Source of the DNA: Trypanosoma brucei
Lineage: Eukaryota
Length of the DNA stretch: 64,000 bases
Direction: 5' to 3'
Assembly (NCBI GenBank): GCA_000002445.1
Contig: CH464491.1
Coordinates: 2,720,001-2,784,000, forward strand
In this document: piece by piece, positions 1 to 64,000 of the stretch
How the letters are laid out: every line of letters starts with the position of its first letter
How positions within the stretch are numbered: position 1 is the first letter of the stretch
Notes under the pieces: model-generated
Seen by the model: the letters and a program-made list of their open reading frames with translations, nothing else
The model's database searches: none
Told to the model about the DNA's origin: nothing
Program-made: the position numbers and the translations under genes

Positions 1-1
1 A

Positions 2-409
2 TCCTTGGTGCCCTTACTTCGTACCACGCTTGAATCTGCTTTCAAAAGTTTAAAACAAACTGAGTGTTGTGAGGGCCACATTAAACTCTCATTTTCCCGC
101 AGAGATGTTCTGCGTATTGTGAGGGGTCTGATGCCGAGTATATTGGAGCAACGAGTGGTATTTGGTAACGTGTACAGCGGAGTGATAACAGTTCTGACGC
201 TGGCAGAAATGTGGGACGAAGTGATGCAGGTACTGAAACATTTAGACCAGCCACATGTGTCAGATGGTGAGGATGGTGACCATCAGGGAATAAGCAGCCT
301 GTTGGTGGATCAGCGGGTATGGGCTTGGTTGTTTCGCCGTGCTCGCGATGCTGGTCAGGTGGAAATTTGTTTGTTCCTGCGCAGTCGGCGTGAGAAGTTG
401 TTTTACTAG
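2..409 (+). CDS. C-terminal fragment of a hypothetical protein. The ORF is open to the window start, so its start codon lies upstream.
   Basis: Frame is open from position 2 to the stop at 407-409 with no in-frame stop. It has the same orientation as every downstream gene. No recognisable motif. Confidence 0.4.
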   Translation, partial: SLVPLLRTTLESAFKSLKQTECCEGHIKLSFSRRDVLRIVRGLMPSILEQRVVFGNVYSGVITVLTLAEMWDEVMQVLKHLDQPHVSDGEDGDHQGISSLLVDQRVWAWLFRRARDAGQVEICLFLRSRREKLFY

Positions 410-850
410 CGCGAGAAGAATTGTTGCCTCGGACACCGAAGCTACGATGAAACTTCGCAACAGTTAGTTCATGTGAACTGTGGGAGGGGCCCGGTTGAAG
501 GCCCTCAAGAGGGTGCCCAACGATCAATCTGTATAACTTCTACTTCACATACGCACCTGCATGCGCGCATGCTCCCAGCTCCATGTTGGTAGGCGCCATC
601 CAATTGTTACTGTTTATTTACTTGTGTTTTCTACCTTTGTTGTTGATGCTTGTCGTCAGAACAGTAGGCCTCACACAGTTAAGGTAGTGTCAGTGAGGGA
701 ACCAGTAAACAAAGCACCCGTTTGTATCCTGGTGGACTTCATCAGTTGAGACCTTTTGTTGGTTATCAGTCACACATAATTCGTGCGAAGACACACGTTT
801 CCAAAGATATATATACATATATATATATATAATCTGCTGTAGGTTAAGTA

Positions 851-1396
851 GTGGGGATGCTTCGGTTCACTCATAGGGCTCTAACAGCTACTCCCGAACG
901 CTTCTCCGTGCTAGGTACGACGCATCCCAAACCCAAACGCACTGGCTTTGGTCGTAACAACAAAATGCGCTCGAAACCTAGTGACAATGTAGCGTGGTAT
1001 GACAAAGGCCCGGTTGAGTGGCTCCCTCGCCCTGTTAGACTTACTTATGACCATCTTGATCAACTCCAGCAGTGGATGATGCGTGCTACGCTTGACGGGC
1101 GAACGGAGGAGTTTAATCGCATCCGGGACCTTCACCGCGAGTGGTCGCAGCACCCGCTCATGCCAGTTCTGGGCGATGTGGAGCCAAAGTTTCCCCTCAA
1201 CTTATTCAAGCAAAATCACAGAGCGAAGAAGCGTTTCTTGGTGCGGTGGCATAAAGCTAATACACCAGCGAATTGGCTGTGGATGCCACGCGGCCCGACG
1301 GTTGTCACCCCTCTGCACCGCACCAACCCAACGCAGTACCCGGAAAATTGGAAGCAAATGGTGCAGAGAAAGTCTGGAACAGGCACCCCTTCGTGA
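851..1396 (+). CDS. Hypothetical basic protein of 181 aa
   Basis: Intact ORF preceded by a pyrimidine-rich spacer and a (TA)n tract. Lys/Arg/Trp-rich composition, suggestive of a nucleic-acid or ribosome-associated protein. No motif I can name. Confidence 0.45.
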   Translation: MGMLRFTHRALTATPERFSVLGTTHPKPKRTGFGRNNKMRSKPSDNVAWYDKGPVEWLPRPVRLTYDHLDQLQQWMMRATLDGRTEEFNRIRDLHREWSQHPLMPVLGDVEPKFPLNLFKQNHRAKKRFLVRWHKANTPANWLWMPRGPTVVTPLHRTNPTQYPENWKQMVQRKSGTGTPS

Positions 1397-1437
1397 TGAC
1401 TCTTCGATTGCTTTTATTTGTACTCGGGTTTAGCGAA

Positions 1438-1475
1438 GTGTGTGTGTGTGCTTGTGTATGTGTGTGTGTGTGTGT
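1438..1475. repeat. (GT)n dinucleotide microsatellite in the intergenic spacer
   Basis: Direct reading: gtgtgtgtgtgtgcttgtgtatgtgtgtgtgtgtgtgt. Confidence 0.9.
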
Positions 1476-1862
1476 TTAGCTTTCCTTTAAGGGATGAGAA
1501 GGAGGAGTTGCCATTGGTCTATTGCGTGCCATCTACAGGTTCTAACCACCTGCGCATACTTTGAGGAAGTGTCTGTATTCCGATTTACCGCGGTACCACA
1601 GAAAAATTGCTAAGCGTATTGCACTGTCATACCGTATGTTTCACCGCCGGCCTTTCTCTACCTTATGCTGTTGACTTGTTTTGTGGTTGTAAAAGGGTTG
1701 TGTTTATAGGGGTTCTAGCGAAGGAGGGGGAACCCACGCAAGGGACGAGTCAAGGATACATTAGAGATACCATATAGTATTGCGTGCTTGATACGGGCGT
1801 GTTGGCCTACCTGAGCTGGTGTCGATACATAAAAAAAGCATAAATAGACTAGACATAAAAAC

Positions 1863-2432
1863 ATGAGCATGCCATGCAATATTCGTGATGCATTAACTTT
1901 GCAGTTTTGTTGGGTGAATGTCCTGGTGCGTCGACGAAATGGCCATTACACATCATTTGCGCGCGTACGGGCGGCGTTATTTGCCAGCATGCATGCGTGT
2001 TTTATAGTTACACTACTGTTTTATTTTGTTTTTGAACCTTTTTCTTGGGTTCTTGCCTTTCTTATACAGTTGATCCTCTTCATTATTTCAGTCGTACACA
2101 CCGCTCTGATCTCCGAGTACGAAGAGCGTCTAAATAATGCAATGGAGCTGGAGAGACAGCTGAACCCTCTCATCATCGCCGAATTAACTTTTCGTTGCTT
2201 CAGTCTGTTCCACTTGTTTTTGCTGCACTGGTGGTTCGCTTTTGCCGTCGGTCTGCTGGAGCCGCTGCACAATTACTGGTCCTATCGTAGAGCACATTTC
2301 CTGGTGGATGCAGCAACAACATGGAAACAATTAGGCTCTTTGAGGACGGATGCCCGTCTGCGGCTGATGATCCAAGGTCTGTTGTTGATACTCACCTTCG
2401 CATACCTTACGCTCGCTCTGTTACCAAACTAA
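1863..2432 (+). CDS. Predicted multi-pass membrane protein (189 aa) of unknown function
   Basis: At least four hydrophobic helix-length segments (for example FIVTLLFYFVFEPFSWVLAFLIQLILFIISVV, LFHLFLLHWWFAFAVGLL, LLLILTFAYLTLALL) separated by a charged loop. + strand, within the gene array. Confidence 0.45.
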   Translation: MSMPCNIRDALTLQFCWVNVLVRRRNGHYTSFARVRAALFASMHACFIVTLLFYFVFEPFSWVLAFLIQLILFIISVVHTALISEYEERLNNAMELERQLNPLIIAELTFRCFSLFHLFLLHWWFAFAVGLLEPLHNYWSYRRAHFLVDAATTWKQLGSLRTDARLRLMIQGLLLILTFAYLTLALLPN

Positions 2433-3325
2433 GACAGAAGTTGCAACGCTTAGGTTTCTGTCATCTTTCCTTCGCATATTTTGTCTCAAGTGAGCGGAGA
2501 GATCCTTGACGAGTGTGCCGCTAATTGCACTCGGTGCGGCAAGGGATGAGAAGAGTAAAGGAGCCAATCCAGTTCATTGTGGTGACTTGGTGTCGTTAGC
2601 GTCACATGGATATGCTTCACAGCCTCCAAGTTTTCCGCGTGTTTGGTTAACTCTTTATTACCCCTTTCCCCCGACTGCGGATTCGGAAGGAAAAACTGTG
2701 GTAGCGTTCGGACGGAAGAAATGAGCGGAGGCAAATGGTGTGTTGTTTTTTGACAGTCGTGCCACACTTCGGTTTTGCACGTAACAAGCCTCCTTCATTT
2801 ATTCTTTGTTTAATATTTTTGTGTGTTACACATCACTTCGCCTTGTCGCACCGTTATTATCCATTACTGACTTCGAAACACATCGTCCGCAGTTGGATTG
2901 TCACTTTCTGTTTTCGTGGCGGCGGAAGCAATTCTTTCCTTCACCCCACATATTTATTACGTTATAGCGGGGACCGAAAGGGAACTGTGTGAGTCAGTTG
3001 GTTGCTTTTGCTTGTGAAGGGGAAGGAGGATGGTTGTATCTTATGGAGTTTTGTGTGGGAGCTTGTTTACCCTACTGGTTGTTATTTGTGGAGGTGTCGT
3101 GCCTTACTACTCACTGGCGTGCCGTTTTCTCTTTTGAATTTGGTGATGCAGAAAAGAAACAAGGTGATCATCGCTTGTGTCGGTCAATGCATAAATGTTA
3201 GGAGAGTTGTGTCTGTACCTTTAACTATTCTGTATACCCGTTGTGATGTGCGCTTGCTATATTTCCTCGCTTTCCGCCTTAATTACCTTATATCTCACAT
3301 ACGCGCAGTGATATAGTCTGGGAGT

Positions 3326-3841
3326 GTGAGTGGAGTTCCATTGGACATCAGGGTTTGTACGGCGACGAACTCGAAAAAAGTGACAATGAGTGCACCAATG
3401 GCTCGCAGGGATTACTTTTCTATGGGATCGCGCTGCTGCATCGCATGCGGGCAATGGATCCCGTCTGAACACGATATGCCTCGGAGTGGAAGTGCTGCAG
3501 CTGGAGGTTTGCAGTGTCGGCGATGCAACGTTGTGCAGCCGGAGCGCCCCATGCCTGATTTTGAAAAAGCTTCGGAGGTAACAACAGCAGCCCTCCTTTT
3601 TACAAAGGCAGAAATCGACGCTGCATGGAAAAGTGTGAAGCATTCCCTTGAGGAGGCGAGGAGGGAAGATGTTGGTGTTGCCCAGACGGACAATCGTGTT
3701 GAGGAGGAGGCGTTCTGCGAGAAATGTGGTGTGCCACGCAAGTGTAAGGTGTTTGCGCGGCAAATACGTAGTGCCGATGAGGGTCAAACAGTCTTCTACC
3801 AATGCACCTCGTGTGACTCGGAGTGGCAGCTCAACTCATAA
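3326..3841 (+). CDS. DNA-directed RNA polymerase small subunit with a TFIIS-type C-terminal zinc ribbon (RPA12/RPB9/RPC11 family). The true start is probably the ATG at 3386.
   Basis: N-terminal zinc ribbon CIACGQW...CRRCN (two CxxC pairs). The C-terminus CEKCGVPRKCKVFARQIRSADEGQTVFYQCTSCDSEWQ matches the TFIIS/RPA12/RPC11 ribbon consensus C-x2-C...Q-T-R-S-A-D-E...T-x-F-Y-x-C-x2-C-x-x-W. An acidic linker about 70 aa long separates the two ribbons. Confidence 0.75.
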   Translation: MSGVPLDIRVCTATNSKKVTMSAPMARRDYFSMGSRCCIACGQWIPSEHDMPRSGSAAAGGLQCRRCNVVQPERPMPDFEKASEVTTAALLFTKAEIDAAWKSVKHSLEEARREDVGVAQTDNRVEEEAFCEKCGVPRKCKVFARQIRSADEGQTVFYQCTSCDSEWQLNS

Positions 3842-4478
3842 CTTGTGAGCTTTCCTTTAGTAGCACATAAGTTGGAGGAAGGGGCACGCGGATGTGAGTG
3901 TACTCCACGCTTCTTTACAAGTTTATAACATAAGGTAAACACGGCGTGCATGAGGATACTCCAGCGTTTTGAGACACCGTTTAAAGCATGTGGCCCATAG
4001 CTCTATTTGCAACCTTTGCACAGCCATTACGTTGTGTAATGGGCCTTTGGACTTTTCGTTGTAGTCTTACAGGTCTACCCTCGTTTGACCTTTGGCATTT
4101 GAGCGGGTTGTAAGTGTGCTCGGGATCTCGTCTCGTTAATGTGAGAGTTGATACACATTTCCACACTGTCTGCCTTCGTTCTTTGCAATTGCCTGATCTA
4201 ACTGTGACCTTCCTTGCAGCAGTCTTTTTTTTTTTTTTTGAGTTCACTTTTACCGGTGTTGGCGGGCGCTTTCTATCGCTGCAACCATTGGCAGAGAGTA
4301 GACACAGGCCGTTAAGGTAGCAAAGAAACAGAGAAAGGGAAGTTAGAAAGCTTCAGTTCGAACCGCTCGTGTACCTTGACATCTGAGTTTCTGGTGGTTT
4401 GAGTAAAAGACTGCACGACGAAAGAGAGCAGTGGTATTGGGAAGAAAAAAAAAAGAGAACTTTAGCTTGTAAAGCACC

Positions 4479-6185
4479 ATGCGAAACGATAAGTCGATGC
4501 CGCACACGGCGAACCCTTCCCCGATCCCGCCCTCCAATGGCGGTACGATTTGTTCTGACCACAAGTCGCTCGAGCTTTTCAACGCCGCGCATCCAAACCC
4601 AACAGGGCAGCAAATTGAAGTTGCACCAATTGCATTTCTCACAACAAATCGCGTTGTATCTGCCCTGAAGAAAGCAATAGGGCGTTTGGAGCTGCTGAAC
4701 CTGCTCGACACTACGGCTCCGGACGATGGCTACAATGCTTCTCCATTCGTGACCGAACAACGAACAACCAATAGTCTATTCGCCAAAGAAGCGAAATCAA
4801 CTACCGCCGACACGGTACCACGTAAAGCCGCGTTGATCGCCGGACTTGGGGGTGAGACATCCCACCGAGAAATAAGGGAGATAAATCACGCCCTTCAGGT
4901 AGCTGCGACAAAACAACGCACCGTCCGACCCACCGTTGGGGACCTTGTACAAGAACAGCAGGCCCTTGAACAAAAGTATGGCGAACTCCTACAAAAGGTG
5001 GGGCGTGTCAATCCTAGTAGGAGCGGTCCGACCTTAGACCCGAGCTGCTTTGCTTCCGTGCAAGACTTGGATAAACTGGCTCTCATAGAGGAGCTTAAGC
5101 AAACCTCCAAGCGGCTACGAGAACATAATAAGGCCCTTTTCACACGTCTTAAGGACAATCCCAATGACTCCGACAACTGGAAGAAGGTTGGCAACGAGCG
5201 GTTAGAGTTGATAGAGCTACTCAAATCTGTCATTAAAGAGCTCACTGTGGGGTACGCCAGTGGTCGGACGCAGTCTGCAAGAACCGGCCTTTTGGCTAGA
5301 CGCTACAGTCGAGGACCGAGGCTGAGTGGGACAAATGACAGTTCTGGTACGGAGGCGCGAGAAACAACTCTATCAACTGCCATGAACCGGTTTGGTAGTT
5401 CGGTACAACTGAAACGAGCTGGGCGGAGCCCTTCAGCCGCGCGCATTCCGCTTACCTCCACCTTTGAAAAGTTTGCCAAACTAGTTTCAGATGAGCAGAG
5501 TGCTCAGTTGTGGGCGAGTGAGCTTGTGCTGAAGGAAAAAGAACTGAATCAAAATGTGAAACAGCTTCAGCAAGAGCTCAAGACCCAGAAATTATTGAGG
5601 GAGAAGGAAGTCACCGAGTTAAAGTTGCGTGTCGCCGAGCTGAGGCAGAAACTGCGTCAAGAGAAAAAACTAACTAAGCAGCGCGGTGATATGGTGAGAG
5701 CGGCCGCCGAAGCTGCGCACGAAGCAATGCAGCGTGCTGCAGATGATAAGGCGCATATTGTATTGGATGGCATGCAGGCAAACAGAGCTACGGATGTGAT
5801 GGAAGAACGCGCGCATGCCGCGTTCAAGGAGCATCTCTTAGAACGTACTGCTGCGATGGATGATCTTGCTATGCAGTGGGACAGGAAGAATCAAAATGAG
5901 GTGAAGCGTGCTGAGGCACGTAAGATTGATCTGGAGCAAATGCGGCAGCAGTGCGCCGAGCGTTTAGAGAAGGCCCGCAAAGACAAGGAGGTGGAGCTGG
6001 AAAAGAAAGCAGAGAGAGATGCTGAAAAGGAAAAACTGGAAGCTGCAAAAGTAGCGGAGGAGCTGCGGAGGAATACGGTTTATGAAGCCGTGTCAAAGAT
6101 ACAGTCGGCGATTCGGGCGATGTTCACGCGGAAAGCGGTTGCTGTATTGAGGAAGAAAGCTAGCAAGCATAAGCGCAAGACCTGA
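4479..6185 (+). CDS. Coiled-coil protein with a C-terminal IQ-like calmodulin-binding motif (568 aa)
   Basis: Long heptad-like E/K/R/L/Q-rich stretch (EKELNQNVKQLQQELKTQKLLREKEVTELKLRVAELRQKLRQEKK...). Terminal IQSAIRAMFTRKAVAVLRKK fits the IQxxxRGxxxR pattern. A polyT/polypyrimidine tract at 4234-4250 lies upstream. Confidence 0.55.
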   Translation: MRNDKSMPHTANPSPIPPSNGGTICSDHKSLELFNAAHPNPTGQQIEVAPIAFLTTNRVVSALKKAIGRLELLNLLDTTAPDDGYNASPFVTEQRTTNSLFAKEAKSTTADTVPRKAALIAGLGGETSHREIREINHALQVAATKQRTVRPTVGDLVQEQQALEQKYGELLQKVGRVNPSRSGPTLDPSCFASVQDLDKLALIEELKQTSKRLREHNKALFTRLKDNPNDSDNWKKVGNERLELIELLKSVIKELTVGYASGRTQSARTGLLARRYSRGPRLSGTNDSSGTEARETTLSTAMNRFGSSVQLKRAGRSPSAARIPLTSTFEKFAKLVSDEQSAQLWASELVLKEKELNQNVKQLQQELKTQKLLREKEVTELKLRVAELRQKLRQEKKLTKQRGDMVRAAAEAAHEAMQRAADDKAHIVLDGMQANRATDVMEERAHAAFKEHLLERTAAMDDLAMQWDRKNQNEVKRAEARKIDLEQMRQQCAERLEKARKDKEVELEKKAERDAEKEKLEAAKVAEELRRNTVYEAVSKIQSAIRAMFTRKAVAVLRKKASKHKRKT

Positions 6186-6708
6186 GAGAGCATCACTGTA
6201 TATGTTGTGTTACACCGTTTGCAAAATGTTTGAAACCTTTCCCGGCGGTTGAAACTGTAACTTGTATGGGCGGAAGGTTGGTTGGCCACGCTGTTCTGCC
6301 TCCTTCCCCCAGGTGGTCAGGGCATGGTGTCACCGTTCTTTACCATACATTCATTAGAGATACGTAACTACACGATGTATTCCAGACGGGCATTTAAATA
6401 GTGATGCTTGTATGTACTCACATGCATCAATTGAGGTGCGCCCCACTGCAGACCAATGCGGCTAAATTTATTTTCTGTAATGACTTGATCTGCGCGGGTG
6501 CGCTTGCCAATGTTTCTCATTCTGTTAGTGTTGGCCATGGGCTTCATTTGTTCAATTATTTTCATTGTTGGACACATCCTCATTGCGCTTTCACTTTCAC
6601 GTACAACCACTATCGCTTCCGTTTTGTTTCTACCGAACCATTTTCCATGCAATGTCATGTAGGATCTGGGCCCCCACTAATTGGTAAAAATAGTTGCTTT
6701 CCACGTAA

Positions 6709-7437
6709 ATGAGACAAGCGTCTGCGGGAGAACGACGGCGGCTGAAACCCAGGCGGAAGCGTTCAACAACCTCCGTGCCTTGCCGGAAACCATTGAGCGA
6801 AAGGGAGACTGCAGAGTTGTTCCTGTCGGATGTTGCTGCCGCGGGAACGGATGGAGTGGGGCCGAGCAGCTCTGTGGATCAGAGAACATTACCCGCAGAT
6901 GCGCGGAAGAAGGTAAAGAAGGCCCCTGTCACTGTGACGAAGCGTGGAAAGGAGAAAAAAGGAGCAAAGTTGAATGTAAAGGTGGCTCTGGAAGAGGTCG
7001 TCGCTGCGTCTGGACCCGGTGGCATAACTCTGCCCCTTGAGGAAGGTGAGGATGATCCCTCTGTTTCAGTGGAGGTGCTGCAGCAAACCGCAGCTTTTCT
7101 TGCTGCCCTTACACCCAGCCGATCGCACCGCTTTTGGGCGTGCCGGCGGGTGGCCCGTGGGGAGGCAGAAGGGGAGGTGGATGCTGCATTGGAGGTATCC
7201 TCAACGGATAGTGACATCACTGACGGAGGGACGGATGACAGCAATGAGGAGGAGAGTAACGATTTGGAGGACGCACGTGATTCTGGTGATTGCAAAGAGT
7301 GCCCCACGGGCTCCATGGCGGGGAGGGTGACTGTGTCAAAGCATGCGACTAAAAAACCTAATGAGGAAGCGAAGGTGACGAATAAGAATGACGGCGGGTT
7401 GCTTTTCAAAAGCAACCCCGATATCTGGGATGACTGA
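6709..7437 (+). CDS. Hypothetical acidic low-complexity protein (242 aa). Weak call.
   Basis: ORF with a basic N-terminus (RRRLKPRRKR) and an acidic D/E/S-rich C-terminal half. Alternative-frame ORFs overlap the same span, so the coding frame is uncertain. Confidence 0.35.
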   Translation: MRQASAGERRRLKPRRKRSTTSVPCRKPLSERETAELFLSDVAAAGTDGVGPSSSVDQRTLPADARKKVKKAPVTVTKRGKEKKGAKLNVKVALEEVVAASGPGGITLPLEEGEDDPSVSVEVLQQTAAFLAALTPSRSHRFWACRRVARGEAEGEVDAALEVSSTDSDITDGGTDDSNEEESNDLEDARDSGDCKECPTGSMAGRVTVSKHATKKPNEEAKVTNKNDGGLLFKSNPDIWDD

Positions 7438-7815
7438 GTGATGTACCAATGCTATGCATGGTATTTACAGTCACTTAGCTTTGGGGTGCCGGTGGCTCGT
7501 GTAATCAGCACCTACTTGTAGCACTAATTAGTAATAACTTGCGCCCCCCCCCCTTGTACACCTGGATAAGCTTTTACAAGGGTTTTCAGCCTTAAAATTT
7601 GATCTCCTACTCCATTCTTTCGCTTTCGGTGCATGGGCTTCACTGTCTCTTACTTTCCTTGGAATGTGCGAATCAATGCACTTGAATATTTTCCTTTTAT
7701 CTATCTCTCTGCGTCTCTTCTTTCCATGATTCAATTACGCCGCTTTATGCGTGGTTTGCCAGTGTTGTTGACAACCGGACTTGAAGTATCACGGGGTGGC
7801 AACTGGTGAATATCG

Positions 7816-9051
7816 TTGGATTGCCGAAGCACTCGTTACTGTCACGACGCTTGCGCCGAAAAGGAGCCTATGCACGCGACAGTCACTGCCACACAACATA
7901 TCCTTCAGTCGGTTACCACTCACAGATACGAGCTTGTTGCAGTGTTAATCAGTGGTATCGTTGCCTACTTTGCTACCGTGCGTTTTGTACAGGGGGCCCG
8001 CATAAAGCTAATACAAAGAAGGCTCTGCGGAATAGATATTAATAAAACAACGCCGGAGCAACGAAAGAAGATTGCATCGAAACCGTATGACGAGCTAGAC
8101 GAAGGCGAGAAGCGACTCGTCGTGCCGGAGTCATTTGGCATTCTTGCAGGTGCTGTGTACCTCTCTGCCGTTTTGATAACCACTTCTGTGGCCTTTGGTG
8201 GGGTCTCCCGCCAACTGGATGGATCAGTGACTTCCATTGCCGTTATGCTCCTTCTTGGATTTGTAGATGATGTGCTCGACCTGCGTTGGAGGTACAAAAT
8301 ACTTCTCTCGGCGATAGGCACCATCCCACTTGTCATGACGTTCAAGGGAAGCCTCGAGGTCATCGTTCCCCGCCTCCTCGCGCCTTACCTTGGTTCACCC
8401 ACGCTGTACCTCGGTGTCTTCTACCTTGTGGGTCTGTCGTTGTTGTGCATCTTCTGCACGAACAGCATAAATATTCTCGCTGGTGTTAACGGTGTGGAAG
8501 TAGGGCAAAGTATTGTGATTGCTGTGGCATCTATAGTGCACTGCATTATGCAGATGCGTCTAGAAAGTGATCCGAGCTACGGTGGACCTGCCACCTCAGG
8601 GCAACTCCTAGCCATTGCGCTGCTCGTACCGTTTGTTGGTGTGAGCGCTGCCCTCTGGCGTTTCAACTCGTACCCTGCTTCCATATTTGTGGGTGACAGT
8701 TATACATATTTCGCAGGCACTGTCCTTTCGGTCGCTGGCGTAACAGGTGTCTACAGTAAGACACTCATGCTCTTTTTCGTGCCACAGCTTGTTAACTTTG
8801 CAATTTCGCTTCCGCAGCTACTGCGAATCGTGCCATGCCCCCGCCACCGCGTTCCTCGGTGGGACATGAAGAGGGATGTCATGCAGAACAGTGGTAATTA
8901 CACGCTGTTGAACGCCATCTTGCTTCTACGTGGTGATATGCATGAGCGGGATTTGACGCGTGCGGCGTTGAAACTACAGATTGTCTCTTGCATAGTTGCG
9001 ATGTTCGCAAGATACTTCCTGGCTTCCCTCCTGTACGACCACGTCTACTGA
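7816..9051 (+). CDS. ALG7: UDP-N-acetylglucosamine--dolichyl-phosphate N-acetylglucosaminephosphotransferase (GPT; glycosyltransferase family 4). There is an alternative start at 7870.
   Basis: Multi-pass membrane protein carrying the MraY/GPT-family motifs: LLGFVDDVLDLRWRYK (the DDxxD Mg-binding loop), NSINILAGVNGVEVGQS (the NxxNxxDGxDGL-like motif), and a FVGDSYTYFAGT segment. Confidence 0.9.
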   Translation: MDCRSTRYCHDACAEKEPMHATVTATQHILQSVTTHRYELVAVLISGIVAYFATVRFVQGARIKLIQRRLCGIDINKTTPEQRKKIASKPYDELDEGEKRLVVPESFGILAGAVYLSAVLITTSVAFGGVSRQLDGSVTSIAVMLLLGFVDDVLDLRWRYKILLSAIGTIPLVMTFKGSLEVIVPRLLAPYLGSPTLYLGVFYLVGLSLLCIFCTNSINILAGVNGVEVGQSIVIAVASIVHCIMQMRLESDPSYGGPATSGQLLAIALLVPFVGVSAALWRFNSYPASIFVGDSYTYFAGTVLSVAGVTGVYSKTLMLFFVPQLVNFAISLPQLLRIVPCPRHRVPRWDMKRDVMQNSGNYTLLNAILLLRGDMHERDLTRAALKLQIVSCIVAMFARYFLASLLYDHVY

Positions 9052-9941
9052 TTAATAAAAAAAAGAGGTGATGTGGTCACATGGCGTATGTAACGACTTC
9101 AATTTGGGTGCAACTGCAGTTACCGTGTCTGTTACGCTGTGTGAGCGGGGTCATAAGGATAGAAGCTAAACTCTGCTCTCATTTATGCCACACGCTATAT
9201 ACTATTCAGGAGGATAGTGTGTGGTAAGTGCGGAAGGAAGGCGCTTCTACTTGTTGTGTTGCATCACTGAGGGAAGGAAAAGGTTGGTCGAAGGGATGCA
9301 GAAGAACTATCCTCTATGCCAAAGCAAAGTACTCTCTTTGTGTGGTTATGGTGCGCGTAGCCACTAACGACTTTCAGATCAGTTTGAGTGGGCTCATTGC
9401 TTTGGGGTTCCCAACTTATGATTAAGTACTATGGTGGGCGATTGCTAAAAAAGGTTCGCAATGGGTGCCTGCACTCGTGCAAGAACAAGTTAGCGTGCTG
9501 CCAACGCTTAGATTTGCCTAATAGCATATTGTATTATTACAGGGTTATAATACCGATCATACTGACCGTCAACGCCGTCTCTCCCTGTGCTTATCGCAAC
9601 CATAACAAGCCGTTACTTGAAATAAGCTCATGGCACTGTTATCACTTTCTCATTAACTTGCACTGGTTCACTCAAATATATATTTCCTCCCTATTCGCAT
9701 ATATGTTAATGAATGGACCTTTAAGGCAATTTTGGCGACCCGCATCCTCGGGAAAAGGGTCGTAGCTACATACAAGCCGCGACACCGAACTGAGTTCCGC
9801 CGAGAATACATGTAAGTGCCCTCATCACCGAAATCGACAGAAGAGTAGTTCAAACGCCAAGGACATCTTCTCGCACGCGCCCACCCACGGAGGCTGGAAA
9901 CGATATTAGGGAACATTTTTGAGACCCAACGAGGTGGTAAG

Positions 9942-10922
9942 GTGTGTGGCAAAAGGAATATTAAGTTTTTAACTGCATACCTATTTTGTATGTCTGCCGG
10001 TAGTGCCGCGTCCCATCCGGTGGCGAGCCATGCTGGAAACAGTCGCAGCGGTAGTTTCACAATGTATCACTTTGCCTCCTTCGCCGCTATGGAGGTCACA
10101 GTGACGATTGTGCCTCGTTTCACCATGCCACGCATTTCAACTGCATTTGGTGGTCGCTACGGGCCCTTTACACCCAACTTCCCCACCGATGTGCCGCTGT
10201 GGCTTGCGCTCCACATCCGACAGACGGACACTTGCACTATTCAACCGCCACCGTACGTCGCTTTGCCGCATCTTCGCCAGGTGCTGGAGAGAGAGAAGGA
10301 AAATGAAACAACATTCGAAGCACTTCCCTTCTACTTCTTCGAGGTGGTTAAGAAGTTGTGCGAAGTCAGTGCCGCTGCGGAAGATGTTCCACACGTAGCG
10401 GAGGTAGTGCGGCTCGTTGATGAAGTGCGTGCAGTGCGGAGACGGAAACTCCAACAGAGCATGTCAGTGTTTGAAGCGGAGGGATCACCCGTGTTTATAC
10501 CCGGCATTAAGCTATCAAATATCGTGAACCACGAACTTCAATACTTGCGCACGTCCTTTGCAATAGTGCTACAGCAGTCTGCAGATATGAAGCAGAGACG
10601 AGAGCAAGACATTGGTGGACCCATAGAAAGCGTCCCAACACCCATCCGAACAAGTGGGACGGCGCTGTCGTATACGCCCCTGTCAACAGCCGCTGCAGCC
10701 GAGGGGCGTTTGTTGGATTACGCAGCAACGAGGAGTAGCGATACACACGACTCTCTGTCAACCTCAGCAGCAGCGGAGCAGGCAATATTCACCCCTGAAA
10801 ACACTTTCACAACCGACGGTACCCCGTCGGTTGCTGATGCGACGGAAACGGGAACGGCGAGCATGTCAGAGGAGATTTCAGGACCACCAGTGAAGAAGCG
10901 GCGGACGCTAAGACAGACGTAA
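9942..10922 (+). CDS. PSF2: GINS complex subunit Psf2, with an N-terminal uncertainty (alternative starts at 10062 and 10089) and a long S/T-rich C-terminal extension
   Basis: The core VTIVPRFTMPRISTAFGGRYGPFTPNFPTDVPLWLALHIRQTDTCTIQPPPYVALPHLRQVLEREKENETTFEALPFYFFEVVKKLCEVSAAAEDVPHVAEVVRLVDEVRAVRRRKL follows the Psf2 consensus (IVPNF...GPF.P...VPLWLA..LKQ...C.I.PP.W...L......E.....F..LP.HY.E...LL......I......R.L..D....R..K). It ends with a KKRR basic tail. Confidence 0.7.
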   Translation: MCGKRNIKFLTAYLFCMSAGSAASHPVASHAGNSRSGSFTMYHFASFAAMEVTVTIVPRFTMPRISTAFGGRYGPFTPNFPTDVPLWLALHIRQTDTCTIQPPPYVALPHLRQVLEREKENETTFEALPFYFFEVVKKLCEVSAAAEDVPHVAEVVRLVDEVRAVRRRKLQQSMSVFEAEGSPVFIPGIKLSNIVNHELQYLRTSFAIVLQQSADMKQRREQDIGGPIESVPTPIRTSGTALSYTPLSTAAAAEGRLLDYAATRSSDTHDSLSTSAAAEQAIFTPENTFTTDGTPSVADATETGTASMSEEISGPPVKKRRTLRQT

Positions 10923-11567
10923 ATATTGGCGACGATCGATAATATGGGAAACAGTTGCAATGGCTTAACCCCAAAAAGCGAAACAAACCGAAAATGATGA
11001 AAGCAGGGTCATGTTTTATTAATGGTCGTTGGATTCTCGGGCCCACCTGAGTGTACACGATTGCGCGGGAACTTCTTTTGGATTTGTGAGAGGCGGATAA
11101 ATTGTCCGAATACCCAGCGCTAACACGGCTATATCTTCCTCTTAGAGTAGTTCTACTGCGGCACCACTGCTCTGATATTTATGTTTCTCTACTTACTTTT
11201 TGCTGTTACTCGACCTCCCCATTTTCACTTGTTTGTGAGTAACCACAACAGGGCAATAGCTTCACAAGATGCAATTGCAGACGATTGGCGGACGTTTCTT
11301 GCATCAAATCGTCAAAAATCCAGCACAGCAGGTGTACAGTTTTTGACAAAGGCTTGTGTATTCTCCTACAACCCCTCGCATAACATCTGACTGTGCAACC
11401 GCGGTTGTAAGCAACGTGGCTCTGTATCACCTTTCCGCCTATAATTAGGTGTTAACAAAAGTTCTCAGTGCTCCTTTGAGGCAAAAGCGAGAGGCAACAG
11501 TTGAAGGGGGAAGGTATATGGAACCTTCGGACGTGTGATTCTTGAGGTATCAGTTGTGGCTAACCGC

Positions 11568-11660
11568 ATCCTTCTTTCTTTTCTTCTTTTGTTGCTGTTT
11601 CGGTCAACACCAAAGTTGTTTTTTATTTTTTTTTCTGCACTGTTCGGTGAACGGTATTTT
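11568..11660 (+). promoter_or_regulatory. Polypyrimidine tract with a downstream AG. Candidate trans-splicing (SL-addition) signal for the arrestin-domain gene, coupled to polyadenylation of the upstream gene.
   Basis: ccttctttcttttcttcttttgttgctgtttcgg...ttgttttttatttttttttctgcactgttcgg lies about 100-180 nt upstream of the ATG at 11749. In kinetoplastids such tracts direct SL trans-splicing. Confidence 0.5.
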
Positions 11661-11748
11661 GTTAAACTTTAGGAGTGACGGAAGAAAAAAAGTATTTGCA
11701 TTTGTTAAGGAGGGAAGGGAAAGACAAAACACGAAAAAGGTAAAGGTA

Positions 11749-13707
11749 ATGAAGACTCATCGTGCCGCTAAGCATGTAACAGCGCATCGTATACTGTTGG
11801 AGCGGTTATCTTTACAACCCGGTGAGGTGCTCAGAGGAATTGTAGAGGTTTGGGTGGATGCACCGCTGGGATATTCGGTACTGGAGGTTGTGCTGCTTGG
11901 TCAGGAGTTTACGCGTCTGAAGAGCTCCTTCGGAAAAATCCTTGGCAAAGATGCTGCCAAAGCCACATATTACAGGCAGCGCGTCGTCGTAGCGGGATGT
12001 CCCGGCGAGAATTCGCAGGTATCCGTTGTTTCGGAAGGTGGCGGGAATCCGGAGGGTGCCAATAGCGATGAGTGGAGTGACTTCAATCGATCACCGTCGG
12101 TAAGTGATGTGGAATTAGCGGGTATTCAATCGTCAGGACTGATGCCCGGAACCTACACATTTCCCTTCAAAGTGAGGCTCCCCTCCGCACTACCGCCTAC
12201 TCATGAGTACCATATACGAGGAAGTGCTTCAAGGCTGAAATACACTGTAACATCGACGCTGCTCTCGAGAGGCCGTCTGCTCTCAACAACCGATGCACCA
12301 TTCAGTGTTAAGGCACTCCCGCTGGATGAGTCCCGTTGGATGAATGCGTACTTAAAAACCGTTCCAATGTTTGATGGAAACGTTCTTCTTGTCAGTGACG
12401 CTGCCTCTGGGACCGAAGAAGACCGGTGGGCATCTTTGAGCGGGCTTCAAGGGACTAACTGCATTTGCATGAATCACAACATGCCGCTTTACGCACCCAA
12501 CGAATGTAGTGGCTCCAGTGATTCCGTGACCGATGCCGGTGGGCTCTTAACGACTACCCCGTTCGGTGCACCGCACCCTGCGTCGATGGATCCATTAAGG
12601 TCTCAGCTGGTAAAACCTTCAGTGAATAACTGGTTGGATGGTGCCAGCGGCGTCAACACCAATGAGGATGCAACCGAGGACCAGAAGAGTGGGCATGGCA
12701 CTGAGGACGCACTACAACCGCGGGCATCTGCGAATGAGTCGGAACAAGGGATGAGTGTTTTTCAACAAGCTGATTCTTGTTCTGGTAATAAAAGGGGGAC
12801 TCATCGTGGTGGTGACGATTCGAAGGGCGGTGGTCAAGCAGCAGCTCCTGGAGCCAGCGATGCTCAGAATAATGTTGATGCCGCCGCGTGCCTCAATCAA
12901 CTCGTGCAGCGTGTCCGTCAAGATGCGAGGTGGGAACATCGTCTAGAGGTACCAATTGAAGGGCTATTTGGCAGGGGAAGTGTTACCATCACGCTATCTT
13001 TCGGGCGTGTGGTATTTACCGGGGGCACAACTGTCCGTTTCCATGGGTTAGTTGACAACGAACGGGGATTATCTAATGTTTTGATGATTAATTTTTCTCT
13101 TGTTACCCATTATCAAATGAACTCACTCATAGAAACCCGTCATACCAGAAATGTTATTTCGGAGTGTTCACTGCGCCAGGTCGTTAAACGCGGGGAGGCG
13201 GCTCGCATACCTCTCTGTACGCTAGAGGTGCCCCAAAACACTTCACCGACTGCTGTAACGTCGAACTGCAGCTGCCGTACGTTTCTTGATGTTGAAGTTT
13301 TCTCTATGCATGGCCCCGGCACGCGGTCCGGATCGGCAAGAACGGAGCTGTTGGTTGTGGACTCGCTCGCTCGTGACGAAAAATCTTCCGACCGAAAAGG
13401 GAGATGGTCAAACTATTTTCAATGTTATGACCCTTTAAGGGGACAAAGTCGTATAGACATTGTTTCATCGTATGTGCTAAGTGGAAAGATAAATGTCATC
13501 AAGAAGGATGCGTGTAACGGTAATGGGGAGCTACTGCAACCGCCAGAGAAACCCAGTCGTTACTGCAAAACGTGGAAACACACTTTCCGCCCCCAACTTG
13601 ACTTTGTGAATGCAACGTATTATCCGGACGAGTCCAGCGGTCACAACTCCCGGGGCATCAACCCCCTCCAGAGCCTTTACTACACAGAAGGTTCATTAAC
13701 TGAGTAG
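11749..13707 (+). CDS. Arrestin-domain-containing protein. The ORF-track start at 11542 is a read-through of the upstream polypyrimidine tract; the real start is taken as the ATG at 11749.
   Basis: The N-terminal region LQPGEVLRGIVEVWVDAPLGYSVLEVVLLGQEF...GTYTFPFKVRLPSALPPTHEYHIRGSASRLKYTVTSTL matches the arrestin-N beta-sandwich pattern (bounded-length clip, then FxFxLPxxLPxS...YxL). A second beta-rich region (GSVTITLSFGRVVFTGGTTVRFHGLVDNE) looks like the arrestin-C lobe. Confidence 0.6.
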   Translation: MKTHRAAKHVTAHRILLERLSLQPGEVLRGIVEVWVDAPLGYSVLEVVLLGQEFTRLKSSFGKILGKDAAKATYYRQRVVVAGCPGENSQVSVVSEGGGNPEGANSDEWSDFNRSPSVSDVELAGIQSSGLMPGTYTFPFKVRLPSALPPTHEYHIRGSASRLKYTVTSTLLSRGRLLSTTDAPFSVKALPLDESRWMNAYLKTVPMFDGNVLLVSDAASGTEEDRWASLSGLQGTNCICMNHNMPLYAPNECSGSSDSVTDAGGLLTTTPFGAPHPASMDPLRSQLVKPSVNNWLDGASGVNTNEDATEDQKSGHGTEDALQPRASANESEQGMSVFQQADSCSGNKRGTHRGGDDSKGGGQAAAPGASDAQNNVDAAACLNQLVQRVRQDARWEHRLEVPIEGLFGRGSVTITLSFGRVVFTGGTTVRFHGLVDNERGLSNVLMINFSLVTHYQMNSLIETRHTRNVISECSLRQVVKRGEAARIPLCTLEVPQNTSPTAVTSNCSCRTFLDVEVFSMHGPGTRSGSARTELLVVDSLARDEKSSDRKGRWSNYFQCYDPLRGQSRIDIVSSYVLSGKINVIKKDACNGNGELLQPPEKPSRYCKTWKHTFRPQLDFVNATYYPDESSGHNSRGINPLQSLYYTEGSLTE

Positions 13708-15522
13708 GTTGGTTCCACGTGTATCGTTTCGGATTTATAGCAAGTCCGACTCCGCTTTGCTAATTTAACTTTCCATTTTATTTGGTTCCATTCATTTTGC
13801 CTCTTACTTGTGTGGACGTTTACCCATTTCTTCTGCGATTCTGCGTGTTAGCAGATAGCCACCCCCACTCTCAATTTTTAGTTGGGGTTAGAAAAGCGTA
13901 ACGACATGTTGTTTGCCTCACATTCTTTTGAGGAAAAAAAAGGGAAAGGAGTCGGTGGAGGGCGCGTGCACGTTTTTTTTTTTTTACCAATGTGTCAACA
14001 CTGTGGGAGGAAATGGGGATTTCGGATATGAGAAAGAGTTGCAGGGGGCGGGGTCTCTTTTCTTTATGCATATCTTTAGTTGGTTACCCCCTTCTTTTAG
14101 TGACCGTGGCTTTCTTCTTTCTTCCCCGGCGTAGATGCGTTTGGTGGGTTCCTTCCCTATTTTGTAAATGTGACAAGATACACGTCGCTCCCCTCCTCTC
14201 CATGTTTTTTCTTTTTCTTTTGTGTGTAGTTGTCACTACCGCACCTTCGTGCACTGTTGGTATTATTGGTACCGCTACCTAAAGGTTAAAACCTCTGGGT
14301 TTAACCTTTTGACTTTATTTTCGATTTGTTTTTATTTTATCATCTCCTTCTTCTCATCAACGTTAATATGTATAAGAACAAAAGTACACGCATACGTTAA
14401 TATATATATATATATTAATGTGTTATACCTTACATGGGCCTATAATCGTACCTCTATTCTTTGTGTTTTTTTTCCTCTTGTTACCCTCTCCCTTCTTGCC
14501 TTTTGGCTTTTGTATTACTAGAGTGCCATAGCTTTTTTTTGTTTCCTGTATTTTTTTATTTTTCAATTGATATGCTGGTTTTCAAACGGGGGAGTCCTCC
14601 CTCCTCGGTTCTTTAACCACATCTCAAGCATAGTTGCTGAGTTCTATGTTATCCTCGGGAACTTAGCGTTTCTGGTGTTTTTAATTTAAATTAATTTTTT
14701 TTTACTTTAAAGACCCTTGCAGCGGCACCATTCTTGCCTGTGTTATTCCTTTCGTCTCTTCATATTCTCTGCTGTATGCTTCTGTTGGGGGAGTCTTTGG
14801 CGAGGTGTGTGAGAGGAAAAAAAAATGTGATCATGTGAGTGATAACACGGAGAGTTTCTATTATTCACTGTCAGAGAGGAGTTGAAGTGAAAGAATGCCG
14901 CTGTTGGGACCAATTTGTCCCTTTTGTTTTCTTTTATCCTTATCTGTTCCCCCTTTTTTGTTTCATTTGCGTGTCGTTATTGTGAAAATGGCAGAGGGAA
15001 GTGAATGTGACATGTTTTCTTCCCTTTCCCTCCTGACGTGTCTCCTACGTTCGATACATATACAAATATGTTTGTATATATATATATATATATATATTTG
15101 GTCCGTCCATATCTGCTCCTTCCTTCGTGTGGGGATGGTGAGAGGTAAGGGAAAGAGGCAATGGCGGTGGTTACAAGTGATTTACTTATTTAACTATTTT
15201 ATGTGAGCGTGTTTCCCGTCTAGTAACTATGTGGTGTACGGTAGAGGGAGAGGAGACCTGGTTTATGCGAAAACAGTGTGGGAAGGGTATTGAAGTGTCA
15301 TTAAATACGGCTACTTGTTTGGCTTCTCCTCGTAGGAAGATGCGCTTGTTGGTTGTGCTTCGCATCCACACGTTTTCTGCTCCCCTCTGCATGCGTACTT
15401 TTGATCCTGTTGCACCAAATAAAAAAAAGGAAGGAAGGAAGGAAGAAACCACTAAGAAAGCCGAAAGGATCGTGCGGGTGCGGTTAGTTGCGCCAAAGGA
15501 AGGGATATTTGCGTGGCGTTTG

Positions 15523-15575
15523 CGGTCTCTTTTATTTGGTTTCGTCTCCGTTATCCCTTTTTTACCTTGCGGGGC
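15523..15575 (+). promoter_or_regulatory. Polypyrimidine tract, a candidate trans-splicing signal for the WD40/UTP21-like gene
   Basis: tctcttttatttggtttcgtctccgttatcccttttttaccttgcgg lies about 110 nt upstream of the ATG at 15683. Confidence 0.45.
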
Positions 15576-15682
15576 TAGTTGTTGGGGCCACTATTTCGAT
15601 ATTCCCCTCTCAGTGGATGGAGAGCTTCTCCCCATTTCGTGTGGTCGGAAGCGTATGTGGTGAGCTGCCAGTCAGTAGCACA

Positions 15683-18544
15683 ATGTTATACGGCGCACCG
15701 CAGTTGATGGTTGCCACAGGACGCACATTTCAGTTGTTTCGGGGGAAAGAACTTACAATGCTTCGCGGTGGGCCGCACTTTGAGAAGAGGGTGAGGGCTG
15801 TAACACAGGCAGGGAAGTATCGTTTTGTTGCCGAAGGGCCTCGGATTCATGCATTTGTGCATCACAAGCCGCTCTGGAACTGCATGCACAACGACGTTAC
15901 GCAGAGCAGAGTGGATCACATTCTTGCTGTGGATGATATTCTTTTCTGTGTGGGTAACGATAAACGCGTAGTGGTACGGGAGATAAAGAGCGGGAACATG
16001 CTCACAGAGTTTCTTGTTGATGGTAGTGAGGAGACACGCGCGATGATTACCCCTGCCGGATACAACAACAAACTTCTTTTGGCGACTGCACAGGGATCAC
16101 TGCAGTTATACAATTTCAAAAGCGGTGTCTGCCTGTGGCGCGAAAAGCGAGAGCCTGGTGCGCAGATCACGGCTCTAGCGGCAAGTAACTTCAAGGACAT
16201 CATCGCATATGGCACAAGCAACGGCCGTGTAGTTGTTCTCAACATGGCTACTAACGAGGATATCATGTCATTTGACCAGGAGGAGAGAGGTGCCGTGACT
16301 GCGCTGGCGTTCCGAACCGACAAGGATGTCCTCGTCGCCGGGTCTAGCTCCGGCGAGGTGGCGATGTGGGACCTTGAAAATGGCTGCCTTGACGGTCTTC
16401 TGACGCGTGGCAAGCAAGTGAAAACTGAGACGGAGGTGCTGGAGTCCCCACACACCAATACCGTTCACTCCATAGTTGTTCTGCCAACAGAAACTGCCAC
16501 CATTGTTACAGCTGGAGCTGACAATGCATTGATGCAGTTTAGGTTTGACACTGTAGACGGTCTTGGCGTGCTGGTGCGTGAGCGTCGGGGTCATATGGGG
16601 AGCTGCACAGAGGCTAAGTTTTATAACAGCGACTTGCTGCTGACTGCCGGTACCGATCGTTCGCTCCGTGTGACGCACCTATTTTCCGATCGTGCGTCAT
16701 GGGAATTGTCTCAGGGCCAGTTGGGCCGACGGGGGCGCGAGAAGCAGATGGGACGTGAGGCGATGAAGATGCCACCTGCTGTTGCTATTGCCAGCTGCAC
16801 TGCAAGGAACTACCAGTGGGCGAGCATTGTTTCTATTCATGAATCTTCGTCAAAGATGTGCGGCTGGCGCATGGACACTCGTTCTCTAGATTGTAAGCTG
16901 AGCGGTATTAAGACGTCGATGCACATCGCACGTGCCGTCGCCATGAGCGACTGCGGGAACTTTGCTGTTATCGGGTACTCGAGCGGTGATGTATCTGTTG
17001 TCAGTATTCAGAACAAAGGCGTACGGCAGTTGCTTGACTCCTCACTGAAGCCGGACGACCGGGCACACTGTGGTTCAGTGGAGTGCGTTGAGGTGGCCTG
17101 TGGAAACAACATTGTTGTAACTGCAGGTCTTGACTCGATGATTAAGTTGTGGAGTCTCTTCACCTGTCGCCTCCGCACCGTCGTGAAGACTGATTGTCCT
17201 TTGCATAAGTCATGTATTCATCAACCGTCGTCTCTCTTTATTGCCGCGCAGCACTTCTCCATTCGTGTATACCACTGCAACCCCGACATTGGGCTTACAA
17301 CCCAAGAGTTGCGCGTGCCCGTACGAACGTTCAGCGGCCACACCAGCCCCATTACAGCCCTAGCCCTTGCGCCAGACTCGTATCGTTACGTAGTGTCGGC
17401 ATCTGGCGATGCAGCACTACTTGTTTGGGATCTTGCCTCCTCTGCCTGTGTCGGGCAGTACCGCCTAGCTTCTCCGGCCATCTCACTTGCCTTCCACCCA
17501 GATGCTCTATTTATGGTCTCTACGCATGCCGGTGAGCGTGGTGCCTTCCTTTGGTCAAATAATTTGCGTTATGGCTTTGTTCCAGAGGTAATAACGGATC
17601 CGAGGGCGCGCAGCGTGGAGGAACTGCCACAGCTGCACTTTCCTACAGCTCATGGCGCCGCGGAGGATGCAGAGGATGATACTGTTGACAATGCTGTGAA
17701 GTGTGAGAAAGGGCTCCCGGGTTCAGGTAATGAAATCAAGGAGGAGGGTGAAAGCGATGGTAATGATGATGGAATGTTGGGCGACATAGCGGGTGCTGGT
17801 GGAAACGCTGAGCAGGAGGTAGAGCTTTTTGACGCCAAGAAGGATACTGCGTTAATGCAAATTGAGAGGGAAAAAGTAAAATGGGCTGAGCTTGATGAGA
17901 TTATTTCCGGTGGCATGCGCCTAGCTGGCGTGCCCCGCTCCATGTGGTTCGACCTTACCCTGTTGGAGCAGATAAGGGAAAAGAACCAACCGCTCCTTCC
18001 ACCCAAGAAGCGCGACGTTCCCTTCTTTCTACCAACCACGCAGGAATTGCGTCCCACGTTCCTTGTTGCAGCTTCAAACTCAAAAGATAAGGAAGCTCTT
18101 GTATCGCGGGTGGTGAATGCCCCGATAGCCCAGCTCACGCCGGTGCAGCAGATGCTTGTGCGGAACGAACATGATGCTTTTTTGTCGTACATCCTTTCCC
18201 TTGGTTCACCACAGGCTGTTGACTTGGAGATCAAGCGTGCGGTCGACTATGTGGAGGGTTGCTCTTACACGGAGAAGGAACTGGAGCGTATTAAGGACTG
18301 CCTGCATGGGCTGTTGTCATTTGTGGCGGAGTGGCTGAAGCGGCGCGAGAATGTCGATTTGGTACAGGGCATATTGGCTGCCGTCATTCATTCACACGGC
18401 CCACTGATAACAAAGTGTGGTGCCGAGTTAATTAATGTTCTTGAGGAGCTGGCAGAGTTACAGAACTCGATACGATATAGCGTAGATCACCTCATTGGGT
18501 ACCCAAGCTGTCTGGCAGGTACTTTTTCGGGGTCACATTTCTAA
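15683..18544 (+). CDS. WD40-repeat protein, probably UTP21/WDR36 (SSU processome). The ORF-track start at 15488 lies in the polypyrimidine tract; the start is taken as the ATG at 15683.
   Basis: About 12 WD-like repeats (GSSSGEVAMWDLENG, DNALMQFRF, DSMIKLWSL, DAALLVWDLAS and others), then an acidic linker. The C-terminal block with PFFLPT and DLEIKRAVD...KELERIKDCLHGLLSFVAEWLK resembles the Utp21 C-terminal domain. Confidence 0.6.
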   Translation: MLYGAPQLMVATGRTFQLFRGKELTMLRGGPHFEKRVRAVTQAGKYRFVAEGPRIHAFVHHKPLWNCMHNDVTQSRVDHILAVDDILFCVGNDKRVVVREIKSGNMLTEFLVDGSEETRAMITPAGYNNKLLLATAQGSLQLYNFKSGVCLWREKREPGAQITALAASNFKDIIAYGTSNGRVVVLNMATNEDIMSFDQEERGAVTALAFRTDKDVLVAGSSSGEVAMWDLENGCLDGLLTRGKQVKTETEVLESPHTNTVHSIVVLPTETATIVTAGADNALMQFRFDTVDGLGVLVRERRGHMGSCTEAKFYNSDLLLTAGTDRSLRVTHLFSDRASWELSQGQLGRRGREKQMGREAMKMPPAVAIASCTARNYQWASIVSIHESSSKMCGWRMDTRSLDCKLSGIKTSMHIARAVAMSDCGNFAVIGYSSGDVSVVSIQNKGVRQLLDSSLKPDDRAHCGSVECVEVACGNNIVVTAGLDSMIKLWSLFTCRLRTVVKTDCPLHKSCIHQPSSLFIAAQHFSIRVYHCNPDIGLTTQELRVPVRTFSGHTSPITALALAPDSYRYVVSASGDAALLVWDLASSACVGQYRLASPAISLAFHPDALFMVSTHAGERGAFLWSNNLRYGFVPEVITDPRARSVEELPQLHFPTAHGAAEDAEDDTVDNAVKCEKGLPGSGNEIKEEGESDGNDDGMLGDIAGAGGNAEQEVELFDAKKDTALMQIEREKVKWAELDEIISGGMRLAGVPRSMWFDLTLLEQIREKNQPLLPPKKRDVPFFLPTTQELRPTFLVAASNSKDKEALVSRVVNAPIAQLTPVQQMLVRNEHDAFLSYILSLGSPQAVDLEIKRAVDYVEGCSYTEKELERIKDCLHGLLSFVAEWLKRRENVDLVQGILAAVIHSHGPLITKCGAELINVLEELAELQNSIRYSVDHLIGYPSCLAGTFSGSHF

Positions 18545-18970
18545 CTGAGATGTACGCGCGCGGATTGTTGGCGGCGCCTGCAGTCTCAGCAACAAATGTG
18601 AAGGAGACTTTGCGGTTCGATGCGGCCACAACCAAACTGCGTCCCGACTCTTAATGCATCTAAACAATCGATATAAAGTAAGAAAAAATAAGTAAGCGAT
18701 AATGCCGGTTGCGAGTAAAAGAATAATCACACGCCGGTGTGTGAGTGGTGGGGGAAGTTCACAACAAACGAAGACAATGTTGGGATGCGTGTCTTTAGTT
18801 CATTAAGCGTTGACGATTGTGAAACACGCGCTTTTCTGCGAACTAGTGTTGTGTTTTCGTATGCATGTTCGGCCCTCTTTCCTTCAAGAACCAATTTTGT
18901 CACTACTGTTTTTTCTCTTTATCCATCCACACCAGAACTGCCCTTGGTATCCACCTGATTTTTTTTTTGT

Positions 18971-20860
18971 GTGAACATCAACTCCTTACTCACACGGGCA
19001 TGTGCTTACGTACGTCTGCGCAAATCACGCTTCAGTAGGTGTATGTTTAGTGAGTCTTTGTACTCGTTTCACACAGTCTCTGCTGACAAAAACCAAAGCA
19101 ACAACCAGAAGGGCTTGTTGGAGGATGAGCCATGTCAATACTCAAATGGAAACAATGAGCCTGGAAGTAAAGCAAAAGGGAACAGGGATCATGAACTTGT
19201 TGGAAGGTGGGGGAGCCCACGACACGGTGGAGGCGTTGGGGTTAGAATCAGCACGTCCGTTTCTGGGAAATTTGACAAACGATGTCCAAAACCTAGCGAA
19301 GGGTACGTGCCACCACACTATGTTGGTTTACCGAAATATTGGTTACCAAATGAGACCTTTCATCCGGAAATAAACCCCCGAAGTCAACGCATCACCAAGT
19401 GGGAAAACTATGTGGGAAATAGTGAGCGCTACCATGCGATTTGCGAGCTCGTGAAGGAGTTGTGGCTTGCGAACGCGCCTGTCAACGGGAACGAGATGGG
19501 CATCGATGGTGTGAACGGTGCCCTACGGCAACTGGGTATCGAGGTGTGGTCTCCGCTCGCAGAGAATTTTTTCTCGGAGCTATCGTTAAATGAAACAAAT
19601 GGACAGCGACTTGTGGGATACAGTGCCTTCAAACGCGTATTTGTTAGGGAACTTCAGGCCCTCTTAACTCCTTCATCAGGCACCAATAGATTGGATGGTG
19701 AGGGTGTCCCAAGGGGTGACACTTGCGGTGTGCGGTTATGTGACCCCAATACGATATGTTCAAGTATACAAACGCTTAGAAGACATCAAAGCACACAGGG
19801 AGCATCAAGCAAAAATACAGTGTCGTCTGCTGCAGCTTCCTCTTCGTTCCGGCGCACTGCCGCTGGTGAACCTTCGGTTGGGTGGCCGGGCATATCCGAT
19901 ATTTGCTCCGCACTCTCTGGCCACGATCTCTTGGGTGTAACTGCGGCCGACGTGTACCTCAGTCCTGATAGTAGGAGACGGTCATCCATCCTGGGTTCGT
20001 CATCTACAGGTACTGATGCACTGCAACGGGTGATGGGACGGGGCAACCAGGGCTTGTACCCTTTGCCCATCGGTGCAAACGGTAAAACACTGGACGGGGT
20101 GTCTGTAGTGAGCAGAATGTCTATCGCCAATTCCTGTGAAGGTGACTCCTGCACACCCGTTGCTCGTTCCAGACGATCGTCTTCGCATCGGAGTGCACTG
20201 GCGGTTGTTACGAGTCCCAACAAGTGCGAAGGGAGAAAGTTGCGAAGGGCGGATGAGGGCTCTCCAGAGGCCGCAGGTGCCCAAAGGAGGGGTAGGTCAA
20301 CCACGAAAACGAAAGGAGGTAAACAAAAAACCCGTCAGAAGTCTAGAGGCTCGTCCGCTACACCACGGCGACCTTCGCGGAAAAGCAGCTCGAAGAGGAG
20401 AAACCGTAGCGGCTCGAAGAGGAGGAACCGTAGCGGCTCAAAGAGGAGGAACCGTAGCAGCAGTAGCCGTGGTAGGTTGCCGCAAGAGTGCGAGGGACGT
20501 GACGATTCAAGCACTTCCCTTTCATCTGTGAGAATTGTGAAGAATCCTACCGGGACGCAGCGGGACGGATCAGTGGTAGAAGACGAGAGCCATTACGGCC
20601 CCTGCGATGCAGCGGGAAGGGGGTCGTATCGTTCACGCGTAATGACCCTTCACCGTTGGCGGAGAACTTCACCACCTGTGTTATGCGTGGATGTAAGGAT
20701 GCCCGACGACAAGAGGGGTACCTTTGATGTTTACAGGGGTGACACTGTGGAGGGGCTTGTGGGCGACTTCGCGAGTGCGTACAACTTGAGTGATAGGTTA
20801 AGCAAACGCCTGGAGAGGTTGCTGGCAAGGAAGCTTGAGTACTACAAATGGAAACTTTGA
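18971..20860 (+). CDS. Hypothetical protein with an arginine/serine-rich tandem 8-aa repeat. The N-terminus is uncertain.
   Basis: Intact 629-codon ORF with an internal SKRRNRSG x3 repeat encoded by 24-bp tandem units at 20387-20458. The flanking region is S/R/K-rich and the C-terminal domain is structured (VDVRMPDDKRGTFDVYRGDTVEGLVGDF...). Confidence 0.5.
   Translation: MNINSLLTRACAYVRLRKSRFSRCMFSESLYSFHTVSADKNQSNNQKGLLEDEPCQYSNGNNEPGSKAKGNRDHELVGRWGSPRHGGGVGVRISTSVSGKFDKRCPKPSEGYVPPHYVGLPKYWLPNETFHPEINPRSQRITKWENYVGNSERYHAICELVKELWLANAPVNGNEMGIDGVNGALRQLGIEVWSPLAENFFSELSLNETNGQRLVGYSAFKRVFVRELQALLTPSSGTNRLDGEGVPRGDTCGVRLCDPNTICSSIQTLRRHQSTQGASSKNTVSSAAASSSFRRTAAGEPSVGWPGISDICSALSGHDLLGVTAADVYLSPDSRRRSSILGSSSTGTDALQRVMGRGNQGLYPLPIGANGKTLDGVSVVSRMSIANSCEGDSCTPVARSRRSSSHRSALAVVTSPNKCEGRKLRRADEGSPEAAGAQRRGRSTTKTKGGKQKTRQKSRGSSATPRRPSRKSSSKRRNRSGSKRRNRSGSKRRNRSSSSRGRLPQECEGRDDSSTSLSSVRIVKNPTGTQRDGSVVEDESHYGPCDAAGRGSYRSRVMTLHRWRRTSPPVLCVDVRMPDDKRGTFDVYRGDTVEGLVGDFASAYNLSDRLSKRLERLLARKLEYYKWKL
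20387..20458 (+). repeat. Three tandem 24-bp units (ggctcgaagaggaggaaccgtagc-like) inside the CDS, coding for (S)KRRNRSG
   Basis: Direct reading: agctcgaagaggagaaaccgtagc / ggctcgaagaggaggaaccgtagc / ggctcaaagaggaggaaccgtagc. Confidence 0.85.
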
Positions 20861-21404
20861 TGTGAAAAAATAGCTTGAAACTGTACTTGTGGGGAAACTG
20901 AAGTTCCCAGTGATTATAGATAAGGTTGAGGGTACGCGGTCACACACGACTCTCCCTCCTTTATAAAAAATGTTCATAGGGAGGAGGCGGCCGTCCAATA
21001 TATAGAGAGGCATAGATATGGTCGCTTTTAGCTGTGAGTACGGTTTATAAAACTATATCTGTACGTATGCTCTTCTCCTGTAACACTGAATGATGCTTGC
21101 TTGTCAATCATTAATATCTAAGCAGCCTCTGGGCGTGCTCTAAGTAGGATGTTTCAGTTTATTGGTTTACGACTCTTCCTTGAATCAAAAAATATATGAA
21201 AGTGTCTTTAGGGACCGTGTTTGTGTGTGTGGGGGGGGGAATCTGTCTGTTCAAGGTGAATGGCGCTCCGCACGTTCTCCTTACCCTTTTGCCGAACTGT
21301 TTCTCTTCCTCTTCTTCACTTCTTTTTAAACATGTGCCTCCATCACCGGCAATTTACTAAAGAGAGACGCTTCCTTTTACCGTAGGATATACCATAGCTG
21401 CGGA

Positions 21405-23063
21405 GTGGAAGCGGTCCGGTATAAGTGGGGTGGAGTGAGAGATAGGATAGGCGACAACCACTTAACACTTGCAATGACTAGCAGGAAGCGGCCGCGGGAA
21501 GCAGCTACATATCATGACATTCGTTTGATGTGTCAGCACGCGAGGGAACGGGAGGCGTTGCTACGCACGGGGCCGTTCTTTGTGGAGCGCATTCTGGCGC
21601 CCCGTCTTGTGGGTATTCATTACAGAGTGGACGGTTTATTGACCGACCCCAGTCGGTTGAGCCGTGACAGCGAGGTGCGTGTGCCACTAAAGTGGCGGCA
21701 GCGGTGCCAAGGACTACTTGCACTACCTCAACACGCACAAGTAGAGGGTTTAAAACGACATTTTGGTTCGATGAACGTCGATGATTTCCGGACTGTGATC
21801 CCGTCACCAGTGTATGTCGCGACGAGGGGTGAGAGGAGTGGCATAAATGTTGCGGTAAGGGCACTAGCCCCTGTAACAGACGTGGTGTTTGACATGGAGG
21901 AGCAATTTGCCGTTGTATGCCAGCGGCGCCGCTTCTCTACCTACGCAATTAGCAGTTGGATGGAGAGTTTAGATGTACCTTCCATTCCTGGTGCTGCAGT
22001 CCCTCTAGTTTCAGTTGAGCCGCAAGGCTTCTCGAGTCTCGGGTTTGCCCTCTCAGCGTTGCAATTTTTGTCATCTTCACTTCATGTTATTGCCGGTTAC
22101 CATAGAGCCCCAGTGGTGGATATCTTTGACTTGGAGAATGTTGACGAGGAGACGAGTGAGCCCCAGCAGCGGTTCAACCTGACGGATGTGAAGGAAAACG
22201 GAAACGTTGAGGATGGTTCAAGCGCCTACGCAAACGATGTTATGCCAATGGACAGATACGTTAGTTTGGGGGCGCTGTCATCAGGGTTGTCCGTGTGGTT
22301 AGACAGTCGTAGCGGAAAGGCGGAGGCATGTACTGGAGTCTTAACGCGCCAATACACTATTGGGGCCCACAACCGCCATACGGGCCGCCGTGATCCACTC
22401 GCATGCGTAACCTCCTTGTGCCAAGGCAACCCTGCGAACATACTTCTAGGAACGGAGGCTGGAGCGTTGCAGCTGTGGGACGTGCGTTGCGCCAGAGAGT
22501 GCGTGGCCCAACATATGACATCGGCGTCAATCTGTCGCCTCCATCCATCGTACTCATATCCCCTGCGCAACGTTGTGTGGCTTAACACGTTAGCGGGCTG
22601 CGTGGAAGCTGTAAGCGTTGGACAGAGCGACATGGAGCTGTTGGCACGACGTCTGTGCCCGGACTTCCAGCGTTCATCCTCAACGTTTCATTTACCGCCA
22701 CCACGTCTCTCCTTCATGGAGTCCTCTGGGGTTGTGGCTTGTCCACACATATCTTCCGGCAAACTGTTGCTTTATGATGGGAGTTCCTTGGTAAAACAGC
22801 CGAACAACTCTCGCACACAGTTATCTTCATATAATAGAGGTGTGGATGGAAAGGACAACGAGTATGAAAACGGGCATTGTAGCAATTTTGGTGGTTTTCT
22901 TCGGGAGGCATCCTCTTCCAGTGAGGAAAGTGGAGAGCGTGAAATTCCGCTGCTGAATGCTCTGCCCTCTGAGGCTAATGCGCTCGTGACTGCATGCACC
23001 GTGTGGAGCAACCGCGATATGTTCGTGCTTGGGGATGAAACAGGCCGAGTGCAGCTCCTGTAA
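21405..23063 (+). CDS. Hypothetical protein (552 aa) with WD-like repeats toward the C-terminus. The probable start is the ATG at 21474.
   Basis: Intact ORF in the + array. Segments such as ILLGTEAGALQLWDVR and VLGDETGRVQLL resemble WD40 blades. No catalytic motif recognised. Confidence 0.5.
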   Translation: MEAVRYKWGGVRDRIGDNHLTLAMTSRKRPREAATYHDIRLMCQHAREREALLRTGPFFVERILAPRLVGIHYRVDGLLTDPSRLSRDSEVRVPLKWRQRCQGLLALPQHAQVEGLKRHFGSMNVDDFRTVIPSPVYVATRGERSGINVAVRALAPVTDVVFDMEEQFAVVCQRRRFSTYAISSWMESLDVPSIPGAAVPLVSVEPQGFSSLGFALSALQFLSSSLHVIAGYHRAPVVDIFDLENVDEETSEPQQRFNLTDVKENGNVEDGSSAYANDVMPMDRYVSLGALSSGLSVWLDSRSGKAEACTGVLTRQYTIGAHNRHTGRRDPLACVTSLCQGNPANILLGTEAGALQLWDVRCARECVAQHMTSASICRLHPSYSYPLRNVVWLNTLAGCVEAVSVGQSDMELLARRLCPDFQRSSSTFHLPPPRLSFMESSGVVACPHISSGKLLLYDGSSLVKQPNNSRTQLSSYNRGVDGKDNEYENGHCSNFGGFLREASSSSEESGEREIPLLNALPSEANALVTACTVWSNRDMFVLGDETGRVQLL

Positions 23064-23417
23064 TATACAAACTCGTAGAGAGGTAGATGGGCATTGTCTC
23101 CCGTTGTCTGTCTTACCATCATTTTTCTTCACGCATATGTCACTACTTTTTTATACACCAGTCGGTGGCGATTGGTTATGTTGTCACGCACGCTCTTTAT
23201 ACATAGGAGCGCCTTGTTACTTGTACATTCACTTTGCATGAACACACGTGTGTGTGGTAAAAAAAAAAGCTATGGGGATGCGACAAGTTTATTTGTGGTG
23301 ATGTTGACAACAGTGATAATAGTGTCAGGGTTATGTATTGTTCTTTCCGTGCCATTTACCATCTGGGACTTAGGTAGGCTTAACTAAAAATTACTCAGAG
23401 AGGAACGTTAAACGCAG

Positions 23418-24284
23418 ATGCTCCGTCGCAGTGGTTGCTTCCTCAACATGGGGCTGGGGGACGAGTACGTGAAAAAGGTGTTCAACAGCGTGGCCAGCAA
23501 GTATGATATGATGAACGATGTTCTTTCGCTTGGCATACACCGCCTGTGGAAGCGCGAATTTGTCCGTGACTACGTACGACCGTGCCCTGGTGGATCGTAC
23601 GTTGACGTCGCTGGAGGTACTGGCGATATTGCCTTTCGCATAATTGATGAAGTGCGCCAGTTGGAACGGGGACTTCCAGGCCTTACACCTCCCGACTTTC
23701 GAGGAGTTGGTGTGACGGTTGTGGACATTAATGAACAGATGGTTCACGAGGGAGAGGCCCGGGCAGCACGGGAAGGATATGATGGTTTGGAGTGGATTGT
23801 CGCCAGCGGGGAGGAGCTTCCGTTGGATGACATGCAGTTCGATGGCTACACGGTATCGTTTGGCCTGCGGAATTTCAGTGACAGGCCGAAAGCCCTTCGA
23901 GAAGCGCATCGAGTGCTGAAAGTGGGTGGTGTACTGAGCGTGCTGGAGTTTAGCAAAGTCACGTGCTCGCTGCTGCGCGTGCCTTACGACGTGTGGTCTT
24001 ACGGTTTCATTCCACAAGCCGGCCGGATTTTGGCAAATGAGGAAAGCTATAGGTACCTTGTGGATAGCATTAGAGCCTTTCCCGATCAGGAGACCCTCGC
24101 AGAGATGATTCGGGAGGCGGGATTCGGTTACGTGAGGTATGATAATCTCTCTGGCGGAATCGCATGCGTACACACCGCAGTAAAAACGGAGGCTGTTCCA
24201 ATACATAAACCTAAGTCAGAGGTAGAAAACGCTATGGCGCAACAGGAGCGAGTGGTAGAAGACAGTAAAGTGGGGGCTGCATAG
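23418..24284 (+). CDS. COQ5: 2-methoxy-6-polyprenyl-1,4-benzoquinol methylase (UbiE/COQ5 family SAM-dependent methyltransferase; ubiquinone biosynthesis)
   Basis: Family N-terminal signature FNSVASKYDMMNDVLSLGIHRLWKR. SAM-binding motif I at VDVAGGTGDIAFRI. Post-I/II/III motifs EELPLDDMQFDGYTVSFGLRNFSDRPKALREAHRVLKVGGVLSVLEFSKV are typical of UbiE/COQ5. Confidence 0.9.
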   Translation: MLRRSGCFLNMGLGDEYVKKVFNSVASKYDMMNDVLSLGIHRLWKREFVRDYVRPCPGGSYVDVAGGTGDIAFRIIDEVRQLERGLPGLTPPDFRGVGVTVVDINEQMVHEGEARAAREGYDGLEWIVASGEELPLDDMQFDGYTVSFGLRNFSDRPKALREAHRVLKVGGVLSVLEFSKVTCSLLRVPYDVWSYGFIPQAGRILANEESYRYLVDSIRAFPDQETLAEMIREAGFGYVRYDNLSGGIACVHTAVKTEAVPIHKPKSEVENAMAQQERVVEDSKVGAA

Positions 24285-25124
24285 AAAACTCTCCCGATTG
24301 AGCTGTGTTGTGCAACATTTGTTGAAAACATACAAGCAGAATTAAGTATAGTAGTCGCAGGGGAACTTTAATCATTCATATGCCACAAGGCGTATAATAG
24401 TGGTGGGCTTATATATTTTCTTATTCAACCCTTGCTGCATGCCGGGGCCTACGTTTTGTGTTCGTTGTAGCTCCACTTTGGCAACGGCCACGCTATGCCC
24501 TGTTACTTTTTTCATTATATTTTGCACGTCGTGTTTTAATCAATTTTGTATTATCCGGTTCATTCTTCATTTTTTCCCCCTCCCGTGCATTTTAGCGTGT
24601 AACGACGGCGGCGCCTGACCTAATCATTGTCGGCTGCACACGAGGTTCATTGCAACCGTCTAGAGAGTTACGAGGGGTGGTAGTGGTGAGTACCATAAAG
24701 GAAAAGGACCGAAAAAAAAATAGGAGGCAAACAAAAAACACACACTAGCGGGGGACGCATACAGGTATATATATATATATATATTACGCGCGCACAGAAT
24801 TGGAAAGTCTTTTTTTTTCCGTAATCCTCCTGCGAGCAGGTAGCGGAGACACATAAACGAAGAAGGGGTAATTACAGTAAACGGCTCTAGGAACATACCC
24901 CACCCCTGGAACGCACGTAGAACGAGCATTAGAAATCGAAGTTCAAGGACTGCCGAGGAGAAGCACTACATTACGAAAACGCTGTACTGCGCGATCTTGT
25001 TTTAGTTTTTTTGGCCTGTAGCCTCTGTGGTAGCGAAAATCGACGATACAAAAAAAGAATAAAAGAAGCAACAGAGTGGATTGCCTGCCAGTAGGTTGAG
25101 TAAAAGAAGGGACGGGGCACAGTC

Positions 25125-28100
25125 ATGTTCAATGTCTCACCAGCGAGTCGTGACCGCGTGCGTTCTGAGAGTCAGCGCACCCCGCGCCCCCGCAGCTCAC
25201 TCTCCATGCCACGTGAATTGTCCTACACACCCGCCATATCTTCCATTCCTTCGAGCCTGCACACACCGTTTATTCAAAAGTGCTACGTTCAGGGGGACAA
25301 TTCCACTGAGGGTCAGCAGCAGCAGCAGCAGCAACCGCCTGATCACATGACTGTCGTATTTGAAAGTGATAACATGCAACTGACAACAACAAGTTTGCTC
25401 GGGAAAGGTGGGTTTGGTCGAGTGTACGTGGCCCAGTCAAGTGGCGGGGAGTTGTGCGCCTTGAAAGTATCGTCGAAACAAATGACGGATGGTGACTGGG
25501 AGCGGTTGCGCAAAGAGGTGGCGCTTATGAGTCACTTCTCGCAGCACCCCAACGTGGTGAAGCTAATTGCTGCCGGTCGAGATAGGAATTTTGCGTATGT
25601 GGCGATGGAGTGCTGTGCGAGTCGGTCGCTGCATGACATTATTAACAAACATGGTCTCGAAGTGCCAGAAATTTTGTGGGTCGGCTATGCACTCATTGAT
25701 ACAATCGCTTTTCTGCACGCCAAGGGTTGCATACACCGGGACCTAAAGCCACAGAACCTTTTGTTTGACTTCGATGGAAACCTGAAGATAAGTGATTTTG
25801 GACTTTCAAGCAACGTTACCGAATCTGAACCACGGAAGACGGTTGCCGGGACGGCAATGTATATGGCACCCGAAATTGCTGGCGCAGTGTATAAACGCAT
25901 GACCAACGATAACAGCTCTAGTTCACTGCGCTACGGTCAGGAGGTTGACACATGGAGCATTGGTGTGGTGTTGTACGTCATGTTGACGCGCATGAACCCG
26001 TACGCGCAGGCGCTTGAAAATGAAGGTGCACACGAGATGAACAAGACGCAGAAGACACTCACCTTATTTAGTGCGGTTGCGGGGGCCGCTTGGCACTGGC
26101 CGGCGGGTTGGAGAGGCGACAAGGAACTAAGTGATGTTGTCAATCAAATACTGCATCGCAATCCAGCTCAGCGAGCCACGCTACAAGATATACTGCAGCA
26201 CCCTGTTTGGGACCGACGGCCGCTTTCGTGTCCGCTCACGCTGCTGCAAAAACTGAATTTAGTCGAGCGACGACCGTTTACCCGAACCGGAGCGGTAGGC
26301 CGCTCATGCAGCCGTGCTCCTGAAGGTATGCAGCCCCAATATGCCACCAAAACGGCAGAAGTTGTGCTCCTAGAGGGGCTAAACCAAGTGATTCAAGTCG
26401 AAGAGAGCACTCGTACTCAACTCGTCCTTGAAAGCAATGAGGTGATAAATCTCATATTCGGAACCCTGAAGCTGCATGCCTCAGAGGCTAACGGAAGGCG
26501 GTTTATTGTGATAGATGAGAAAGGTTGCCGCAAGAACATCGAAGACATGTTGCTGACCACTCGCCCGGTGCGTTGTCGCAGCCATGAGTTAGTGTCGACA
26601 GCGGTGTGTGCAAAACAGCCCAAACGTGGAACAAGGGTCGGTTCCTCATTAAGGCCGCAAAGGGAATCCAGTGTTTTGTTGGCGGGTCCATTAGCTTTCG
26701 GCCAGACTCAAGATGCTGGAGAGATTGTCCGCGCAGCGTCTGACAGGTACGCTGTGGTGTTCAGTGGACGTGAAACCTCCACACGGTGGTCTCTCCGCAA
26801 TGTCATCTCACTCCCTCGAGAACTTAACGCTGCAATTGAGGAGGTTACGTGCATTAACAAACACCAAATGAAGAAACTTATCAAAATACCCCTGGGTTAT
26901 GTCGGGTTTGATTGCAACGTATGCGACAGTGCGATTGATGATATTAGTATCGAGAAACCAGTTTTTCGATGTCATAAGTGCGACTACGACCTCTGCATGA
27001 ATTGTGCTTACGAGGGGAAAATAAAGGACGTTAACTTTGTTTGTGTTTCATGCATGAAAAAGTTTGCGTCCTCTTCAAAGCTCGAAGCACATTCAGCTAA
27101 GTGCCGTGGCCCAAGCATGAGCCCCTCGGCACGCTGCTCTTCCCGTCGAAACACGATGCTTTGGGAGCAATTGGAAAACGAGGGCGGAAGTCTGCTGGAT
27201 ATCCGGTTGCCTACCGAAACTAAACCGCGACGTAGTGCCCGTACATCTTGCCGTACCTCCGGTGGTCGAGAGTCGTCGGGTGGTCGCATTAGTATTGGTG
27301 ACAGCTATGTACCAGGACCGGAGGACTTAGGCACAATGGTAGTAGCGCACCGTGACGCCAATTTCCCTGAAATGCCAAAATTCTCCACTCAGAGCGATAG
27401 CAAGGCAAGCTCCCCTTTCGGTGAGAAGGAGGGCGCTGATAAAAATTATAGGCAGAGTTTCTCCTTTGAACTTCCCCCTCAGGTTCGGCTCTCTAAACAT
27501 CGTAGGGATAAGGGAGCGGAACCACGGAGTTCGGAAGAATTGCGCGAGATTGTAGATGAGCTTACGCCAACACCTAAAAGGGTGCGTACAGAAGCACGGC
27601 AGAATTCTTGTGAGCCATATGCTCCCCAAGTGAATGACGCAGGCTTGGTTGTCGGCATTGCTGCGCGGTCTCGTGTTGAAAGGGAGGGAAGTCTGCGTGG
27701 GGAACAGCAATCCCGTAACGTCGTAGTAATCCGTGCAGACAACGCGGCGAAACCACAAGACCTGCGAAAGCAGTCTCAGGTTCCTCGAAGCGCTTCGTCA
27801 AGTCAACCTGGTAGTAGGATGGAGTCGCAAGCTATCGATACTCTCTCGAAGCCGGCCCCTAAGAATGTGGCAGTACGAGAGTATCGGTCCGCGTCCGGCC
27901 AGCGCGATCCACTGGTGCCGAGAACGTCACTGCCTTCAGCTCAGACTGGAGAAATTTTCGGTGCACCGCCTCTCCCACGAATCGTCACCTCCGGGAGGTC
28001 TAGCGTACCACGTTCAATGTCGTACACATTGCCATCTGCTGCTGGTGTTGCGCGACGCCAGACATCCCAGCCTTTAGTGAACTTACTTGGAGGGGTCCCT

Positions 28101-28907
28101 GTCGGGGCGTATGGGGGCGGATCTTTCAACCCCGGCGAGCGCAATGCTTCCATCAGCAACACCAACAGAACTGTTGGACCGGGGCAAGGTGGGACGGCGT
28201 ACCTGGCCCTTCCTCGGGACAAGCAAAACCGGGATCGCTTTGTTGATGACTTCCTAAGCGGGGCGTGGGTAAGGGTTTACTCTTTCATTGGTTCTGAAGT
28301 TGTTGTGATGTATTATTCTGTGCAACCCGGTAGGTACGGTGCCCTCTTCCCCACAGAGGAGGGAGCAGCTACGGCAGTTCTGGACATACACTCTAAGTTG
28401 GTGCTATACGTGCCGCGTATGGATAAGGATACCGTTACTCGGACCCAGTGCCATCCGAATGTTCTAAGTTTCTTTCAAGACGAAATACGCATTCTACCCG
28501 CTACAAGTGCAGAGAAAACCCTCGGTGGTGTGCTTCGTGGCATAATGGGTTTCGTTAGTGAACTTACGAAATGTCGTGGGGAGGGAGAAAAGTATGCAGC
28601 AGCGCAGTCTGCATACATTCACCAACGTGAGAAGGGTGCGGTCCCCGCGGGCACAAAGTTCGCGTATGTGAGAAAGGCGTTCCCAGATCCAGCAGGCTCT
28701 TTCGTGTTGTTCCGTTTGTCCAACCTGCGGTCGCAGGTAGTTTTTAACAACGCACTCCTAGACATCCGTTGGCAAAGCGACAAGAACCATAATGTTGGGC
28801 AAAAGTACTACGTGCGGCCCAACGGCGAGGCCGGACCATTTACTGCGGAGCACTCAGGTATCCTCAATCACGTAAATTTGGTGATGCGCAACGTCTACCG
28901 GAAATGA
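25125..28907 (+). CDS. Serine/threonine protein kinase (1260 aa) with a central ZZ-type plus C2HC zinc-finger module and a long low-complexity C-terminal region
   Basis: Canonical kinase motifs are present: LGKGGFGRVY (Gly loop), ALKV (VAIK lysine), HRDLKPQNLL (catalytic loop), ISDFGLS (DFG) and GTAMYMAPE (APE). Downstream sits CNVCDSAIDD...FRCHKCDYDLCMNCAYEG (ZZ finger), followed by FVCVSCMKKFASSSKLEAHSAKC (C2HC). A (CAG)n tract at 25314-25334 encodes a polyQ run. Confidence 0.85.
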   Translation: MFNVSPASRDRVRSESQRTPRPRSSLSMPRELSYTPAISSIPSSLHTPFIQKCYVQGDNSTEGQQQQQQQPPDHMTVVFESDNMQLTTTSLLGKGGFGRVYVAQSSGGELCALKVSSKQMTDGDWERLRKEVALMSHFSQHPNVVKLIAAGRDRNFAYVAMECCASRSLHDIINKHGLEVPEILWVGYALIDTIAFLHAKGCIHRDLKPQNLLFDFDGNLKISDFGLSSNVTESEPRKTVAGTAMYMAPEIAGAVYKRMTNDNSSSSLRYGQEVDTWSIGVVLYVMLTRMNPYAQALENEGAHEMNKTQKTLTLFSAVAGAAWHWPAGWRGDKELSDVVNQILHRNPAQRATLQDILQHPVWDRRPLSCPLTLLQKLNLVERRPFTRTGAVGRSCSRAPEGMQPQYATKTAEVVLLEGLNQVIQVEESTRTQLVLESNEVINLIFGTLKLHASEANGRRFIVIDEKGCRKNIEDMLLTTRPVRCRSHELVSTAVCAKQPKRGTRVGSSLRPQRESSVLLAGPLAFGQTQDAGEIVRAASDRYAVVFSGRETSTRWSLRNVISLPRELNAAIEEVTCINKHQMKKLIKIPLGYVGFDCNVCDSAIDDISIEKPVFRCHKCDYDLCMNCAYEGKIKDVNFVCVSCMKKFASSSKLEAHSAKCRGPSMSPSARCSSRRNTMLWEQLENEGGSLLDIRLPTETKPRRSARTSCRTSGGRESSGGRISIGDSYVPGPEDLGTMVVAHRDANFPEMPKFSTQSDSKASSPFGEKEGADKNYRQSFSFELPPQVRLSKHRRDKGAEPRSSEELREIVDELTPTPKRVRTEARQNSCEPYAPQVNDAGLVVGIAARSRVEREGSLRGEQQSRNVVVIRADNAAKPQDLRKQSQVPRSASSSQPGSRMESQAIDTLSKPAPKNVAVREYRSASGQRDPLVPRTSLPSAQTGEIFGAPPLPRIVTSGRSSVPRSMSYTLPSAAGVARRQTSQPLVNLLGGVPVGAYGGGSFNPGERNASISNTNRTVGPGQGGTAYLALPRDKQNRDRFVDDFLSGAWVRVYSFIGSEVVVMYYSVQPGRYGALFPTEEGAATAVLDIHSKLVLYVPRMDKDTVTRTQCHPNVLSFFQDEIRILPATSAEKTLGGVLRGIMGFVSELTKCRGEGEKYAAAQSAYIHQREKGAVPAGTKFAYVRKAFPDPAGSFVLFRLSNLRSQVVFNNALLDIRWQSDKNHNVGQKYYVRPNGEAGPFTAEHSGILNHVNLVMRNVYRK

Positions 28908-30053
28908 GAAACTCACAAGTGAGTTACTCTTCTGCTGCCACGTGCGCACGCACGCTTCTGTGTTCGGGTACTTTGGTGTGTCTGCACGGCTCCGTATGCA
29001 TATGTGGTTGCTTCAGTGCGATATCCAGTGTCCGACCACCTCGTTGGGGAAGTAAAAAGATTTGCGTGATGAGAAAACCACCTGTGGGACACCGCGGTGA
29101 AATCCGCAGACGCGATACTGGAGTCCACAGTTTGAGACGCTTACTGTGTAGCTTTCATTTACGTTCACTTAAGATTTTGTTTTCCTTTCTATAACTTTTA
29201 TCTACAATTTTTTGTTTTTACCCCGCAACTTTGTGTTTATTCACATATCTACAAATAGATTTAGAGGCCATCTGAGGATGGGGGTCGAAAATGTGGGAAA
29301 CTTGTTTTGCGTGTTCATTGTGTGGGAAGGAAGTGGGGAAAGGGAAATAGACATAGAATGGTGTCTGGTCGTCTTTAATGTGCGTGCGAATTAAAACTGT
29401 TGCGACGACGTGCATTTGAACGGACACTCCCTTTTTAGCCTAGAGGCCCGCTTGTGAGGGGCCAGTGGGCCACGTTTATTACTATTATGATATATATATA
29501 TATATATATAACTTTGTTTGGCTCGTCGTTACGCGAGGTATGCAACCCTGTGAACAGGAACAGGGGGAATACGTTGATTTCTGCTTTTCGGCTTGTCGTT
29601 TCAGTTTCAATCATTAACTTTCTCATTGGTTGGGTGACGTATTTGATCCTCCCTCGCTCTCGCTCAGCACCCCATTCTCAATATAATCTGGGCCGCAGTA
29701 AAACTTGTTTCTTCGGTTACTTTCATCCACCTTTCCCCAGCGCCTTCTACGTTTGTTTTCCAGGCACGGAGGCGTTTTGAGTGCTTCGCCACCCATTGTG
29801 TCCTATTCGTTTATTCCGGCAGTGCTCACCACCTTGTGCACGATTTCATGCTTAGACGAGTCAACTAGACGGAGGAGCTAGTTCCTGCAGGAAAGGGGTG
29901 TAAGTGGGTGATCTGAAGCATTGGCACATCAGTTTTGCTAGGTACAAAGTGCTTCCACCTGTTTTGCATTCAGTTTTTTACTGCCTACTGCCTCGCGCAC
30001 CTTCCTTTCCCCTTAATAGTCTTGTGCTGTTTTTTAAAAAAATTCGATAGCGC

Positions 30054-30716
30054 TTGGCATCGCCCGTAGAGGTAGAAAAGATGCCACGCCACCACACGTT
30101 GCCTGTGGGCTTTCGCGGGTCACGGCACTCCGACAGTTGGACGGTGGGATTCTGCAGCAACGAGCGCGACCGCTTACACCACGACGTTGGTGCCACAGAG
30201 GAAGTTGGCACTGTGTGTCAGAGGCCTGAGCAACCGCCCAATCGAAAGCCGTTGTGGCGCAACCAAGCAGGACACCGTCGGTGCCGCTCGAGTAACAGCT
30301 ACAGCCCCGGTTGTCATCCCGTTTCCTCCACTGGTGTCCAACTGTTTTCAACTTTCTTCACAACACCACGGGAGGCGTTAAGGGTTCTGGAGCAATACGT
30401 TCCCTCACAACAGCCACAACAGCGCCGCAAGCGCACAATCAGGGGGCAGCGCCCGGTTTTTGCAGGGACCACCAAGCAGTTGAAATGTGACGATCCCCGC
30501 GTTTGGAGAACTAGCGAGGATACAGAAGCGCAGCGATTGGAGGGGGAGTTGGTACAATTACTGAACACGGCGCGCTTACTCTGCTCCTCACTGCGACAAA
30601 CCACTGCTGCGGTCACTAGTGTCCGAGCGGGTGTACATGTTCTTGTGAGGCAGAGTCGGAGTCTTACCCTTTGGATTTCGCCACTATCATTCCTCGCAGC
30701 TACTCGCGAATTTTAG
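30054..30716 (+). CDS. Possible small hypothetical gene (220 aa). Weak call.
   Basis: It is the only sizeable + strand ORF in the 2.4-kb gap between the kinase and the coiled-coil gene. There is no motif and the composition is only moderately gene-like. Confidence 0.25.
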   Translation: MASPVEVEKMPRHHTLPVGFRGSRHSDSWTVGFCSNERDRLHHDVGATEEVGTVCQRPEQPPNRKPLWRNQAGHRRCRSSNSYSPGCHPVSSTGVQLFSTFFTTPREALRVLEQYVPSQQPQQRRKRTIRGQRPVFAGTTKQLKCDDPRVWRTSEDTEAQRLEGELVQLLNTARLLCSSLRQTTAAVTSVRAGVHVLVRQSRSLTLWISPLSFLAATREF

Positions 30717-31305
30717 GTGTGGTTTTTCATCTAAACAAGTAAGTTCACTACTCAACTGAAGACAACGGTCTGTAAATATGTGGTGTGCCCACCGCAGACC
30801 TTGTATAGGTACGGTACATCAAATACAACGAACTCAAGTTTACTTTTTGGTTTCTTTCTTTACAGGATTGTTCACATACACGTTGAGGAAAAGGCCCTCT
30901 GGTTATTCCTCTAACTTTTTTTTTCAATTCAACCCATAGTATGTTGATTCCACAATCATTGTCTATCCCTTTTGTATGTTTGTATATTTTTAAGTGTTTG
31001 CGTGTGGCTTTTTCCTTACCGCGGTTTGTAGACTTGTTGCAGTGGTTATGGACCTGTGCTGTTGACGAGCCTGACGCTTTTAACTTTCTCATTCTCTGAA
31101 ACTGTGTAACTATTTTACTGTTTCCACAATTCTAACCTGTGTAAGCTCATCCTATAGGGACTTTTTCCTTAAATACCACTCACTGGAAGGTATCTAAAGG
31201 CGTAGGGACACAGGTGCGTCTTTTCAGTCATTTCGTGCACCAACGTAGAAGAGGGGGGAGGCACCTGAGGAGTGCATTTGCAACTGTTGCAAACCGCGAC
31301 CAACG

Positions 31306-33873
31306 ATGCGAGTTAAGCGGAAGAACGCAGCAGCCGAAGGTGAAAAGGCCGAAGCAGCGCGACAGGCGGAGTTGCGCAGGTATGAAGAAGAGCAGGAGCG
31401 CCTCTACAAACTGGAGCTTGCCGCCCGTGAGGCACTCGAAGAAGAATGGACCCGTGCAATGGAGGCGCATCGGCAGCGGGAGATGGAGCTGCAGCGCGCC
31501 ATAACAGAGAGGGAACTGCGGCGTGGCTTTGAAGAACGCGAAAAGAAACTAACTGACGAACTGCACGGCAAGGAGGTAGAGGTGCTGGAACTGCGGGCGA
31601 AACTCTGCGGACTACAGCAGGGCCTTACGACCATCCAGCAGGAGCGCGAATCGGTGATGCGTCGCCTGTCTATGGTTAGCAATGAGCTCGAACTGGCGCA
31701 GATCAAGTACGTGGAATGTGACTCACTTGTAGAGAAGACTACTAATGAGTACAGCGAAAAGCTGCGGGAGGTGGAGCGGGCACGCGACTCTCTCATGGAG
31801 GACCACCAACAACTCCGTGCAGAAAACGAACGACAAAAGCGAGCGTATGAAGATCTGGAAAATCAGTTCAACGAAGCCAAATCAACGTACTTAGCGAAGG
31901 TTGATGAGCGGCTCGAAACCGTTGAGCCCCAAAGTGCCGATGCAGAGACTGCTCTGCTTCTGAAGGTGCTCAATGAAGAGGTAGAAAAACACCGCGAAAC
32001 CGCGCGGCTCCTGCAGGCAGAGCTCGAGCGTAAGGGCCGCGATGAGGAGAAGAGCAGTGTGCTCGTCACCTTGCTCAACTCGCAGCTGGAAAACACCCGC
32101 GACGAGGTGAAAAGGCTGCATGAGGTGTCAAAGGGAAGACTTCATCAGTTGGAAAGCGTTCAGAGCCTTCTAGATTCAGAGAGAGAGAAGGCGAAGACTC
32201 TCTATCGTGACCTTGACGTCGCTCACGCTGAGGCAACGGTGGAGCGACGGCAATTCAATCTTGAGATTGGTGTACATAAGGCGCAGGTGGAGGAACTCAC
32301 AAAAGCACTTCAGCGAGCACAAGGTGAACTTGCAGATACCAAGAACGAATTCGAGGTTTATAAGAACAAGTCAATGGAACGTGAACAGGGTGACCTTCAG
32401 GTGAACATCGCACTGAAAGCGGAGGTGGAGCAGGCTAAGAAGGATTTCACGAAGGTAAATGAGGACCTACGGACCGTAACCGAAGAGGCCTACACAACAA
32501 AAGCTGTCTTACGCGCTGAAGTCGATAGTCTTAAGGTTCGCCTTCAGAGACTACAGGAGAATGCTGAGAGGAGCGAGCGTGAGTCCTTTGAAACAATAGC
32601 AGTACTTCGAGCGAGTGAGGAAAGACTTCTGGAAGAAAAGAACTTTTCTGCGAAGAACCACGAGGAAATGACACGCTCCTTACGTGATGAGATTCGCTCT
32701 GTCTGCAATGAGCGTGATGTATTTAGGGCTGAGGTGGAGAAAATAACTGCGGAGAAAGTGGAGGTTGAAAGGGACCTTTATCAGCGGCTACTTCGCATGA
32801 CGGCAAACCATGATCGGCTTCACGAAGAGGTGGAGAGGCTTACGGGAACGTACTCTTCTCGTGAGAAGGAATTCATCGAGAATGCCATATTCACCAATGC
32901 TGAGAAGGAAACATTGAGAGCGAAGGTTGAGGAACTGACCGCGACTCTCGAAAAGCGGAAGGAAGAGCATGCGAACCATGTACAGCAGATAACTACAGAC
33001 CTGATGGACCTCCGTGATAGACTTGAAAGGGAAATATCTAAGCAGCAGCTTCTACTCAAGGCAGAAAAAGAGCGTGCAGAAGGTGCGGAAGAGGAGGTGT
33101 CGTCGCTGAAGCGTCAGGTTTCGGGTTATGTGGCAGAGGTAGGGCTGTTGAACCGCAAACGGGAAGAAATTGAGGGAACAATGAAGGCTGAGATACGTGA
33201 CCTTCGTATGGAATTGGGTGCGGCGAAACGGACCATCGAACGGTTTGAATGTACACTCGGTGATTTCACATACAAGTCAATTCGAGAGGCAAACGATCGT
33301 CTGCTTCGCGAGGTGGAACATCAACGAGAAAAGATAGCCACACTTAACGACACTATATCTTCCATGAAGGTTGAATCGACCATTATGGAGACTTACAAGG
33401 AGAAGATGCTCTCCGAGCAGAATGAGAAATATTCTATTCATATTCAACACTTGGAGCGGTTGCGGCAGATGATAAACCCTCTTTTCTTCGAGTTGCGCTC
33501 AATTGTCGAGAAGCACGGGCTCGTTGGCCCCCTTCGGCGCGACCTAGACGCGTATGATGAGCACGTCCGCCGCTCCCGCATTGTTTTTTCCCAGCCAACG
33601 GCGAGCTCTCTGCATGTACAGGAGGAGAAAAACGCTACCAAGTCATCTCCTGCTGTTGCTAATTCTGTTGCAGCGGGGGCGGCATGTAAAGAGCCGATAG
33701 GTACGGATATGTTAGTCGGTCGGGGGTGCGATACGCTGCCAGCCGTAGCCCATCAGACAGCAGTCGAATATGAGAAACCCGAACGCATTGCTTTGGTTCC
33801 TCACAAACCTGCGACTACGCAGCAGGCAGTAGCGGAGCACGGCTATCACTATGTGTTGCCTCGTATCAGTTAA
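31306..33873 (+). CDS. Large coiled-coil protein (855 aa), probably cytoskeletal or flagellar
   Basis: Almost uninterrupted E/R/K/L/Q heptad-like sequence over more than 700 aa (ELQRAITERELRRGFEEREKKLTDELHGKEVEVLELRAKL...). Ala/Ser-rich C-terminal tail. Confidence 0.6.
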   Translation: MRVKRKNAAAEGEKAEAARQAELRRYEEEQERLYKLELAAREALEEEWTRAMEAHRQREMELQRAITERELRRGFEEREKKLTDELHGKEVEVLELRAKLCGLQQGLTTIQQERESVMRRLSMVSNELELAQIKYVECDSLVEKTTNEYSEKLREVERARDSLMEDHQQLRAENERQKRAYEDLENQFNEAKSTYLAKVDERLETVEPQSADAETALLLKVLNEEVEKHRETARLLQAELERKGRDEEKSSVLVTLLNSQLENTRDEVKRLHEVSKGRLHQLESVQSLLDSEREKAKTLYRDLDVAHAEATVERRQFNLEIGVHKAQVEELTKALQRAQGELADTKNEFEVYKNKSMEREQGDLQVNIALKAEVEQAKKDFTKVNEDLRTVTEEAYTTKAVLRAEVDSLKVRLQRLQENAERSERESFETIAVLRASEERLLEEKNFSAKNHEEMTRSLRDEIRSVCNERDVFRAEVEKITAEKVEVERDLYQRLLRMTANHDRLHEEVERLTGTYSSREKEFIENAIFTNAEKETLRAKVEELTATLEKRKEEHANHVQQITTDLMDLRDRLEREISKQQLLLKAEKERAEGAEEEVSSLKRQVSGYVAEVGLLNRKREEIEGTMKAEIRDLRMELGAAKRTIERFECTLGDFTYKSIREANDRLLREVEHQREKIATLNDTISSMKVESTIMETYKEKMLSEQNEKYSIHIQHLERLRQMINPLFFELRSIVEKHGLVGPLRRDLDAYDEHVRRSRIVFSQPTASSLHVQEEKNATKSSPAVANSVAAGAACKEPIGTDMLVGRGCDTLPAVAHQTAVEYEKPERIALVPHKPATTQQAVAEHGYHYVLPRIS

Positions 33874-34807
33874 TTGACTCCTCCTTTTAGTTCTCGTAGA
33901 CTGCAGGTGACGGAGTAGACTTCTATGGGTACTTGATTCTTTCACACACCGAAGTGTGTGAAAGACAGAGAGTGAAGGGACTACACAAGAATGAAAATAT
34001 TGGCACCAGAAAGTTCTTTACCCTCATGCTACTGCTCCTGTGTGTGCTTGCACGTCTTTCCTAGAAGAGAAGCAGCAAAAAGAAGAAAAGAGCAAATAAA
34101 TCAGAAAGAGCATCTGGAGAAAAAGAGGTAAAAGATTTTTTAAAAAGAGGGGAGCGGTACCGCATAGTAATTTTAGAGAGAGTAATACTGAGTTACATGT
34201 ATTTGTTTTCTTTTTTTTTTTTGCCGATTTTGTGCATACCACTTTTCCCTTTGTTTTGGTGTACTTGTAGAAAGGGACAATAAAGACGATGTCCCGCACG
34301 CGCCCTTACGCATTTTCCCAACCCCCAAGATGTCTTTTCCCCCCTGCTCACCCTCCCTTCTGTGTATGTATGTATGGAAAAAAGCTGCTTGGGGAGACTT
34401 TGAGATGCGCATGTACATGACTTTGTCTTTTTTAATCAGTCTAATTATGTACCCCCACTGTTAACTCATTACTACTACTTTCTGATGCAAAGCCAGTAGA
34501 GAATGGAGCGGAGATTTCAACGCAATGGGGGGTTCCTTGTTTTTTTTTCTTTTGTTGGAGGGGGAAGTAGGAGAAGAGACTCTGCGCCTCATTTTCAGTA
34601 CTTGTTAGTCTCTCATAAATTTTGCGAGAGACAAAACAATCCCTTCGTCAATCTAACGGCTTCCAAACATCACAGAGAGTTGTGAACGTGGCTTCTGTGT
34701 TCGTACTGCACTTCATCTATTTCTGCTCCACCTTCCTTGCTCCCGATTCACATCTTTGCATGGTTGCCCACCGTTTGTGCATTGCCCCATGAACAACATT
34801 TAATCGG

Positions 34808-37408
34808 GTGGGAAGCCGGGCTCACTTTCAAATAAGGGGTCGGTGCGGGCGTCGCTACGAGTCCATTTGCAGCAGCACTGTAGAGTACACTAATATTAGT
34901 AAGACATTACCCTCACTGAATGTTGTGATGATGGATGCGCAAACGAGTAGTCTTAGAATTGACGTGAGTGACTGTGTTCCAGTGAGCGAATACAGCACAG
35001 GAAGCCCTGACTCCGTTGGGTGGAGTCCGCACAATATTCTGCACGTGGCCACTCAGTTTGCTGTTTTCCTTCACGCGAATGAACTCACAGCCGCTGATGC
35101 TATCATTCGTCCAGTCTACTTGCCCAGGGCTGATGATGCCAGTCCCATGTGCATTAGTGGCGCCAAGTGGGCGCTGGGTCTGACGTCCGACAATATGTAT
35201 CCCTCAACATGTCGGTTATGTGTGCTGACAACACGTGACCTGTTTATTTACCGTGTTGTTCGCTATGGTAATGGTCGTGTGCGAACCAGCGCTGCTCTCT
35301 GTATAATTCCTTCTCAGCGCCCGGCGCAAACTCAAATAGGTGAAACCTCTCCAGATTTTAAGAAATCTGTGAAGAGAAGGGGACGTGACGGCTTAGAGTT
35401 GTTGCTGCGTGGTGACATCGATGAGGACTGTGGCAGTGACGATGGCGGTGGTGAGCCAGTGCGTAGGTGGGGGAACAAAACTTTCGATGTTATCGGGGAA
35501 TGCATAATAGGTTACGAATGGTTTCCACGGGATCTGCTCGTTGTTGTTACCTTTAGAAGTATTTACATCGTTGATGAACCGAACAAGGCAAATAGTGTGG
35601 ACGAAGGTAAAGAGAGCCAGCAACAGACAGAGTATTTACCACCACCCTCTTACCGTTTCACTGGAAACCCCGAAGCCAGCCTACGACCGTCATGTGCTGC
35701 GCGAGTGGTGGGCGCCAACGCCGAGAGCATGCGACTTGTTGTTGCAAGTCCTCTTTTCTTGAGGGTGTTTTCCATCTCAGTTGAAGGAGGTGTAAATCTT
35801 CTGTGCTGCGTGCAGATACCCCTGCTTGGTGGTGTCCCGGCGTCCCTATGTTGCGTTCAAGCCAGTGAGGAGAGGCCAGATATCCGTGTCCTTGTCTCCG
35901 TCCCGTTGCGTGTTATCCACGGAAATATAATTATGTCTGGGGCAGTGGGAGAACCTCACAACCGTGGGGAGGGGTTCCGTGGCGGCAGCTGTGTTGCAGC
36001 GACAGCAGAGCAAACCGCAGAATGGCAGTTGGTGAATGTGTGGGGTTGCGAAAGTGGCTTCGGCGATGACATCACGGTTTCTCGCTTCGTCACTATCTCA
36101 CTGGGTTCCTTTGCACTTCGTGGGTCGGACTTCACTACCCCCAGCAGCGTAGCCGGTGGGGGGCCCTTTGTGGTGCTGGGTGTTTGTAGGCGAAGACTCG
36201 TGGGTTTCTTTGGAAAAAGTTGTATAAATCTCATTCAGTGCTCGCGCATGGATTGCTTTGTACCGCCGGATGAGGAAGGTACAGAATTGACGGGACTAGC
36301 GTTTCATCCGTCTTGCACTTTAGCCGTCGTTGCTTTACAGACTGCTTCGCGAAGGCATCCCCCTTTTCAGCTGTTTCCCTGTCCGGTAGAGAGAAGTGGG
36401 GGATTCTTAGAACGGCTGCTTTACTTTCAGGAGGGGTTTGCGTCTGTTTTTGACGTTGAGCAAAGTCAAGCACGAGGGGTGCATGGGCCGGCGCTTGCCG
36501 GGAGGGTAAGTGCCCTCAATAATCTGCAGTGTAGACAAACATCCACTTCATACTTCATGTGGGAGAAACTTCTCCCTAGGAGTGCGCTGTCCGGCAACTT
36601 TCTGCAAGGTGATGGGCTTCGACAGTACGGCTCATGTAGGTTGCCACTAATTTCGTGTCCAGCATTACTAGATAGTTCTGACACGTCCCCTGGTCTTCTC
36701 GCGGCCTTGAGGATGACTTACCTAAACCTGCGATGCGAGTACGGCATAGAGCTATTTTTGCGGTTTCCTGAAACTAATGCGCTGTGGAGGCAAACTCTCA
36801 TTCGTCTACAGAGACTTTCAGTTGACAGTTATGTCATTACGGAACTTATTCTTGCAAACGCCATTCAGCTTCTTGCAGATAAGGTTTCGTACTCGGGTTT
36901 TCGAAGGGATGGCTTTCAAAAGTACGCACTACCCAATGACGAGTATTCGCTATCCCTCGCGTATGCAGCCGCCTTACAGTTTATAAGGTTGTATCATCAA
37001 ATGTGTGAAGAGAAGGAGGCTGACGAGATGTGGAGCCACTCCGGTGAGTTCAAGAAGCAGTTAAATAAGTTTATGGCTTGTCTCGAGAGGGAGGGAGGGG
37101 GTAATGGAATCAGCAACAAGGGACAACCTGAGCCGGATCCGCGCTTCCCGTGCTCTGTATGTGGAGAGGTGGAGAAAAACAGGCTGAGTTTATCCTTGTT
37201 CTCGAGAAACCAAAACGTACCGAAGGAAGGGGAGCAAACCACCTCCGACTGCTCTGAGGGTCATCACATAACTGCTTTCTCGGGAAGAAACTTTGCGACA
37301 CTTTGCTTTCTCTCTCAAGATGAAGTATTGAGCCAGTGCCACGCATGTTCCGTGTTTGACTACGCGGTGGGACCTTATTGTGGTGTTTGCGAAGGGCTCA
37401 TGGCGTGA
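34808..37408 (+). CDS. Large conserved hypothetical protein with a C-terminal Cys/His zinc-binding cluster. The probable start is the ATG at 34928.
   Basis: Open for 866 codons. The N-terminal two-thirds are beta-rich with WD-like stretches. The C-terminus CSVCGEV...CSEGHH...CHACSVFDYAVGPYCGVCEG carries at least 8 Cys/His spaced like a zinc ribbon or treble-clef. Confidence 0.55.
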   Translation: MGSRAHFQIRGRCGRRYESICSSTVEYTNISKTLPSLNVVMMDAQTSSLRIDVSDCVPVSEYSTGSPDSVGWSPHNILHVATQFAVFLHANELTAADAIIRPVYLPRADDASPMCISGAKWALGLTSDNMYPSTCRLCVLTTRDLFIYRVVRYGNGRVRTSAALCIIPSQRPAQTQIGETSPDFKKSVKRRGRDGLELLLRGDIDEDCGSDDGGGEPVRRWGNKTFDVIGECIIGYEWFPRDLLVVVTFRSIYIVDEPNKANSVDEGKESQQQTEYLPPPSYRFTGNPEASLRPSCAARVVGANAESMRLVVASPLFLRVFSISVEGGVNLLCCVQIPLLGGVPASLCCVQASEERPDIRVLVSVPLRVIHGNIIMSGAVGEPHNRGEGFRGGSCVAATAEQTAEWQLVNVWGCESGFGDDITVSRFVTISLGSFALRGSDFTTPSSVAGGGPFVVLGVCRRRLVGFFGKSCINLIQCSRMDCFVPPDEEGTELTGLAFHPSCTLAVVALQTASRRHPPFQLFPCPVERSGGFLERLLYFQEGFASVFDVEQSQARGVHGPALAGRVSALNNLQCRQTSTSYFMWEKLLPRSALSGNFLQGDGLRQYGSCRLPLISCPALLDSSDTSPGLLAALRMTYLNLRCEYGIELFLRFPETNALWRQTLIRLQRLSVDSYVITELILANAIQLLADKVSYSGFRRDGFQKYALPNDEYSLSLAYAAALQFIRLYHQMCEEKEADEMWSHSGEFKKQLNKFMACLEREGGGNGISNKGQPEPDPRFPCSVCGEVEKNRLSLSLFSRNQNVPKEGEQTTSDCSEGHHITAFSGRNFATLCFLSQDEVLSQCHACSVFDYAVGPYCGVCEGLMA

Positions 37409-38336
37409 TCTTCACTTTTTGGCGTTTGTTTTTTCCTCCCTTTTGGTGGCGTCTCTTTCCCCCGACACGCTTTGCTTGAAGTATGTCAAACACCAAAAGC
37501 GCCCTGGCATGGCGGAAGTGGAATGAACAAAGATTGGGCGTGAGGGTTGTGTGGACTGATCTTCATAACGAACCGTTGAATTACCACTGTGGTCAAGGGA
37601 TAAAGGCTAGAAGGGTTTTGTTTTGGTGTACTTGGGTACCACTGAGAAACGCGTGCATTACATGGAGTTTTGTAACTATTTTTTTTTTGCCATATTACAT
37701 TATATACATATGTATGTGTTATCGCATATTGGTTGTGAAAGCTAGGTGACCACAAACACAAGGGATTGTTTTCCCAACATTTTTTGCGGCATCACCGTTA
37801 CCGCAGCTGTGTTGCTGCCATTTATTTTTCGTGGTTACCCTCACTTGACCACCACAGTCAACAGTCTCCTTGGCTCACCCTCCTTTGACTTGTCGTGTCG
37901 AATGTGTTCAAGCTCCAAGTATGTGTTAGTTGCCTTTCGTTTTACCATATACACACGTGCGCATATTTTGTTGTGTATACATCCCTTCATTACCCTTCTC
38001 TCTTTTCCTATCCTGTAGTTGGTAACGGGCAGCGGACGGTTGCCTTCTTTCCCTTCCCGCCGTTTGGTGAAACACAAAGTTGGTTGCCTCAAAGACTGGT
38101 ACGTTCACGCAGTTTTACAGTCAGAACGACACAAACCTGATTACACAATTCAAGCAAGCAGGTCAGAGGGCGGTCACATCATCGTTATTGTCACCAATAA
38201 CCATAACATATACACCTATCTACATATATATATATATATATATATATTGCATTTCACTCATAGGGATAAGAAGGGAGGAAGCAACAGAGCAAGGTGATAG
38301 GATTTTTTTTTTTGAAACGGGGAGACGTGTGTAATA

Positions 38337-40430
38337 ATGCTGTTCAAACCTCGTGGTGTCACCAGCAACGATCCAAGATATGCTGGCGGGTCGCGGCTAA
38401 TGTCTGTGTCGGATCTTCTTGCGTACCGTGACACGTGGCGCGGGCGACCACCTACTGAGAGTTTTTCACTAGCCCAAATTCTACGAGATGCACGCGCAGC
38501 GGATTGTAAGCCCGTTGTGACAGAAAAACTTGTCATGTCGGAGAACGGCTTCAAGGTTAAGTCCCGTGACTCAATTGATTCGTTAGAGCGTGGCGTAAGA
38601 GCAGTGCAATCTGCCCTCAACAAACTCACTGAATGGAATTTTGACGTGGTAGTGCAGACGGTTCTCACGCCAGATATTATTATAAACAACGAAGTAGTGA
38701 AGGATGTTGTTCGCCTTATTTACGAAAAAGCCCTTATGGAGCCGGTGTTCGCTGGGCTCTACGCGCGGATGTGCTTTTCAATTGTTCGTTTTGAATATGA
38801 GTACCGTACTAAGTTTCTTCCGGGAACGTGTCAGGTTCCCAGTGCCGTGCGTGTGGCAATCGTAGAGAAATGCCAACAAATGTTTACTAACGCGGTAGAG
38901 GAATCCAAGCAAACCATGTCGGAAGAGCAGGCCGAGAGGCTGCGAAAAAGGAATGTGAACAATATCAAATTTGCTGGTGAGCTCTTTCTTAAAACACTCA
39001 TCACGCAGAAGATCATTGATCGTATTCTGAACGAAAGAATATATGAAATGGTTCCCAACGATATGGAGCTGGAGGTGATAATTAACCTCTTGGAGGTTGT
39101 TGGTAAATTATACGAAGAAAAGAATCCGGACGCACAAGAACAGCTGTGGAAAATGCTCTCTAGCATGCAGGAGAATCGGCGCTACTCCATGCGCATACGT
39201 TTTCTCCTCCAGAACCTCATTGATCGACGTAACGGTGGATGGAAACCGCGAGAACCAGAACAAGTCGTTATCGAGGATATTCAATCTCAGCAGCAACCTC
39301 AACAGCAGTCTCAACAGCAACAGCAACAACAACAACAGCAGCAATCTCAACAGCAGCCTCAACAGCAACAGCAACAAGGTCAGAAGCACTATTCCCAACA
39401 ACAACGACACCAGCAAAGTTTCCCACACCACAACCAACCTCAGTCACATGGAGGATATCACCAGCATCCGCCACCGCCGCCACCACCGCCACGTAACTCC
39501 GAATACCAACACACGCCGGGGATGAAGCGAGGTGGCAGCTATCATGAAGTTTCGAGCTCACTTGGAATGGGTGGGCGGTGTTCCCAGAGTACCAATGATC
39601 TTACACGTGGTGGATCATATAACAATATGCCACCACCGGCCCATGGTTTCTCCGACTCTCGACTCGCACCGGAGGAAAGAAAGCGGTTAAACTTTGCTCG
39701 CCCCCCTGCGCAACTGCTTGAAGAGTTTAAGAAAAATATTTTGTTTATTGTTCGCGACGCCGCCGAAGAGGGAATGGCGGATCCTGAGGGGATGAAGGTG
39801 CAGTTGAATGCCCTAGTACCGCAGGATAGTAACGCTCCGATCAGTGAAGTCAGCGTTTACGTTACTCTCATCCGTGCGCTCATGGACGCAAACGAGAGCG
39901 AACGGAAGCTGTTGCTGAGCGTTCTCCAGAAGGGTTCGTTTGAAAACCACATTCTCACCCGTGGCTTTTCGTGGGCCCTCGCCAAAATCATCTCAGACCG
40001 AGATTGCGATGACTGCCCCCGAATCTATGCTCGCTTCGCCGAGGCAGTCTGGAGCATTCCTTCATTTAACTTTCGCTGCGTTACGAAGGACATTGTGTCA
40101 CGCACTGCCATCCATTTGGGTGCACTTTCTGTAGAATACGAGAGCGAGGGCGAGTGGGAGGAGGATTTTATTGCCGTGTGGGAGAACATTGTCACAGCCA
40201 GCGAAACCGGGCGACAAGGGGAGAGTAAGCCATCTGTGGCTGACATGATGGAAAGTATAGCGCCCTCGTGTACGGTGCCATTCATGTGCAACGTCCTTCC
40301 TGACTTTGTTGCCGTGATGGTCCAGGCTCGCTTTTTCACAGAAGAAGAGCTGGGTGCGTGGCGTAATAAGAACAAGGACAACTCAAAGGTGTTCTCGTTG
40401 TTGGAAGAACTCTCAGTTATATATGCGTGA
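38337..40430 (+). CDS. eIF4G-like translation initiation factor (MIF4G domain protein) with an internal polyQ/H/P tract
   Basis: MIF4G-type HEAT hairpins read as LTPDIIINNEVVKDVVRLIYEKALMEPVFAGLYARMCFSIV...VAIVEKCQQMFTNAV...NIKFAGELFLKTLITQKIIDRIL...LEVVGKLYEE. Then 39287-39380 (CAG/CAA)n encodes about 30 Gln, followed by PPPPPPPPR. Confidence 0.7.
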   Translation: MLFKPRGVTSNDPRYAGGSRLMSVSDLLAYRDTWRGRPPTESFSLAQILRDARAADCKPVVTEKLVMSENGFKVKSRDSIDSLERGVRAVQSALNKLTEWNFDVVVQTVLTPDIIINNEVVKDVVRLIYEKALMEPVFAGLYARMCFSIVRFEYEYRTKFLPGTCQVPSAVRVAIVEKCQQMFTNAVEESKQTMSEEQAERLRKRNVNNIKFAGELFLKTLITQKIIDRILNERIYEMVPNDMELEVIINLLEVVGKLYEEKNPDAQEQLWKMLSSMQENRRYSMRIRFLLQNLIDRRNGGWKPREPEQVVIEDIQSQQQPQQQSQQQQQQQQQQQSQQQPQQQQQQGQKHYSQQQRHQQSFPHHNQPQSHGGYHQHPPPPPPPPRNSEYQHTPGMKRGGSYHEVSSSLGMGGRCSQSTNDLTRGGSYNNMPPPAHGFSDSRLAPEERKRLNFARPPAQLLEEFKKNILFIVRDAAEEGMADPEGMKVQLNALVPQDSNAPISEVSVYVTLIRALMDANESERKLLLSVLQKGSFENHILTRGFSWALAKIISDRDCDDCPRIYARFAEAVWSIPSFNFRCVTKDIVSRTAIHLGALSVEYESEGEWEEDFIAVWENIVTASETGRQGESKPSVADMMESIAPSCTVPFMCNVLPDFVAVMVQARFFTEEELGAWRNKNKDNSKVFSLLEELSVIYA
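39287..39380 (+). repeat. Imperfect (CAG/CAA)n trinucleotide repeat encoding the polyglutamine tract of the eIF4G-like protein
   Basis: Direct reading: cagcagcaacctcaacagcagtctcaacagcaacagcaacaacaacaacagcagcaatctcaacagcagcctcaacagcaacagcaacaa. Confidence 0.9.
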
Positions 40431-40859
40431 AGACGGTGCTGTGGAGGGTTGTTACCACCAACTGTACCCGCCTCAACTCTTCTTTTTATTCCCCCTCCTC
40501 TCCCTTCCCCCGCTCCCGCCTTCATGCAGTGAAAATGGTCAACTTCGCGTATGTTTTCGTGGGGCTATGGTTAGAGTTAGGGTTAGTGGAAAGAAAAAGA
40601 TGCGGGGGTTGGGGTGTTTTGTTGTTTCTACTCCCCCCCCCCTGCTACATATACGTATTTATACGTGTATGTATGTGAATATACGTAGCACTATGGTATC
40701 ATCTGTGCCACGGTGGTGAAAAGACGGAGGAGATTTCGATGACTTGGCTTTCCGCTATACACGTGCCTTACGGCATCTATCCTCTTTTTTTTTCTTGAGA
40801 GATTGTTTTCTGCCGCTCCAACTCACCGCGGCTGTGGCTGCCGATGTGAAACGGGAGGG

Positions 40860-41215
40860 TTAAATACGACTCGGAGAAAAATGAGAGGGAAAATGAATTG
40901 AAAAAGTAAAAAGTGGTAGGAGAAAAAACAGATGACGAAAAACAAAAGAAAGAGAGATGAAAAGAAAGCGAAACGAAAATAGCATAAAATTGTAAATGAA
41001 GCATAATTAACGAAAAGAGATGGAGAAAAGTAAAAGAGAAAGAAAAGAGGTTGTTGAGAAGGGTCGGAGCATATTCCCGAATTAATACACGTTTCTTTAC
41101 TCCTGGGGCGCGGCAAGGAAGGAGTGTGGACGAAAGGAAAAGGAAGAGGAGTAGGATGAAAAAGGAAGCTCTGAAGAAGGAAGAGAGTAGAAAGAATCAG
41201 GCCAAAGGCAAGAGT
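40860..41215 (+). repeat. Polypurine (GA-rich) tract of about 350 bp on the sense strand of an intergenic spacer
   Basis: Direct reading: almost exclusively A/G (gagaaaaatgagagggaaaatgaattgaaaaagtaaaaagtggtaggagaaaaaacagatgacgaaaaacaaaagaaagagagatgaaaagaaagcgaaacgaaaatag...). Confidence 0.8.
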
Positions 41216-42020
41216 TAATCATGGCATTGTGTGCATGTTGTTCATGCAGTAAAACGCATTGTTCGCTCTGTTTTGTTAGTTCGTAGCTGAGTTAAGACGG
41301 AAAGCTATGGGTCGAAGGTGGTGAGATTTTTGGGGTGCGGCGTCTGGGTACACACATGTAAAACGGTGGTCTATTGTTGGATCCCCCTCCTTCCCACTTC
41401 TCTCCAAAAGCTGTTGGAAATGAGAGTTACCGGTGGCATGTCGGTGTAACGAAAAAATGAAAGAAAAGGAGAGGAGGGGGAGGGGAGGATTAGGAGGTTC
41501 AGTTGGCTTGGGAGAAGTGATGGCGGGGAACATGTAGGGTTAATCTGTAACATCTTTTTTGATTTTCTTCTCCCTTTTCTCAGCGATTTTGTCATGCCGC
41601 TCTCGGTAGTGGCGGTGGTGACAGCGACGTTCGACTGTCACCATATTTTCCGCTCACTCCCGTTGTGAAAAATTAAAGGGATTGTCCACCGCTGGTGAGA
41701 CTGTTCTTTGCACGGGGCACATTCATATCAAAATAGCGATGGCGGCACACACTTGGGTACGCAAGGCGTTCTTTGCTGTTTATGTGTGTGAACCAGGGAG
41801 GGCTTCAAGCACGTATACATATTTCTTTTCTGTAGCGTGAAGGAAACAACTCAAATTGGTGATCATTTCATGCACATTGCCGTCCTCAAAACCTTGCACT
41901 TACTCTCTCATCGCTTCGGTTTCCCTCGCGACAGTGCACTCACCCTGACACAGTGATTATTTGGATCACGTTGTGTCCTCCGTACAATGTTGTATCGTTA
42001 CCACAATGATGGTTACCGCC

Positions 42021-42110
42021 ACTTTCTGCTTCCTTTTTCTTCCTTTTTTTTGCGGTTTTGATGATACCTGAAGTGTGTGTTTCCGTTCGCTCGGGAGTTT
42101 TTTTTTAAAT
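42021..42110 (+). promoter_or_regulatory. Polypyrimidine tracts, a candidate trans-splicing signal for the gene starting at 42563
   Basis: ctttctgcttcctttttcttccttttttttgcggttttg, with a second T-run at 42095-42106. Confidence 0.4.
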
Positions 42111-42562
42111 TGTTGTACTTTAGGGCACAAGTGTCACACTCGTTTCTAACTTCTTTCATGTTCCCTTCTCGTACCCTCTTCCTCCTCTACGTCACCTCTT
42201 TTGTTGTTGTTGTTTTTTTTGAATGTCAGTGCTTTGGTGAAGGAATTTTGAAGGGAGTTATTTAAAATAAAGAGAAAATATAATTATTTGTCTTCCTTTT
42301 TATAATTACTGGCGTTTTCCTCTATTATACTGTGTTGTATAACATGCTGCCGTACATTTTTCTCCAGGTTTTTTTGTTTTCTTGTAATTTGTGCAGGACG
42401 TGGACCTCTAGGAGGGGAGCGGGAACTGTCTGTATTGACACATAGCTTAGGCACACAGCGTTTAAAAAAAAAAACGAATAACCTCGAGCTGTCCTTCCAG
42501 TTGACTTATTTTGATAAGTACATACAAATTTGTATTTATATTACTAGTTTGAGCAGGGGGAA

Positions 42563-43564
42563 ATGCTTCGTCTGTCGTCATGGAATCTGAAGTCTCAACA
42601 TCACAATGTATTGAGGCGCAGTCGCCCTCACATACACAAGTACCGTGAATTGAATCGGTGGCAGAGACAAGCTCAAGGAATCAGCAAGTGGGATCAGTCA
42701 CATTCCCATCGACCGCTTCCGTACGTTGAGCGCTTCAACCCCGAAAGCGTTGGGTTAACACGCGGAACCTCTGCCTTTGCTTGGAAGTGGTGGCATACAC
42801 AATACCCGTGGTTACCTAATGTACCACCAGAGGCTGCACAAATAGATGAGGCACAGAAACAGGAAAGGAGGTCCCACCGCCCACCGGCATGGGACGATGA
42901 ATTTGCAAAAGTTGTATTGAACATGAATGACGCAGAGATCCGGGAGTATCTTATGAGTAAACTAACTGACGTGATCTTTTTGGAGACGCAGCGGGATGGA
43001 TATGAGCTTCGGCGGCTCGATTTCGAAGGGAAGCCACTCACATCACTTCCGGAGCCAAGGATTATCGAAAATTTTGTACTGGAGGAAGAAACGATTCGGG
43101 AGCGTGTCATTTACCAGGTAGTGGAAGGCGTTTTTCGCCTCAGCCCCACTTCGGCCGACAGGCGTGAACTGCGAAGTGTAGCGAACATCATTGATTATGT
43201 CCTTACGCATGTGCGGGCCGCGCGCCCAACGGACCGAGAACGAAGACAAGAACGACCCATCACCTCAGCGGCACTGGCGGTCATGCAGAAGTGCCCCATT
43301 CAACCACAACTGGGCTTTGTCCATGCATTGCCTCATGACACACGGGACGCGTTGCTTCAAGAGTGGGAGCGTATGCACCATCTTGATTGGCAGTTCGGGA
43401 AAGCAGTCTACACGCCGCGAAGCAAGGAAAATGTGCGCGGGAATCTTACATGGCTTCGGGAAGACCGACACTACGACCAGCGGATGAAGTTCATGCAAGA
43501 AGTGGAAAGTGGAGAGGCGAGAGCGAAACATATGAAATTGATAGCGGCAGCAGCGGGTAACTAG
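42563..43564 (+). CDS. Hypothetical protein (333 aa) with an N-terminal mitochondrial-presequence-like region
   Basis: The N-terminus MLRLSSWNLKSQHHNVLRRSRPHIHKYRELNRW is Arg-rich with no acidic residues. The rest is Trp/Arg-rich. A polypyrimidine tract at 42021-42110 lies upstream. Confidence 0.5.
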   Translation: MLRLSSWNLKSQHHNVLRRSRPHIHKYRELNRWQRQAQGISKWDQSHSHRPLPYVERFNPESVGLTRGTSAFAWKWWHTQYPWLPNVPPEAAQIDEAQKQERRSHRPPAWDDEFAKVVLNMNDAEIREYLMSKLTDVIFLETQRDGYELRRLDFEGKPLTSLPEPRIIENFVLEEETIRERVIYQVVEGVFRLSPTSADRRELRSVANIIDYVLTHVRAARPTDRERRQERPITSAALAVMQKCPIQPQLGFVHALPHDTRDALLQEWERMHHLDWQFGKAVYTPRSKENVRGNLTWLREDRHYDQRMKFMQEVESGEARAKHMKLIAAAAGN

Positions 43565-43964
43565 CGTCTAGCAAGGTTGTGGAGGGCAGCGGTAGTAGGT
43601 GAAGGGAGAAACTTTGGTCAGGAACACTGCAGAGCTGAAAGGTTGTGAAGGTGCCTTCTTCCTCTTTGCATATTGCAGGTTAGCGCACGTGTGAAGAGGA
43701 AAAGGGGGGAAAGGGTTGCCGTCTGAACTGTCGTTCTATTTTGATGGGTCTAACAAATAAAGCTCTTTGTTTTGTTGTTGTTATTTTCATGTGGTGATGG
43801 ATAAACAGCCTCTGCTTTACGCTTACACCGAACTACTCTCTCTTCTTGGTCAAACTTCTCCCCCCATCCTTCTTGTTTCGTGGGAGCAGAGGCATCGTGC
43901 CGACGCGTGGAGAGAATAGCAAAACGAACATTGGACTGCAAAGAAACGAAGCAATAAGCAAAGA

Positions 43965-46610
43965 ATGTCTCAATTTGCGACCCTGTCTGATCAAGAAGGA
44001 ACACACACGCATGCAGCACAGGAAGAGCCTGTCGACTCGGACGCGCATGTGGGGAGTGTCATGCCTGCCGTTGATTTGGAGCAGCTTCAACTCATAGAGC
44101 TGTGCTTTGGCGAGCATGAGTTTGGTGTGGTCCTTGACAGCGATAATACTACGGAGCATGATACCGAAGGCGAATGTATTAGCGCCGGTGCCAACTATGT
44201 CAATGCTTCGGATGACGCGGAGCAGATGGATTTTGAGCATCACAACGAACCCGGTGAAACAATGTTAGCAGCCTTCGAATTTGACCCTGTGCAGTTTGTC
44301 CAGAACAAACTAAGTCATGGTGTGCCACTAGACGATTTGTGCCGGGATCTTGAGACGTATATGTCACTGCTGAACAAGATTATTTTGCGCCACGTGAACA
44401 CGGATGTGCACGACGCTTTTGTAAAGGTGTCTGGACATCTTGTAGGGATGCAAGATGACCTACGCCTTGTGCAGCACCCTGTGGCTGTAGCTGTGAAGAA
44501 GGTAGAAGAAAACATAGCGAAACTCAATGAAATGGAGAATACGGTAACTAGTCAGATCGCAGAGGCAACCGAACTGGAGCTGATGCGTATATTCGACGTG
44601 AACTTCTTAAAGGTACTGTTGCTGTACGATCACCTCTGTGTGCAGCTGGAGGCGCTCCCTCCTGCATTACTCTCTCCAGATGATGAAAGCTCCCTGCGGC
44701 AACGCCACTTTAAGGATAAACCTTCTCGGGCCGTGGCTGTTTCGGCAAGCAGTGAACACCTGCACGAGGCGCTCCAAGACATCTCTGGTTTAGTACGGCA
44801 ACTGAAGTCTCTCAAACACATGATCCCGCCTCTTCCTCAGCGGGGGCAGGAGTGTGCAGAGCTGGATCAAATTTTGAGCAGTGCTTTGCAGATGGTCCAC
44901 CGCGTTCTTGCGCGAGCGTACCTTGCGGTGTATGAGGAATGCACTTTACTTCCTAGTGATGAACTAGAAAAATCACTGTTGAATATTATGCTGGTATACA
45001 AGGCGATGGATGAGGTTCATGAGTTTTGCCGAATGTACCGTGAGCGAATCCTTCGACCACTTCTCGAGTCGGTACTCTCATGGCGCGCTGCTACGCAGGC
45101 ACGCCACAGTTTGGTGGAGACAATAAACCTGCTTAGCACACTCCGACATCGGTTGGAAAAAGACGTCCTGCCGTTTGTTTCGCTGTTGCGTGAGGCATTT
45201 GGTGCAGAACTTTTACCGATCCCAACGGTTGTCTGCCCTATTGTGTTCGAGTCGCTTCTGAAAAGGATGATATCACTTTACGATTCAGGAGACCCAGATG
45301 CCTTTCAACAGCGCTATGTGGCGGCTCATGAGGTGCTCCATCTTATGAAAAAGAATTGTGTTTCGGATGAGGAATTGCGAGCACTGTTGCGATCACCTGA
45401 TGTGGTGTTGTGGGAGCAGAGGTGGAACACAGATGTCTACAGTGCTATGCGAGTGAATGCTCTGACAAAACGGCTGGACGCAGCAATGTCAGAGTTTATT
45501 ACACTAACATCAGAGCAGCATGCGGAAACGATAGATGGGTTACAATTGCGAGAGGAGTCGAACACTGAAGGCACGGTGGCGAAAGTTGTATTCCGCATAG
45601 GTCTTTTCTCTCGGCTGAGGGAACTCATTGAGTGGCTCTTCTCCCCAGAGGTTTACATCTACGTTGTGACACCTAAGTATCTCCGCGAGGTTGCAAACGC
45701 CACTCGCCGTGTCGCAAAGGCCATAATTGAACAGAGCACAGCCACACGCACCGTCAGCTCTTTGCGAGATTGGTTATGCGTCGTGATGACTGCTTGTTCA
45801 GACTTCACACAGCTTGCTGAATACCTTGAGGGTCCATTTAGTAGGCACATATGTACTGTCAGTCAAGATACCCTTACGGGGCCGTCGTGCTCGCAGTTTC
45901 TGCAGTTGCTCGTCCAAGGGACATGTCATGGGACTGTGAAGCAGCTTCATCAACTTGTACAATCACGTGTGGTAGAGACTTGCGCTGTCGGATTGCAAAA
46001 TATTCGCTCTGTCAAGTCAGCCTACGCGCACACACGCAAGCCACTCCCTACAGCACCATCATGGTACGTAACGAGCATTGTTGAGCCTATACAGCGATTT
46101 GCTGAAGAACTTCAACGGGGCCTGTCACCTGAAACATGGCAGGAGGTAATAATTGACGTAGTGACCGATGTGCTGAAGATGTTTCGCAATATCGCAAGGG
46201 ACACACTAGTAACAGCGAAGAAAACAGAGGAGAGCTGGGGGAAACTGAGACGTCGCAAAGAGCTGACGTCTAGTGGTGGTGACGCCCGTACTGGTGGAAT
46301 GGAGACAACAACTCAAGAGGGGGCTTCGTTATCTCCATCTTCTCCCGTCACCGGTACCAGTGCGAACACGCGACCAACAGCGGAGACAGCAACAGATCGG
46401 GACAAGATGACGTTACAATTGTACCTTGATGCTATAGCACTTATTAATAATATCGAAGGATTGCTGGAATCGCAGTGCGATGGTGAGGAAAGTGTCAAAA
46501 TTCGGGAGCTTCCGCCCGTTGAGGCGATTCACAAACTTTTGCAGCGGGCTAAGTGGATACTGGGTGACGATGTGCGGGAGCCCCCGGATATTGACGAAAC
46601 TGACGAGTAG
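43965..46610 (+). CDS. Conserved oligomeric Golgi complex subunit 2 (COG2)-like protein
   Basis: The N-terminal block FEFDPVQFVQNKLSHGVPLDDLCRDLETYMSLLNKIILRHVNTDVHDAFVKVSGHLVGMQDDL follows the COG2 N-domain consensus (FD...F......L..L..DL......L...L..LIN.DY.DFV.LS..LVG.D..). The remainder is long and alpha-helical. Confidence 0.5.
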   Translation: MSQFATLSDQEGTHTHAAQEEPVDSDAHVGSVMPAVDLEQLQLIELCFGEHEFGVVLDSDNTTEHDTEGECISAGANYVNASDDAEQMDFEHHNEPGETMLAAFEFDPVQFVQNKLSHGVPLDDLCRDLETYMSLLNKIILRHVNTDVHDAFVKVSGHLVGMQDDLRLVQHPVAVAVKKVEENIAKLNEMENTVTSQIAEATELELMRIFDVNFLKVLLLYDHLCVQLEALPPALLSPDDESSLRQRHFKDKPSRAVAVSASSEHLHEALQDISGLVRQLKSLKHMIPPLPQRGQECAELDQILSSALQMVHRVLARAYLAVYEECTLLPSDELEKSLLNIMLVYKAMDEVHEFCRMYRERILRPLLESVLSWRAATQARHSLVETINLLSTLRHRLEKDVLPFVSLLREAFGAELLPIPTVVCPIVFESLLKRMISLYDSGDPDAFQQRYVAAHEVLHLMKKNCVSDEELRALLRSPDVVLWEQRWNTDVYSAMRVNALTKRLDAAMSEFITLTSEQHAETIDGLQLREESNTEGTVAKVVFRIGLFSRLRELIEWLFSPEVYIYVVTPKYLREVANATRRVAKAIIEQSTATRTVSSLRDWLCVVMTACSDFTQLAEYLEGPFSRHICTVSQDTLTGPSCSQFLQLLVQGTCHGTVKQLHQLVQSRVVETCAVGLQNIRSVKSAYAHTRKPLPTAPSWYVTSIVEPIQRFAEELQRGLSPETWQEVIIDVVTDVLKMFRNIARDTLVTAKKTEESWGKLRRRKELTSSGGDARTGGMETTTQEGASLSPSSPVTGTSANTRPTAETATDRDKMTLQLYLDAIALINNIEGLLESQCDGEESVKIRELPPVEAIHKLLQRAKWILGDDVREPPDIDETDE

Positions 46611-47043
46611 CGCAGCTGGAATTGCAATGCGAGTGAAGAAAGGGGTTGTTTGCTGTAACCGAGCTCCTGTGTGAGCCCAACTGCTTTCGTTGTGTGTCTG
46701 GGTGTACCAGTGGGAAAGCTACTTGAGGGACCCAACGGCGCCGTTTGTCTGAGTAGGTACAACCGTGCGTCCCCTCTTCGAATACGTGTTGGTGCGACTG
46801 CCCTGAGTTGTTTGGACCTGTATACCCAAATCTGAAGGTTGTCTTCCGAAGAGGAACCATACCTTTTGTTTTTCCCGCTCTCGTTAGCCTTTTTCGATAA
46901 TCCCTTTAGCTTACTGCCGAGCAGTGGGAACCGGGCGTTTGTGAGAGCAAAGAAGCGCAAGCACTCGGGCAGCCGATCACATTTTTTTGCAGGAAACAAG
47001 GACAGTTGAGTGGTTGTGAATACACAGAATATCCCGTCACCCC

Positions 47044-48765
47044 ATGACTTATCGTGTACTGGGCTCACCGTATGCACTGCTATTTCATCAGCACGTAGCG
47101 TACCTGCGATTGAAGCGCTTACCCTTCAAGGTGTACTGCCGCACGTTTGCCACAACCTTGTTCTATGCATGGGTGTTCCGAGCCCGTAACTCCTTTTGCA
47201 CCGTTGCCCCAAACGGTAAGTCGTACCTGCAGTTATGGCAGCTTGTTTCTGCTGTTGAACGAAGTGGCATCCGTCAGTCGAAGAGTTTCCCCTCATGCGG
47301 TAAAGCAACCGTGGCCGAAGAAGAAAATGACATCCAGTTCGTAATAGACCGGCACAAACACCCTAACATTCACATGGTTAATTGGGTTATTGTCCTTTAC
47401 TCTTCCTGGTGGTTGGCCAAGACAGGGGCGATGTACCGCTGGGTTGAAGGTGATGGCATTGACACCATAGAAGGGTACCTTCGGTACTTCTTTCTTGTCC
47501 CTGGGGTTGGCGCGGCGCGCGCTATTGCCGGGTCTTTCAAGCAAGCGATACAAAAGGTCACGTCGGTTACGGGGGTCTCCAAAGAGACGGCCCCCTACAT
47601 GAAGGAGCACTTCTTCCGTTTATGCGATGCTCTTGAGGTCCACTTTCAGGAGCAAACAAAGAGAGGGGATGGTAGCCTGCAAGTCTCCTTTCTTCTGGGA
47701 ACACCACACCCCACATTGGCGGATGTTGCATTCGGATCGGTGTTTTCCGCCAATTTCCTTATGGATGATCCCCCAGCGTCAGTAATTGCTCAGAAGTATC
47801 CGCATCTGAACTGCTATTTGGAGGCAGTGACGGGCTGGAAAGGCGGTGTTTTTGTTGGAGATGACGGTGCTGCAGGGGCAGGGGGTGTCGTGGCGCGTGG
47901 CATGAAAGAAGGCGATACTGACGAGTGCTCCACTTACTTGGATGTTGTTCCCGACTCCCTCTTCCCCGTGCTTAAGTTAGTGGAGGAGGTGCTTCCGTTT
48001 ATGTTATCGCAGTGTGAGGCTTTTCATGCTTACATGGTAGGCGACGGTGTGCGCGGTTTAAAGAAAGAACGCTTGGAAGGGCCTTGGGAAGGTTGTAGTG
48101 GATATTTGCTATCGCAGATCACGGGTATCAAGTCCCTTATGATTATCGACAACGGTGTTTACACCGTTGCAGCCAGAGCACAGGACTTGGAAGTGGCGCT
48201 GTTGGCTGCACGAGAGGTCGTAGGCAACGACGACGAAGACGGTGGTGGTGGTGGTGGTGGAAACGGTAACGACTCAGTGATTTCGACGAATAGCGAAGAA
48301 TGTCGTGGTGAAACTGCACATGTGTTCTCGCGGTGCGCTGAAGATGCAGCTAAACAAAGCGGCTGCCCAGGAGGAACTTTCTCGGCTGTTGAGGAAGTTC
48401 AACCAAATACAAGGGAAGGCAGTGGTGTTGTACCGAGCATCGCTTCGGTTGTCGATGTTACGCACGAGGGGCACAGCAACGACCACACCGACTCTGACGG
48501 TGCCGATTTCCACCGAGTCTTCACTTCTGCAAGTGGGCGCTCCCGTAGTGTATTACTCCACCCTCGTCACTCAGGGCAGGTAGCACAATCTATGATGGAT
48601 AGTTGCCTCTTTCGGCTGCGTGATATACTAAGGAAGATGCATCACCCACACTACACATTGTCTAGCGTTTTCCACGGACGTAAGATGTTTGTCGCCGTCA
48701 TTCCCGAGTGTGAAGTAATCGAGTCGCGGAAACGAAAGGGGAACACTTCGACGATTGTTGTCTGA
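47044..48765 (+). CDS. Hypothetical protein with a GST C-terminal-like (thioredoxin-fold/metaxin-like) region and a poly-Gly/Asp insert
   Basis: HFFRLCDALEVHFQEQ...FLLGTPHPTLADVAFGSVFSANFLM...KYPHLNCYLEAV resembles the GST_C helix bundle. (GGT)n at 48241-48260 encodes G8. Confidence 0.4.
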   Translation: MTYRVLGSPYALLFHQHVAYLRLKRLPFKVYCRTFATTLFYAWVFRARNSFCTVAPNGKSYLQLWQLVSAVERSGIRQSKSFPSCGKATVAEEENDIQFVIDRHKHPNIHMVNWVIVLYSSWWLAKTGAMYRWVEGDGIDTIEGYLRYFFLVPGVGAARAIAGSFKQAIQKVTSVTGVSKETAPYMKEHFFRLCDALEVHFQEQTKRGDGSLQVSFLLGTPHPTLADVAFGSVFSANFLMDDPPASVIAQKYPHLNCYLEAVTGWKGGVFVGDDGAAGAGGVVARGMKEGDTDECSTYLDVVPDSLFPVLKLVEEVLPFMLSQCEAFHAYMVGDGVRGLKKERLEGPWEGCSGYLLSQITGIKSLMIIDNGVYTVAARAQDLEVALLAAREVVGNDDEDGGGGGGGNGNDSVISTNSEECRGETAHVFSRCAEDAAKQSGCPGGTFSAVEEVQPNTREGSGVVPSIASVVDVTHEGHSNDHTDSDGADFHRVFTSASGRSRSVLLHPRHSGQVAQSMMDSCLFRLRDILRKMHHPHYTLSSVFHGRKMFVAVIPECEVIESRKRKGNTSTIVV

Positions 48766-49135
48766 GTCTTGTAAGGCCTCTGACTGTGGACCACAGGGAT
48801 CTCTATCATCATCACAGATTGACAGTTAAGAGGCTCGGAAGATTTTTTTCTTGTTTTGTGCTGTGCTTAGTATTTCATAAAAACATTGCTCGAAAGAGCA
48901 ACGGTAAGAGAAACTACAAGTGTTTTATCGACCACGGCTGCCTCGCTGTCTATTCTCGTTTTTTGTCTATCAGCTAGTTGAGTGGGGGTTGACAGCGCGA
49001 AAAGCTGTGCCAATCCGGGGGGTGTACCGGGCGTGGTAAAAGTGAATTGTAGCCCCGAAGGTGGTGAGCGCAGTTTCGAGGAGTACTGTTTGCACTGCGC
49101 GGTCATAAGAGAAAGCAAGTCGTTCCAAAGAGCGA

Positions 49136-50323
49136 TTGGGACATCTACTCACATTTGTTCACGAAAAGGAGGCGATCACTCCGTTGGGTTGGGGAATTGA
49201 TAGTATTATCACTGATCAGACGTTGGGATCCTTGATGCTTTGTCACAATCGACTGCTGCTAGTAAACAAGCAAACTCAGAAGTATCGTACGAAGTTACGC
49301 TACCGGTTCCGTCAACCGTCTGTTGTGCCGCTACGCCAAACCCTTCAGCAGCGCCACAACACGATCCTGGAAGTTCTGCGAAGACGCAGGATAAACTCCG
49401 GCGATCAGTCTCCCTATCGATACGTGGAGGAACGACTATACTCTAAACCATCGCGACTTGATCGTGAAGGTGTAAAGGTTAACAAAACGTACGCACTGCA
49501 GGGCTTAGGTGATCTGGAGCCTCTCCGGTATGGTGCGAACTTTGGGATTTCTGAAAAGGATGCGTTAAAGTACGAAACCGTGGCCGAAAAAGCGAAGTAC
49601 ATGGAACCACCTATTCCCTACAGCTCCCTCGCGGCTCGGAAGCTAGCCGCTGGTGCGTTGTGGCCTGCTGCGCCAGACCCAGAAGGGATGATAAGCAAGG
49701 AGGTTCGACTACTACGACATGAGTCAAGCATGTCCCCAAGCGCGCGTGCGTTTTCCGAAAGGGTAGCATACCACCTGCGGCGCTCGCTTAAAGCATGTCC
49801 AGGCCACATCGCTGAGCACATCGACTTTACGCAGCTTATCATACAGGAGGTGTTGGGGTCCCGTCGCTCTAAAGAAATATATATTGTTTGGTTTACTGTA
49901 GATCCCGGGGCACGCTTTGAACTGGAGCCGCGTCTGCATCAGCTCAACCACTGGGTACAACAACTTATTATTAAGAGAGTGAAGCGCCGTCCTCATATCC
50001 CACGAGTGACATGGATTTATGATGGCGGAAGGCTTGAGCGTGAGCTACCACGTGATGTTAAGCAGGAATTGCAGAGTTTCGTGGCTGACGCAGCAACAAC
50101 GCTGGAGAGTCGTGTAAAGTACTTAAAGGAACTTGACACAATGAATCAACGTATGAAGGATATACCGTGGTTTATGCCGTACTTGTGGAGCAAAGAGGAG
50201 AAGGCCGCGCGGCAGAAATCCATGCTAGCTGATCTTGAGGAGGTGGAGCGGAGGAAAAATGAACATAGTAGTGGACGAAGTGCACCGCCTCGCATGAGTC
50301 CTCCTCCTCAATTCGTTCGCTAA
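49136..50323 (+). CDS. RbfA (ribosome-binding factor A)-like protein, likely a mitochondrial small-subunit assembly factor. The N-terminus is uncertain.
   Basis: RVAYHLRRSLKACPGHIAEHIDFTQLIIQEVLGSRRSKEIYIVWFTV...LEPRLHQLNHWVQQLIIKRVKRRPHIPRVTWIYDG follows the RbfA KH-like consensus (R.......l.......tvt.V.vS.Dl..A.VYv......L...l......iR..l...l.lr..P.L.F..D). An Arg/Lys-rich presequence-like N-terminal region precedes it. Confidence 0.5.
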   Translation: MGHLLTFVHEKEAITPLGWGIDSIITDQTLGSLMLCHNRLLLVNKQTQKYRTKLRYRFRQPSVVPLRQTLQQRHNTILEVLRRRRINSGDQSPYRYVEERLYSKPSRLDREGVKVNKTYALQGLGDLEPLRYGANFGISEKDALKYETVAEKAKYMEPPIPYSSLAARKLAAGALWPAAPDPEGMISKEVRLLRHESSMSPSARAFSERVAYHLRRSLKACPGHIAEHIDFTQLIIQEVLGSRRSKEIYIVWFTVDPGARFELEPRLHQLNHWVQQLIIKRVKRRPHIPRVTWIYDGGRLERELPRDVKQELQSFVADAATTLESRVKYLKELDTMNQRMKDIPWFMPYLWSKEEKAARQKSMLADLEEVERRKNEHSSGRSAPPRMSPPPQFVR

Positions 50324-50734
50324 GACACGGACATCTGTGTGATTAACCGGATGGGGGGCTCGTTTAGTTTAGCCGCCTATCTGCGCCCTTGGTACAAGTT
50401 ATCGTACTTACCGCGTCTGCGTCGCCTCCGACACACGCGCTCGCGGGTAGACGCGCGCATGATCTCACTGTGCGTGCCAACGTTTCTCTCTATTGTCATC
50501 TTGCTGCGCACAAGTAACGAATACCGAACGTTACAAGTATTTATGCGGGTATGGGGGTGTGAGTGCGGTCAGTTGTTAAGTGGCAGCGCACAGGGGCTGT
50601 TACATATCGTCTCCTATTTTTTCTCCCAACACTTTTTTCCTCTCCCCTCCGTACATTTGAATGAGTAGTACATGAACCTTGCCGCCTGTGCTTGAGCGTC
50701 ACCAAGCAGCAGATAACAAGTCCATCCCGCACCT

Positions 50735-53557
50735 ATGCAATATATTATTCACGACCCACACAACTGCATTGGACCTCAGTTCCATTACAAATCCATCCTA
50801 CGACGAAGGGACGGAACTATCCCCACAGACACATTGATCGCTCGAAATATAGCAGCCAATTCTGTGCCATCTGGCATCGATGGCGCCGTTAACTTAGCTC
50901 AGCACTCGCAGAGGGACGGTTTACCATTGGTGACTAATGGTCACGGCGGGCCCGCATCAAATCGCTCGGCGTCAGTGAAGGTCAAGCAAAGGGGTGAAGA
51001 GGGCTTTCACAAGGTAGAAATGACAAAAGGTAGAAAGTTTCTCACACCAAGACGTGATCCACCGCTTAGTCGCGTCCGTCATGGACTAAAACTGAGGGCG
51101 GCCAGTACGGTTTTTTCAAGCCCACTGCGCAAACTGCGAACTGCTACTGCATCTTTGAGCGAAGGAGAGTCGGGCTTCGCAACGGCTCTGGACGAATTAA
51201 CTGTAAAGCCTATTCACGTGGTCCGATTGCGGGACGTGGATGGACAAGTGCTTGACGTGCAATGTGACTCTGTCGGGGACTCGCCCATAGCGTCACTTAT
51301 ACCTGGAGGTGGCGTAAATGATGGGAGCTGTTTCACTTTACATCTTCTTTACGATGGCGCGCCACCTCTCACAAGTTCAGCTGCCACGACCCCCACAAGA
51401 CATCTAGCAGGTGCAAGTGCTGCCTTCTCCCGCTGGTATCGGTACTCCACAGCCGCAACTCTGTACCTTGCGTTGGTGGATGCGGGATTTTGTGACAGGT
51501 TCGTCCCCCTTCTGTCGGTTCAATGGATTCACTGGAAGGAGCTGCTGCAGCACCAGGTGCACCTTCGGTTGGACCTGATGTCCAATCCACCAACGCGACA
51601 CATGTGCTTTCCGTGTCTCGGAAACGGTAAGAATGAAAAGGTACCGGTCGCTGTGTCCTTACCGATGACAATGAAGGGTAAGCTGCGGCGTATCTACAAC
51701 TGCGGAGTCCCACCATCCATTTGCTCTAGCCCATTTACAGACGCTGAGGTATTCCAACTATTTTATATCCAACTTATATTCCGGGCCGCTTATGATGTTG
51801 TATTTAGCGACATGATGCTGGGCGACGATGACGACATCCTTCGGACTGATCGTATAGCTGTGCAGACGAGCGGAAGGCAACCGCTGGCGTTTGAACATCC
51901 AGTTATGGTAGACAAGTGGCTGATGTTTCCTCCAAGGTCAAAGATATTATACTTCACCTGTTTTGACCATGCCGTCATTCCCCACTTCACCTCCCCTGCT
52001 CGTTGGCGCCAAGTAAAGAAGCAGCGTTTGTTTGGTGCGTCACCGCGGCTGCAGTGTCAGGGTACCTTGGGGAAACATGTTGTGACAGAGTGGGCTATGC
52101 ATCGCAACGTCGACGATCCGAAGGATGCACTCGCTGCACTGGAGGAGCTATTTGGACTTTTTGAACCATCCTTTGGTGTTGGTCGAGCCTCTGTGTGGCA
52201 GTCTGCCATCCCCCCACGTATTTACCGTTGCAGCGTAAGTGCTTTCGAACGTCTGCGGGCAAATAATAGTGATTTGGGACCTCTCCTTGTGTGTGCATCT
52301 TGTCCCACAGAGTCGGTGTCTCCAAATAAAAGTAAACCCAGAGAGGAGAAGGAACCAGGGGCTGAGCCTCCAGGTGTGCAGGAACCAGGGGAAGAAGAGT
52401 CTGTAATACAGCGCTGGAGGCAGTACTTGAAATGCGGCGATGTGACAACATTTGAGGGCCCGGTGGACTCAATTAAAATTGTGCGCTACCTCGGGAGCGG
52501 CGGAAGCAGCCTGGTGTATGAAGGCAGGTATGGCCCAAACAGCATTCCTGTGGCAGTTAAATGCTTCATTATCCCATGTGATATGTCCCACGAAGACTAC
52601 GTTAAGGAATCACTGACGAGCGTAGCGTTTCTTCTCTTTTTCAATCAGATGGAAAAGTACGGTATTGGGAAATATATTCATATGTATGATTTTGTGATTA
52701 GCTCCGTGCCTCCCAGCAATATGTCGATAGAGGATCTCAAAACATGTACACGAGTGTCAGATCCCGCCGGTGAGTGGCCGAAACTCTGTTATCTCGCAAC
52801 CACTCTGATGGATGGCGTTATTGGTAGATTTCTCACAGAGGAGGACGACGACTTCGATCCCTGCTACGACACCCTTGTAAACTCTCCACTGTGTGACGGG
52901 GAAATCTTTCAGTTTTTGTATATGCAACTCGTGTTGCGCGCACTGTTCGACTGCACAATACTAGATTTGATGTTAAATGGACAACTTCGTGGGGATAATC
53001 TTGGCTTCGCTCACCTTCGTCGTACCGACACCGACGGAACCTTGATGCAATCGTTCAAGGGTTTGTTCGCCATTTTTCAACCGGATAACGATACGAAGCC
53101 CCAATATTTGTGTTTCCCGGCGAGCACCAACCCCGCCGCAGGCGCGAAAACTTCCTTACGTCTTATCAACTTCATCGATTTTGGACAAGGGAAGCAGCCA
53201 GATCTGCAGGAGCTAACACGACGTGGTCTCATTGGTGAAACCATTGTTGAATCGTGTATTCAAGATGATGGATTTGGCCGTTATTGGCCACTCGACCGCC
53301 TTTATTGTCAATATGTCGATACTAGCGGCAGTGTTGCTCGTCAGGCAGTTGATTGGGGAGCTCACGTAAGTGTTGGCACTCCTGAAGCCTCCGAAGCTGC
53401 AGTGAAGGCGCTGTTTGACATATTTGTTCCGGCATATGGCGTAGACGCCCCAACGGAGGAGGAGCTTGAAGGACACATCATCTTCCGCTGGACACCCGAA
53501 AATGTGGAAAAATTGCGTCGTAGCAGTAGTGAATTGGTCATTCCTCCCATTGAGTAA
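50735..53557 (+). CDS. Protein with two tandem degenerate protein-kinase-like domains (predicted pseudokinase), 940 aa
   Basis: The C-terminal half has LGSGGSSLVYEG (Gly loop), PVAVKCF (beta-3 Lys), ILDLMLNGQL (a catalytic-loop analogue of HRDLKPEN with Lys replaced by Met) and INFIDFGQG (DFG). The N-terminal half carries a paralogous block FQLFYIQLIFRAAYDVVFSDMMLGDDDD aligned to FQFLYMQLVLRALFDCTILDLMLNGQ. Confidence 0.6.
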   Translation: MQYIIHDPHNCIGPQFHYKSILRRRDGTIPTDTLIARNIAANSVPSGIDGAVNLAQHSQRDGLPLVTNGHGGPASNRSASVKVKQRGEEGFHKVEMTKGRKFLTPRRDPPLSRVRHGLKLRAASTVFSSPLRKLRTATASLSEGESGFATALDELTVKPIHVVRLRDVDGQVLDVQCDSVGDSPIASLIPGGGVNDGSCFTLHLLYDGAPPLTSSAATTPTRHLAGASAAFSRWYRYSTAATLYLALVDAGFCDRFVPLLSVQWIHWKELLQHQVHLRLDLMSNPPTRHMCFPCLGNGKNEKVPVAVSLPMTMKGKLRRIYNCGVPPSICSSPFTDAEVFQLFYIQLIFRAAYDVVFSDMMLGDDDDILRTDRIAVQTSGRQPLAFEHPVMVDKWLMFPPRSKILYFTCFDHAVIPHFTSPARWRQVKKQRLFGASPRLQCQGTLGKHVVTEWAMHRNVDDPKDALAALEELFGLFEPSFGVGRASVWQSAIPPRIYRCSVSAFERLRANNSDLGPLLVCASCPTESVSPNKSKPREEKEPGAEPPGVQEPGEEESVIQRWRQYLKCGDVTTFEGPVDSIKIVRYLGSGGSSLVYEGRYGPNSIPVAVKCFIIPCDMSHEDYVKESLTSVAFLLFFNQMEKYGIGKYIHMYDFVISSVPPSNMSIEDLKTCTRVSDPAGEWPKLCYLATTLMDGVIGRFLTEEDDDFDPCYDTLVNSPLCDGEIFQFLYMQLVLRALFDCTILDLMLNGQLRGDNLGFAHLRRTDTDGTLMQSFKGLFAIFQPDNDTKPQYLCFPASTNPAAGAKTSLRLINFIDFGQGKQPDLQELTRRGLIGETIVESCIQDDGFGRYWPLDRLYCQYVDTSGSVARQAVDWGAHVSVGTPEASEAAVKALFDIFVPAYGVDAPTEEELEGHIIFRWTPENVEKLRRSSSELVIPPIE

Positions 53558-54811
53558 AGGTACTGCCTGCCTTTTTCTTTTTCTTTTCCCTCCCCTAGTT
53601 AAACTAAGGTATCAGTAGACGTATTGTCTTCCTCTTTATTCATCCACAGCGCATTATGCTTGGGTACATATCAGTGGTTAGTAATAACCTCAATAAGTCG
53701 GAGATGCATGATGTGGCTTGTAATTGTTTCCCAATGTGATTTTGTTGCCATTTGTACCCTGTTTCTTTTACAACTTTTTTGTTGTTTTCTCTTTCGGTGG
53801 GTAGTGTATTTTTATTTCTTTCTTCCCTCAATGTTCCTCCTTTCTGTTCCTCTCATTCATGGTTTTTAATATCCGATTGTTATCGCTTTGTTTCTCACCA
53901 TTGAAAGAGGAGGGAGGAAGAGGAAAAAAAAAAGCTGTATTATATTCTCCGTTACTGCCATTCATATTACTGATATTTTTGCCAAAACTGCATTCTCCCT
54001 GTTTTTTTTCTTATTTTCCCAACCTCATTTTTTTTCTTTTTTGTTCTTCAGTGGCTCTGTTCGTCTGTTTCTGGAGCTGTGTGTTTGTTTTGTTTTGTTT
54101 TTTGGTATTGCTGTTGTTTTAATTGTTTCGTTCCGTACAGATATGTTCTGAATTCTCAGACGTTATTTCCCCCCTCCGCCTCGCCGCTACAGTTTATGAG
54201 GGGGCGAAACGCGAATGAATTTAATAATATATAAGTAAAAAAAAAATGCAAACGAATGAGCTACACTAACCGACACTAGTTTAGTTTCGGAAAGGACCAG
54301 ATGGCATCAGTAATATTTTTGTTTTTTTTTTTTACTTTGTGTATTATACTTGATAGCACCTTTCCTCCTCTTCCCCGACGAACAAACAAACGGAAAAATC
54401 AATGACCATATAATTAGTTAGTAAATTGATTTTTAAAAAATCAATTAAAAGGGGAAAGAGATTCACCTGTACCGTGTGAATGTTTGAATATTTGCGTGGA
54501 GGAAATAAAAAAAAAGAAAAGGAACCGATGCGTTGGAACCTTTTGCTTGGAGAAACCTCCCCCTTCTCCTCTTCTATCCTTCATCATGTTAAACCGAAAG
54601 AATAAATAAGACAAATGTATGTGTTTTTTTCTTTTTAAAAAAAATGTAGAGATACGTACACTCAAGTTTACATAGCATATTATTTTACATTGATTCATGG
54701 CAAACTTATCGTTTCCTCCGATATTCTTCTTTTATTCAAAAAATAATGATATTTAAAATAGCCAGATGGAAGAAATGAAGTGGAAGTGGAGGAGGGGGAG
54801 ACTTCGTAGTG

Positions 54812-54854
<43 letters not shown>

Positions 54855-54859
54855 TTTGT
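54812..54859. repeat. (TA)n microsatellite, the longest of many in the spacers
   Basis: Direct reading: tatataaatatatatatatatatatatatatatatttatatat. Similar (TA)n runs occur at 807-831, 14399-14416, 15075-15097, 24766-24785, 29489-29511, 38224-38247 and 55233-55250. Confidence 0.9.
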
Positions 54860-55278
54860 TTTACAGCTATAGTGATGTCGTTGCCGCTGCAAAACTTTGT
54901 GTTTCTTTGCAGTGAAACTGCCACAGGCTTTATCTGTGATTGACTGATGTAACTTTTAGTGCTTCTCTCATATATTTGGTTAATTTATCTTTTTTTTCTT
55001 CTGTTCTTTTTTTTTTCTTTTTGGAAGGGGGTTATTCCTCTTGAATTTTGTACTTTGAGAGGAACCTGTGGAGGAAAAAGGAGGGCTCAGTAGATAACCG
55101 TTTCCTTCAACCGGACGCCGAGAAGCTGTAAAAAAGAAAAAAAAGAGAGAAGAGAGAAGGAAAAGAGGTGAAAGAGGCAGGCAGACGGACAGGAAAAGAT
55201 TATAACAAGCAAACACATATATTTGTGAACAATATATATATATATAAATATATTATTTTGTATTCCGTAGTGGCGCTC

Positions 55279-55854
55279 ATGGAGGACGAACCGACTCAAA
55301 TCCTTCTCACCAGAGAACAGTTGGAGCGAAGTGTGGAACGCCTTAGCAAACCCCATTCGCGTGAGGTGAATTTGAAACCACTCTGCAAATCCGTTCGACT
55401 CCCACAAGAGGCGAGGGAGCGCAGTATTAAACATCTTTACAATGATTCCATGGAGCACAAGGAAAGACGGCTCCGTGAGATTGAGCAAAGCCTCAATGCA
55501 GAAATAGAAAAGTACCACGCGGGGAAACCAAAGCTCGACTCGGCGGATACGGAGGGTTTAGTATCGCGTCTGTATAATGAATCCATTCAGCGAAAGAATG
55601 ATAATTTAAGACAGTTGTTTGAGCACCAGGTTTCCCTCTCACGCCCTAAAGAAAAGAAACTGAAAAAGGCAGAGCAGCAGGAGTTTGTTACACGCCTTTA
55701 CCAAGGAGGTATGGAACATAACCGAAAGAAACATATTGCATTATTTGAGGAACATGTCTTGGCGAGAGAACCAAAAATGGCGCAGCGAAGTCCGGAGGAT
55801 CTCGAGATTGCTTGTAGTAAACTAACAAGTGGCAAGAGTGTTACCGATGACTAA
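55279..55854 (+). CDS. Small hypothetical protein with three internal repeats (about 190 aa). The ORF-track start at 55168 lies in a purine-rich spacer; the start is taken as the ATG at 55279.
   Basis: Three related segments: HLYNDSMEHKERRLREIEQ, RLYNESIQRKNDNLRQLFEHQ and TRLYQGGMEHNRKKHIALFEEH. Confidence 0.45.
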   Translation: MEDEPTQILLTREQLERSVERLSKPHSREVNLKPLCKSVRLPQEARERSIKHLYNDSMEHKERRLREIEQSLNAEIEKYHAGKPKLDSADTEGLVSRLYNESIQRKNDNLRQLFEHQVSLSRPKEKKLKKAEQQEFVTRLYQGGMEHNRKKHIALFEEHVLAREPKMAQRSPEDLEIACSKLTSGKSVTDD

Positions 55855-56964
55855 CTCTGCTGCATGCTTGAATGGGGAAAAAAAAAATCCAACAAAAAAG
55901 AAAAGGAGGGGAAGAAAGGAAATGGAAAGATACGGTTGCTGTAGGAAGAAGTGCAAAGTGACAGCAGGCAGCAAAAAAGAAAAATAGGAGGGAAAAGTGT
56001 CAATTGAAGTATTATGTATAAACAAGGAATGAAAAGAGAAGAAGTTAGTGTCGTATACGTAACCACTCAGAAAAGGGGTTACCGCTGTTACTACGACTAA
56101 AATTAGGCTATGTTTCCGTACTTGCATGTGCGTTTTTTTTGTGTGTGTGTGAGAGCACATGATTGTATATGATTGTGTTTTTGTATTTATTTATTATCTC
56201 CTCCACCCATTATTCACCTTTTTAATAACTAACGCAGTTAGAGCCTACCACTATTTCTTTGTGGATATTTTGGTATGCCCTGCGACTACGCCATTTCACC
56301 TTTAGAATCAGTTTGCCAATGGGTTTCTTTTTTTTCCATCCTCTGACTCAACGCATACATCCGGTTTGTCACGAGCATTTGTCACCTTCGCATGACTTTA
56401 TTGTTCGAATTGCTAATCATCTAAATGAATAAGTTTGTTACTGTTGGTACTCTGTATCTTTTTTCTTCCCTCTTTTTTTTTTACTTCCTTTTGTGTTTCT
56501 TGTATTTCTACCTGAAGCATAACACTAGTTCATCCAGTGCACGAAGTTTGAAAGGTGATTAAGGATTAGTTCACTCACCGCTGTTCAGTGCGCACACGCC
56601 TGTACTTTTTCACGTGCAAATGTGATGTGAGGGAGTTGAAGAGGGGAAGAAAAAGAAATATGAGGGGACATGTTGGATTTGTGCCGGTACACACTTACGT
56701 TGGAAAGTGTCATGCGTACCGCTGTGGCTGCTCGGTGCAATACACGTTTGAATGGTAATTTTTGCCTATTTTGTTATTGCTTGCTGGTGTTATTAATAAT
56801 GCTATTTATCGAGTAAGTAAATTTTTTGCGTCATTTTTCCCTTTTTTCAGTATTCCATTTGCTGCACTTATCCTTCTATCTCCTTTCCTCCCCCCCCCCT
56901 CCCGAATGTTCAAATCAACATTGTTCTGACGCAATTTCCGGAGCCACTGAAACGGAAATATTAC

Positions 56965-59661
56965 ATGAAAGTTATTACACATGAGCAAGTAGCGATGTGG
57001 CTACGTGACCATCAATGCCCCATGACTTCGTTGGAACTTTACTACGAATGGCAAGACGTGCATCATGAATTATTTCCTGCACCTCTGGTGTTTGCAGACA
57101 TGGATGGATGTGCCGCTGCGCTAACCATAAGCGCTGGTACTGTCAATATTGGCATGATGAACACACTTGTGGAGCAAAGCGTAGTGAATATGCTGCTGCT
57201 CTATAAGAGGCGGTGCGGAGCCGCTGCCGTCGCAGAGGCTGTCAAAAAAGTGATGCTGCAGTCGGAAGTGCCTGACGTCTCCGCTGAGTCGAACGTTACA
57301 AGTGGGGGTGGATCCGCAACTTCGAATACACGAGTGGTGGAGGTTGAAGATCATGGGGAAGCGCAATTGAGCCGCGTGGCGAAAGCTGAGGAAGAACTTT
57401 CAACGGTAACCTCGGTTCTTTCTGAACAACTGCCAACGCTTGTTCATGCGGTAGATCCTCTACAGAAAGATTGTCTCATTCCACTAATCAGCCTTTCTGC
57501 TACAATTAGCAGCAAGAAGAATGATCGAGTGGCGGCGCGTCTTCTTCTTCTTTCGTTGTACCTTCGCCCCAACGCCGAACACCGATCAGTAGTGGCAGGG
57601 GCTTGGGTCAGAACGCTTCAACATACACCGCGTACAGTTATGCGCCACGAAGTAATACCTGAACTCTACAATTTGGCAAACGCAAGGGCCGCAGAGCGAA
57701 GGATTTTGGCGCTAACGTGTCTCGAGTCTTTAGTCCAACTCATGGGGGAGCAAGAGGAAGATATAGTTTTTCGGCAGGCAATCTGTGAGGGCTTACTACT
57801 ACCTCTTAGTGAAGACGAGTCAAAAACTGTGCGTTACCACGTAGTGCGGTGCCTGACAGCGCTTTGGCCAACGTGCCCAAGCATAGACTTGGTTGGTGGT
57901 GTACAGTGCAATGATGAAGTGACAGAATGTCACTCCAGGTTTCTGGAGCTTCACGCGCGTTTGATGCTACACGACACCAGCGCTACCGTCAGGCGTCGAG
58001 CACTCAGAAGTATGCGTGAAAGCATCATTCCTAACCTTAAGCCACGTGTTATGTTACTCACGCATTTTATTCCGTTATTTCTGTCCCTTGTCAACAGGGA
58101 GGTGCTTGCTAGGACAAACCACGGGAAGCCCATGCCCTCCGGCTCTCACGCTACGGATATTGTAACCTCACATACCACCGCGAATGTGCTCGATGCTACG
58201 GACGAAAGTGCTGACCGAACCATCACATTACTTGCAACTCTCATTGGTGATGCGCTCACCCATTCACGAGAAGACGTTGAGGAAAGGGATGTACCGTGCG
58301 CGCGGAGTGCTTTTGCTGAAAGAAGTGGGGGTGTCCCCGGAAAGCCGGTTGTTTCCGCCGCGGTGATCAATGCTTATTTGGATGTGGTACTACCCACAAC
58401 GCGTTCGCTTCTTTTAGACCTCCACGAACACGAGACGTTGTATTCATGTGCCTGTGCCTTGGCTTCGTCGCTTGCCAGGATGGTTTCCTCTTTTAGTACA
58501 ACCGATTGGAAACGTGCGCGTGAGATGCTTCTGCTCATCATAGCGGGACGGGACGGCAGTGATGCTACCGGATGGGAGGATGCCGCCGGTGCAGGGGCAG
58601 GCAACTCAACAGTAAGCAGAGAGACCCATAAGCGATGCCTGTGTTTTTTTATAACGTTTTTAACTTGTGTGGCGGGTTTGCAAGACAAGGATGCAGGTGC
58701 TAACTCCGCTGATGTGCGAGACATCGTGAACGACGCTACCGCGCTGATGCGCGATACCATAGTTACAGGGAAAACGGAGGAGGAAGAAGAGAGGAAAAGA
58801 GTGGTGTTTCATGCTGATGCCAGGAACCGACATGATGTGTGTGGCTTTGCCTTCACATACCTCATGGCGTGCACAGATGAACCGGGTAAAACAACTGGGG
58901 CTTCGGCTGTTCTCTCCGCGTTAAACTCCCTCGCACAATCACCCGATGTTCCGGAACGCGTACTTGCACTTGCGTTGGTGGAACGTGTCAGCGCCTTAAT
59001 GGAAGACGACGGGGCACAAATGAAATACTTGTGGCCAGCGGTGCATCCCCTGATGTACGACAAGGTATTTGAAGTGACTGAGGCGGCAGTAAAGACAGCC
59101 GTCTCGATGGTGGCATTCATAACCAAACCAGAAGATCAGGAGGAGGTGCTTCAGAAGGTGTTGGACACCGTGAAAGCCGAAGGATACCTCTCGCGTCTCA
59201 GCGTTGTGTTTCTACTACACTGGTGCTCGCTCATGCGAATAATAGCTGCCGAACCGCGTGAGCAAATTCTGTACAATTACTTGGCAACGGTAGCTCAACA
59301 GTTGGCCAAAACACTGAGCCCTACTGCTGTCGTGCCCGCGGAACGATCGGGCGTGACGGGTCGATGTACAGTGGTTAGCGTCGCGGGATCTATGGAGATA
59401 CAAGAGGTTTTGCAAGCTGTGCTCACTGTCCTTGCTGCGATCCCCCATTGTGCTGTAGTAACACCCCAATTGGTAAGGTCATATCTTATTCCGAGTATCA
59501 GACTTTTGTTGGCGGTACCGTCACTTTCAGAATCTTGTCGAGTCCAGTTGAACAACATCACAAAAGAGTACGAGGCATTGCTCTTGTCAAGTGGAAAGAA
59601 GCTTCACAGTGAAGGAGGATTCTTTGAACGAATACGCAACGAAATAAAGAGGCGCTTTTAG
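56965..59661 (+). CDS. Large alpha-helical (HEAT/ARM-like) repeat protein, hypothetical
   Basis: 898-codon ORF built from repeated amphipathic helix pairs (for example ...VRYHVVRCLTALWPTCPS..., ...VRRRALRSMRESIIPNLKP..., ...ERVLALALVERVSALMEDD...). No catalytic motif. Confidence 0.5.
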   Translation: MKVITHEQVAMWLRDHQCPMTSLELYYEWQDVHHELFPAPLVFADMDGCAAALTISAGTVNIGMMNTLVEQSVVNMLLLYKRRCGAAAVAEAVKKVMLQSEVPDVSAESNVTSGGGSATSNTRVVEVEDHGEAQLSRVAKAEEELSTVTSVLSEQLPTLVHAVDPLQKDCLIPLISLSATISSKKNDRVAARLLLLSLYLRPNAEHRSVVAGAWVRTLQHTPRTVMRHEVIPELYNLANARAAERRILALTCLESLVQLMGEQEEDIVFRQAICEGLLLPLSEDESKTVRYHVVRCLTALWPTCPSIDLVGGVQCNDEVTECHSRFLELHARLMLHDTSATVRRRALRSMRESIIPNLKPRVMLLTHFIPLFLSLVNREVLARTNHGKPMPSGSHATDIVTSHTTANVLDATDESADRTITLLATLIGDALTHSREDVEERDVPCARSAFAERSGGVPGKPVVSAAVINAYLDVVLPTTRSLLLDLHEHETLYSCACALASSLARMVSSFSTTDWKRAREMLLLIIAGRDGSDATGWEDAAGAGAGNSTVSRETHKRCLCFFITFLTCVAGLQDKDAGANSADVRDIVNDATALMRDTIVTGKTEEEEERKRVVFHADARNRHDVCGFAFTYLMACTDEPGKTTGASAVLSALNSLAQSPDVPERVLALALVERVSALMEDDGAQMKYLWPAVHPLMYDKVFEVTEAAVKTAVSMVAFITKPEDQEEVLQKVLDTVKAEGYLSRLSVVFLLHWCSLMRIIAAEPREQILYNYLATVAQQLAKTLSPTAVVPAERSGVTGRCTVVSVAGSMEIQEVLQAVLTVLAAIPHCAVVTPQLVRSYLIPSIRLLLAVPSLSESCRVQLNNITKEYEALLLSSGKKLHSEGGFFERIRNEIKRRF

Positions 59662-60217
59662 TAGGTGTCTCTGTGTATTTCCTTCAATGCAGTAGGTAGG
59701 GACGCTATGAAGCAGCCGTGTCAGTTATTCCACGCGGTGTTTAGGCGTGCTACGTGTGTCAATGCGGGATTTTTAAAATTCTCCTCTCACGCCTTCCGTT
59801 ACTTCAGTGCCTCTACGTTAACACTGATGTTACATATTGGTTTACCATAATACCATTATGTCTTTCGTTACCGGATTTGTCTCGCAACAGGTTTCCCTTC
59901 TTTACAGTACGATATATCTGTGATCCTTTGTTTTGCTGCCGTTTTGGCTGTTTTTTTTTTTTTAATTCAAACGTTTAACATCCGATAATCAGTCGTCTAC
60001 GTGATTACGGTGCCAGCGATTGCTTAACTGGCGTATGGTCGTTGCATTTCCTCTTCTATTTCCTTCCCTTCTGTTTCTGTTTCCTTTTTTTTTACCTTTT
60101 ACAACAGAAGCATAAGCAGTTGGAGCCTCGGACGAAACAACTTTCGTAAACACGGGCACAGACTCGCAAATAGGGTCTACTGGGGTCAGCATTACTTTTA
60201 ATTGTTTATTATTATTT

Positions 60218-61936
60218 ATGTTTCTCATCAGCTGGAATGTGGCGGGGTGGGGCTCCACAGCTCGTCTGATACGGAGCGACTTTGGTACCATCGCGGAATT
60301 TTTGCGCCACACACAAGCTGATATTGTATGTTTACAGGAGGTAAAGGGCTCGTGGCAGAAGCTGAAAGATGAGCCATATGCAATGGGCGCTGGTGACGGT
60401 AGGCCCGTGTCCGTCGAGGGATGGGAATCGTTTTGGTCCTTCAGTGGTAGAGGCCAGCGTGGCTTTAATGGCGTTGCGACATTTGCTCGCAAGGGGCTTA
60501 CGTGGTGGTGTGACTCACGACCTTTTATTGAGGCGGATGACAAGGAAGGCAACAGTAGCCCCGATGCAAGCGACAAAAAGACGAGCACTGTGGAGGAACT
60601 GCACGATGAGGGTCGTGTGCTGGTGACGGGCCACAGCGCCTTTGTATTGGTTAACACCTACGTTGTGAATGGACGCAACAGTCAGAGAATGGCATTCAAA
60701 ATGAGGTTCCTTTCATGCCTAAAGAGCCTTCTTGCACGGTTGAAGAAGGAAAACGGGAAACCTGTTATCTTGGTTGGAGACCTCAATATAACTTTTCGGG
60801 CGGAAGATTCGCACTGGTCCCAACGTCGCCTTGGTTTTCCCTCCTTCATGCGACTCGTTCATCTTGCACGAAGCCTCAGCAATGACGAGTGGAAGCAGAG
60901 CTATCCATATATTGGGCAAGATACGGTGTGCCACCTAGAGGGATACATTGCGGAACAAACATTGCAATTTCTTGTTGACGAAAGTGACGATCCGCACCCA
61001 AACGACGGAAGGTGTGCTCGCGTTGATAATCTGTTCTCAGGCCTTACAAAGGAATGCAAGACTACGGTCACCATTGATGGTAACCACTTGCTACAAGAAC
61101 TCGTACAGAAGGGTCGAGAGTTAAAGTATCATCAAAACAAGGGTAGTGGGGCGAGGGTAACGCTGTCGGAGTTGTGTGAGGCGGGTGTTACGAGTGTCTT
61201 TGCCAGTACACTCCTTCGAATGCAGCAGACGAACCACAATCGGGATATATTTGTTTTAGTGCAGTATTGTGGTTTGCCCTCGCACGATGAAGCAGGTGTG
61301 GAGTTCATGAAAGAGCTGCTGGTCGATTTGAACTTGCGTGACACAATGTTGGTGGGGCTTACTCCTGAGGCACTTAATGATGTTTGTCCGTGCCCGTACA
61401 CGTGCTGGGATCAATCGAAAAATAAACGAGTGGTAAACGAGGGTAATCGCATAGACTACATTTTGATTGATGCGTCGCTAGCGCCAAAATTGGCTCCATG
61501 CCGCGATACGGAGAATAACGTTGTCCGCACATTATCTGAGGGCATTGGACACGCGGGTGAAGACAACGGTAAGAAGGTGGTCGTGGACGGTTGTGAGAAC
61601 ACATCGTCACCCTTTTTCAGTGAGTTTGACGGTGCATCCCATTTGCTTGGCGTACAACGTACAGCGGGGCACGGGGCGTACCCCGCAGCAGCTATGGACG
61701 GTACAGGTCTTCCACCCCTAAAGAAGGAGGCGAGGGACCTGCAGTTTCGTGGACTTCCATCCACCGGCTTATTTGTAACACCACCTCAATACAGCGACCA
61801 TTGCGGCGTATGTGCGTACTTTCCGGATCTGTTGTTGGAACCCAGGCCCGCAAAGGTGAAGGAGATACACCCTTGTTTGTATCGACTTCCAGCATCTTTG
61901 GAATCGTTCTTCCAAAAGCGGCCAAGAAGTGAATAA
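60218..61936 (+). CDS. AP endonuclease of the exonuclease III / endonuclease-exonuclease-phosphatase family, with large insertions
   Basis: N-terminal ISWNVAGW...ADIVCLQEVK (APE1: SWNVDG...DILCLQETK), GVATFARKG, VNTYVVNG, VGDLNIT, NRIDYILID and the C-terminal YSDHCGV (the SDHCP catalytic His motif). The spacing between these motifs is much longer than in APE1/Xth. Confidence 0.8.
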   Translation: MFLISWNVAGWGSTARLIRSDFGTIAEFLRHTQADIVCLQEVKGSWQKLKDEPYAMGAGDGRPVSVEGWESFWSFSGRGQRGFNGVATFARKGLTWWCDSRPFIEADDKEGNSSPDASDKKTSTVEELHDEGRVLVTGHSAFVLVNTYVVNGRNSQRMAFKMRFLSCLKSLLARLKKENGKPVILVGDLNITFRAEDSHWSQRRLGFPSFMRLVHLARSLSNDEWKQSYPYIGQDTVCHLEGYIAEQTLQFLVDESDDPHPNDGRCARVDNLFSGLTKECKTTVTIDGNHLLQELVQKGRELKYHQNKGSGARVTLSELCEAGVTSVFASTLLRMQQTNHNRDIFVLVQYCGLPSHDEAGVEFMKELLVDLNLRDTMLVGLTPEALNDVCPCPYTCWDQSKNKRVVNEGNRIDYILIDASLAPKLAPCRDTENNVVRTLSEGIGHAGEDNGKKVVVDGCENTSSPFFSEFDGASHLLGVQRTAGHGAYPAAAMDGTGLPPLKKEARDLQFRGLPSTGLFVTPPQYSDHCGVCAYFPDLLLEPRPAKVKEIHPCLYRLPASLESFFQKRPRSE

Positions 61937-62365
61937 GATGCGAGCGTAGTATCAGGTGGTGGGGACACTCCCACTTGTTGAAGTGTGTGTCGAAATTTAA
62001 CATATGGAAGTAGGTGTGGCATCGACCTATCTAATACCCATTGGGGGGGGGGCGTCTGTGAAAGTCACTGCATGTGCCCAGCAGGCACCTCCGAAGGTAT
62101 CACCAGTGGTGTTTTCCTTTGCTCTGCACACTAATATTAATAATGGCTTCAAATTTTTTTTGCGTTTGTGGGTCTTTTTTGTAGGGGGAAAAGTTGCACT
62201 ACATTTCACTAAATGTACACAGTGCGATTTTTGTGTTGACTCGGCTCCCAACGTCCAGAAGTTTCTTGTGATTGCAGCGCAGCACTCCCCTTCAGTTCCT
62301 GAGGCGGTTTCTCGGTTCTCTTTCGCTTCTTTCTTTCGTCGGCTCTCATCATAAAAGTGGTTAGG

Positions 62366-64000
62366 ATGAACCGCGCTATCATTGCAGAGAAGGCTTCATT
62401 GGCCTCTGAGAGGGCGAAGGAGTTTATTTCCAGTGGTGGGAGTATCGTATCCCGCGCCCGCTCACTCGTCTCTGGCGATGCACAATTTTTTGCTGTGCAA
62501 CCAAAACCGGAAGACCTTAGGCGTCACCTCAATTCCGACTGTATTCACGAAAAAAGTGTTGCCATGAAGCGCATTATTGCACAGATGTGCAAGGGCTACG
62601 ACATGTCAACCTTCTTTGCGGATGTGGTGAAGAACATCCATTCCCCATCTGTAGAACTGAGAAAGCTGATTTACTTCTTCGTGACACATTACGCGGAGGA
62701 GCGACCAAATGAGGCGCTTCTCTCCATTTCAGCCTTTCAAAAGGACTTGATGGACCATAGTATGCACGTGCGTTCGTTAGCGTTGCGCATGTTAAGCGCC
62801 ATGCGGATACCGGCGATTCATACGCTTGTGATGGTTGCGGTGCAGAAATGTGCACTAGACACAGAGCCGCTGGTCCGAAAGACCGCAGCTATATCTCTTG
62901 CACAAGTTTACGCCGTCAACGGGTCCGAGGCGGATCTGGAGACGATATATTCTATCCTTCAGCAACTTCTAGCCGATAAAAATTCGGAAGTGGCTGCTGC
63001 AGCCGCACTTTCATTTGTGGAGATATGCCCCCATGAAGTAAGTTTCATCCACAAAGTCTACCGTAACCTGTGTCGTGTCATCGGTGACTGTGACGAGTGG
63101 GGGCAAGTGGTACTGATACACGTGTTGCTTCGCTACGCGCGAACACAGTTCTGTGACCCAAACGAACAGACTGGAAGACGCGAGCTGATAAGCGATTCAT
63201 CAGACGAAGCTGAACAAAGTAAAAAAAATAAGGAGAATGACAAGGAAGAGGGTGTAAATGATGCAAATGATGGAGAAAGCTCTTCCGAAACGACCTCTTC
63301 CTCCTCCTCCTCCTGGGACAGAAAAATGCTTGGCTTACGCCGAGGGGGGCCCAATGCAGCCATGCTTCTTGACTCTGATCACCGGCTGCTTCTTGACTCT
63401 GTGAAACCGCTTTTGATGAGCCTCAACAGCGCTGTTGTTGTGGCCGCTACCGCTGTTATTTGCCACTGTGGCCCCAAGGCGGACATGGACGCTTGCACTC
63501 TCCCACTACTTCGTTTGCTGGCGGGGCCTGACGAGCGGCACTCGGTCGTCCTCAGCACCATTCATACTATTGTACTGACACACGCAGAGCCTTTCGTGCC
63601 ATACATTAGGGAATTTTTCCTCATGCCACAAGATAAGAGGGAGATACGCATCCTCAAGCTGAGTATCATCTCTAAACTCGCTACGGCTAACAACTTCCCG
63701 GATCTCTTCCGCGAGTTTCGTCACTATACCCGCAGTTATCACGTGGAGCATGTGGTTGATGCTGTCAGGGGACTAGGCCTAATTGCTGTGCGACTTTCTT
63801 CGGTGTGTACGTCGCAGGTAATGAGGGTGGTGTTGCCTCTGTTGTCCCACAAGAATGCAGAGGTTGTGTCTGAGTCTATCAAGGTGTTGCAATTGCTCGT
63901 AGTACAGGGCAACAGCAGTGGGCGGCAAACTGCACGACTCGTATACCGTCTGTTGCAAAGGGTAATAAAGGGCGAGGTTACCAGCGACTCCGCCAAGGCC
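62366..64000 (+). CDS. AP3B: AP-3 adaptor complex beta subunit (adaptin N-terminal domain). The N-terminal 545 codons are shown; the ORF continues past the window end.
   Basis: I translated this frame by hand from the ATG at 62366 with no stop to position 64000. ...KSVAMKRIIAQMCKGYDMSTFFADVVKNIHSPSVELRKLIYFFVTHYAEERPNEALLSISAFQKDLMDHSMHVRSLALRMLSAMRIPAIHTLVMVAVQKCALDTEPLVRKTAAISLAQVY...CDEWGQVVLIHVLLRYARTQF matches the AP-3 beta N-terminus nearly motif for motif (AMKRI.A..AKG...S.LF.AVVKNV.S...E.KKLVY.YL..YAEE..D.ALLSISTFQ..L.D.N..IRA.ALRVLSSIR...I....AIK....D.SPYVRK.AA.A...LY...EEWGQVVI..MLTRYARTQF). Confidence 0.85.
   Translation, partial: MNRAIIAEKASLASERAKEFISSGGSIVSRARSLVSGDAQFFAVQPKPEDLRRHLNSDCIHEKSVAMKRIIAQMCKGYDMSTFFADVVKNIHSPSVELRKLIYFFVTHYAEERPNEALLSISAFQKDLMDHSMHVRSLALRMLSAMRIPAIHTLVMVAVQKCALDTEPLVRKTAAISLAQVYAVNGSEADLETIYSILQQLLADKNSEVAAAAALSFVEICPHEVSFIHKVYRNLCRVIGDCDEWGQVVLIHVLLRYARTQFCDPNEQTGRRELISDSSDEAEQSKKNKENDKEEGVNDANDGESSSETTSSSSSSWDRKMLGLRRGGPNAAMLLDSDHRLLLDSVKPLLMSLNSAVVVAATAVICHCGPKADMDACTLPLLRLLAGPDERHSVVLSTIHTIVLTHAEPFVPYIREFFLMPQDKREIRILKLSIISKLATANNFPDLFREFRHYTRSYHVEHVVDAVRGLGLIAVRLSSVCTSQVMRVVLPLLSHKNAEVVSESIKVLQLLVVQGNSSGRQTARLVYRLLQRVIKGEVTSDSAKA

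Follow-up and report, generated by a model that had tools for sequence, protein, structure and literature searches.

The kinase and zinc-finger reading frame of Trypanosoma brucei is KKT2, a kinetochore kinase whose centromere-localisation domain resembles a circularly permuted ZZ finger

KKT2 of Trypanosoma brucei, whose paralogue is KKT3 and whose name dates from 2014 (as cited within PMC8178753), is known from mutagenesis and from structures 6TLY, 6TLX and 8A0J. Its kinase is active in experiments and essential (PMC9727816, PMC8262961), and the kinase CLK1 (KKT10) phosphorylates it at S508 (PMC8262961); the kinase domain has no clear kinase-group affiliation (PMC4821238). The crystal structure of the central domain of Bodo KKT2 (6TLY), in which an N-terminal pair equivalent to C576/H580 holds one zinc, includes a finger classed as classical C2H2-type (PMC8178753), and the divergent polo boxes (DPB) bind KKT1 directly (PMC9727816). 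Several other systems share parts of this layout. The ZZ domains that bind histone H3 (p300, ZZZ3, HERC2) or N-degrons (p62, KCMF1) have in common with the centromere-localisation (CL) domain of KKT2, according to the preprint, a two-zinc cross-brace fold, a C-x2-C...C-x2-C-D-Y-D-L-C-x2-C core and an invariant Asp as the contact for a free alpha-amino group, N-alpha acetylation of which kills binding; unlike them, CL fails the Pfam ZZ threshold, carries its last ligand pair (C576/H580) at the N-terminal side, is embedded in a kinase and also loses binding upon alpha-amino mono-methylation. C1/DC1 domains are a further comparison, from which CL differs in lacking the motif HX12CX2CXnCX2CX4HX2CX7C, where an N-terminal His and a C-terminal Cys share one zinc, and in its zinc coordination (PMC8178753; 6TLY versus Vav1); CL is not known to bind lipids or phorbol esters. 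Finally, Polo-like kinases (PLK1) pair an N-terminal Ser/Thr kinase with a C-terminal tandem polo-box-like domain, as KKT2 does, but are without a central zinc domain, and the KKT2 DPB is without the phosphopeptide-binding residues of PLKs (published).

The locus described here, in a window of 64,000 nucleotides (the whole stretch of DNA analysed), is a single unbroken open reading frame (ORF) of 1260 amino acids (Table 1), so that the kinase and the fingers lie in one gene, as the initial annotation had read them, with each motif that it quoted at its position. A stop codon in frame at 25101, 24 nt 5' of the ORF start, makes an upstream extension impossible and fixes the N-terminus. By exact-sequence look-up over the full length, the product is identical at every residue to XP_829116.1 / Q383M7 of T. 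brucei brucei TREU927, and the representative of its cluster is named kinetoplastid kinetochore protein 2. The numbering of published KKT2 residues fits the ORF (M161, S508, C576, H580, C597, C600, C616, C619, D622, C640, C643 and W1048), and the architecture by which KKT2 is recognised, namely a kinase, then a central domain made of CL and a C2H2 finger, then divergent polo boxes, is present in full; in a PDB sequence search, 6TLY matched aa 569-664 and 8A0J aa 1025-1260. The ORF is therefore T. brucei KKT2, the founding kinase of the unusual kinetochore of this parasite and a gene already characterised, with no difference between its product and the published protein in sequence, three-domain architecture or numbering. 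A frameshift or two-gene artefact is ruled out, since one ORF matches the RefSeq protein exactly and the orthologues are collinear. Scanned against Rfam, the whole window gave nothing at gathering thresholds, and tandem repeats in the window are confined to neighbouring genes.

Table 1. Features of the KKT2 locus (positions within the window).
Feature	Position	Strand	Basis
Complete KKT2 coding sequence, 1260 aa + stop	25125..28907	+	Identical to XP_829116.1 / UniProt Q383M7
PolyQ run, aa 64-70, in weakly conserved N-terminal extension	25314..25334	+	Position in ORF
Protein kinase domain, aa 88-361	25386..26207	+	Pfam Pkinase E 9.5e-57; motifs
S507-S508 in kinase-to-CL linker; S508 is the CLK1 (KKT10) phosphorylation site	26643..26648	+	Residues verified; function from PMC8262961
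Conserved segment YAVVFSGRETSTRWSLRNVISLPR, aa 542-565, directly before CL domain	26748..26819	+	Orthologue alignment
Centromere-localisation (CL) domain, aa 562-630, two zinc ions	26808..27014	+	
Classical beta-beta-alpha zinc finger, C2HC ligands C640, C643, H656, C660	27036..27104	+	Ligands invariant; profile
Conserved basic S/P-rich segment RGPSMSPSARCSSRRNTMLWEQ, aa 661-682, after finger	27105..27170	+	Orthologue alignment
Variable S/R/P-rich linker, aa 672-1023	27138..28193	+	Composition; conservation mostly 0.25-0.57
PPLPR, T. brucei copy of conserved GG-PPLPRRGP short motif in linker	27966..27980	+	Alignment
Divergent polo box (DPB) domain, aa 1024-1260, with W1048	28194..28904	+	Structure matches; conservation

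Comparison of 37 orthologues from Trypanosoma, Leishmania, Leptomonas, Phytomonas, Angomonas and more distant lineages indicated that the fusion of kinase and finger is kept across kinetoplastids, an orthologue check that had been proposed from the sequence. Per-column conservation delineated blocks at aa 91-390, 541-690 and 1021-1260, and the protein comprises three folded modules: the kinase (aa 88-361), a three-zinc central domain (aa ~562-664) and the divergent polo boxes (aa 1024-1260). Conservation over aa 1-90 was 0.31-0.56. Pfam PF26235 is precomputed for all KKT2 orthologues, and our local Pfam scan returned no match to it on KKT2.

The kinase domain was correctly called canonical by the initial annotation: GKGGFGRVY (aa 93-101, nt 25401-25427), HRDLKPQNLL (aa 204-213, nt 25734-25763, with HRD at aa 204-206), DFG (aa 224-226) and APE (aa 248-250) are in place, together with K114 and the gatekeeper M161. 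Searched against the PDB, it matched CDPK1 and Aurora best, with flat E values (1e-27 to 1e-25), and no entry named PLK stood among the 60 matches listed. Automatic naming in UniRef labels the KKT2 family "PLK", a label that we consider unsupported, since POLO_box gave no Pfam match in KKT2 at E<=10, no PLK stood among those 60 listed matches, and the literature leaves the kinase unaffiliated.

The C-terminal part had been described as a 600-aa disordered tail; it is really a variable linker of ~350 aa followed by folded polo boxes, and of the two only the linker fits the description. Two DPB structures matched the C-terminal domain: 8A0J, from T. congolense KKT2 (E 1e-95), and 8A0K, from T. 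brucei KKT3 (E 6e-4). Conservation of the domain (0.72-0.84) was level with that of the kinase domain; the conservation and the 8A0J match together imply that the C-terminal ~240 aa are not disordered. Within the variable linker, conservation peaked at 0.66 over aa 931-960, and a fragment spanning residues 672-1030 retains kinetochore localisation and pulls KKIP1 down with it on purification (PMC8178753).

The cysteine cluster begins ~235 aa beyond the kinase domain, close to the ~250 aa first estimated. Eight CL ligands follow the spacing C576-x3-H580-x16-C597-x2-C600-x15-C616-x2-C619-x4-C624-x2-C627, with CNVCDSAIDD at aa 597-606 (nt 26913-26942), FRCHKCDYDLCMNCAYEG at aa 614-631 and D622 within the DYDLC knuckle. 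The upstream pair C576/H580 (nt 26850-26864), overlooked by the initial annotation, completes the two-zinc domain, although the assignment of individual ligands to the two zinc ions, which draws on the published structure and on the likeness to ZZ, is putative. The segment directly before CL, defined like the other short segments on an alignment of 34 full-length orthologues, had a conservation of 0.74; residues 563-574 of KKT2 are flexible by NMR (August 2026 preprint). All 12 Cys/His zinc ligands (eight in CL and four in the finger) and D622 were invariant in 37/37 orthologues, some of which share only 32% central-domain identity with T. brucei KKT2, and such invariance despite divergence points to a pattern beyond chance.

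The second finger, FVCVSCMKKFASSSKLEAHSAKC (aa 638-660), has the spacing C-x2-C-x12-H-x3-C, within the C-x2-4-C-x12-H-x3-5-H/C pattern of classical fingers. Its profile matched CTCF, Aart, ZNF423 and other C2H2 fingers (E 1e-5 to 1e-4), and a predicted model shows a beta-hairpin and then a helix (model residues 89-98). With the single T. brucei sequence, Pfam zf-C2H2 scored a sub-threshold 11.4-11.5 bits; 18/20 orthologues reached E<=1. As the last ligand is a Cys, C2HC, the term used by the initial annotation, is the right description of the ligands, and the fold is classical C2H2. This finger is dispensable for localisation and growth, and the SPKK-like DNA-binding motif that follows it is found in many species (PMC8178753).

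Is CL a ZZ domain, as had been proposed? The stretch from C597 to C627, C597-x2-C600-x15-C616-x2-C619-x4-C624-x2-C627, is indeed spaced like the first six ligands of a ZZ domain and contains the DYDLC knuckle, the CL profile weakly matched the ZZ domains of HERC2 and KCMF1 (E about 0.02), and CL works like the H3-binding ZZ domains (preprint). A collinear, bona fide ZZ (PF00569) next to a separate C2HC finger, which would make KKT2 a plain kinase-ZZ fusion, is nonetheless highly improbable. The profile search, which the initial annotation had named as decisive against itself, gave 13.3 bits with full-length KKT2 against a curated PF00569 cut-off of 21.4 bits, 9.6-11.6 bits with isolated T. brucei segments and 8-14 bits with isolated domains overall; only 5/20 orthologues reached E<=1 (best E 6e-4), and ZZ_ADA2, whose cut-off is 27.5 bits, scored 17-19. 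When the CL core was searched singly against the PDB, no ZZ domain appeared at E<=10. Moreover, the last ligand pair of a ZZ domain is C-terminal, whereas 3' of C627 there is no free Cys/His pair, the next cysteines, C640 and C643, serving the C2HC finger; and 6TLY, with one zinc on the N-terminal pair equivalent to C576/H580, contradicts a collinear arrangement. Canonical membership of the ZZ family was thus rejected, and what stands of the original call is the C597-C627 spacing and the knuckle.

With its last ligand pair N-terminal, CL is at best a circular permutant of ZZ, and the authors of the structure likewise describe a circularly permuted ZZ-like fold with a differing ligand order (August 2026 preprint). 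We permuted CL in silico by placing aa 571-587 after aa 588-633, whereupon the ZZ score rose in 5/5 orthologues (for example from 8.6 to 14.1 bits), reaching no more than 8-14 bits, and that of Pfam C1_2 (DC1, PF03107) fell in 5/5; the changes were small and none passed a threshold, and their direction is what would be expected for a permuted ZZ.

The same C1_2 family provides the other reading to be weighed, in which CL is a divergent C1/DC1 domain in native order, its first ligands N-terminal, and the ZZ-like acidic pocket is convergent, with the same function and a different ancestry. C1_2 was the top-scoring family for isolated CL, at its cut-off of 26 bits: the scores ran from 25.6 to 27.2 bits in four orthologues (26.7, 25.9, 27.2 and 26.8 bits being the values set against the cut-off) and 19.7 in a fifth, the match in one distant orthologue took in the upstream C..H segment and ran from position 2 to position 48 of a 48-position profile, 19/20 orthologues matched (best E 2e-7), and precomputed Pfam gives PF03107 for four orthologues. 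However, full-length KKT2 reached only 19.0 bits, identity to the C1 matches (16-19%) was below that to the ZZ matches (24-30%), and the small score changes upon permutation ran in favour of ZZ. In addition, C1 pairs an N-terminal His with a C-terminal Cys (Marciano et al.), CL has both residues of the pair N-terminal, and the C1 motif is missing. We regard this ancestry as unlikely, and give slightly less credence still to the broader proposal that CL, C1/DC1 and ZZ form one continuum of cross-brace two-zinc fingers in which CL came from a DC1-like ancestor in native order. In this proposal the three would share the knuckle C-x2-C-[DE]-[FY]-D-[LIV]-[CH]-x2-C and differ only in the place of the fourth ligand pair, with both residues at the C-terminal side for ZZ, both at the N-terminal side for CL and one at each end for C1. 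Should a DC1-like ancestry be true, the pocket for the H3 N-terminus would have arisen independently or been latent in some DC1 domains; it bears on descent only, as the gene and function of KKT2 are already known.

Experiments by others back the docking of CL on centromeric chromatin. When zinc ligands of CL are mutated, or D622 is replaced (D622A/E), the central domain no longer localises to kinetochores, and C576A and D622A do not rescue growth; full-length KKT2 with CL mutations is still found at kinetochores (PMC8178753), because other KKT2 domains also target kinetochores, so that CL is not the sole anchor. CL binds H3(1-12) with a Kd of ~60 uM and 1:1 stoichiometry (NMR and ITC; preprint, not peer reviewed), and binding is lost with D622E, N-alpha acetylation or N-alpha mono-methylation. 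This affinity is moderate and was obtained in vitro with peptides only. That CL reads the N-terminus of histone H3 in a ZZ-like manner is thus already published as a preprint, and the earlier guess, a ZZ-type domain that reads protein N-termini, agrees with this finding. H3 itself is not centromere-specific; specificity in vivo may come from an absence of H3 N-alpha methylation at centromeres.

We conclude that KKT2 is very probably a constitutive inner-kinetochore kinase of modular build, which serves both to anchor at centromeres and as a platform for assembly. In this model, CL, a two-zinc cross-brace like a permuted ZZ, would dock on centromeric chromatin by capturing the unmodified free alpha-amino group of H3 in an acidic pocket around D622 in the C-D-Y-D-L-C knuckle, and the C2HC finger and the basic SPKK-like segment may add weak sequence-independent DNA contact. 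The linker and the DPB would recruit transient kinetochore proteins such as KKIP1 and KKT1, with KKT6 then bound by KKT1; the kinase would phosphorylate kinetochore substrates such as KKT8, as needed for accurate chromosome segregation, and CLK1 phosphorylation of S508 would license KKT2 function. The "regulated scaffold kinase" of the initial annotation also fits: KKT2 is constitutively at centromeres, brings in other KKT proteins and is under the control of CLK1 through phosphorylation at S508. The identity of the ORF, its domain anatomy, the conservation of the ligands and of D622 and the structural match come from the present analysis. The experiments of others showed where KKT2 localises, that it binds H3 and KKT1, what D622E and N-alpha methylation do, and that kinase activity is required.

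All of this is already in the literature: KKT2 was discovered in 2014, structures followed in 2021 and 2022, and the preprint appeared in 2026. In Leishmania, KKT2 is under study as a drug target (PMC13211308). The likeness to ZZ, missed for years by structure-search servers, was recovered by the initial annotation from raw sequence. Kinetoplastids are without CENP-A, and KKT2 and KKT3 are the constitutive centromere proteins underlying their unconventional kinetochore; a ZZ-like reader of the H3 N-terminus offers the first mechanistic entry point to centromere specification in the absence of CENP-A.

A single unbroken ORF of 1260 codons spans positions 25125-28907 (+), and its start is fixed by an in-frame stop at 25101, 24 nt upstream. 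By sequence look-up, the translated ORF was identical over its full length to XP_829116.1 (EAN80004.1; UniProt Q383M7) of Trypanosoma brucei brucei TREU927, the 90% cluster containing it carries the name 'kinetoplastid kinetochore protein 2' (KKT2), and the numbering of the KKT2 literature fits it (M161, the gatekeeper, S508, C576, H580, C597, C600, C616, C619, D622, C640, C643 and W1048). The initial annotation had read a kinase fused to a ZZ and a C2HC finger; the continuous frame and the exact database match place kinase and fingers in one gene, and every motif it had quoted recurs in the ORF about where it had been put. The fusion is also conserved across kinetoplastids, with full-length orthologues (42-55% identity) in Trypanosoma, Leishmania, Leptomonas, Phytomonas, Novymonas and Porcisia; the Angomonas and T. 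rangeli entries are truncated, and identity falls to 35-38% in more remote relatives. Per-column conservation in 34 full-length orthologues was high in three blocks (aa 91-390, 541-690 and 1021-1260), with variable linkers between them. Nothing about this ORF is new: it encodes a named protein whose structure and function are already characterised, and the ZZ-like reading itself appears in an August 2026 preprint describing a circularly permuted ZZ-like fold that reads the histone H3 N-terminus.

Pfam bore out the kinase call. The top PDB kinase matches were CDPK1 and Aurora kinases, with flat E-values (1e-27 to 1e-25), and no PLK-named entry was among the 60 PDB matches listed for KKT2, in agreement with the view that this kinase is without clear group affiliation (PMC4821238). 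Saldivia et al. 2021 (PMC8262961) showed S508 to be phosphorylated by CLK1, a modification that KKT2 cannot function without.

The centromere-localisation domain (CL, aa 562-630) binds two zincs through C576-x3-H580-x16-C597-x2-C600-x15-C616-x2-C619-x4-C624-x2-C627, and the second finger follows downstream as C640-x2-C643-x12-H656-x3-C660. All twelve ligands and D622, the Asp of the DYDLC knuckle, were unchanged in 37/37 orthologues, including the C2HC set that had been proposed for the second finger. In the first cluster the upstream pair C576/H580 had been missed; H617, which lay within the quoted stretch, varies among orthologues and is therefore no ligand.

From C597 to C627 the spacing is identical to that of the first six ZZ ligands, the DYDLC knuckle is also present, and a CL profile weakly matched the ZZ domains of HERC2 and KCMF1 (E ~0.02). 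This likeness is real despite the failure of the ZZ profile, the check that the initial annotation had itself named: PF00569 (ZZ) scored 13.3 bits on full-length KKT2, 9.6-11.6 bits on isolated T. brucei segments and 8-14 bits on the domains of other orthologues, all below the cut-off of 21.4. The profile matched at E<=1 in only 5 of 20 orthologues, and a PDB search with the single-sequence CL core returned no ZZ domain at E<=10. In ZZ domains the last ligand pair sits C-terminal. KKT2 offers no free pair downstream of C627, C640 and C643 being ligands of the second finger, and the crystal structure shows the remaining CL pair to be the upstream C576/H580 (PMC8178753), so that the equivalent pair is N-terminal. 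Profile score and ligand order rule out formal ZZ membership, while the ZZ-like spacing and the idea of an N-terminus reader survive.

CL may be a permuted ZZ domain or, alternatively, a DC1-like domain in native order. When aa 571-587 were placed in silico after aa 588-633, the ZZ score rose in 5/5 orthologues (e.g. from 8.6 to 14.1 bits, all below threshold) and the C1_2 score fell in all five, with no threshold crossed; these small shifts go the way a permuted ZZ would predict. For native-order CL the top Pfam family was C1_2 (PF03107), the plant-type DC1 family; isolated domains scored 25.6-27.2 bits and full-length KKT2 19.0 bits, against a cut-off of 26. Isolated CL is at the gathering cut-off of PF03107 and collinear with it, whereas the ZZ profile stays far under its own threshold. 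Precomputed Pfam assignments gave PF03107 in four orthologues and PF26235 in every one. Marciano et al. 2021 (PMC8178753), who reported the structures 6TLY (central domain of the Bodo orthologue) and 6TLX and named the domain 'CL', found its likeness to C1 domains weak and judged it convergent.

Mutation of C576, H580, C597, C600, C616, C619 or D622 (D622E included) removed the central domain from kinetochores, and C576A or D622A KKT2 did not restore growth; C640A and C643A, mutations of the C2H2 finger, were tolerated, and DNA binding by the central domain was weak, sequence-unspecific and CL-independent (PMC8178753). In the preprint, CL-H3 binding was lost with D622E, N-alpha acetylation or N-alpha mono-methylation, each alone. 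Two flanking segments are also conserved. Directly N-terminal of CL, the strongly conserved aa 542-565 (26748-26819) read YAV(V/Y)(F/Y)PGRxTxTRW(S/N)LRxV(I/V)SLPR; the crystallised core does not take in this segment, and NMR shows residues 563-574 to be flexible. After the C2HC finger, aa 661-682 (27105-27170) comprise an invariant CRGPS and, in most orthologues, SPSPRRSSRMNTMLWEE, a basic, SPKK-like stretch with a conserved acidic/aromatic patch after it; the T. brucei SPRR is degenerate (SPSARCSSRR).

The C-terminus had been described as a 600-aa disordered tail. KKT2 aa 1025-1260 matched 8A0J, the divergent polo boxes (DPB, aa 1024-1260) of T. congolense KKT2, at E 1e-95, and the C-terminus matched 8A0K, the T. 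brucei KKT3 DPB, at E 6e-4; the last 237 residues thus form a folded domain of high conservation, and the variable, S/R/P-rich part is limited to a linker of about aa 672-1023. By structure, the solved DPB's nearest homologue is the PLK1 polo boxes, whose phosphopeptide-binding residues are missing from KKT2, and the DPB binds KKT1 directly (Ishii et al., PMC9727816). Within the otherwise variable linker, a fragment reported to co-purify with KKIP1, a PPLPR motif (aa 948-952; 27966-27980) is kept in nearly all orthologues (GG-PPLPRRGP in most, GAPPLPRIV in T. brucei), and is a candidate docking motif.

The large ORFs around KKT2 all lie on the + strand, as in a polycistronic unit of kinetoplastids, and the 271-aa minus-strand ORF is presumably a shadow ORF. 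Five further ORFs scanned (four of 333-866 aa, one of 220 aa), which are among 18971-20860, 21405-23063, 30054-30716, 31306-33873, 34808-37408 and 42563-43564, had no Pfam match at E<=1e-5, and an Rfam scan of the whole window gave no family at threshold. Local GC dips to 0.38 at 54001-56000 and 0.43 at 14001-16000 (window mean ~0.49), with strongly negative AT skew at 14-16 kb; both stretches are probably long intergenic or UTR sequence.

Features of the KKT2 ORF (aa) and of the surrounding window (nt)
Feature	Position	Strand	Remark
Q7 run	aa 64-70	+	KKT2 ORF
Pkinase	aa 88-361	+	Pfam, E 9.5e-57
GKGGFGRVY	aa 93-101	+	KKT2 ORF
HRDLKPQNLL	aa 204-213	+	KKT2 ORF
DFG	aa 224-226	+	KKT2 ORF
APE	aa 248-250	+	KKT2 ORF
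CNVCDSAIDD	aa 597-606	+	KKT2 ORF
FRCHKCDYDLCMNCAYEG	aa 614-631	+	KKT2 ORF
FVCVSCMKKFASSSKLEAHSAKC	aa 638-660	+	KKT2 ORF
WDR36/Utp21-like double beta-propeller gene	15488-18544	+	Pfam
Tandem repeat, 24 nt x 3.1	20384-20458		in frame, inside unannotated ORF 18971-20860
271-aa ORF	23391-24206	-	overlaps ubiE/COQ5 gene almost entirely
ubiE/COQ5-family methyltransferase	23418-24284	+	upstream neighbour of KKT2; Pfam E 4e-93
MIF4G-domain gene	38337-40430	+	Pfam
Q/P-rich tandem array, 12-nt and 48-nt periods	39282-39400		in frame, inside MIF4G-domain ORF
COG2-domain gene	43965-46610	+	Pfam

The identity, anatomy, conservation and structural match of KKT2 were established here. In the best-supported mechanism, whose functional steps have been shown experimentally by others, KKT2 serves in modular fashion as an anchor at the centromere and a platform for assembly. 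The D622 pocket of CL takes hold of the free alpha-amino group of H3, and the C2HC finger together with the SPKK-like segment adds non-specific DNA contact; linker and DPB recruit KKIP1 and KKT1, the latter then binding KKT6, the kinase phosphorylates kinetochore substrates, and CLK1 regulates KKT2 via S508. The preprint authors propose that plentiful N-alpha methylation of non-centromeric H3 confines KKT2 to centromeres, and we infer that centromere selectivity in vivo may accordingly depend on unmethylated H3.

Follow-up and report, generated by a model that had tools for sequence, protein, structure and literature searches.

Tandem kinase proteins include GCN2, which joins a pseudokinase to a kinase, RSK/MSK, with two active kinases, and the plant tandem kinase-pseudokinase resistance proteins. 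In the JAKs, two paralogous kinase-fold domains, JH2 and JH1, lie in one chain as the product of an internal duplication, the dead copy being N-terminal. In the trypanosomatids kinases are the main class of drug target pursued, and kinome-wide RNAi and knockout screens depend on catalogues made with standard kinase models.

Here we describe a protein encoded within a 64,000-nucleotide stretch of the Trypanosoma brucei genome (the window) that has a comparable layout, with two paralogous kinase-fold domains in one chain, an internal duplication, and a dead N-terminal copy for which a regulatory role is plausible. The JAK resemblance put forward in the preliminary description holds for the domain order, a pseudokinase followed by a kinase-like domain, but goes no further, as there is no FERM-SH2 module by Pfam and no sequence relationship to the JAKs. 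The duplication is independent of theirs and lies within the Euglenozoa, making the family an independent instance of the pseudokinase-then-kinase architecture, in which the N-terminal domain may be regulatory. The C-terminal domain lacks HRD and APE motifs and does not belong with the canonical Tyr or Ser/Thr kinases. With GCN2, RSK/MSK and the plant tandem kinases, beside which we set it by description only, the protein shares two kinase-fold domains per polypeptide, one possibly inactive; unlike in those proteins, where Pfam Pkinase recognises both domains, neither domain is recognised here and there are no accessory domains. The features of the locus are collected in the table.

Table. Features of the open reading frame and its product; positions are those of the window.
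Feature	Residues	Position	Strand	Basis or conservation
Complete ORF, ATG start	940 aa + stop	50735..53557	+	
N-terminal region	1-150	50735..51184	+	ortholog alignment; outside both domain profiles
N-type repeat, catalytically dead pseudokinase-like domain	~151-519	51185..52291	+	
N-type alphaE-like helix motif PFTDAEVFQLFYIQLIFR	333-350	51731..51784	+	most conserved block of the family
N-type L-R-T-D, paralogous to C-type L-R-G-D	369-372	51839..51850	+	conservation counts
Inter-domain linker, acidic and Pro-rich	520-552	52292..52390	+	ortholog alignment, domain profiles
C-type repeat, divergent ePK-like, conserved nucleotide-site residue set	~553-936	52391..53542	+	profile, hhalign, Foldseek
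Gly-rich loop GSGGSSLVYEG	587-597	52493..52525	+	G589 and G590 20/20
beta3 Lys, K609, in PVAVKCF (605-611)	609	52559..52561	+	21/21; aligns with ABL1 VAVK and Roco4 VAIK
Candidate alphaC Glu, E625	625	52607..52609	+	18/21; aligns with Glu of ABL1 FLKEAAV
Atypical catalytic-loop region D-L-M-L-N-G-Q-L-R-G-D-N	744-755	52964..52999	+	conservation counts; register against HRDLKPEN ambiguous
DFG-like D815-F-G-Q-G, in INFIDFGQG (811-819)	815-819	53177..53191	+	D815 21/21, G817 20/21, Q818/G819 21/21
S-C-x-x-D-D-G-x-G-R-Y-W-P, replacing activation segment/APE	840-852	53252..53290	+	C-type-specific conservation

The encoded protein has exactly the sequence of XP_829125.1/EAN80013.1 from T. b. brucei TREU927. 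Its locus is very probably Tb927.11.10610, as deduced from gene order anchored on Tb927.11.10520, whose published qPCR primers match the window exactly at 26609-26627 and 26648-26666. A literature search on Tb927.11.10610, EAN80013 and XP_829125 found no paper, and the supplements of the 190-kinase T. brucei RNAi list (Jones et al. 2014) include Tb927.11.10520 and hold no Tb927.11.106xx identifier, the target's own identifier in this comparison being the one deduced from gene order. It is thus not a well-characterised kinetoplastid kinase, as had been supposed. Because the protein escapes Pfam and appears to be missing from that library, its phenotype has never been assessed in that framework. 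The open reading frame upstream is presumed to encode TbRbfA and has no Pfam RBFA match.

The two halves of the protein resemble one another well above chance. Every string quoted in the preliminary description is present, namely GSGGSSLVYEG, PVAVKCF, ILDLMLNGQL (residues 742-751), INFIDFGQG and the two paralogous blocks FQLFYIQLIFRAAYDVVFSDMMLGDDDD (residues 340-367, in the N-terminal half) and FQFLYMQLVLRALFDCTILDLMLNGQ (residues 725-750, in the C-terminal half), and the internal paralogy that it had read from these blocks is borne out by several comparisons. By blastp, residues 328-514 align with residues 713-934 at E=8e-12. The Smith-Waterman score between the halves is 134, against 34.3 +/- 4.7 for 1000 shuffles with a maximum of 62 (z=21). 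When alignments of the two repeat types were compared with hhalign, the probability was 98.8% (E=5e-17) for Trypanosoma alignments, and 99.6% (E=8.5e-25, 282 columns) for family-wide ones.

An exhaustive search returned 29 relatives, with no canonical kinase among them. The family is seen in kinetoplastids and euglenids only, and the protein is conserved in Trypanosoma and in the other trypanosomatid genera sampled. Nearly all full-length members retain the tandem layout, and the homolog from the euglenid Entosiphon (P0030) has a single domain, in agreement with the earlier suggestion that the duplication of the kinase fold is an old one. A duplication on the kinetoplastid side of the Euglenozoa would have given rise to the two homologous, extremely divergent protein-kinase-fold domains.

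The kinase fold of the C-terminal half is seen in the following comparisons. A search of PDB sequences with the C-type family profile matched ABL1 at E=3.3e-4, and the best 60 matches listed were all kinases; hhalign of the C-type family against an ePK profile seeded on the window's own canonical kinase gave 93.4% and E=2.5e-7; and the model of the C-half matched only ePKs in Foldseek (TNIK, MAP4K4, CK2 and GAK), with E down to 1e-4. The AlphaFold2 model of the C-half has a pLDDT of 51 overall, with 60-87 in the N-lobe and values below 35 in the C-lobe, and in all of the kinase alignments the part aligned with confidence runs from the Gly-loop to alphaC only, the register of the C-lobe being uncertain. 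For the C-lobe of the C-type repeat, and with it the bilobal fold, we rely on homology to the N-type repeat, which makes this part of the fold an inferred one. The claim that both halves adopt kinase-like folds is upheld, for the C-half by profile, hhalign and Foldseek.

The fold is visible because family profiles and a predicted structure were used; nothing else reveals it. The Pfam search of each half that had been proposed as a check was negative for both, there being no kinase match at E<=10 for the whole protein or for either half. The protein and ten divergent relatives all fall short of the gathering scores of PF00069 and PF07714 and none reaches E=0.1, the best values among the ten relatives being E=0.33 for Pkinase and E=0.2 for PK_Tyr_Ser-Thr, with scores of about 11 bits where the cut-offs are 23-32. 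A Pfam GCS2 match at E=0.14-0.23 was judged meaningless. An NCBIfam search of the protein returned nothing, a single-sequence PDB search gave noise only (SIDT2 at E=0.025, Src/Lyn at E>0.5), and when the family was aligned by hhalign to a single kinase sequence, the Gly-loop was matched and nothing more. A Trypanosoma-only profile stayed sub-threshold against the PDB (E>=0.09), significance being reached by the family-wide profile alone. One might take these Pfam results, the low-confidence model of the C-half and the negative Foldseek search with the N-half (best E=2.5 against the PDB) to mean that there is no kinase fold at all, and that a lineage-specific protein has come by its Gly-loop, VAVK and DFG strings through chance; we find this scarcely credible.

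The N-type repeat was described as lacking an obvious Gly loop and as degenerate, which is correct and extends to the Lys and to both Asp residues. Conservation was counted over 17 family members for N-type columns and over 20-22 for C-type columns. Both the Gly-loop and VAxK are absent from the N-type repeat, and its equivalents of three C-type columns have drifted, with Asp in 1/17 at the D744 column, Asn in 0/17 at the N755 column and Asp in 2/17 at the D815 column. With a kinase-like fold and the loss of the Lys, the catalytic Asp and the DFG Asp, the domain has the properties of a pseudokinase. What it retains are structural elements only, namely helix alphaE, the L-R-x-D motif and the helices at its C-terminal end, as would be expected of a true pseudokinase. 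The alphaE-like motif recurs as EPFTDAEVFQLLYWQL in the single-domain Entosiphon homolog, and L-R-T-D, whose role is probably structural, is conserved at L369 (14/17), R370 (15/17) and D372 (15/17). Two paralogous kinase folds in one chain, with active-site residues frozen in one and drifted in the other, amount to a natural experiment separating structural from functional residues. The N-type profile matched no kinase among PDB sequences, and ATP synthase beta at E=0.05 was dismissed as a chance match.

The possibility that the protein is a highly divergent haspin orthologue, haspin being reported missing from kinetoplastids, we regard as very unlikely. The haspin match involves the dead N-type domain and has a narrow margin over CLK2, RIOK3 and PINK1, whereas the best Foldseek matches of the C-type model are TNIK, MAP4K4 and CK2, and haspin lies outside the best 60 PDB sequence matches. 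Pfam Haspin_kinase (PF12330) gives no match at E<=10, and there is no sequence-level link. The catalytic motifs of haspin are HRDLHWGN and DYT, while the C-type repeat reads D-L-M-L-N-G-Q-L-R-G-D-N and D-F-G-Q-G, so that both the catalytic loop and the context of DxG differ.

In the C-type repeat the N-lobe signature is that of ordinary kinases. The Gly-loop has the form G587-x-G589-G590-S, as in the GxGxxG of ePKs, and aligns with GEGQYGEVY of ABL1 and GKGGFGLVH of Roco4, and both the beta3 Lys and the alphaC Glu are identified in the alignment to ABL1. The same Gly-loop, VAxK and alphaC-Glu signature is found in canonical T. brucei ePKs such as the neighbouring orphan kinase Tb927.11.10520, although the latter matches Pfam Pkinase at E=9.5e-57 and the target has no match. 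The C-type domain has neither the His-Arg of HRD nor a Lys in the catalytic loop, and it lacks an APE motif or canonical activation segment. D744 and N755 are 11 residues apart, in a part of the alignment that is of low confidence, and D815-x-G817 follows a hydrophobic strand 60 residues past N755 and is not confidently aligned to DFG, which in canonical ePKs comes about 13 residues after the catalytic-loop Asn. The family consensus here is D-[LV]-G-Q-G, so that within the DFG triplet conservation is limited to the D and the G, the GQG after the Asp being a further difference from canonical ePKs. The SC..DDG.GRYWP segment, which stands in place of APE, is conserved in the C-type and missing in the N-type repeat.

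In the catalytic-loop region D744 and R752 are invariant (22/22 each), as are G753, D754 and N755 (21/21), and the C-type site residues are present also in the single-domain Entosiphon homolog and, up to its end at Q-L-R, in a Euglena fragment. The statement that the Asp and Asn of the catalytic loop are kept and the Lys lost is right for D744 and for the Lys but not for the Asn, since the residue within the quoted string, N748, is variable (N in 12/22 family members, otherwise H/Q/M/S/R/G) and it is N755 that is invariant. An alternative hhalign match, pairing NDTKPQYLCF..IDFGQG with RDLKPENLLF..DFG, was rejected, having a probability of 2% and an Asp that is not conserved.

Because the C-type columns are invariant or nearly so from trypanosomes to euglenids while drifting in the paralog, they point to a maintained nucleotide or catalytic site and not to a decayed one. 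The view that both copies have degenerated therefore finds no support in the Gly-loop, K609, E625, D744, N755 and D815 of the C-terminal copy, and the designation of dual pseudokinase fits the N-type copy, which is dead, but probably not the C-type copy, which retains its ATP-site residues. On balance we lean towards a dead N-terminal pseudokinase followed by an atypical kinase-like domain that keeps an active-site set (the GxGGS loop, K609, E625, D744, R-G-D-N755 and D815-x-G-Q-G), is probably nucleotide-binding and is possibly active. In such a protein the C-terminal domain would most likely bind ATP and Mg, and phosphate transfer may use D744 (or D754) as base with N755 and D815 as metal ligands, in a catalytic loop that would be enlarged and have an extra beta-hairpin ahead of DxG. 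The dead N-terminal domain would be a module for regulation or docking within the same molecule, the part that JH2 plays towards JH1 in the JAKs.

It is also possible, though we consider it doubtful, that both domains are dead, the C-terminal one being at most a nucleotide-bound conformational switch and the protein a scaffold. The HRD motif is replaced and the catalytic-loop Lys and APE are missing, the Pfam kinase models fail, and ATP-binding pseudokinases can retain the Lys, the Asn and the DFG Asp; in addition, an extension of the hhalign alignment pairs the catalytic Asp, the Lys and the Asn with Q750, R752 and N755, respectively, and with Gln at the catalytic Asp position the domain would be a nucleotide-binding pseudokinase. 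However, that alignment is of low confidence where it yields the Q750 register, D744 (22/22) and D754 (in the 21 scored) are invariant and either could be the base, and the full residue set is held from trypanosomes to euglenids while the N-type paralog has lost all of it.

An active kinase-fold enzyme acting on a non-protein substrate (a lipid, sugar or small molecule, as for POMK, FAM20B and the APH/choline-type kinases) seems to us improbable, as the N-lobe of the C-type repeat finds its best counterparts, in sequence and in fold, among ordinary protein kinases (ABL, TNIK, CK2), Pfam gives no sign of APH, choline kinase or RIO at E<=10, and nothing points to a particular substrate.

Going beyond the reading that we favour, we can suggest only tentatively that the C-terminal domain is an active kinase controlled by its duplicated dead copy and belongs to a family that kinome catalogues and RNAi screens have missed. 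Its active-site layout might then, equally tentatively, be a new one, in which Asp744 and Asn755 are split by an inserted R-G-D hairpin, D-x-G-Q-G forms the metal site and SC..DDG.GRYWP takes the place of the activation segment. Were the domain active, its catalytic loop would represent a novel arrangement for a kinase fold, with no human counterpart, and this would be a kinase family known so far only from kinetoplastids and euglenids and overlooked by the trypanosomatid catalogues and screens.

Pfam identifies no domain in residues 1-150, nor elsewhere in the 940-aa protein, and in the ortholog alignment these residues are basic, Ser-rich and little conserved. In orthologs of the Leishmaniinae type the linker between the repeats is expanded, reaching hundreds of residues.

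The two halves of the target protein (940 aa), an N-type copy (residues ~151–519) and a C-type copy (~553–936), are related by an internal repeat, as had been claimed in the preliminary description; this is borne out by blastp (E=8e-12, residues 328–514 with 713–934), by a Smith-Waterman score of 134 as against 34.3 ± 4.7 in 1000 shuffles (z=21), and by hhalign, using either ortholog alignments of the two halves (98.8%, E=5e-17) or family-wide alignments (99.6%, E=8.5e-25, 282 columns). The repeat is co-linear from the N-lobe (DGS.F.L with GGS..VY, then a helix with an alphaC-like helix) through the final helices; its N-lobe part is weak, and single-sequence comparison of the N-lobe segments is without significance (z=-0.7). 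The motifs quoted earlier are each found in the target where they had been placed.

Sensitive methods converge on a kinase-like C-terminal half. The check proposed earlier, a Pfam search on each half, is negative: neither Pkinase nor PK_Tyr_Ser-Thr matches the whole target or either half at E<=10, and ten divergent relatives reach E=0.2–0.33 at best against the Pfam kinase models. A C-half profile of 16 diverse family members, searched against the PDB, matches ABL1 (E=3.3e-4), all 60 matches listed being protein kinases, in a register that pairs K609 with the beta3 Lys and E625 with the alphaC Glu. By hhalign the C-type half also matches an ePK profile made from 23 CAMK-like kinases aligned around the window's own canonical kinase (93.4%, E=2.5e-7), the confident part covering just 34 columns between the Gly-loop and VAVK. 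Overall quality of the AF2 model for the C-half is low (pLDDT 51), although its N-lobe is reasonable (60–87); Foldseek searches with this model return ePKs only (TNIK, MAP4K4, CK2alpha, GAK, PERK; E down to 1e-4). We regard the kinase fold and the internal duplication as near certain.

Active-site conservation was scored in 20–22 C-type and 17 N-type sequences, so that the paralogous domains act as mutual controls. In the C-type copy G589 and G590 (20/20), K609 (21/21), D744 and R752 (22/22), G753, D754 and N755 (21/21), D815 (21/21) and Q818 and G819 (21/21) are invariant, and E625 (18/21) and G817 (20/21) nearly so; an invariant SC..DDG.GRYWP, found in this copy alone, occupies the place of the activation segment and APE. 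The N-type equivalents of D744, N755 and D815 are Asp in 1/17, Asn in 0/17 and Asp in 2/17 respectively, and the Gly-loop and VAxK are absent. What the N-type copy retains is D354, matching D739 (15/17), an L-R-x-D motif (L369, 14/17; R370 and D372, both 15/17), the alphaE helix and the C-terminal helices. For residues common to both copies a structural role is the best reading; conservation in the C-type copy only, euglenids included, is best taken to mark a nucleotide or catalytic site that has been maintained. Judged by this differential conservation, the N-half is a genuine pseudokinase, as had been suggested, but degeneration of both copies is not what the pattern shows.

The catalytic-loop register of the C-type domain can be read in two ways. 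In the first, the HRD Asp is D744, an invariant residue that comes after a short beta6-like strand of the N-half model; N755 then lies 11 residues away (rather than 5), with an R-G-D hairpin between, and, like the canonical Asn, immediately precedes the following strand. In the second, a low-confidence hhalign extension pairs N-G-Q-L-R-G-D-N with H-R-D-L-K-P-E-N and puts Gln750 (Q in 19/22 members, D in one, E in one) at the catalytic Asp, so that the C-type domain would be an ATP-binding pseudokinase. A protein in which both domains are dead, the dual pseudokinase first proposed, seems to us the less probable outcome given the near-invariant C-type site; the Asn then counted as kept is N748, which is variable whichever register is taken. 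From N755 to D815 there are 60 residues, compared with ~13 in canonical kinases; the corresponding residues of the N-type copy, where the model is confident, fold into two additional strands.

The arrangement that we favor on balance has a dead pseudokinase in front and, behind it, an atypical kinase-like domain that is a probable nucleotide binder and possibly an active enzyme; the dead copy would perhaps serve as an intramolecular regulator or a docking module. From the residues conserved, ATP binding is predicted as likely, and catalytic activity is putative and uncertain. Because of the unusual segment at the APE position a non-protein substrate is conceivable, if improbable. The target belongs with the tandem pseudokinase-kinase proteins of the kinase superfamily and represents no new category.

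An exhaustive HMMER search with the full-length profile against 1.84 billion representative proteins finds only 29 members at E<=0.001, none a canonical kinase. Those with a named source are from trypanosomatids (Trypanosoma spp., Leptomonas, Phytomonas, Angomonas, Porcisia) and from the euglenids Entosiphon sulcatum and Euglena gracilis, whose sequences are transcriptome-derived and possibly incomplete. Nearly all full-length members keep the N-type then C-type order. The Entosiphon homolog (713 aa) has one domain only, of C-type, with the alphaE motif that today survives best in the N-type copy (residues 333–350). The simplest reading is that the family spans Euglenozoa and that duplication of the domain took place on the branch that led to kinetoplastids. 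Non-Trypanosoma orthologs (family members P0012, P0014 and P0008, from Leptomonas, Porcisia and JGI, and P0020–P0022) contain very long stretches of inserted low-complexity sequence, both in the N-terminal region and in the inter-domain linker, for totals of 1300–2500 aa; the EukProt entry P0022 (3840 aa), with ~1800 aa extra past the C-type domain, resembles a merged gene model.

The window is T. brucei DNA, and the target matches XP_829125.1/EAN80013.1 of T. b. brucei TREU927 without a difference; the T. b. gambiense protein shares 99% identity with it. The NCBI name of the target is 'hypothetical protein, conserved' and the automatic UniRef name is 'Protein kinase domain-containing protein', so the kinase flag already exists in public databases; we found neither the tandem duplication nor the N-terminal pseudokinase described, nor the active-site conservation pattern, nor a range reaching euglenids. 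Exact matches to the qPCR primers published for the 'Orphan' kinase Tb927.11.10520 (supplement of PMC3894213) fall inside the ORF of the window's canonical kinase and confirm it as that gene, which has a 'Day 3 BSF' entry in an RNAi table; 'No LOF' (no loss of fitness) is the entry for the majority of rows there. The MIF4G protein lies 4 ORFs downstream, fitting EIF4G4, the presumed TbRbfA ORF 4 further on, and the target next, so by this primer-anchored gene order, rather than a database look-up, the target is very probably Tb927.11.10610. No paper among those searched mentions this ID or the target accessions, and the 190-kinase RNAi library includes no Tb927.11.106xx gene.

Coordinates of the target and other features of the window
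Feature	Position	Strand	Remark
Glycosyltransferase family 4 protein	7816-9051	+	
Arrestin-like protein	11542-13707	+	
G+C dip	14001-16000		0.432; AT skew -0.25
Utp21/WDR36	15488-18544	+	
UbiE/COQ5 methyltransferase	23418-24284	+	
Canonical protein kinase, 1260 aa (Tb927.11.10520)	25125-28907	+	Pfam Pkinase E=9.5e-57
qPCR primer match	26609-26627	+	exact
qPCR primer match	26648-26666	-	exact
MIF4G-domain protein, probably EIF4G4 (Tb927.11.10560)	38337-40430	+	same gene array as COG2
COG2 Golgi-complex subunit	43965-46610	+	same gene array as MIF4G protein
Presumed TbRbfA (Tb927.11.10600)	49136-50323	+	gene order; directly upstream of target
Short mechanical ORF	50339-50668	+	between upstream gene and target
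Target	50735-53557	+	
Short mechanical ORF	51369-51716	-	antisense within target
Short mechanical ORF	52095-52472	-	antisense within target
G+C minimum	54001-56000		0.378 (~0.50 elsewhere)
Importin/HEAT-repeat protein	56965-59661	+	
Endonuclease/exonuclease/phosphatase family protein	60218-61936	+	

The window's genes lie without exception on the + strand, as expected of one polycistronic unit, and the neighbors are therefore uninformative on the target's function. A 2026 preprint names TbRbfA as a factor in mitoribosome assembly; the ORF presumed to encode it matches neither RBFA nor any other Pfam domain at E<=10, and the TTG listed as the start of this ORF is probably not the real start codon. 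Nothing suggests that the three short ORFs are genes. The G+C minimum, just past the target, presumably represents intergenic or UTR sequence.
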